Shown here: positions 1 through 28,049 of the stretch, one piece after another
Numbering within the stretch: the first letter of the stretch is position 1
Layout of the letters: each line of letters opens with the position of its first letter
Source of the DNA: Macrostomum lignano
Taxonomy: Eukaryota
Length of the DNA stretch: 28,049 nt
NCBI GenBank assembly: GCA_002269645.1
Contig: NIVC01002015.1
Span: 1 to 28,049, forward strand
Reading direction: 5' to 3'
Made by a program: the position numbers and the translations under genes
The notes under the pieces: generated by a model
Told to the model about the DNA's origin: nothing
The model's input: only the letters and a program-made list of their open reading frames with translations
Databases searched by the model: none

Positions 1-217
1 TCAGTTAAAGTAAGTTAAACAGCTTTGTTTAAACAGTTAGAGTTCCCGCAGCCGTTTAGGACCCGAGAAAAGCCGGCAGAGTCCGATGTCTCACCGGCGC
101 TGTAAATGAGAGTTGAAGTTGTTCAGCGGCATGCAATTGGGAATCGAGAAACAGGGGATACCGTCTACAGAACATTTGCTGCCTTATTCACATCACTCAC
201 TCTCCCGAACTTCTTCG

Positions 218-2477
218 TCAGCCAGTGGCACACTGTGCAGCTCTTGGGTCGGCTCTCACTAAGCCCCATTGACAAAATTCGTAAGAAAGCCAACCTTGGG
301 ACTTTGAGAATGATGCAAGCACTTCTCTGGCCAAATTCGACATTTTGTGACTGTGAAATCTTACCGCGAAAAAGCTGAGCAACCCGGCCATAATGAATTT
401 AACTGCACCAATTCCGGCCTGTGACTGCCACGACAACTGCGACTCCCCTGTCACAACTCTCTTCATGCTCTCAGTAGCATTCCAGCAGTTGCTACAGAGA
501 CTGCTGTAGACTTCTCCGCTCGCCTCCAGCAGCTGCATCAGCGTGACGTCAGTGCGTTTGATCTTTATTGGTTTGACAATCCGGAAATTAAGAGGCAGCT
601 CCTTGCCTATCTTGACAATGCGGCTGCCCTTTTCGCCACCGATGCGGTGCAGCTCCTCCATGTGGTCCGGCGCTACGCCTGTTCGTCAGTGTTTTGTTAA
701 ATTTTTAAAAACCAAGATAATTTGGACAGTTTTATCCATTATTTATTTATTTATCACAGTTGCAACAGTCAAGCAGTTTAGAGGCCACAATATGCAGCAC
801 TCACCCTTTTCGATCAGGTACTTTTGACCATCGGCGGTGGTGACCACGCACCCCTCATGAGGAAATTTGTAGCCGGACGTTTTGTCCGATCGCTTGGTAC
901 TGAGTGGTCGCTCGACAACCACGAATTCAACGACTGTCTTATGCAGCTCCATAAATATAAGCAACTGCATCAGAGAGATGTTGATACGTTTGACATTTTT
1001 TTCTTCGACGACCTCGAAGCCAGAAGGCAGCCTTTTACCGATGTCTACGATGCGTATTTCACCAATGCGATGCAACTCTTTCATTTGGTCCGGCGCTACG
1101 CCTGTTCGTTAATGATTCATTAAATTTTATAAAAAATAGTTTGTTTTAGATTTAGTTGGTTCCTATCAGTAATAGCAACAAAAATACGCTGACACTCAGT
1201 TAAAAAATTCTGCGTCACAGGGCGCATCTCAGAGCCAGGGCGCGAACGTAGTCCGGGCCACCAGAGGACCGTAGCCTGGTGTGGTCCAGCGCGGCGCTCT
1301 TACATGCCCGCGGACCAGACTCAATTCCAAATGCAGTAGTCACAAGGAATGTATTGTTAGGCCTAAATTTGAATCTCGGCTTGGCTGTGTTCGTGCAATT
1401 AATGTCTAGACGTTCAACTCCCAAGGCCCAGTGAAGTGTACTTTCCTAACGATAAATAAAGTTAGAGCCTCTCTACACTCCTGTTTGAGTGTGTGCCTGG
1501 ACGTCTGACATCGACGTACGACGTAGTTCGTCAGGGCGCCTGTCGGAGTGTGACAGGGCGCCCAAGCTTCAGCCTCTAATAAAAAGTCCGTCAGCGCCTC
1601 CGCGTAAAATTTTTAATTTGATGTCGCCCGGCGCACAGAGCCCGATGGACTTCTCAGTGTTGATCACAAGCCCGACAATCGACTCTACAGCGACCAGTCG
1701 GTCGACCAGTCAGCAAACAGTTGAGGACAGCAGGGCGAGATCGTCGGCGTAGCCTAACAGGCTGAGCCGTCTCTACGGTTGGCGTCGACCCACGCTTCGC
1801 CGCAGCAGAAAGCCGCCATTGGTCGGAGAGAGCAGTCCGCAGCACCCAGTCAAGCAGCAGAACAAACAGGAACGGCACGAACTTATTTCTTCGGGTCGCG
1901 GCATTTACTTGCACCGATGTCCAAACAAGTTAAGACGAACATCATCAATAATAATATTTATCATCATCACAGTTGCTACATTCAAGCAATTTAGAGATTA
2001 AATTTTGCAGTGGCTTTTACTCACCCTCTTCGAACAGGTACTTTTCGCCGTCCGAGGTGGTGACCACAAATCCTTTATAATGACCTTTGTAGCCGGACAT
2101 TGGGTCCGGTTCGGGAGTTGTTCCTCCCTGCCTGGCAGATTCCAGAAAATATGATAGGAACTTATAATAATCGGAATCTAAAAATAGTTCGCCAAATAAA
2201 TTATGTCAAAATAATCACAGTTGCTACATTCAAGCAATTTAGAGATTAAAATTTTGCTGTAGCTCTTACCCTCTTCGATACTTGGCCATCCATACTTATA
2301 ATGATCTTTGTAGCCGTACATTGGGCGAGGGAAATGATGCTCCTGCCAATACCGGTAATTATCATAGAAACCTAAAAATGGTTGGCCAGATAAATGTGGT
2401 TCATCCCGTTTATGCTCTGAAGGCTTAACGGACGCAATTTTAACGACTGTCTTCTGTAGCTCGGCAGACATGGCCAT
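218..2477 (-). CDS. Permuted papain-like (LRAT/PPPDE-type NlpC/P60) peptidase/acyltransferase-like protein with internally duplicated exons; predicted 372 aa
   Basis: Exons 2477-2270, 2177-2025, 1101-805, 678-218. All introns are GT-AG and phase 1, and the 1119-nt join is open. The last domain reads RPL...FPHEGCVVTTADGQKYLIEKG...SGEVYSSLCSNCWNATESM, the His-first/Cys-last order of permuted papain-like enzymes (His 859-857, Cys 487-485). A shorter gene starting at ATG 952 (two exons) is an alternative model. Family call is from motif recognition only. Confidence 0.6.
1215..1880 (-). mobile_element. Degenerate RTE-type non-LTR retrotransposon fragment (reverse transcriptase) inside intron 2 of the papain-like gene
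   Basis: The minus strand gives PFLFVLLLDWVLRTAL (from 1875), then after a frameshift GFLLRRSVGRRQP*RRLSLLGYADDLALLSS (YADD 1751-1740) and GLVINTEKS: RT subdomains 4-6 with stops. The lower boundary (~1215, ...ALALRCAL*) is tentative. Confidence 0.8.
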
Positions 2478-3380
2478 AATTATTCGAGTAAAAATACTAG
2501 AGCCCTAGGAGTAAGTGATCGCGCTTGTAAACTGGTTGATTTAACAAGCCATTTATCCTTAGCTTTACTGCCTAATAATATGATACTTACTCATCGAGTA
2601 ACGCGTACTGCAACCCACGTCACTCTTGCGGTACTACTCACAATGGGATGTACAATTGCTGTACGTGGGCAATCTTCAATACGTGCGCGGGACCGTACTG
2701 AACTCGATGAAGTGTTTGGGCTTGGATGCTGAGGGCTCAGTGCACACGTAAATGCCAAGTGCACGGTGTAAAATACTCATAGATGCATTGCCGTACACTC
2801 ACTGTCCAAAATGGTAGCAGAAAGTGGAAGTTTACTTTTTTCGTTATTCTTGTTTTCTCAGCATCTGGTAAAGTGCAACATCGAATCTTCGTCTACTCAT
2901 GCAGCCCTCCTAGCTGCCATGCGCTTAATTCGAATTAATGCGTAGTCGCGTGCAATCGAATTTGATGCGAGAGTCGTACACGTTTCGTCTTCGCTGCTCA
3001 GTCTCACAAGGCAGCTATGGAAGAGATGTTGCGATAAAAATTGCTGCTTGCTCAAACAAAAACTGACACTACTAAAATAGCAAAGCGGTTCGGCAAATTC
3101 AGATCAAAGATGGCGGCGGCAAAATACAAAGGAAAAATTTTCCGCTGATGCTGGTTCGCCTCGCTGCTGGGACTGGCAGCCACGAGCAAAAAAGATGCAA
3201 TCACTGAATTCTCAGAAGCACCGCTTTCGCCTAAAATCTACCCCATTCCGGCTGCTCAATCGATGCAGCGATACCAATCGTTTCATCATTATTTTTCAGC
3301 ATAAATGCATCGATTCTTTCCTGAAATCCCCAGCTACAAACCAACTGAGAACAGCAGAGTCTCCAAAATATCCGCTCACA
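2478..3380. promoter_or_regulatory. Candidate bidirectional (head-to-head) promoter region
   Basis: Lies between divergent ATGs at 2477 (-) and 3381 (+). It contains a perfect 14-bp palindrome TTAATTCGAATTAA (2925-2938) and a YY1-like AAGATGGCGGC (3107-3117). Function is inferred only. Confidence 0.3.
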
Positions 3381-4392
3381 ATGTCGCACGGCACTGTCAA
3401 CTCGCTTCTGTCGCTGTGTCTCTGCCTTCCTGCCTTCGGTCTCGCCCAAGAGTCAACGAGCAAAATAACGGTCTGGGATAGGTGGTTCGACAGTCTGAGC
3501 GAGTACTCGACTCTGCTGAGCTTCTCCGTTCCCAGCAATGTCTTATGTCTGATGAAAGCCAGTCTGAGTACCGCGGACGCCGCTGACTTCTCGGAGGAGG
3601 ACGGACTGTGCCGCCTCTACCGGTGCCGATGGGGGCCGTCCGGCTGCAGGAAGTGCCGATACGTCTCGCAGGGAGCGCGGCTGTGGGTGAGGCCAGACGG
3701 ATGAAAATTCAGTAGCTGTGCTGCTGAGGTTTGGGTAGCTGGGCATTCCTGACCATTGCGGTCATTTCGCTCTCTCATTTCAGCTCAGACGGCCGACACA
3801 TCTGGACCGAAAGTTCTGTTGGCGCACCTTCCAGCACCGCGTCGACGGTTCCGTGCGGTTCGATCGCAACTGGGCCGAGTACCAGGCCTCGTTTGGCCAG
3901 GACGAGCACCGCAACTTCTGGCTGGGCCTGGACACCATCCACGCCGCCACCGAGGATGGACTGCGCCGAGTCCGCTGGGAGCTGAGAACGTGGCAGGACC
4001 AGCCGTTCTGGGCCGAGAACGAGCGCTTCCTAGTCGCCGGCTCCGACAAGCTGTACCGACTGCTGCTCGGACCGCTGGAATCGAGCCTCTCCTCGATGGG
4101 GCAGTGCAGCTTCACGGACATGAAGTTTCTCAACAATCAAAGCTTCTCCACATTCGACATGGACAACGACAACAGCAGTGTCAACTGTGCGCGAGTGTAC
4201 GACGGAGGCTGGTGGTTCAACAGTTGCGCCTGCTTCAACCCGAACGGTCTGTACTACCAGTACCCGGATGCGTACAACAAAAGTGCTACGGACAGCCAGG
4301 GGATCTACTACTTCTGGCCGGGAGCGCCCTATCCGTTTCGCTATGAGCATTCAATGAAGGAGTTCGAGTGTCTGTTCACGGATTTTATTTAA
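3381..4392 (+). CDS. Secreted fibrinogen-related domain protein (signal peptide + Cys-containing PAN/apple-like N-terminus + FBG domain); 304 aa
   Basis: Exons 3381-3686 and 3784-4392; 97-nt phase-0 intron GTGAGG...TTTCAG. The N-terminus is hydrophobic (SLLSLCLCLPAFGLA). FBG motifs: FQHRVDGSVRFDRNWAEYQASFG, FWLGLD, FSTFDMDND...NCARVYDGGWWFNSC. Confidence 0.9.
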
Positions 4393-5478
4393 TGAGCCAC
4401 CTTGAGGAGATTTCGGTCGCTTATCATTTTTGATGCATGAGCAGAACATTTTATCTTTGAAAAATCGGGCCTCTGCAGTGTACGCTCGTACTCGTATCTC
4501 AGTGACTGAAAACCTTCAAAATTTATTTTCGATTGCAGCTTCACTTGCCTCTCTAAAATATATACTCTTGTAAGGCAATACTTCAGCCAAAAAATTAATG
4601 CATCCGCCAGCTTGTGCTTCAGTATCCGTGAAGACTGAGCAAGGGTAGCGTCAGCTCGAGACGGGATTGGGTTAGGAGGTGTTGTCTTTGCTGGTTCCAC
4701 TGCTGTGTGAATACGACCAGATGATAGTTAAATGTGTGATACTCTCGTATAACGATAAGCAAATCGATCAAGAGGTCCGCAGACCGGAGCTCAAAACCTT
4801 TATGTAGTTTTTTCTGCTCTTCGTACACGGAAGAAGCAAATGAGCCTGCTTACTTGTAATGACTATGATGAACTTGACTTGATAATTTAGAGTTTATTTT
4901 TGCGTGCATCGTGAACTGAGAAAATAAAGGTAAAACATAAACAATATACAATATAGCCATACTCGTATGACATGCAAACGGGTAGCAAAAATCAACTCAT
5001 TCTTCGACCGCCGGGGGTTCTTCATCGACCCCCAGTTGATTCTTCATCAACTTCATCGTCATCAGTGAACTCTTTCAGCATCAGTTGCAGTCGCAATGAG
5101 TGCAAACAGTAGTGCTATTAATATAAATATTACAACGAAACGTTAATGTTACTTTTAAAACCACGAGAGCCAGAGAACCGTGATTCGAAAAGTATCTTTT
5201 TAGTGTGTGCAGTGCCTCTATAGACAAAATAATTTATACCGTGTTGGTCCATCAATAGTAGAAACGGTCTTAGATTAAAGAAATTGAGGTGAAGAAAAAA
5301 GTTATAATTTTAGATTAGAGAGTCTTCATTTGGTCAAAGAAGCTCATCATAGCAGCCTTTCTACCCATAGGAAATACCGGAGATGGCGAGTCACCCAAAA
5401 CCACCTTTAAGAACGCATCTACGGACTCTCGAGACATCGGCATTCGCAGTCGGCTTCAATGTTGCATTATCCATCAGA

Positions 5479-5875
5479 TCACAGGTCAGGAGCAGCCGGG
5501 GTTGAGGCGACAGTCTGCAGCTGCGAAGCCCGGGAAACCGGAGGAGCTCGGCTCGACATCCGGGATCCGGAGTTGGCCGAGTAGCGGCTGCGGCGGCTCC
5601 TGTCCGAGCGGCAGAGCAGCGCGTCCACGAGCTCGTCTCGGAACTTTTTGCCGCTGAGCACGTACATGAAGAAGTTCATCGTGTGGTTGGAATACACCAG
5701 CACGTCCGTTGCTGCAGAGGCCAACTCTTGGCAAGCTGGAAACGGACTGTAGCTCGGCCAGTACGGAGCCGAGATGTACATTGACATGCTCGGCGTGATC
5801 AGCACAACGTACATCAGCGTCACCAGCAGCATCATGCGGGTCATGCTGCTGTTCGTGTCATCGGCCGACTGCTTT

Positions 5876-5907
<32 letters not shown>

Positions 5908-6729
5908 GTGGCCCTCCTGCATGGCCTGTCGACGCTTCCGAGAGAGCAGCAGCTGCCGGACAATCAGGGCGTTGCTCACAGCGATGACCAGAAGCGGCCC
6001 GAAGAAGTAGGTGCTGAATCCGAGCCAGGTGCGGACGTAGTTCTCGTAGAAGTCGAACTCAACGAGCTGGCCGCATTTGGCGGTCAGGGCGGGCGCGAGC
6101 GAGCCGGTTCCGTTGGCCGACGCGGCAGGACGGAGCTCCCAGCGCTCACCGCGGCTCCACAGCGAGCTGAGGTTCTTACCGATGCCGAGCAGCGTGATGC
6201 ACAAGCAGATATTTCGGGCCCGCGACTTGCTGCACCTGCATGCAAATCAAATTAGGAAAATTAGCGACTGTTGCTTTAGACGATGTTTCCTTTGCAGTTC
6301 GGCAATGCTAAATCGCTCATTTAGCTGCTCCCAGACTCACCACGTGCCAGCCCGGAGCGGCAGCTTCACGATGACCAGCCGGTCAACAGTGAGCATTGTG
6401 AGGCACCAGATGGCCAGGTCTCCGCAGCCGAACAGCAGAAAGCGGTGGAGCTTGCAGGTGAAGTTGCTCAACTCTTCGAAAGCTGCGGCTCCGACCGCCC
6501 ACTGCTGAACGACTCTCGGGCCGAGGCCCACCGTGGTGGTGGCCGTGTCGGCCAGGGCGATGAAGCGCAGGTAGACGCTGACGCTGTTGTCCCTCATGGC
6601 GGGCCTGGACAGCACCAGGAAGGAGAGGCAGTTCCCCAGCCAGCACAAGCTGAGCAGCACCAGCGGCGGGTACTTCCACAAGACGCTGGCCGCAGCGCGA
6701 ATTCTCGCATCCAAGTCGCCGTCCATCAT
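5479..6729 (-). CDS. Rhodopsin-family peptide GPCR (FMRFamide/myosuppressin-receptor-like); 381 aa
   Basis: Exons 6729-6341 and 6235-5479; 105-nt phase-2 intron GTGAGT...TGCAG. There are seven hydrophobic segments with GN in TM1, LALAD-like IALAD in TM2, Cys at the TM3 top, DRL for DRY, an ECL2 Cys, TM5 Pro, and TM7 NFFMYVLSGKKFR. Confidence 0.9.
5875..5907 (-). repeat. CAG/CAA trinucleotide repeat encoding Q11 in GPCR intracellular loop 3
   Basis: The minus strand reads (CAG)5 CAA (CAG)4 CAA. Confidence 0.9.
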
Positions 6730-8399
6730 CAGAAAGCTGCAAGTGGACGAGTTGCGCGAGTCTGTTTGAGGAGGTTATTTAAACCTTCAGAAACTGTCAA
6801 AAAAAGTTTGGTTGAGCAAACTAAGCTGAGACCATCCGGACGCGACAAGAAGAATGCATAATGCATGCGTCTGGGAGAGCTCTGCGTTGCTGGTGGGAGA
6901 CACCGAATAGCGATTGAGCTTTCAGGTAACTCTTTTTAGCTATTCTATCACACTATTTACAGAGCAAACCCGAGGAGCTTACAGCAGCTGGCCTCCTGCA
7001 GTTGGTGAAGTCTTCACTTGAGCAAGCCGCCTGAGCTTTCCCAGATTGCAGGGCTCGCAACTGCAAAGAGCCCGTGAGAATTTTATAGTCTCCCACAACC
7101 GGCTGAAATTCGACACACAAAAATTCGGCTGAATTCTTCCTTGGAATTCGATTTCCACTACGCGATTCAAAAATTCGATTTTAACTTTTTTTGACCACAC
7201 CCGAATTGCAGACTTCTGAAACGCATCAGGTTGCTCAGCTTCAAAGAGGGAAATTTATCGATGGTGGCTTTTCAAAGGCGGAGTAGCGGCCCATTGTCAT
7301 GAGGAAGGGATCAATCGTGGCTCAGCTCGATATTCAGAAGCCGGAACTCAAACTGTTTAACTTAATTTTGATTTTTTGACTTTCCGACTAAGTATAACCA
7401 GGCCATGATTCGAACGGTGTTTGGTCCTTGCGTGTTTTCTTCGAGGTGTCAGCTCATAAGAGTAAGATTTGCTGCCGAACTGCTGCAACACCTTAAAAAA
7501 TTCTGTCCTTTCCGCTGACTCCGGAGAACATACGAATACTGTACGCAGACAGGCACTCGCGCACACGCTCACCCAGGATGTACAGCGTCAGGCTTTCTAA
7601 TCATCTGGCATGTACACTCTGTGACTTGGGTTTGAGAGTCGGGCACGTTTACCGCTGAGCTTCTTGGCCCTGGGCTGAATGGCTTGCAGTTTTCTGAAAG
7701 CGGAGGACACAGCCGCACACGGCTAACCTGCGTTTTTGTGCCAAATTTCGTAGCTTACTTTTCCTTCGTCACGGATATCATTCCCTAACTCTGAATTCTC
7801 GTATTTGGCCTAACCGCAGACGCAGCATGATTCTGTCCCGGCCACAATTCGCCACCCCCGCGCTTTGACTTTGGCCTCCGCAACTTTGCTCAGTGTCGGG
7901 TGTCAATCGTCCACCGTATCTGCTTGTTTTTTAAGCGCACTGTTGATTTATCCTCTTGGGTAAACAGCAACTCAACAGTTGTAACCCATTCGTGCGATGT
8001 TCAAGTTCATACAAATTCCTGGTATGGCATTTTGCTTGCAGCACTGTCTACAGCACCGCAGAGTCATCTGACGAGAGTCAGCTGATCCCAGCAATGTCAA
8101 CTTTTATCCGAGCAGCTTGTGCGGCTCTAGCGCGGCTGACCTGCGCTCAAACCCTGGATTTTCGTAGAGGCCAGTGATTCGTTACATGTGCAAGCGTATC
8201 TGTTTTGACGGTAAAGAGTAACGGAGAACTTCAAAAGCACCGGGTCCAGGTTTTTGTCCCAGTTGAGTAGTCAAGGTCAGGTGGCCTCGCCTCCACCGAA
8301 AATTTTCGAATGAGTTGTAAATTGTAAAAAGTAAAAAATTGTAAAAAAGAAAAAAAAGAAAAAAATGTAAAAAAAAATTTTTGTAAAAAATTGTAAAGA

Positions 8400-9037
<638 letters not shown>

Positions 9038-9640
9038 GCACTAAGTTTGTGTACAGCGACCCAAAGTCGGCATAGATGACGGGTACCACATAGATGTCAT
9101 GAGAGCAAAATACGCTCATATTTACTATGAAATATGAAATGCAGAAGGTATATTTTTGTGCAGCGTTCAAGTCTCAATTTGAAAACAGATTCCGAAACTG
9201 GAGTTCATACTTGGGTCACATTGGGTGAAGGCCGCAGCTGAGATTCAGAATCGGAGCTCGGCAGAGCTGCTTGGCTTTCTGCAGCCTGCGCACCGAGCCT
9301 CCCACTCGCAGCGGTGAACAATGGGTCGAGAGTGATGTCGACTGCAGCTGTTTCAGAGCTACTTTTAGCTCTGATGAGGCCATCTTCGTTTGAGTTTACA
9401 ACTCAAACCGCCCACCCCGCCTTGCCCAGCTCTCCTCTCTTCCACCGCATTCTCAAACCGAGTCTCAAACAGCTTCGCACGGAGTGTACACCGGTTGAGC
9501 ACGGAAAAATGACAACTCTCTGTCTTTGAAAAGCGGCGCTAGCGTAAAGGTGCTGGCAAAATTGAGTTTGTCCGGCACAACAGCAGTTTCTTTCAGCGCC
9601 TCTGCGATTTTGATTCTCGCGCGCGGTCAGACAGTCAGCC

Positions 9641-12600
9641 ATGGGACACAGCCACAGTCGCGACGGCATGAAGAAGGTGCAGGGCGAGTTGAAACGTAAG
9701 TCACCGACCAGTATCCGCTGGTCCCTGAGCACGAATACGTTCGCAGCGGCACGCTCACACATGGTGTGGAGGGGTCGGCAAACTCCGACCCGCAGGCCAC
9801 GTGCGGCCCGCAAAGCCTCTCTATCTGGCCCTTGGGTTCTTTGAAAATTCACAATAGCAATCCGGCCCGCTCAAGGTCCATGTCTCTGCTCAGCTCTCTT
9901 TTCTCTCCTCTCCCTTCTCTCCTCTCATTCTCCCATTTCATATTTCCTCTCCTCTCGTCGTCTCACTTTCCTCTCGCCTCACCTGTCGTCCCCTCGCCTT
10001 TCCTTTCTCCTATCTCTCATCTCTCCTCTCTTCTCTATTCTCTCTCCTCTTTCCCCTCCTCTGGCCCGCAGTCATGCGCTGGGTTCTCTATAGTAAAAAA
10101 GTTTGCCAACCCTTAGAAGTTTGCCTATATCCAAATGTACATCTATAACTAGTGCATCACCGCCTGCTTTCCAGTCTCCGAAGCGGAGACAGGCGACATG
10201 ATGAAGCGCTTCTTCCAGTTGACCAACAACAGGGACAGCCTGTCGCGGCATCAGTTTCACGAGACTATCAAGCGCTCACTTCACGGCCAGCCATTGTAAG
10301 CTTGATGTTGGGTGTGGGGGGATGGTCTTACAGGAGATGGGATCAGCAATTATTAGCTTGAAAATGAATTCCCCATATGCCCTCCCATCAGCGACAAGAA
10401 ACTGTGGGACTCCGTGTTCGATATGCTGGACCTGAACAAGGACGGCAGTATCGACTTCTACGAGTTCTCCATCTCCATGGTGTACAGCTCGAAGCTGCCG
10501 ATGGAGAAGAAAATCGACTGTAAGTTCATTTCTGGACACTTGCGTCCCTGCAGTGTTGTCCTCAATGTGTCCCTGCAGTGTTGTCTTCAATGTGTCCCTG
10601 CAGTGTTGTCCTCAATGTGTCCCTGCAGTGTTGTCCTCAATGTGTCCCTGCAGTGTTGTCTTCAATGTGTCCCTGCAGTGTTGTCTTTAATGTGTCCCTG
10701 CAGTGTTGTCCTCAATGTGTCCCTGCAGTGTTGTCTTCAATGTGTCCCTGCAGTGTTGTCTTCAATGTGTCCCTGCAGTGTTGTCTTCAATGTGTCCCTG
10801 CAGTGTTGTCTTCAATGTGTCCCTGCAGTGTTGTCTTCAATGTGTCCCTGCAGTGTTGTCTTCAATGTGTCCCTGCAGTGTTGTCTTCAATGTGTCCCTG
10901 CAGTGTTGTCTTCAATGTGTCCCTGCAGTGTTGTCTTCAATGTGTCCCTGCAGTGTTGTCTTCAATGTGTCCCTGCAGTGTTGTCTTCAATGTGTCCCTG
11001 CAGTGTTGTCTTCAATGTGTCCCTGCAGTGTTGTCTTCAATGTGTCCCTGCAGTGTTGTCTTCAATGTGTCCCTGCAGTGTTGTCTTCAATGTGTCCCTG
11101 CAGTGTTGTCCTCAATGTGTCCCTGCAGTGTTGTCCTCAATGTGTCCCTGCAGTGTTGTCCTCAATGTGTCCCTGCAGTGTTGTCCTCAATGTGTCCCTG
11201 CAGTGTTGTCCTCAATGTGTCCCTGCAGTGTTGTCTTCAATGTGTCCCTGCAGTGTTGTCTTCAATGTGTCCCTGCAGTGTTGTTTTCAATGTGTCCCTG
11301 CAGTGTTGTTTTCAATGTGTCCCTGCAGTGTTGTCTTTAATGTGTCCCTGCAGTGTTGTTTTCAATGTGTCCCTGCAGTGTTGTCTTCAATGTGTCCCTG
11401 CAGTGTTGTCTTTAATGTGTCCCTGCAGTGTTGTCTTCAATGTGTCCCTGCAGTGTTGTCTTCAATGTGTCCCTGCAGTGTTGTCTTCAATGTGTCCCTG
11501 CAGTGTTGTCTTCAATGTGTCCCTGCAGTGTTGTCTTCAATTTGTCCCTGCAGTGTTGTCTTTAATGTGTCCCTGCAGTGTTGTCTTCAATGTGTCCCTG
11601 CAGTGTTGTCTTCAATGTGTCCCTGCAGTGTTGTCTTCAATGTGTCCCTGCAGTGTTGTCTTCAATGTGTCCCTGCAGTGTTGTTTTCAATGTGTCTTAA
11701 ATTGTGTCTCAACTGTGTCTCAACTGTGTCTCAACTGTGTCTCAACTGTGTCTCAACTGTGTCTCAACTGTGTCTCAACTGTGTCTCAACTGTGTCTCAA
11801 CTGTGTCTAAACTGTTCCTGCTGCACCCGCCGCAGACCTGTTCCAGATGATGGACTTCAATGGCGACGGCCAGGTGAGCGTCGAGGAAATGAACCGCGCC
11901 ATCCGAACTGCCAGCCGCATCGCCAACAATGCCGAGCGAGTCTGGGACCTGGAGGAGTATTTTCCCACTCTGGTGAGCAGCTTGAGTGAAGGCTGGGGAT
12001 GGTGAGGGCTGGGGATGGTGAGGGCTGGGGATGGTGAGGGCTGGGGATGGTGAGGGCTGGGGATGGTGAAGGCTAGGGTTTGCAAAGGCTGGGCATTGTG
12101 AAGGCTGGGGATTGTGAAGGCTAGAGATTGTGAAGGTTGGGGATTGTGAAGGTTGGGGATTGTGAAGGCTGGGGATGGTGAGGGCTGGGGATGGTGAAGG
12201 CTAGGGTTTGCAAAGGCTGGGCATTGTGAAGGTTGGGGATTGTGAAGGCTTGGGATTGTGAAGGCTAGAGATTGTGAAGGTTGGGGATTGTGAAGGCTGG
12301 GGATTGTGAAGGTTGGGGATTGTGAAGGCTGGGAGTTTTTGAAAGCTAGTAGAACAGGAGTTCAGGTGACCGTTAATTTTTACAGCTGTTCAGAATGAAT
12401 TGGGTTAGGAAAATGCAGCTTCAATACTACTTAAAGTAGTTCGCAGACAATTCCGATAGAATACGATCGTGATTGGTTCAGTAGGGAAGTCGGCGCAGGT
12501 TTTGTGGATTAGAAAACCCGATGATAAATGCACTCTCAACTGGAACGCTGGCCATCCCGCAGGCTTCCAGGGACACGCTGACAAAAAGAGAGTTCAAGGA

Positions 12601-12658
12601 CGCGATGTCCACCCGCAAGGGCCAGGAGCTGATGAACTGCCTGAACTTCCACATCTGA
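9641..12658 (+). CDS. N-myristoylated neuronal calcium sensor/recoverin/calcineurin-B-like EF-hand protein; 178 aa
   Basis: Exons 9641-9695, 10175-10295, 10392-10519, 11836-11972, 12563-12658 (phases 1,2,1,0; all GT-AG; 537 nt open). It starts MGHSHS (MGxxxS) and has canonical EF loops DLNKDGSIDFYE and DFNGDGQVSVEE. Confidence 0.9.
9893..10062 (+). repeat. CT-rich low-complexity tract in EF-hand gene intron 1
   Basis: Nearly pure pyrimidine run of CTCT/CTCC motifs. Confidence 0.8.
10544..11696 (+). repeat. 25-bp minisatellite (CCCTGCAGTGTTGTCTTCAATGTGT), ~46 copies, in EF-hand gene intron 3
   Basis: Directly visible with few variants; it generates three spurious Cys-rich ORFs. Confidence 0.99.
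11703..11815 (+). repeat. 11-bp tandem repeat (TGTGTCTCAAC), ~10 copies
   Basis: Abuts the 25-mer array and resembles part of its unit. Confidence 0.95.
11986..12333 (+). repeat. 16-17-bp G-rich minisatellite (GGCTGGGGATGGTGAG / GGCTGGGGATTGTGAA) in EF-hand gene intron 4
   Basis: Directly visible; starts 13 nt after the donor. Confidence 0.95.
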
Positions 12659-12804
12659 TGGGCAAGAGAACTCGGCGAGAGAAAAACCTCAGATGAGAAA
12701 AGACAGCGTACACATCTTCGTCTCACTTGCTTGTTTGAGCACACATTGAATTGCGGAATCTGCTTGTGTACAAATAACATCATGGCTAACAGCTCATCCG
12801 CTTT

Positions 12805-12890
12805 TACTCAGCCAAAATCATAATTGCATGTTTACTCAGCCAAAATCATAATTGTACTCAGCCAAAATATTATTTGTATGTTTACTCAGC
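12805..12890 (+). repeat. Short imperfect tandem duplication TACTCAGCCAAAAT(CATAATTG), 3 copies plus 1 partial
   Basis: Copies start at about 12805, 12833, 12855 and 12883. Confidence 0.85.
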
Positions 12891-12989
12891 GTGCCATATT
12901 TGATAGGAAAATCTCTAAACTTGTTTAAATTGACTAATTTAATTTTTTTTCTGTCAATATAGACTCCAGTTTTTTGGGTTCCATACCCG

Positions 12990-13700
12990 GAAATTTCCCG
13001 TCTGTATGCGAGGCCCAACCCAATGGCCCAAAGTGTACACCCTTGAATTAGTTGACTCAACTGCAGGGGGCTCCGTGCATCCGGATGTAGCGAGGAGGCG
13101 TTGCCGCCCATGACCCCTGGCGACCACGGGCAGCTGGTGTTGCGGTGTCGCGCAGGGAGATTCGGTGCTGCGGGTGTCTGCAGCGCGGTCCCCCTCCGGA
13201 GAGTCCAGGAGGTGGATTGTCGCTCGCCCGGTAGCCTTTAGGTAGCGGACGAGCTGGCAGAGATTCTCGGGCCTGAAAACGTCGGAGAGGTCCGGGTTTG
13301 GGCTGAGGTAGTTGAGCCTGTCCTGAGTAAAGGCGGGGCATTCACAGAAGGCGAGGCAGAATGGGCATTTCTCACTACGGATTTTTCCCTGAAGGTGACG
13401 ATGTCTGGCGAAACAGCCATGACCCGAGATGGCCATGGTCACCGCCCTGATGTCCCTGCGGTTGAGTCCAAGCAGGGCCTGCTGTACACCCTGTGGTACA
13501 CCTGCTGTACACGTCCGCACCTGCGCACCGACACCAGCGCGTGAACAGCGGCCTTTGGGTCTCAGCTCATGGATGCCCGCCTCATATGACCCCTAACCCA
13601 GTTAGTCAGGCCAAGCAAAGGGCCAGAGCGGTTTTCCTAGGCAAACTCTCCAAAGATTGCCCATCTGCGCCTGTCGGTGAGGACGGAAGGGCAGGCTGGC
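12990..13700 (-). mobile_element. 5'-truncated degenerate LINE (LOA/R1/I/Tad-like) with RNase H and C-terminal CCHC-type zinc finger
   Basis: The minus strand gives VLTD..., WVRGH (13600-13586; RNase H WVxGH motif), then [30 protein letters not shown]...KCPFC...CECPAF...[13 protein letters not shown], the typical LINE ORF2 C-terminus with the ETxEH segment deleted. Frameshifts and stops are present. Confidence 0.8.
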
Positions 13701-13991
13701 TTGGCGGGATCGACAGCGCGTTGAGTGGAACTTGTCAGGGATTTTTGTCACACACAGCACTTAAGATGGAGAGCGCGAGGCTGGGGAGCGACTATGAAAG
13801 GGAATTAGCGAGCGAGCACTGCCTCCCGGGGAGCGACCCGGCAACCTCAGATCTGAGGTCAGCGAGTGCAGCTGCAACCCGACAGAACACTTTTTGCCAC
13901 GGCTTCTCCATGGCCTGCGCTCGACCAAGTACAGATGGCCTTTGGGGCTGGGCAGGTTGGAGTGGGGCGCTAAGCTAGTAGTGAGCATATA

Positions 13992-15092
13992 AAGCTGAGA
14001 GTCAGGGAGCGCCAAGCTGAAAGTCAGGGGGCGCCAAGCTGAGAGTCAGGGGCACCGAGCTGAGAGTCAGGGAGCGCCAATCTGAGAGAGTCAGGGAGCG
14101 CCAAGCTGAGAGTCAGGGGCACCGAGCTGAGAGTCAGGGAGCGCCAATCTGAGAGTCAGGGGGAGAGCTCCAAGCTGAGAGTCAGGAGGAGAGCGCCAAT
14201 CTGAGAGTCAGAAGGAGGGCGCCAATCTGAGAGTCAGAAGGAGGGCGCCAATCTGAGAGTCAGAAGGAGGGCGCCAATCTGAGAGTCAGAAGGAGGGCGC
14301 CAATCTGAGAGTCAGGAGGAGGGCACCAAGCTGAGAGTCAGGAGGAGGGCGCCAATCTGAGAGTCAGGAGGAGAGCGCCAATCTTAGAGTCAGGAGGAGG
14401 GCGCCAAGCTGAGATTCAGGGGGAGGCCTCCAAGCTGAGAGTCAGGGGAGAGCTCCAAGCTGAGAGTCAGGGGGAGAGCTCCAAACTGAGAGTCAGGGGG
14501 AGGCCTCCAAGCTGAGAGTCAGGGGGCGCCAATCTGAGAGTCAGAGGGCGCCAATCTGAGAGTCAGGAGGAGGGCGCCAAGCTGAGAGTCAGAGGGCGCC
14601 AATCTGAGAGTCAGGAGGAGGGCGCCAAGCTGAGAGTCAGGGGAGGGCGCCAAGCTGAGAGTCAGGAGGAGAGTGCCAATCTGAGAGTCAGGAGGAGAGT
14701 GCCAATCTGAGAGTCAGAGGGCGCCAATCTGAGAGTCAGGGGGCGCCAATCTTAGAGTCAGGAGGAGTTTGCCAATCTGAGAGTCAGAAGGAGAGCGCCA
14801 ATCTGAGAGTCAAGAGGAGAGCGCCAATCTGAGGGTTAGGAGGAGAGCGCCAATCTGAGGGTTAGGAGGAGAGCGCCAATCTGAGGGTTAGGAGGAGAGC
14901 GCCAATCTGAGGGTCAGGAGGAGAGTGCCAATCTGAGAGTCAGAGGGCGCCAATCTGAGAGTCAGGGGGCGCCAATCTGAGGGTCAGAGGGCGCCAATCT
15001 GAGAGTCAGAGGGCGCCAATCTGAGGGTCAGGGGGCGCCAATCTGAGGGTCAGAGGGCGCCAATCTGAGAGTCAGGGGGTGCCAATCTGAGA
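13992..15092 (+). repeat. 22-26-bp minisatellite, core GCCAATCTGAGAGTCAG plus a purine-rich variable linker
   Basis: Directly visible; linkers are G/A-rich variants, not unique spacers. Confidence 0.97.
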
Positions 15093-15475
15093 TATTTCAT
15101 CCATAGAGCAAAAACCCATTATTCCATATCATAAGACAGTCAAGTTTATTGAGCAGGATGCAGGACTCTGATAAAGCAATTCATCAATCGCAAATCTCAG
15201 TTTCCAGTGCGCAAGCGCAGTTGCCGATCCAGGCACTCTTGCTGACTTCCCTTGCCACCCCAGCCCATCGGGAGGCTTTCTCTGAAACAGGAGGGATTGC
15301 AGTGAAATACGAAACCCAATTGCCAGGCCAAGCGTGACATTTCCCTTGTCTTGCTGTCGTGCATGGATGGCCAGCTGACATTCCGCTTGTGCAAGCGCTG
15401 GGGGACAGCGCGATCGTTAATGGGCCTTTGGTACGAAAGGGTGACAAGCTTAAATTAGTGCGCTAAACTTGAATC

Positions 15476-16462
15476 GAGGGCGTCAGGCTGGACTAGAGGG
15501 CGTCAGACTGGATTAGAGGGCGTCAGGCTGGACTAGAGGGCGTCAGACTGGATTAGAGGGCGTCAGACTGGATTAGAGGGCGTCAGACTGGATTAGAGGG
15601 CGTCAGACGGGATTATAGGGCGTCAGACCGGATTAGAGGGCGTCAGGCTGGATTAGAGGGCGTCAGACTGGATTAGAGGGCGTCAGACTGGATTAGAGGG
15701 CGTCAGGCTGGACTAGAGGGCGTCAGACTGGATTAGAGGGCGTCAGACTGGATTAGAGGGCGTCAGACTGGATTAGAGGGCGTCAGACGGGATTATAGGG
15801 CGTCAGACCGGATTAGAGGGCGTCAGGCTGGATTAGAGGGCGTCAGACTGGATTAGAGGGCGTCAGACTGGATTAGAGGGCGTCAGACGGGATTATAGGG
15901 CGTCAGACCGGATTAGAGGGCGTCAGGCTGGATTAGAGGGCGTCAGACTGGATTAGAGGGCGTCAGACGGGATTATAGGGCGTCAGACCGGATTAGAGGG
16001 CGTCAGGCTGGATTAGAGGGCGTCAGACTGAATTAGAGGGCGTCAGACTGGATTAGAGGGCGTCAGACGGGATTATAGGGCGTCAGACCGGATTAGAGGG
16101 CGTCAGGCTGGATTAGAGGGCGTCAGACTGGATTAGAGAGGAATAGAGGGCGTCAGACTGGAATAGAGAGGAATAGAGGGCGCTAGACTGGAATAGAGGG
16201 CGCCAGACTGGAATAGAGGGCGCTAGACAGGAATAGAGGGCGCCAGACTGGAATAGAGGGCGCTAGACAGGAATAGAGGGCGCCAGACTGGAATAGAGGG
16301 CGCTAGACAGGAATAGAGGGCGCCAGACTGGAATAGAGGGCGCTAGACAGGAATAGAGGGCGCCAGACTGGAATAGAGGGCGCCAGACTGGAATAGAGGG
16401 CGCCAGACTGGAATAGAGGGCGCCAGACTGGAATAGAGGGCGCCAGACTGGAATAGATGGCG
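15476..16462 (+). repeat. 20-bp minisatellite (GGGCGTCAGACTGGATTAGA grading to GGGCGCCAGACTGGAATAGA) with higher-order structure
   Basis: Directly visible; the subtype switch is at about 16140-16190. Confidence 0.98.
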
Positions 16463-16962
16463 CAAAGCACCCACAGGCGCCAAACTTGAATCAGTTGCGC
16501 CAGGGTTTCGCTAAAAGCGCCCAGCCCCCTCACCGAAAGCCCTCAGCAATCTTGAGCTGGGCCTGCTCCGCTATCTGCCAACAATCAGCGCCAAGCATTT
16601 TATCTCATCTATAAATAAACCAAACAGTTGCCAAAAATGCGATCAACTTGAATTCAAAAATAAAAATTCTGTAATTCTACGAGCCTATAATTGCTAGTTT
16701 AGATCTGCCAGATCGGCATGACAGCGATAAGCCATTGAAAGCAGCATTGCAGGTCTGCCGAAATTCTGTCTCCGCATGAGTTGAGCTGCTGCAGACTTCG
16801 GTCCTTATCTCTGAGACACTTGCTCAGGTCACCCTCGCTCTCTCTCAAGACTTGATAGCTCTCCTCACTCACTTTTGCCTCCAGATTTCATTGACCGAAG
16901 TCTTGAAAGGGTAGCGGCTCACGTGTCTTATGGCATTCACAGCTATTCTATTCACAGCTCAC

Positions 16963-17708
16963 CACTCACTCCAATCTCTCAGTCTCACTCACTCCAATCT
17001 CAGTCTCACTCACTCTAATATCTCAGTCTCACTCACTCCAATCTCTCAGTCTCACTCACTCCAATCTCTGTCTCACTCACTCCAATCTCTGTCTCACTCA
17101 CTCCAATCTCTGTCTCACTCACTCCAATCTCTGTCTCACTCACTCCAATCTCTCAGTCTCACTCACTCCAATCTCTGTCTCACTCACTCCAATCTCTCAG
17201 TCTCACTCACTCCAATCTCTCAGTCTCACTCACTCCAATCTCTCAGTCTCACTCACTCTAATCTCTCAGTCTCACTCACTCTAATCTCTCAGTCTCACTC
17301 ACTCTAATCTCTCAGTCTCACTCACTCCAATCTCTCAGTCTCACTCACTCCAATCTCTGTCTCACTCACTCCAATCTCTCAGTCTCACTCACTCCAATCT
17401 CTGTCTCACTCACTCCAATCTCTCAGTCTCACTCACTCCAATCTCTCAGTCTCACTCACTCCAATCTCTCAGTCTCACTCACTCCAATCTCTCAGTCTCA
17501 CTCACTCCAACCTCTCAGTCTCACTCACTCCAATCTCTGTCTCACTCACTCCAATCTCTGTCTCACTCACTCCAATCTCTGTCTCACTCACTCCAATCTC
17601 TCAGTCTCACTCACTCCAATTTCTCAGTCTCACTCACTCCAATCTCTCAGTCTCACTCAGTCCAATCTCTCAATCTCACTAACTCCAGTCTCTCAGTCTC
17701 ACTCAGTC
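16963..17708 (+). repeat. 21/23-bp minisatellite (CTCACTCACTCCAATCTCT[CA]GT)
   Basis: Directly visible. Confidence 0.97.
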
Positions 17709-18212
17709 CTGAGCTTCTCAATACCAAAGATGGGAGAGTTACGCTCCCCAGTTGCAGCTAATTCCGCAGTGATTCAAAGCTGACCTGCAACCCACCCAAA
17801 CTACGCTCGTACAGGCCAAAAATAGGTACAAAAAGGCTAACAACTGCTGGTCACAGCCTCCTCTGCGCTCCTTCAGTTGATCCAGAAATGCCAGCTACGG
17901 CACTGCAGTGCCTTGCGTGTCCCCCCTCACTCTGCATGCAATGCCTTCTTTGCAACCAAACTGTTCAAAGCGGTCGTCTGACTCTCTGCCCCTCCACCCC
18001 GCAAAAAAAACCTGAGGGCGGGAGGTGAGAGGGTTGGGGCTTTGAATTTAGTCAGGGACTTCTCTATACAAGTTCCTGGACTGGAATCTTCATGGAATAG
18101 ACATGGGTCCACACATCACTGTAAAATCAAGGGAGTTAAAACAGCTTCTTGAGTACTTCGCACCAAGACAGGACCGAATTTTTGAAGGCCTTCTTCAGTG
18201 ACATGATGAAAA

Positions 18213-18570
18213 ACTCTCCTTTCCTCTCCTCTCCTCTCTTCTCTTCTTCTCTCCCCTCTCTCCTCTCCTCTCCTATACTCTCCTCTCCTCTTCACATCTC
18301 CTCTCCTCTCCACCCTTAGTCTTCACATCGCCTCTCCTTTCTTCACATCTCTTCTTCTCTCCCCTCCCCTCCCCTCCCCTCCTCTCCTCTCCTCTCCTCT
18401 CCTCTCCTCTCCTCTCCTCTCCTCTCCTCTCCTCTCCTCTCCTCTCCACTCTTCTCTCCTCTTTTCTCTCCTTCTCTCATCTACTCTACTAGCTCCTCTC
18501 TTCACATCTCCTCTCCTCTCCTCTCCTTTCCATTCTTCACATCTCTTCTCTCTCCCCTCCTCTTCTAAAT
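18213..18570 (+). repeat. (CTCCT)n-type pyrimidine microsatellite/low complexity
   Basis: Directly visible; source of the spurious RGEE-repeat ORFs. Confidence 0.93.
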
Positions 18571-19270
18571 TCTCAAGATTCTTTTCAAAAAGTTAGCCGA
18601 CCTTTGCTCTAGCCCCAATAAGGTTAGATGCATGTAGGCAGGAGCTTCCAGTCCAGATGCTATACTTTGAGAAGTCCCTGTCTTTAGTCAGCTTTAAAGA
18701 GAGGGGGGCTGTGGCTGAACAGAGGCGCCGAGCGACCGCCCCCTTCCGCGGACAGCCCCCCCCCCCAACAGCCGCAGCCCCAGAGCCTTATCAGGCCGCG
18801 GCGCGGACACAGGCAGGTAAGGAGGCCGGCCTTCACCTCCCTCCGTTTATCGCCAGCCAGCCAGATGAATTTACGCACTTCGTAGCCCCAAATAGAATTC
18901 GCAAATTGGGACGCTCAGCTTTTGTTAACCTACAAGCCACCAAGTGCAGCCGACGCCACGCAGCGGGCTCGGGACCCGGTAAGGCCACTCCCCAGTGTAC
19001 AGTCCGTGTGCGCCGGTGCCCAACCTCCACCTCCACCGCCCGCCATTCATTGGCCTCTTAAAACACCAACAGAAGGCCGCAACAAACGCGTGTTCTGCCA
19101 ACAGCGCCACCCACCCCAACTCCAACAGCACAGTTCTTGCTTGCCCCCTCACTGCTTCGTTTTCCTGGACTGGGTCTGTCTTAAAAGCGTTCGTCCATCT
19201 TGCCCGTGTGCAGACCCAGAAAGGCAAACAAGAAGAAGACTGAGAAGAAACACGAAGCCAGGAAAAGGAA

Positions 19271-21513
19271 ATGACTGCTCAAAACCGACTGCTCACTCTG
19301 TCTCTGCTGTTGCTGGGCTGCCTAGCAACCAGCCGGGCGACTCTGGTCGTCACTGGCACCAACTACACTGTGAAGCTGGTGGAGGGCCGTGAGGGCGAGC
19401 CAAAGTACGTGCTGAGCAGGCAGTACCTGGATGTGCTGGAGTGCAGCATGTACGCCTCCGACAGCTCAAAGCTGGTTGACCCGAAAATCGACTGGAAAAT
19501 CGAAGGCTCCAACGACACTCTGGACTCGCGCTTCAGCTTCAGCGGCCGGCTGTCCGAGGATAAAAAGAATTTCACCTCCACCCTCAGCGTGCGGCGGCCA
19601 GAGAACAAGCACGTCACCAACTACACCTGCACAGGTGGGACTGACTTCCGCTCACTTTACTGGAATCTGGAGTATGTGTTGCCAGCTGGGGTTGTGCTGC
19701 CAGCTGGGGTTGTGCTGCCAGCTGGGGTGTGTGTTGCCAGCTGGGGTTGTGCTGCCAGCTGGGGTTGTGCTGCCAGCTGGGGTGTGTGTTGCCAGCTGGG
19801 GTGTGTGTTGCCAGCTGGGGTGTGTGTTGCCAGCTGGGGTGTGTGTTGCCAGCTGGGGTGTGTGTTGCCAGCTGGGGTGTGTGTTGCCAGCTGGGGTGTG
19901 TGTTGTCAGCTGGGGTGTGTGTTGCCAGCTGGGGTATGTGTTGCCAGCTGAGGTATGTGTTGCCAGCTGGGGTGTGTGTTGCCAGCTGGGGTGTGTGTTG
20001 TCAGCTGGGGTATGTGTTGCCAGCTGAGGTATGTGTTGCCAGCTGGGGTGTGTGTTGTCAGCTGGGGTGTGTGTTGTCAGCTGGGGTGTGTGTTGTCAGC
20101 TGGGGTATGTGTTGCCAGCTGAGGTATGTGTTGCCAGCTGGGGTGTGTGTTGCCAGCTGGGGTGTGTGTTGTCAGCTGGGGTGTGTGTTGTCAGCTGGGG
20201 TTGTGTTGCCAGCTGGGGTTGTGCTGCCAGCTGGGGTTGTGCTGCCAGCTGGGGTGTGTGTTGCTAGCCGGGGTATGTGTTGCCAGCTGTTGTATATGTA
20301 AAAAAGCCGCAGGCTCATCAGTCCGCATGGCTCCGCCGCTTTCAGGCAGCGCGACGGACCAGCCGGAGGCGCAGGGCCGGGCCCGCCTGCAGTCCATGCC
20401 GCTCATCAGCTTCAAGATCGACGGCGTGACCATGTCGGATGTGGGCGCCTGGCCCGGCCAGGACATCCAGATGAGCTGCATAGTGGAGGGCAACCCCGCG
20501 GGCAGCCCGGAGTGGAAGCGGGAGAAGGACGGAGCCACCATCGGGAACGGCACGGCGAACCTGGTGCTGGAGGCCGTCAACTACGATGAGCACCGGGGCT
20601 TCTACACCTGCAGGTGACTGGCGCTTTGCCAGATAATTAATTATGATTAGCTAGCTTCATTTCGTACATGTTTGTACTTTGAGTATCGGGTGCATTTCCG
20701 GAACTTTATACAGTACAATGTCATTGTCAAAGAGTTCCAAATTATAGTGTCAGGAGGTCCAAAAATTAGAAGAAACTTTCAAACATGGGGTGTCAGGAGC
20801 TCAATAAGTAGGGTGTCAGGAGCTCAATAAGTAGGGTGTCAGGGGCTCATTAGTTAGGGTGTCAGGAGTTCATTAGTAAGGGTGTCAGGAGCTCATTAGT
20901 TAAGGTGTCAGGAGTTCATTAGTAAGGGTGTCAGGAGCTCATTAGTTAAGGTGTCAGGAGTTCAATAAGAGGGTGTTCGGAGCTCATTAGTTAGGGTGTC
21001 AGGAGTTCATTAGAAAGGGTATCAGGAGTTCAATAAGAGGGTGTCAGGAGCTTATTAAGAGGGTGTCAGGACCTCATTAGTTAGGGTGTCAGGAGTTCAT
21101 TAAGTAGGGTGTCAGCAGCTCATTAAGTAGGGTGTCAGCAGCTTTTTAAGTAGGGTGTCAGCAGCTCCTTAAGTAGGGTGTCAGCAGCTCATTAAGAGGG
21201 TGTCAGCAGCTCATTAAGAGGGTGTCAGCTCATTGAGAGGGTGTCAGGAGCTCAAACTGTGTCACGAGGGTCTCAAACGCCAGGTACCAGCAGCTCAGCC
21301 CGCCCGAACCCTTGCAGCGCGAACAACAGCCAGGGCACGAACGCCGCCAAGATCTTCCTCCGGGTGAAGCACCCGCAGGCATACCTGACCCCTATGATCA
21401 TCATCATTGTGGAGGTGATCATCATCGCCATAATCGTGGTTGTGTACGAGTACTTCATGTACAAAAAGCACAAGCAGGCTGAGGCGGAGGGCGAGGCGTA
21501 CAAGACGGACTGA
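19271..21513 (+). CDS. BSG: Basigin/neuroplastin-family two-Ig-domain type I membrane protein; 275 aa
   Basis: Exons 19271-19634, 20346-20613, 21318-21513 (phases 1,2; 828 nt open). It has a signal peptide and two Ig domains (C..W..YTC). The TM segment LTPMIIIIVEVIIIAIIVVVYE carries the intramembrane Glu and YE ending diagnostic of basigin/neuroplastin/embigin. Confidence 0.88.
19672..20289 (+). repeat. 17-19-bp minisatellite (GCCAGCTGGGGTGTGTGTT) in basigin intron 1
   Basis: Directly visible; source of the CCQLG/VLPAG artefact ORFs. Confidence 0.97.
20787..21254 (+). repeat. ~21-24-bp minisatellite (GGGTGTCAGGAGCTCATTAGTTA) in basigin intron 2
   Basis: Directly visible, more diverged than the other arrays. 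Confidence 0.93.
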
Positions 21514-22046
21514 TAGTCTGGTTTGCTGCACTTGAAGGCTTTAATTGGTTCTAAACACCAGCGGCCTTGCAGTGCCTGTATTTGCCACCATGCGGATTGC
21601 CGGTAGGGGGATTTCCGAGTTGGGGAGACTGAGCCCCATCTGAACTCAGAGAAGACCAGTTTGTGACACCTGCTCAGCGAATGCGTTGTTGCTGATGCTA
21701 ATTTTAGACTCACCATTTCCTGTCATCACAAATTTGTTTATAACCCAGCGGTAAGTGACAGCACAGAGCTTCATCAAATGCTGTATTTTCTACCCTGAAA
21801 CCCCCCAGTTGCCTTAATCCGTCATTTTCTTCCCCTCTTCTCTCTCTGAAATATAGCTCTTATCAAGCAGTTTGTTCTGCAGCACCTGTGTATCAAAGCT
21901 CCCCAGCTCGGCACTTGATCGCCCCATACAAATTTCATTGTCTGCTCGCTTAGAACTAGCATAACACATTATATAGTAAAGTGTTACTGTGAGAATTGAA
22001 AATTACCTAATTAATGTGCTGTTAACTTGAAACAACGAACGAAGAA

Positions 22047-22112
22047 AATAAATTTTGCTTTCGTAATTTTTTTCTAAACGAGTTTTCTAAACATTTCCAA
22101 GCTGATTTTATT
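22047..22112. terminator. Convergent candidate polyadenylation signals: AATAAA 22047-22052 (+, basigin) and AATAAA 22112-22107 (-, HDHD2)
   Basis: Canonical hexamers downstream of each stop codon, in an AT-rich stretch; their use is inferred. Confidence 0.45.
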
Positions 22113-22276
22113 TATAAGACTGCGACTGCTACTGACAGTAGCACGTTGGGTGTTGCTGAGCATTTTTTTCATCTGTTTAATTTAGTTGTCAATCTTTATC
22201 TCAGTAACAACTTATACGGTTGAGTAAATGCAATGTCGGACAAGTCTAATTTTGACATTTTGAGTTTGTCAGGCAT

Positions 22277-22572
22277 GGGTCACACTCGGCCAGACGCGGG
22301 TCAGACTCGGTTAGACGCGGATCAGAGTCGGTCAGACGCGGGTCAGAGCCGGTCAGACGCGGGTCAGAGCCGGTCAGACGCGGGTCAGAGCCGGTCAGAC
22401 GCAGGTCACACTCGGTCAGACGCAGGTCACACTCGGTCAGACGCGGGTCAGAGTCGGCCAGACGCGGGTCAGAGCTGGTCAGACGCGGGTCAGAGTCGGC
22501 CAGACGCGGGTCAGACGCGGGTCAGAGTCGGTCAGACGCGGGTCAGAGGCGGGTCAGACGCGGGTCAGAGTC
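22277..22572 (+). repeat. 21-bp minisatellite (GCGGGTCAGAGTCGGTCAGAC) in the HDHD2 3'UTR, starting at the stop codon
   Basis: Directly visible; source of the SRSDAG artefact ORF. Confidence 0.95.
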
Positions 22573-24914
22573 AACGCCTGTCGCGCAGGATGAGGCGCAC
22601 AGCATCCAGCGCAGTGTCGCAGACAGCGGTGGGCGGCGCCTCGCAGTCTGCCCGGGCCTCGTCGCCGGCGCGGTACTTGCCGGTGCGCACCAGAATGGCG
22701 CGCAGGCCGGAGCGCACGGCGCCCGCAGCGTCGTCCTCTGCATCGTCGCCGATCATCACAGCGCAGGCGGGCGCGGCAGCGTCAGCGCCGAGAACTGACT
22801 GCGGAGGCGGGGTGGCCGCGATGTTGAGGTGACGTTGGAGATCTCTGCCGCTCAAGAGAGTCACCCAAATCTACCCGTGTATCCCCTCTGCCCTTTCGAT
22901 TCCACCCTCCAGTGTCTCTCTCTACCCTCCAGTGTCTCTCTACCCTCCAGTGTCTCTAACCCTCCAGTGTCTCTCTCTACCCTCCAGTGTCTCTCTACCC
23001 TCCAGTGTCTCTCTACCCTCCAGTGTCTCTACCCTCCAGTGTCTCTCTACCCTCCAGTGTCTCTAACCCTCCAGTGTCTCTCTACCCTCCAGTGTCTCTA
23101 ACCCTCCAGTGTCTCTCTCTACCCTCCAGTGTCTCTCTACCCTCCTGTCTCTCTCTACCCTCCAGTGTCTCTCTACCCTCCAGTGTCTCTCTACCCTCCT
23201 GTCTCTCTCTACCCTCCTGTCTCTCTCTACCCTCCAGTGTCTCTCTACCCTCCTGTCTCTCTCTACCCTCCTGTCTCTCTCTACCCTCCAGTGTCTCTCT
23301 ACCCTCCTGTCTCTCTCTACCCTCCTGTCTCTCTCTACCCTCCTGTCTCTCTCTACCCTCCTGTCTCTCTCTACCCTCCTGTCTCTCTCTACCCTCCAGT
23401 GTCTCTCTACCCTCCAGTGTCTCTCTACCCTCCTGTCTCTCTCTACCCTCCTGTCTCTCTCTACCCTCCAGTGTCTCTCTACCCTCCTGTCTCTCTCTAC
23501 CCTCCTGTCTCTCTCTACCCTCCTGTCTCTCTCTACCCTCCTGTCTCTCTCTACCCTCCAGTGTCTCTCTACCCTCCTGTCTCTCTCTACCCTCCAGTGT
23601 CTCTCTACCCTCCTGTCTCTCTCTACCCTCCTGTCTCTCTCTACCCTCCAGTGTCTATCTACCATCCTGTCTCTCTCTACCCTTCAGTGTCGCATTCTAC
23701 AATCAGTGTCTCTCTACCCTCCAGTGTCTTCTACTCACCCACGCTCACCTCAAAGAACGCAGGTGTAGGCTTGCCGAAGGCCTGTGCCGAGCGGCCGCAG
23801 GCGAACTCCAGCGCGGTGACGAACGGCCCGGGGCCCAGCCGCAGCAGGCCGTCCCCGCTGCGCAGGTAGCGGCCCCGGTGCGCGGCCAGCAGAGGCGCCT
23901 CCGGTCTGTCCAGCAGCAGCCGCATGGCCCGGCTGAGATCCTGGTAGTTGAGCTTATCGGGAGCCAGGCCCACAACCACCGAGTCGAAGTCCGCACCGCC
24001 GGGCTCGACTTGGAAATCGGCGGCCGCGGATTCTGACAGCAGCAGGAGAGGCCGGCGGAGGCCCAGTCGGTTCGCGGCGTCGGCTGTGACTGACAGGCTG
24101 GTGTGCAGCCGGCCGGGCTCCGGCTCGATACCCAGGCTGGCCAGGCGGGAAAGCAGGTCCGACCTGGGGGAGCGCCACAGCACTACTGTGTGAGTAGTCT
24201 GTTGGGGGCTTCTTCATGGCTAACAGAAAAAGTAGCTTAGCAGATTAGGGAGTGAGGGTGCAGTAGGGAGTGAGGGTGCAGTAGGGAGTGGGGGTGCAGT
24301 AGGGAGTGAGGGTGCAGTAGTAGTGAGGGTGCGGTAGGAGTGAGGGTGCGGTAGGAGTGAGGGTGCGGTAGGGAGTGAGGGTGCAGTAGGAGTGAGGGTG
24401 CAGTAGGAGTGAGGGTGCAGTAGGAGTGAGGGTGCAGTAGGAGTGAGGGTGCAGTAGGAGTGAGGGTGCAGTAGTAGTGAGGGTGCGGTAGGAGTGAGGG
24501 TGCGGTAGGAGTGAGGGTGCGGTAGGGAGTGAGGGTGCAGTAGGAGTGAGGGTGCAGTAGGGAGTGGGGGTGCAGTAGGGAGTGAGGGTGCAGTAGGGAG
24601 TGGGGGTGCGGTAGGGAATGAGGGTTCAATAGCTAAGCTGTGAAACTGTGATGCAAATTGCATCAGCCGCAGTTGAGAGAAGAGCTGCAGGTGAGGTGTG
24701 AATTGGGTCAATTAGCTGTATGATCTGAGAAAATCACCACAAAATGATCCAACCACACTGACCTTCCTTCCTTGCTAGTGTTGGACACAAAGTCCACAGC
24801 AAGACCAGCTGCTTTAGCCTCAGCCAGAGCCTCAAGAGCTCCTGGTAGCAGCTGGTTTTCAATGTGCAAGGTGCCACTAAGGTCAAATAGAATGCGTCGT
24901 ACCCCAGCAAACAT
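22571..24914 (-). CDS. HDHD2: Haloacid dehalogenase-like hydrolase domain-containing protein 2; 264 aa
   Basis: Exons 24914-24763, 24163-23749, 22798-22571 (phases 2,0; 795 nt open). Motifs [40 protein letters not shown]...DD and LVRTGKYR match HDHD2 (HAD class IIA). Confidence 0.95.
22904..23729 (+). repeat. 18-bp minisatellite with two interspersed variants (ACCCTCCAGTGTCTCTCT / ACCCTCCTGTCTCTCTCT) in HDHD2 intron 2
   Basis: Directly visible; the 18-bp period explains the in-frame artefact ORFs (LYPPVS, RVERDR). Confidence 0.97.
24246..24625 (+). repeat. 17-18-bp minisatellite (TAGGGAGTGAGGGTGC[A/G]G) in HDHD2 intron 1
   Basis: Directly visible; units differ largely at a CpG/CpA site. Confidence 0.95.
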
Positions 24915-27479
24915 CTTGATATGTTTAGCAGAAAAAGTTAAATATATTTAAAAGTATACAACTTTGAAGAAATCAAAATGAAAGCCCATAAGTTTTTTAG
25001 ACCTACAATGATATGAAGATAATAACAAGATATCCCAACTTGAGGATGCAACTTTGCCTTTATAAGCTTTATTTAATCTTAAGCAAGAGGCAGTGTTGGG
25101 TCAAAGTAAATTCCAATTAGGTAACTTTTGGTTCCAAGGAAAGTAACCTCTTGTACTTGTTCCAGTATCAATACTTTTTAAAAAAATAACTTCTGGTCCT
25201 TTCTAATTTAAAGAACTGCCAATGAAAATGCACCCAAAAACTTCCTTATGGAAAAAAACAAAAACATAAGTTTGTCTAGAGTTAAATATTAGTCTTTTAG
25301 TTATTCCTAAAAAAATCTATTATTCCACAAGGATGCTATAATATTATTGCATCCAGAATTTAAGTGAATTTACAAGAACTTAGAAAACAAGGATAAGCAA
25401 TATATAGGTCACTACACTTGTGACTCCTAAAAAATTTGGAGCCCAAATTTCAAATGTTGATTCAGACTCTTGAGAAGTATATATAGAGAAAATTTTTGGC
25501 TAATAGGCATGTCACAATAAATAGAATATATTCAGATTTAGTTACATAGATTTTAGCAAAATTTTTGTTTATGCAGGTTACTCTTCTTTACTAGTACTAT
25601 GCTGTAGTCTTACAGCAGCATATGCTAAAGTAGTATTGTATACTGCTAAGTTATTTAGAATCAAAGATAATCTTTTGACAGCCTTGGAAATATCATCTAA
25701 CAATATAGAAAAAGGATACCATGACAACTTACAATTGCAATTAGACAGATGGACAAATGAATTTATGTATAAGACATTAAACCAAGTCTTATACATAAGA
25801 CATAATACTTTTATGATTAGTGCACTTTTGTGCTGCAATAGAAAAATATAATTAGCCTCAAACAAGTTAATACTTATAAAACACTCTCAGAATGCATATA
25901 CTCATCTTGCACCAATATTGAGATGAAGAAATTAGCCACCAAAAAGATTTCTATAAATCACAAGTGTAGTGTCCTAATGTATTACTAATGGTCCTTATTA
26001 GAAAACTTGCAAGAAATTGTTTAATGTTTAATTCTTTCAAATATGTCTTGTTTCTACATTAATTGGGCTGAACTGAAAAAATTATAAGCAAAAGAAACAA
26101 CTAAGGCATAAAAAGAGAATTCTTGTTAATCATTATAGAAAATTTAATTATATGCTATTTTTAGGCTGCAAAGTTAAGTTTACAGTACATCAAGGGTTTC
26201 TATGTTTTTTGTGCCTGCCATCTTAGTGCCCTAGTTTGTTGATTTAAGTAGTTACTAAAAATTCTTTTATTCATGATTCTATGGGATAGTAGGGCTACCG
26301 GCTACCATTGTTGGGTTTTGCATTGGAACTTTTTCCCTGGTTTGGCCTTTTCTGTCCACCTTGAGGTGCCTTAGTGACAAGGATTTTGTCATCTCCTATT
26401 TAGGGTTTGGTCCCATTGTTAGCTTTCTTTTTGCCCTTTTGTGGTTTTGGGTTTTTACCTTTTCTGGCCCCTATATATTGCCCCCCTATTTTGGTCTTTT
26501 GTTTTTCTTTGTGCTGCATGCTTTCTGCAGCTATTATTTTTGTATTTGCTGAACCACCTGTGGCCCTATAGCATGTCCCAATTTCTGCATCATGGCAATG
26601 ATTATTATTTATACATAATCATATTTAATCTTGTAAAAAAATTTATAACCCTGTCCTTCCTTCTGACTTACTTGTTTCTAATTTACTTTTTTTGACTCTT
26701 TGATGCTTGGATTGTTTATTTTAACTTCAGTTTAATAGTGAGTTTATAATCTTTATTTATCAAACTTAAACTACCAACTAACTAGCTAACTTATTACTGC
26801 ATCTCTACTGGGAAACTTTGTAGTGGCTTATCTAAACCTAATATAATAAATACCAAAGAAACCAATATTATTTAAGCATAGTTACTATTTGATCTATAGG
26901 CCCCTACACCTAGTCTATCTTGAGTACTTTGTCTATGGGACAAAATAACCAATTAATGTCAATTCTAAAAAAGCTCTGAGAAATTAACATTTTGTATATA
27001 AATTACAATGGTGACAGCACTACTCTTAGACTTAGTAAGCATCAATAACAAATTTTGACATACATTAAGTTTATAGTGTCTAAGGGCCCTACATTAAAAA
27101 TATAATGAGAATTAAATAATTGTTTAAACTATTAACAACAATATGCCTCATATATAGTACTAAGACTAAGACCTAGGCCTAAATTAAAAGAATGTTTAAA
27201 ATGTTAGAATAATATTATCATTATCATGATTCATAAATACTTATAAAGGATATTTTCAACAATAGTTATCCTAGGCCATCCTATGCCCTGAGCCTGAGGC
27301 AGTGAGGCAGAGTTTATTGTTTCAAAGCATTCTGACAAAAGCCAAAGGTAATCATTATTGGGTCAATCAAAATGAAGGCATAATCCTAGTTTCCCACATT
27401 AAATTATTTTGCGTTAAAAATCAACTGAATAAGTTAAAACAAGTTAGTCCATAGCAGTGAATAGTCCGCTGAGCTCACT

Positions 27480-27680
27480 AAATGGTATAATAATGAGCAA
27501 CCTAGAACAAGTTGCCGAATGACTTCTCTAAGTAAAGGCGGCGCCAGAAGTACTTGTTCAGGTGCAAATCAAAATAGGCCGTCGCTAGTGCCATTCATCT
27601 TCTGGAACTTTGCCTTGACATGCACCAAAGTCCCTTCAATGGTATTCATATGCAAAGTTCCTAGTTTGTAGTTTCTAGTT
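27480..27680 (-). mobile_element. Degenerate Merlin (IS1595-like) DNA transposase C-terminal fragment
   Basis: The minus strand gives HMNTIEGTLVHVKAKFQKMNGTSDGLF (His 27652-27650), a +1 frameshift, then DLHLNKYFWRRLYLEKSFGNLF*. This matches the recalled Merlin consensus HTNxIEGxWxxxKxxxxxxxGTSxxLFxxYLxEFxWRR. No TIRs identified. Confidence 0.7.
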
Positions 27681-28049
27681 TCATAATTCTAAAGTAGAAT
27701 TATGAAATAATATAACGAAGTAAACTAGAACTATGTCAAAAAGGGAAAAGCCTAGTATCTCAAAATATTCTCCAAGGCCAAAGCTGCCTTGAATAAAATC
27801 TTCACTTGTTGTTAACAATAGTCTTGACCATTTAAGAGCCTGAGCGTGGTTACGATACGATACGATCGTTCCTTCTTACAGATCAAAATTAATTTATTTA
27901 ACTAGTAGTGGCGGGGTCAAGTAGTTGTGTACAGTTACGGTTTAAGTTTAACATTTAAATAGTTTTTTAAACTGACTCTATTAGAAATAACGTAGCTTAT
28001 TTAAACAACTTTTTCAACTTTCAAACAAGTTTAAACAAATTTATTCAAT

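Follow-up and report, generated by a model that had tools for sequence, protein, structure and literature searches.

Layout of the locus

The window (the whole 28,049-nt stretch of Macrostomum lignano contig NIVC01002015.1 that was analysed) carries, at its low-numbered end and on the minus strand, partial and complete copies of a two-part coding unit. N-half exons are designated A, C-half exons B and the short terminal exon C. The parts are listed in the direction of transcription, with splice borders marked by a slash.

2442-2894, minus strand: promoter/5'UTR-like region of the older copy (BLASTN match to the region upstream of Mlig004476)
2270-2477, minus strand: A1, degenerate N-half exon (69 codons plus one base, ancestral ATG)
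2025-2177, minus strand: A2, partial N-half copy without ATG (homology to A1 over 2167-1963)
1135-1962, minus strand: insertion in the ancestral intron, 828 nt (reverse-transcriptase-like motifs in translation)
953-1101, minus strand: B1, first ~47 codons of the old C-half (acceptor GAACAG/; contains ATG 1084)
805-952, minus strand: A3, complete N-half of the young unit (invariant His in PHEGCVVTT)
679-804, minus strand: intron 1 of the young unit, phase 1 (GTGAGT...GAACAG)
365-678, minus strand: B2, complete C-half (invariant Asn-Cys in SNCWN, C-terminal hydrophobic helix, donor GCG/GTAAGA)
100-364, minus strand: intron 2 (donor and acceptor homologous to those yielding P0001 and P0002)
91-99, minus strand: coding part of the terminal mini-exon (CGC CGG TGA, Arg Arg stop)

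The window was compared with three further copies of the locus (L001, L002 and L003), all four being from assembly GCA_002269645.1. The three N-half (A1, A2, A3) and two C-half (B1, B2) copies noted in the preliminary description were recovered by self-BLAST, in agreement with direct-repeat families D1-D6. In the self-BLAST of L002, where the locus is identical, A2 and A3 matched at 74.7% over 154 nt (E 5e-24), B1 and B2 at 70.3% over 185 nt (E 5e-18), and A1 and A2 at 72.7% over 143 nt (E 6e-17). This similarity is far beyond chance, and the repeat homology supports the proposed origin of the locus, in which a two-part domain underwent partial tandem duplications nested within one another. 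The repeats are not complete domains: A1, A2 and B1 are each incomplete.

Three collinear blocks (2894-2793, 2597-2517 and 2481-2442; 80-85% identity, BLASTN E 1e-22 and 5e-22) relate the promoter/5'UTR-like region to the expressed neighbouring paralog Mlig004476, whose transcript start corresponds to approximately window position 2534. Such homology was found upstream of A1 only. The start codon of A1 lies in the context aataattATGG, and an in-frame TAG precedes it by 30 nt. A1 has Tyr in place of the His, has lost part of the beta-hairpin (24 nt, or 8 hairpin codons, relative to A2) and carries ~84 nt of unrelated sequence. Its donor, GAG/GTAAGA, is followed by an intron stub (2269-2211), and the exon is identical in 4/4 genomic copies. 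A2 likewise has Tyr for His and is missing the initial third of the N-half; its donor (GAG/GTGAGT) also leads into an intron stub (2024-1963), and its acceptor at 2178 is new, the homologous sequence lying within exon A1. Many of the indels between A1 and A2 have lengths that are not multiples of three. As first reported, only the last unit retains both His and Cys, the His codon having changed from CAT to TAT in A1 and A2.

The insertion at 1135-1962 occurs in all copies. Its frameshifted motifs (FVLLLDWVLR, GYADDLALLSS, GLVINTEKS) point to a probable non-LTR retrotransposon fragment; a Pfam search with the reverse-transcriptase-like fragment returned nothing significant. B1 is preceded by the end of the ancestral intron (1134-1102), is cut off before the Asn-Cys motif and continues in frame into A3 by way of a 9-nt filler. 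The earlier account of exon 3 as a C-half truncated before the Cys and fused to a new N-half was therefore accurate. Homology of A3 to the paralog exon begins at 949; A3 has therefore lost its promoter and original start codon. At the other end of the unit, 3'UTR homology runs on past the mini-exon toward window position 1.

Gene model and reading frame

Four minus-strand segments (2477-2270, 2177-2025, 1101-805 and 678-218) have GT-AG borders, and all three introns between them are phase 1. Joined, they form a stop-free frame of 1119 nt (372 aa). The preliminary description had proposed this join as the gene product. It is indeed open in the window, but not as a conserved 372-aa protein: exon 2 is frameshifted in L001, and the C-terminal tail comes from an intron. 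Of 'exon 4', the final 147 nt (364-218), which had been taken as coding, lie inside intron 364-100, where indels shift the frame among the four copies.

The paralog protein was reproduced solely by splicing from the conserved GTAAGATT donor to the TTTACAG/ acceptor and a 9-nt terminal exon. Splicing of A, B and C in this manner gives P0001 and P0002 exactly, and the window retains the same sites; Mlig004476 uses the same GTAAGA donor to reach its 9-nt last exon. A normal gene of the family thus consists of exon A for the N-half, ending in a phase-1 donor, exon B for the C-half and the 9-nt exon C, all three coding. In the corrected model, in which one intron and one 9-nt terminal exon that had been missed are restored, B2 ends at 365, the last exon spans 99-91 and the window protein ends in FFARR and a stop at 91.

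The homologous intron starts were confirmed as direct-repeat family D2 (750-793, 1963-2006 and 2211-2254), and the acceptor GAACAG/GCGTAGCGCCGGACCA shared by exons 3 and 4 as family D3. A common end for exons 1-3 holds only in part: exon 1 ends in GYKDHYKYGWPSIEEG without VVTT..DG.KYL, and exon 2 in FEEG, not IE[EK]G. No matches came from Rfam and tRNA scans, run on positions 1-3300 and on the whole window; the conserved motif at the intron starts is thus no known RNA.

Identity of the window to L002 and L003 is 98-99%; to L001 it ranges from 96.7% (window 1-2895) to 98.9% (2965-5904). The assembly is redundant owing to chromosome duplication, and the genome is highly repetitive (PMC5730564). 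L001 has a 1-nt deletion in exon 2 (window 2143), which may be a sequencing error, and ATG 952 is changed to TTG. The frame through all repeats is accordingly open in the window, L002 and L003 and broken in L001; without exon 2 it is open in 4/4 copies. Of the multi-exon in-frame product, then, a 276-aa form (A1+B1A3+B2+C) is conserved and the full 372 aa are not. L001 differs from the window by 6 substitutions in B1, which change 4 amino acids; over B1 and A3 together, 7/9 substitutions are amino-acid-changing. Substitutions in L001 are clustered regionally, with ~0 in A1, A2, B2 and most introns and 15 in the insertion. The four copies differ too little, and in too clustered a manner, to allow selection estimates for A1, A2 and B1. 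In L003, 9 nt of the membrane-helix sequence are deleted.

GenBank annotation of L001, L002 and L003 shows no gene at the locus. The Mlig004476 paralog is annotated in each, ~1.5-1.7 kb downstream and just past window position 1. Transcripts overlapping repeats were left out of the published annotation (PMC5730564), and the silence at the locus is for that reason weak evidence either way. A literature search for Mlig004476 and ERR10921385 gave no papers.

Preservation of the frame at every junction had been read as a sign of a novel multi-domain enzyme. Shared intron phase accounts for most of it, because a single phase-1 intron is the ancestor of all A-type donors and B-type acceptors. The 9 AGs in the span of the new exon-2 acceptor include 4 in-phase open sites, this acceptor among them, and a 1-in-3 chance is needed only at the junction of B1 with A3. 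A structure with all junctions in frame can arise passively when duplicated pieces inherit the same intron phase, a caution for the reading of exon-duplication signals in raw sequence.

Age, selection and origin of the locus

Synonymous divergence between A3B2 and the paralog (dS 0.15-0.26) is low against that between the repeats (B1 vs B2, dS 0.83, omega 0.36; A2 vs A3, dS 0.51, omega 0.65), and two duplication ages are distinguished on this basis. Intron 1 differs from the paralog intron at 19 of 124 aligned positions (15.3%). A3-B2-C encodes 156 aa with the invariant His, the Asn-Cys and a predicted C-terminal membrane helix. In its core (residues 30-76) omega is 0.07-0.085 at a dS of ~0.2, which is in line with the intron divergence of 0.153; judged by these substitution rates, this shows purifying selection on the core of the young unit. 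Overall omega is 0.6-0.8 between the unit and the paralog and ~0.9 between two annotated paralogs. Since it is high between annotated paralogs also, the family evolves fast outside the core.

The minus-strand interval 2894-91 is probably a rearranged member of a tandem cluster, in which relics of an old copy stand in frame ahead of one complete young copy. It is a case of ordinary gene-cluster evolution and not a designed multi-domain enzyme. The old copy would survive as the promoter, A1, its partial duplicate A2, the retroelement-bearing intron and the first 47 codons, B1. A1 and A2 are decayed, as seen from the non-triplet indels, the hairpin loss, the His to Tyr change and the A2 frameshift in L001. 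A3-B2-C would be a much younger duplicate of the neighbour Mlig004476, joined in frame to B1 and devoid of its own promoter and original start codon; it would constitute the sole complete, potentially catalytic domain. The sequence of these events, whether fusion at the time of duplication or a subsequent deletion, is one that we infer from the homology boundaries. If the locus is expressed, transcription would most likely start at the A1 promoter. Translation from ATG 952 or ATG 1084, as might follow trans-splicing, would yield just the intact domain, as a protein of 156 or 200 aa; alternatively, the domain would be preceded by an N-terminal extension of relic sequence, for a total of 276 aa, or 327 aa with A2.

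Several other explanations were weighed. That the whole locus is an unexpressed pseudogene, with only Mlig004476 functional, is somewhat unlikely. The missing gene annotation in L001-L003 beside an annotated paralog in each would fit it, as would the lack of a promoter for the young unit, the loss of ATG 952 in L001 and the 9-nt helix deletion in L003. The annotation filter, however, removed repeat-overlapping transcripts (PMC5730564), and A3-B2-C is free of stops and frameshifts in 4/4 copies, with its splice sites intact. The core omega of 0.07 at dS ~0.2 also argues against a pseudogene: for neutral drift of this copy alone, ~9 core replacements would be expected against the 1.5-2 observed (Poisson estimate, P ~0.006). 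A multi-domain protein, in which the dead units A1, A2 and B1 are kept ahead of the live domain for a function such as regulation or substrate binding, is unlikely. No upstream piece is whole, A1 lacking 8 hairpin codons and B1 ending before the catalytic helix; A1 and A2 carry frame-shifting indels, and A2 is broken in L001. Most of the L001 substitutions in B1 and A3 (7/9) change an amino acid, and A1, A2 and B1 were absent from proteins in the 5.8 billion clusters searched; the 372-aa product includes intron sequence. What speaks for such a protein is the 276-aa frame with intact splice sites in 4/4 copies, the promoter-like region, good start context and upstream in-frame stop of A1, the lack of a promoter (in L001 also of an ATG) at A3, and the omega of 0.36 between B1 and B2.

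With phase 1 common to the A donors and B acceptors, any A-to-B join is in frame, and A1, A2 and A3 might be cassette exons, alternative first halves spliced to B1 or B2 to give a family of isoforms. This is very improbable: A3 and B1 form one fused exon and are not independently choosable, A2 lacks a start codon and its frame is interrupted in one copy, products of A1 or A2 with B2 would be without the invariant His, and no isoform was found in any protein collection searched. The nested repeats might also have been produced by mis-joined reads in a repeat-rich polyploid genome, given a highly repetitive genome with a redundant assembly (PMC5730564) and many 1-nt indels between copies that may be sequencing errors. 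The likelihood of such an artefact is close to nil, and it was rejected: architecture, junctions and insertion are common to four separately assembled copies that differ by ~1-3%.

A further reading is that the relic exons are more than debris and that the A1 promoter drives a chimeric mRNA, with a 276-327-aa product in which a degenerate, catalytically dead half-domain precedes a live tail-anchored H/NC domain. This is quite unlikely. If true, partial duplication would have supplied a new regulatory or pro-domain within a fast-evolving, flatworm-specific family of PLAAT-like lipid-modifying enzymes, and an expressed chimera would be a compact case of a new gene made from an old relic and a young duplicate. 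An unannotated, possibly chimeric paralog is flagged beside Mlig004476.

Protein family and known systems

Homologs were found among M. lignano proteins only, plus one contig from another sequencing run; by these matches the family is lineage-restricted (Macrostomum). The proteins are small (about 160-190 aa), with a predicted C-terminal membrane helix. H32, N113 and C114 are invariant in 10/10 members, and the His lies upstream of the Asn-Cys, the permuted order that marks LRAT/PLAAT proteins. The AF2 model built with 10 sequences (pLDDT 80) has six strands followed by helices; C114 is the first residue of helix 114-126, and a hydrophobic terminal helix is predicted at 133-153, a feature also present in P0001, P0002, P0003 and P0007-P0009. 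This model replaced a first one built with 3 sequences (pLDDT 64), whose fold matches were meaningless.

Pfam searches with the 372-aa and 202-aa models gave no matches, and the family consensus gave no LRAT or PPPDE match. Among individual members the best score to PF04970 (LRAT) was a sub-threshold 15.7 bits for P0004 (cut-off 24.3, E 0.019); two members scored 13.2 and 12.4 bits to PF05903 (PPPDE; cut-off 29.2), over the Cys-motif region only. PDB sequence and profile searches returned only a chance 15-residue match to TM1112. The best Foldseek match in the PDB was Aichivirus 2A, at a non-significant E of 0.37 (target-normalised TM 0.41-0.46, 126-128 columns). In the viral library a picornavirus polyprotein was matched with E 0.049 and probability 0.96, and kobuvirus/picornavirus polyproteins recurred. 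With hhalign only the NC motif was aligned, both to PLAAT3 (sequence checked against PDB; probability 16%) and to DeSI-1 (probability 6%).

The term 'protease-like' in the preliminary description was not borne out: Pfam and PDB sequence searches stayed below threshold, and the weak signals favour PLAAT/LRAT-type H-box/NC lipid-modifying enzymes. The suggested relation of the last domain to LRAT, PPPDE or the papain-like fold was met with weak matches to LRAT, PPPDE and Aichivirus 2A, all sub-threshold. Membership of the papain-like LRAT superfamily is thus weakly indicated, by a resemblance below every Pfam and PDB significance threshold. By analogy, A3-B2-C would be a tail-anchored PLAAT/LRAT-like Cys-His acyl-enzyme. 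The family is an uncharacterised, Macrostomum-restricted one of tail-anchored His/Asn-Cys proteins, which may be very divergent relatives of PLAAT/LRAT.

PLAAT/HRASLS/LRAT proteins (e.g. human PLAAT3; permuted NlpC/P60 papain-like fold) resemble the family in their small size, the conserved His in an N-terminal beta-strand, the invariant Asn-Cys at a helix start near the C-terminus and the C-terminal membrane helix that follows (here predicted). The family segment 'Y.L...NC' aligns with 'YKLTSENCEHF' of PLAAT3. Unlike in PLAAT/LRAT, a second H-box His is not evident, and a nearly invariant Glu48 stands near that position. In PPPDE/DeSI proteins (Peptidase_C97) 'GEAYNLFEHNCNTF' of DeSI-1 aligns with the family 'G..Y.L...NC'; only this Cys motif aligns, however, and PPPDE proteins are soluble, without a tail anchor. 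Among PDB structures, kobuvirus/Aichivirus 2A (7zv1, 7zv6) came closest to the family model, below significance, and picornavirus 2A H-box/NC proteins are related to PLAAT3 (PMC11998499). The viral 2A proteins differ in being polyprotein parts, and their sequence identity to the family is 14-15%.

With respect to its architecture, the locus is comparable to chimeric genes and relic exons that result from partial tandem duplication in clusters, where breakpoints fall inside exons and introns, as here. The same class combines a truncated old copy fused to a young copy, shared intron phases and a retroelement in an enlarged intron. Unlike that class, the present locus has three layers nested within 2.4 kb, and its frame is open in 3/4 genomic copies.

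Exon repeats and history of the locus

The repeats in the preliminary description are genuine: N-half ends, intron starts and C-half starts were recovered by repeat search as families D1-D6, and self-BLAST of the identical locus L002, another assembled copy, paired A2 with A3 (E 5e-24), B1 with B2 (E 5e-18) and A1 with A2 (E 6e-17), where A1-A3 are N-half and B1-B2 C-half copies. The His codon is CAT in A3 and TAT in both A1 and A2, and B1 stops after ...LMQLL, ahead of the Asn-Cys motif, then continues in frame into A3, both as described. The exon ends said to be shared agree in part: exon 1 terminates in GYKDHYKYGWPSIEEG, without the VVTT..KYL block, and exon 2 in FEEG. The four segments proposed for joining (2477-2270, 2177-2025, 1101-805 and 678-218, minus strand) have GT-AG borders, with 3/3 introns in phase 1, and total 1119 nt, or 372 stop-free codons. 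The observation was largely right, but the 372-aa 'novel multi-domain enzyme' is unsupported as written. Elements follow in order on the minus strand.

2894-2442 (blocks), minus: promoter and 5'UTR-like region, first in order, then A1 and A2
After A2, minus: 828-nt insertion with frameshifted reverse-transcriptase-like motifs in translation (Pfam match not significant)
After the insertion, minus: ancestral intron end, then B1 fused to A3
After B1::A3, minus: intron 1, B2, intron 2 and the 9-nt terminal exon C, in that order

Divergence values point to duplications of two ages. Against the neighbouring paralog, dS was 0.15-0.26 for A3-B2, and the intron lying between these two exons of the young unit (A3-B2-C, 156 aa) had diverged by 15.3%; dS was 0.83 for B1 versus B2 and 0.51 for A2 versus A3. 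A1 and A2 are related by a secondary duplication (2377-2211 matches 2167-1963) and separated by many non-multiple-of-three indels, which put some of their aligned sequence into different frames. The young unit is homologous to the paralog from 949, the B1/A3 junction, onwards, and homology to the paralog upstream region and transcript start lies upstream of A1 only (2894-2793, 2597-2517 and 2481-2442). On this reading, a young duplicate of the neighbour, lacking a promoter, would have replaced an old copy (promoter, A, B1 and so on) from the middle of exon B onwards. The locus is a paralog rearranged within a tandem cluster, in which one intact young unit follows relic exons of the old copy. 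As partial duplications go, it is a nice but ordinary case, the genome being rich in repeats and a hidden polyploid.

In 4/4 A-type copies (750-793, 1963-2006 and 2211-2254, plus the paralog intron in L002) the phase-1 intron keeps its first ~50 nt, CTAAA.TGCTTGA.TGT.GCAACTGTGAT, including the palindrome GTTGCAAC, even beside decayed exon. Between A3 and the fourth copy, A4, this intron start is more conserved than the remaining intron; it had no Rfam match.

Gene model, genomic copies and selection

Among 5.8 billion protein clusters the last unit has two matches only, Mlig004476 g2 and g3 (73% and 71% identity), both listed for Macrostomum lignano as 'hypothetical protein Mlig004476'; the g3 cluster also includes a third copy, g1. 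Their contigs bear the entire window locus (L002, 98.98% identity to window 1-8497; L003, 98.4%; L001, 96.7% over 1-2895 and 98.9% over 2965-5904), and in each the window gene is followed, ~1.5-1.7 kb downstream, by the annotated Mlig004476, just past window position 1. The sequenced line has duplicated chromosomes and the published assembly is redundant (PMC5730564), which accounts for four near-identical locus copies for comparison.

The Mlig004476 proteins P0001 and P0002 were exactly recovered by three coding exons only, A, B and the 9-nt exon C, the last preceded by a GTAAGATT donor and a TTTACAG acceptor. The window retains the donor GCG/GTAAGA, with B2 ending at 365, and the acceptor TTTACAG/CGC CGG TGA at 99-91; the C-terminus of the protein is thus ...LLSFFARR-stop. 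The 49-aa tail translated earlier (364-218) falls within intron 2 (364-100), consistent with the frame-shifting indels found there among genomic copies.

Every A-type donor and B-type acceptor derives from one phase-1 intron, and A-to-B joins are thus in frame by descent. Chance is needed at two steps only. One is the new A2 acceptor: its span holds nine AGs, four of them (the acceptor included) in phase and open, and its counterpart sequence lies inside exon A1. The other is the B1::A3 junction, which had a 1-in-3 chance of being in frame. The A1+B1A3+B2+C form (276 aa) is open in 4/4 genomic copies. L001 carries a 1-nt deletion in exon A2 and TTG for ATG 952, sequencing error being possible for both.

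Omega between the young unit and the paralog was 0.07-0.085 over residues 30-76, at dS about 0.2, and 0.6-0.8 overall. By our estimate, about 9 core replacement changes are expected had the window copy alone drifted neutrally, against 1.5-2 observed; gene conversion does not account for this conservation, as synonymous divergence matches intron divergence. These figures argue that the young unit was a working gene, and it probably still works.

The putative catalytic core is identical in 4/4 genomic copies. L003 has 8 substitutions and an in-frame 9-nt deletion in the counterpart of 420-365, all within the predicted membrane helix (GIGAVKFIMAGLLSFFA to GIRSIVVGFFSFFA). Between Mlig004476 g2 and g3 (L001, L002 10001-11100) there are 21 replacement and 7 silent differences (omega about 0.9), clustered in the membrane helix and past residue 76; apart from a frozen core of about 45 residues, the family thus evolves fast.

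Transcription, relic exons and surroundings

Since the young unit lacks its own promoter, the A1 promoter is the simplest transcription route, and a chimeric 276-aa product is accordingly possible from sequence. Alternatively, a leader might be trans-spliced at the B1 acceptor, giving a 200-aa product from ATG 1084; 38.8% of genes are trans-spliced in Macrostomum lignano (PMC5730564). Against a role for the relic pieces (A1, A2, B1), none is a whole domain, 7/9 of the L001 B1/A3 substitutions alter the amino acid, and the pieces occur in no database protein (5.8 billion clusters). That no gene is annotated at the locus in three copies is a weak point, as the GenBank annotation left out transcripts overlapping repeats (PMC5730564).

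The UniRef model P0012 (2752 aa) contains LLIF-MELHK...FFA; it is an obvious chimera of receptor, retroelement and both paralogs. A good-looking splice acceptor, catctctctgatgcag/TTGCTTATATTTATG, lies at 953-964 (minus), within B1 just upstream of ATG 952; P0012 uses it as an acceptor, and it could be a trans-splice site giving a 156-aa product.

Upstream on the same strand is a rhodopsin-family 7TM receptor gene (5479-7075, minus), two ORFs of which match Pfam 7tm_1 (E 1e-9 and 9e-7); the chimeric UniRef model A0A1I8IIM3 includes this gene. Segments of 12954-13554 (minus) match the N-terminal part of P0012 at 46-95% identity (tblastn); no Pfam domain was found in the 188-aa ORF at 12954-13520. 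Minisatellite and microsatellite arrays (16 TRF rows, 8399-24625; periods 4 to 78 nt, copy numbers up to 159) occupy much of the window, including (AGAC)n at 8399-9035 and a 25-mer x46 at 10544-11696, and cause strong GC/AT-skew swings. Over the last 3 kb (~25000-28049), where neither tandem arrays nor long ORFs were found, GC falls sharply, from about 0.55 to 0.30; an insertion, a join in the assembly or another class of repeat could explain this.

Protein family and predicted fold

Exhaustive profile search yielded five proteins only, named as M. lignano hypothetical proteins by a second indexed search; one further member came from a contig of a sequencing run. Invariant in 10 members are V7, R15, L17, H32, T39, Y45, K49, T95, G104, Y107, N113 and C114. 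Pfam matches were sub-threshold only (LRAT, E 0.019; PPPDE, E 0.08 and 0.14), and PDB sequence and profile searches gave nothing relevant. The AlphaFold model (10 sequences, pLDDT 80) has six strands, then helices; C114 opens helix 114-126, and a terminal helix is predicted at 133-153. Its best PDB match was Aichivirus 2A (E 0.37, not significant; TM 0.45 normalised to target), so that the modelled likeness to solved structures is suggestive and not significant. In the viral library, two uncharacterised giant-virus proteins matched significantly (E 1.8e-6 and 2.3e-5); picornavirus and kobuvirus polyproteins were matched too (best E 0.049, probability 0.96).

From the weak sequence matches and the fold matches of the model, the domain is likely to be a tail-anchored Cys-His enzyme of PLAAT/LRAT-like type, though a very divergent one; for this subgroup there are better guesses than 'protease'. 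With PLAAT3 itself, hhalign aligns the 'Y.L...NC' segment only; picornavirus 2A H-box/NC proteins have motifs and a membrane segment in common with cellular PLAAT3 (H-rev107) (PMC11998499; PMC4785127).

Follow-up and report, generated by a model that had tools for sequence, protein, structure and literature searches.

Introduction

Why is one short block of DNA beside a conserved gene nearly devoid of CpG when the DNA around it keeps the dinucleotide? The HDHD2 locus of Macrostomum lignano raises this question, and we analysed it over the entire contig NIVC01002015.1 of assembly Mlig_3_7 (28 kb, hereafter the window). The original prediction, made from the letters of this DNA, was that a CpG desert reaching into HDHD2 exon 1 is the footprint of methylation-driven or RIP-like mutagenesis which spread from decayed transposons, and that it would be notable in a flatworm, where DNA methylation is generally low. 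The host is indeed a flatworm. Wasik et al. 2015 is reportedly the source cited for DNMT1, DNMT3 and low 5mC in this species. Passages in PMC11292947, PMC9246332 and PMC10658182 describe low-level 5-methylcytosine (5mC) in M. lignano, as presumed, but they also describe a species that retains both DNMT1 and DNMT3, one of the few flatworms to do so (PMC9246332), so the premise of low methylation held only in part. According to reviews, the DNA methylation pattern is undescribed for every free-living flatworm (PMC9246332), and our literature search found no account of a methylation pattern or of CpG-free domains in M. lignano.

Results

CpG content of the window

The features of the locus are collected in Table 1. 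Within positions 24670-27411 (2742 bp, 32% GC), we found 3 CpGs, at 24895, 24898 and 26299, against 70.0 expected (o/e 0.043), which is exactly the number and the positions originally listed for these ~2.74 kb. The Poisson probability of three or fewer CpGs is 2e-26, and the depletion is stronger than a vertebrate-like o/e of 0.2 would give (P = 1e-4). GpC is not depleted (o/e 1.39). The non-coding part (24915-27411) contains a single CpG against 57.6 expected (o/e 0.02), and the desert extends through exon 1 as had been claimed, because the 226 bp from 24669 to 24894, which take in exon 1 together with the beginning of intron 1 at 48% GC, contain no CpG against 12.9 expected.

The claim that other AT-rich parts keep their CpGs was also borne out. 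Non-repeat 500-bp windows elsewhere in the locus, AT-rich ones included, show CpG o/e values of about 0.6-1.2. The AT-rich controls at 4400-5500 (40% GC) and 27412-28049 (34% GC) give 1.0 and 0.85, respectively, and the AT-richer unique intergenic controls (4400-5480, 21514-22276, and 5400-6766 of a second contig, L001) give 0.6-1.0. Since AT-rich DNA elsewhere in the locus keeps CpG, low GC does not account for the depletion, and these controls together with the Poisson tests rule out both chance and low GC as its cause. All remaining long CpG-free gaps of the window are tandem-repeat arrays, whereas the desert is unique sequence, which rules out a tandem-repeat artefact. The other promoters in the locus are CpG-normal.

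Table 1. Features of the HDHD2 locus, in window coordinates
Feature	Position	Strand	Description
CpG desert	24669..27411		Unique AT-rich DNA, about 30-32% GC, 3 CpGs; ~2.5 kb upstream of HDHD2, exon 1 and the initial 95 bp of intron 1
HDHD2 exon 1	24763..24914	-	CDS, ATG 24914-24912, HAD motif DLSGT
Arg6-Arg7 codons CGA CGC	24894..24899	-	Hold both CpGs kept in exon 1
HDHD2 exon 2	23749..24163	-	Outside desert; GC 71%, 47 CpG vs 52 expected, GC3 84%
HDHD2 exon 3 including stop codon	22571..22798	-	GC 72%, 37 CpG vs 30 expected, GC3 80%
17-bp minisatellite, intron 1	24249..24625		About 22 units, CG/CA variable among units
Candidate MITE-like element in desert	25405..25976		29-nt inverted arms, 83% complementary, TA on both flanks
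Sole non-coding CpG of desert	26299..26300		Common to second copy (L001 7924)
Candidate 361-bp deletion-derivative transposon	27377..27737		33-nt inverted arms 27377-27409 and 27705-27737, 25/33 matching
Right flank	27412..28049		34% GC, 16 CpG vs 18.8 expected
Merlin/IS1595-type DDE transposase remnant	27481..27658	-	C-terminal ~60 residues (HMNTIEG...FWRR...HYY)

Second copy of the locus

A second copy of the locus, 97.6% identical and independently assembled, lies on a 272-kb contig (L001) and carries the same CpG desert at L001 6767-9325 with unchanged edges. The 28-kb contig is short and ends 3 kb past HDHD2, which might raise the suspicion of faulty assembly, a chimeric join or contamination. 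Such an artefact is hardly credible, because both junctions recur within the 272-kb contig, because the annotated HDHD2 protein of 264/266 aa spans exon 1 and exons 2-3, and because searches of plasmid and phage collections gave no match; an artefact or contaminant was therefore ruled out. Thus, the contiguity for which a check had been proposed is established, and the desert is genuine, neither a misjoin nor a contaminant. As judged from the shared block and its shared edges, the depletion predates the divergence of these two copies.

On the 272-kb contig an EF-hand gene neighbours the locus, for which more than 1200 splice models are equally valid. Neither Rfam families nor tRNA genes were found anywhere in the window, and protein searches using the retroelement ORF and the GPCR as queries returned no M. 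lignano entries.

Silent sites of HDHD2 exon 1

Once spliced, the exons encode 264 aa that match M. lignano HDHD2 (P0001) at 100% identity. Exon 1 has 51% GC and 2 CpGs against 9.6 expected, and the predicted drop in GC3 (42% compared with 80% in exon 3) and the restriction of its Ala codons to GCT or GCA were both reproduced; GC3 in exon 2 is 84%. Exons 2-3 encode a protein sequence rich in Ala, Arg, Gly and Pro. At codon junctions of exon 1, C occupies the third position in 0/22 codons before G but in 10/28 before non-G (Fisher p=0.0013), and T does so in 11/22 and 7/28, respectively (p=0.08). In exons 2-3 there is no such avoidance, with C in 46/96 codons before G and 56/116 before non-G. 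Two of the three CpGs remaining in the desert occupy positions 1-2 of the Arg codons, as originally noted, and the second copy has both of them (at L001 9326 and 9329). Exon CpGs are therefore kept only where their loss would alter the protein. The codon-junction test and the retention at Arg codons uphold the predicted CpG-specific mutational depletion reaching exon 1. The depletion is CpG-specific, and it acted in place on host DNA, as it has shaped silent positions in a conserved exon of the host. In this conserved gene, a local mutational regime thus alters codon usage in one exon that lies less than 600 bp from the next.

Dinucleotide composition

The RIP-like alternative found no support. 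The index (CpA+TpG)/(ApC+GpT) is 1.31 in the desert and 1.28 in the whole window, above the RIP substrate cut-off of 1.03 or less. The RIP product criterion is a TpA/ApT of 0.89 or more together with TpA excess; TpA/ApT is 1.05 in the desert and 1.31 in the unaffected AT-rich flank, so that this index does not discriminate here, and TpA is not in excess (o/e 0.93). Classical RIP was rejected because neither the (CpA+TpG)/(ApC+GpT) index nor the TpA content fits it, and because the two copies lack C>T bias. The CA/TG value (rho*) of the desert, 1.11, lies within the 0.98-1.24 of the rest of the locus, whereas CC/GG reaches 1.36 compared with 0.70-1.07 elsewhere. The sub-block 25501-26100, which is free of CpG, is the only one with a CA/TG as high as 1.30, and its CC/GG is typical of the locus. 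Desert sub-blocks differ in dinucleotide signature, but every one of these is CpG-free. The loss of CpG accounts for only about 2% of GC and so does not explain the AT-richness.

Differences between the two copies

In the desert the copies differ by 36 substitutions, 23 transitions and 13 transversions, and the divergence of 1.4% is above that of GC-rich non-coding DNA. Of these, 0/36 fall at CpG, and there is neither a C>T bias nor a CpG-linked difference; the desert has too few CpG sites for a raised rate to show, with 0/7 differing. Polarising the substitutions through the second copy was abandoned, because so little separates the two (36 differences) and no CpG is affected. No substitution creates a CpG, compared with about 2 expected by our estimate. 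Because 36 substitutions brought no new CpG and the single non-coding CpG is shared, removal of CpG would seem to be ongoing or very recent. In the right flank, CpG sites differ 6 times as often as other sites (3/36 vs 8/578, p=0.022), and on the GC-rich side the corresponding figures, 3/333 and 10/2078, are not significantly different.

Edges and transposon content

On the left, the 17-bp minisatellite makes up the zone of transition out of the desert. Its units do vary between CpG and CpA, as the original prediction states, but the variation comprises two blocks of three adjacent units and so reflects few independent events. At the right edge, the desert-side arm of the candidate 361-bp transposon adjoins the desert; this element has 8 CpGs against 12 expected, and its 33-nt arms are plausibly terminal repeats. 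Directly outside the desert lies the Merlin/IS1595 remnant, which has one stop and one frameshift and keeps a CpG o/e of about 0.7-0.85 despite heavy decay. Its homologs carry PF12762, although a Pfam scan of its own translation (three minus-strand frames, 27300-28049, which take in the final ~110 bp of the desert) gave no hit. In the second copy, the right flank runs on for ~1.4 kb to the 3' end of the upstream gene.

Within the desert, tblastn with full-length Merlin/IS1595 transposases detected no homology, and blastn against the remaining M. lignano DNA that was available detected no repeats. The candidate MITE-like element, without any CpG, roughly matches the sub-block 25501-26100. The proposed spread from decayed transposons thus finds no support, because these searches gave no transposon homology in the desert and the remnant outside it keeps its CpGs. 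Nor does the ACG>ATG change (HTN>HMN) proposed for the remnant support it, since its direction cannot be polarised and its site is not in the desert.

Discussion

The reading that we favour, at roughly even odds, is that a small, sharply bounded and long-lived domain of germline CpG methylation left its footprint here. The domain would cover exon 1 of HDHD2, the beginning of intron 1 and what was probably once the intergenic and promoter region of the gene. DNMT3 and DNMT1 of M. lignano would lay down 5-methylcytosine, which would deaminate to thymine, and the decay of CpG to TpG/CpA would far outpace its re-creation, so that in the end practically no CpG is left. Removal would have to be still active, or to have ended very recently, since new CpGs should otherwise have re-appeared. 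The extreme depletion of CpG but not of GpC supports a methylation domain, as do the CpG-normal rest of the locus, the silent sites of exon 1 and the identical desert in the second copy. The lack of new CpGs among the substitutions between the copies, the higher variability of CpG sites in the flank and the reported retention of DNMT1 and DNMT3 also count in its favour. Several observations count against it. There is no evident TpG/CpA surplus, and CC/GG is high instead. The o/e is below that of heavily methylated vertebrate DNA; by our estimates, a value of ~0.02 implies at face value a CpG loss ~50 times the ordinary transition rate, although ~11 times would suffice at the Poisson upper limit for a single observed CpG. 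The promoter and first exon are depleted and the gene body is CpG-rich, which is the reverse of the invertebrate norm, and the adjacent transposon remnant, an expected methylation target, keeps its CpGs. The case comes from one locus in two copies.

A genome-wide decay of CpG is unlikely to be sufficient. Here, GC-biased gene conversion and turnover would offset the decay in GC-rich, minisatellite-rich gene bodies, the desert would be an old low-recombination pocket, and its neighbours would be younger insertions. The GC3 of 80-84% in exons 2-3 and their Ala/Arg/Gly/Pro-rich product do suggest strong GC-biased evolution, both edges adjoin potentially younger sequence (minisatellite and transposon), and the right flank has hypermutable CpG sites. 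However, AT-richer unique intergenic stretches keep an o/e of 0.6-1.0, the transposase remnant is heavily decayed yet CpG-bearing, and the model still needs a CpG-specific mutator, i.e. methylation. It is also doubtful that the non-coding block is of foreign origin (inserted long ago, derived from a transposon family or acquired horizontally) and was CpG-poor beforehand, exon 1 being CpG-poor separately. Such an origin would fit a signature distinct beyond CpG (the high CC/GG), a right edge that coincides with a transposon terminus or breakpoint, and a left edge adjoining the minisatellite. Against it, the depletion runs unbroken through a conserved host exon into the intron with a significant silent-site signature, the block has no terminal repeats, coding remnants, repeats in other available M. 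lignano DNA or matches in the plasmid and phage collections, and its differing sub-blocks are all CpG-free, which favours a regional process over a common origin.

A one-off or episodic burst of CpG-targeted hypermutation (RIP-like or by a deaminase) before the copies diverged is similarly doubtful, even though it would explain the sharp edges, a depletion that precedes the split, and a near-total erasure (o/e 0.02) beyond usual steady-state methylation. Neither the RIP index nor the TpA o/e fits such a burst; there is no TpG/CpA surplus, desert differences between the copies are not C>T-biased or CpG-linked, and the burst must be very recent or CpGs would have re-accumulated. Moreover, we know of no CpG-targeted hypermutation burst of this kind in animals. 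Selection purging CpGs from a regulatory region, for example to shield the HDHD2 promoter from methylation-based silencing, is very improbable. The block does span promoter-proximal DNA and the first exon in a housekeeping gene, and a passage in PMC9246332 attributes DNMTs to M. lignano, but effective selection would be needed on ~60 near-neutral sites across 2.5 kb of fast-evolving DNA (1.4% divergence), and other promoters in the locus have normal CpG.

If the block does mark a methylation domain, it suggests that the low global 5mC of M. lignano may be concentrated in small, intensely methylated domains at non-canonical places, which could be found by a simple sequence scan. A pattern that is common and matches 5mC would be a useful but unsurprising methylation footprint, whereas one that does not match 5mC would need a new CpG-directed process. 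Rather speculatively, and with little probability in our view, a focal and exceptionally intense methylation or another CpG-directed mutator may be aimed at unique promoter-proximal domains, rather than at gene bodies or transposons, to give 'anti-CpG-islands'. If these were real and recurrent genome-wide, the blocks would map, from the sequence itself, a previously undescribed DNMT targeting system in a regenerating flatworm, and anti-CpG-islands might be the first RIP-like, CpG-specific genome defence in an animal.

Among known systems, the desert resembles the RIP blocks of fungi such as Neurospora and Leptosphaeria in that it is sharply bounded, AT-rich and depleted of a C-containing dinucleotide, and in that it lies beside GC-rich genes and leaks into an adjacent one. 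RID-type enzymes are fungal, and CpG-context RIP-like mutation exists in some basidiomycetes. Unlike fungal RIP, however, the desert has an index of 1.31 without TpA excess, its target is CpG rather than CpA, and it is unique sequence, with no mutual C>T mutation between the two copies that exist. Transposon-targeted methylation is found in some animals (sponge, centipede and vertebrates), and the desert is likewise mostly non-genic or intergenic with transposon remnants nearby, but the recognisable remnant lies outside it with a CpG o/e of about 0.7, and no transposon coding or repeat homology was detected within it.

The CpG-specific loss with intact GpC is like the CpG suppression of vertebrates and the low-CpG fraction of mosaic invertebrate genomes. 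As in methylation-driven depletion, CpGs survive where selection protects them, silent sites before G avoid C and tend to have T, and the host, in the passages cited in the Introduction, possesses DNMT1 and DNMT3; unlike it, the desert has no clear TpG/CpA surplus. CpG o/e is about 0.2 in vertebrates and 0.3-0.6 in the methylated genes of invertebrates, compared with 0.02-0.04 in the desert, which, unlike the vertebrate and mosaic invertebrate patterns, is limited to 2.7 kb of an otherwise CpG-replete locus. With its promoter and first exon depleted and its gene body rich in CpG, the locus is the inverse of both the CpG island and the gene-body methylation of invertebrates.

Results

The CpG-depleted block at 24670-27411 (the desert; 2742 bp, 32% GC), which covers the region upstream of HDHD2 and its exon 1 and runs into intron 1, contains 3 CpGs versus 70 expected from base composition (observed/expected ratio, o/e, 0.043). 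A recount placed them at 24895, 24898 and 26299, exactly the three named in the original prediction. GpC is at o/e 1.39 in the same block, and the non-coding part (24915-27411) has a single CpG versus 57.6 expected. The probability of such a count by chance is ~1e-26, and the desert is CpG-poorer even than vertebrate-like DNA at o/e 0.2 (P = 1e-4). All other non-repeat DNA of the window scores ~0.6-1.2 for CpG o/e in 500-bp windows, including AT-rich stretches such as 4400-5500 (40% GC, o/e 1.0) and the right flank, 27412-28049 (34% GC, o/e 0.85); the remaining long stretches without CpG are minisatellites or microsatellites with no CG in the repeat unit. As no CpG is found versus 12.9 expected in 24669-24894 (226 bp, 48% GC; the intron 1 start and most of exon 1), the desert does pass through exon 1, as had been proposed.

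On the left, CpGs return 43 bp from the end of a 17-bp minisatellite in intron 1, which is itself partly CpG-depleted, and exon 2 past the array is CpG-rich. Because exon 2 is ancient and not depleted, this limit marks a true shift in regime. To the right, CpGs resume at 27412, 3 bp past the inverted-repeat arm that faces the desert, one of the pair around a transposase remnant; the outer arm has CG at 27716, its one CG position, where the desert-side arm has CA. The sequence adjoining the desert at both edges may be younger than the block.

An NCBI entry of the HDHD2 protein leads to two contigs of GCA_002269645.1 (Mlig_3_7). The window is the whole of NIVC01002015.1 (28,049 bp), which duplicates, as a haplotig or homeolog, the beginning of NIVC01001541.1 (272 kb). 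The copies are collinear, with 97.6% identity over 8.4 kb (6191-14560 of L001, the locus holding the second copy), and all three HDHD2 exons are identical. The desert recurs at L001 6767-9325 with the lone intergenic CpG and both exon 1 CpGs kept, and one additional CpG within a 6-bp insertion. Thus, it is neither a misjoin near 24.7 kb nor a contaminant, and it is older than the divergence of the copies; the DNA also had no match in plasmid and phage collections. Beyond the position of the window end, L001 continues with ~1.4 kb of AT-rich DNA (31-37% GC) of normal CpG content (o/e 0.5-1.2); further out it reaches an upstream gene of 424 residues at its 3' end, and DNA of roughly 50% GC (o/e 0.6-0.95). 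The desert thus amounts to a bounded block of 2.7 kb and not an entire AT-rich spacer.

The three-exon product of HDHD2 (264 residues) is 100% identical to Macrostomum lignano HDHD2, and exon 1, which holds HAD motif I and is the same in both copies, is genuine host coding sequence. Exon 1 has 2 CpGs versus 9.6 expected and a GC3 of 42%, whereas exon 2, only 600 bp away, has 47 versus 52 (GC3 84%) and exon 3, 2 kb away, 37 versus 30 (GC3 80%). Exon 1 has 50 codon junctions, at which codons end in C in 0 of 22 cases before G and in 10 of 28 before A, C or T (Fisher p=0.0013), and T-ending codons occur at 11/22 junctions before G versus 7/28 elsewhere; exons 2-3 show no avoidance of C before G (46/96 vs 56/116). 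The two remaining CpGs lie at the first two positions of Arg codons (CGA CGC), confirming the earlier reading, and a transition there would yield a stop codon, Gln, Cys or His. Such a pattern is what CpG-to-TpG mutation filtered by selection should leave, and it shows that the process was regional and affected DNA already in place.

Exons 2-3 (22571-24163, minus strand) are extremely GC-rich (GC3 80-84%), and their product is enriched in Ala, Arg, Gly and Pro relative to orthologs of ~50% identity, which suggests that the gene body adjoining the AT-rich desert is evolving under a strong GC bias. Directly before the HDHD2 ATG, a polypyrimidine tract followed by AG (24915-24935, minus strand; tttttctgctaaacatatcaag and then ATG) would be compatible with an acceptor for spliced-leader trans-splicing; if it is one, the desert would in part be a transcribed outron.

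RIP-like mutagenesis, the other process originally proposed, is not supported; the desert is not RIP, as two defining features, a low product/substrate index and C>T differences between copies, were looked for and found absent. The desert has a product/substrate index, (CpA+TpG)/(ApC+GpT), of 1.31, while RIP is called at 1.03 or below, and TpA, thought to be plentiful, is not in excess (o/e 0.93; TpA/ApT 1.05 versus 1.31 in the unaffected AT-rich flank). Nor do the 36 desert differences between copies show any sign of copy-triggered C>T mutation. A spread from decayed transposons is likewise not supported. Searches of the desert for transposon homology (repeats against other available M. lignano DNA, terminal repeats, transposase similarity) found none. 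The adjacent Merlin remnant does exist, its frameshift-corrected fragment (HMNTIEG...FWRR...HYY) matching proteins with the ISXO2/IS1595 transposase domain PF12762, but it is located outside the desert, and the candidate deletion derivative that contains it has 8 CpGs versus 12 expected. The apparent ACG>ATG change in the remnant cannot be polarised and likewise falls outside the desert. Intron-1 repeat units do vary between CpG and CpA, but in two runs of three neighbouring units, so that the variation reflects few events. The target-site duplication of the candidate transposon is weak (8 bp; AAAATGAA / AAAAAGGG). An inverted repeat within the desert, itself without CpG, suggests a MITE-like insertion.

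The strand-symmetrised CA/TG ratio of the desert (1.11 versus 0.98-1.24 elsewhere in the locus) reveals no clear TpG/CpA surplus. CC/GG is raised to a strand-symmetrised ratio of 1.36 over 24915-27411 and to 1.4-1.7 in three of four sub-blocks, versus 0.70-1.07 in all other windows; CpG loss alone does not account for this excess. The remaining sub-block, 25501-26100, which largely overlaps the MITE-like repeat, has a locus-typical CC/GG (0.72) and a CA/TG raised to 1.30. An o/e near 0.02, taken literally, would mean CpG loss ~50 times faster than ordinary transitions, whereas the upper Poisson limit for a single observed CpG gives ~11 times, comparable to mammals.

The 36 sites (1.44%) at which the copies differ in the non-coding desert comprise 23 transitions and 13 transversions, none at CpG. 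As 294 of the 1738 A/T positions are TpG or CpA sites, the ~11 AT>GC transitions between copies should have made ~2 new CpGs and none was seen, which alone is not significant. By estimate, each lineage should gain about one new CpG for every 0.7% of divergence, and only one non-coding CpG is common to both copies; a standing count of one at that rate implies that removal may still be running or stopped very recently. In the 638-bp right flank (27412-28049), 3 of 36 CpG sites differ from L001 versus 8 of 578 others (6 times, p=0.022), which hints that CpG hypermutability may reach into this younger DNA. Non-CpG divergence between copies is ~1.35% in AT-rich DNA, 2-3 times that of the GC-rich part (~0.5%, counting in some 800 bp of coding sequence without a single difference).

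Elsewhere in the window, introns and spacers at 8399-24625 are crowded with at least 17 arrays. These include long minisatellites with units of 11-26 bp that reach 1.15 kb in length (e.g. 10544-11696) and 637 bp of (AGAC)n; a number of arrays show a strong GC or AT skew, and array lengths differ between copies. The GPCR gene appears unannotated, since a search of the protein collection found no M. lignano entry for it. The tandemly repeated ORFs, which have no Pfam match, may be a lineage-specific tandem gene family, and the 212-residue ORF is probably a retroelement fragment. The EF-hand gene has minisatellites of 1.1 kb and 0.35 kb in its introns, and the MGxxxS start of its product suggests N-myristoylation, as in neuronal calcium sensors.

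Features of the window and their coordinates
Feature	Position	Strand	Details
Tandemly repeated ORFs	221-1108 and 2020-2504	minus	common motifs RTGVAPD.M.ELHRIG, VVTT.DG.KYL.E.GE
Fibrinogen C-terminal domain exon	3739-4389	plus	PF00147, E=5e-37
Rhodopsin-family GPCR	5482-6774	minus	Pfam 7tm_1; two exons, poly-Gln loop
EF-hand gene, multi-exon	9641-12658	plus	annotated product 178 aa
212-residue ORF	12957-13592	minus	sole database relatives two metagenome proteins, one with RNase H domain PF00075
HDHD2 exon 3	22798-22571	minus	
HDHD2 exon 2	24163-23749	minus	
HDHD2 exon 1	24914-24763	minus	
MITE-like inverted repeat	25405-25976		within desert; 29-nt arms, 83% complementary, 514 bp apart, TA on both flanks
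Candidate internally deleted Merlin/IS1595-type transposon, 361 bp	27377-27737		33-nt inverted arms 27377-27409 and 27705-27737, 25/33 matching
Merlin/IS1595 remnant	27658-27481		corresponds to last ~60 residues of ISXO2/IS1595 transposases; one stop, one frameshift

Discussion

The most economical account of the desert, to which we would give about an even chance, is a small and stable germline-methylated domain. Germline methylation would have covered the old HDHD2 upstream region together with exon 1 and the first part of intron 1, and deamination of 5mC would have removed every CpG except the protected ones. The evidence comes from one locus and its duplicate.

General CpG decay, offset in the neighbouring GC-rich, minisatellite-rich DNA by GC-biased conversion, is an unlikely alternative; the high GC3 of the HDHD2 gene body speaks for it, but other AT-rich DNA on both contigs keeps its CpGs. 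Somewhat more doubtful is episodic CpG-directed hypermutation. An origin of the non-coding block separate from that of its surroundings is equally doubtful: the CC/GG excess sets most of the desert apart, but sub-blocks of differing composition are all CpG-free, and this heterogeneity argues for a regional process rather than one foreign source. Selection against CpG is improbable. Least credible of all is an artefact, given the same desert on NIVC01001541.1 and the absence of plasmid or phage matches.

According to published reviews, M. lignano retains DNMT1 and DNMT3, unlike planarians and parasitic flatworms (PMC11292947, PMC9246332, PMC10658182). Its 5mC is low-level, and the same reviews give no description of the genomic pattern; a testable prediction is that this sparse methylation is concentrated in blocks like the desert. 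The desert works in the same way as methylation-driven CpG suppression, but differs in being confined to 2.7 kb and nearly complete, and in its location, since promoter and first exon are depleted and the gene body is still CpG-rich. Its layout is therefore the inverse both of the CpG islands of vertebrates and of gene-body methylation as seen in invertebrates.
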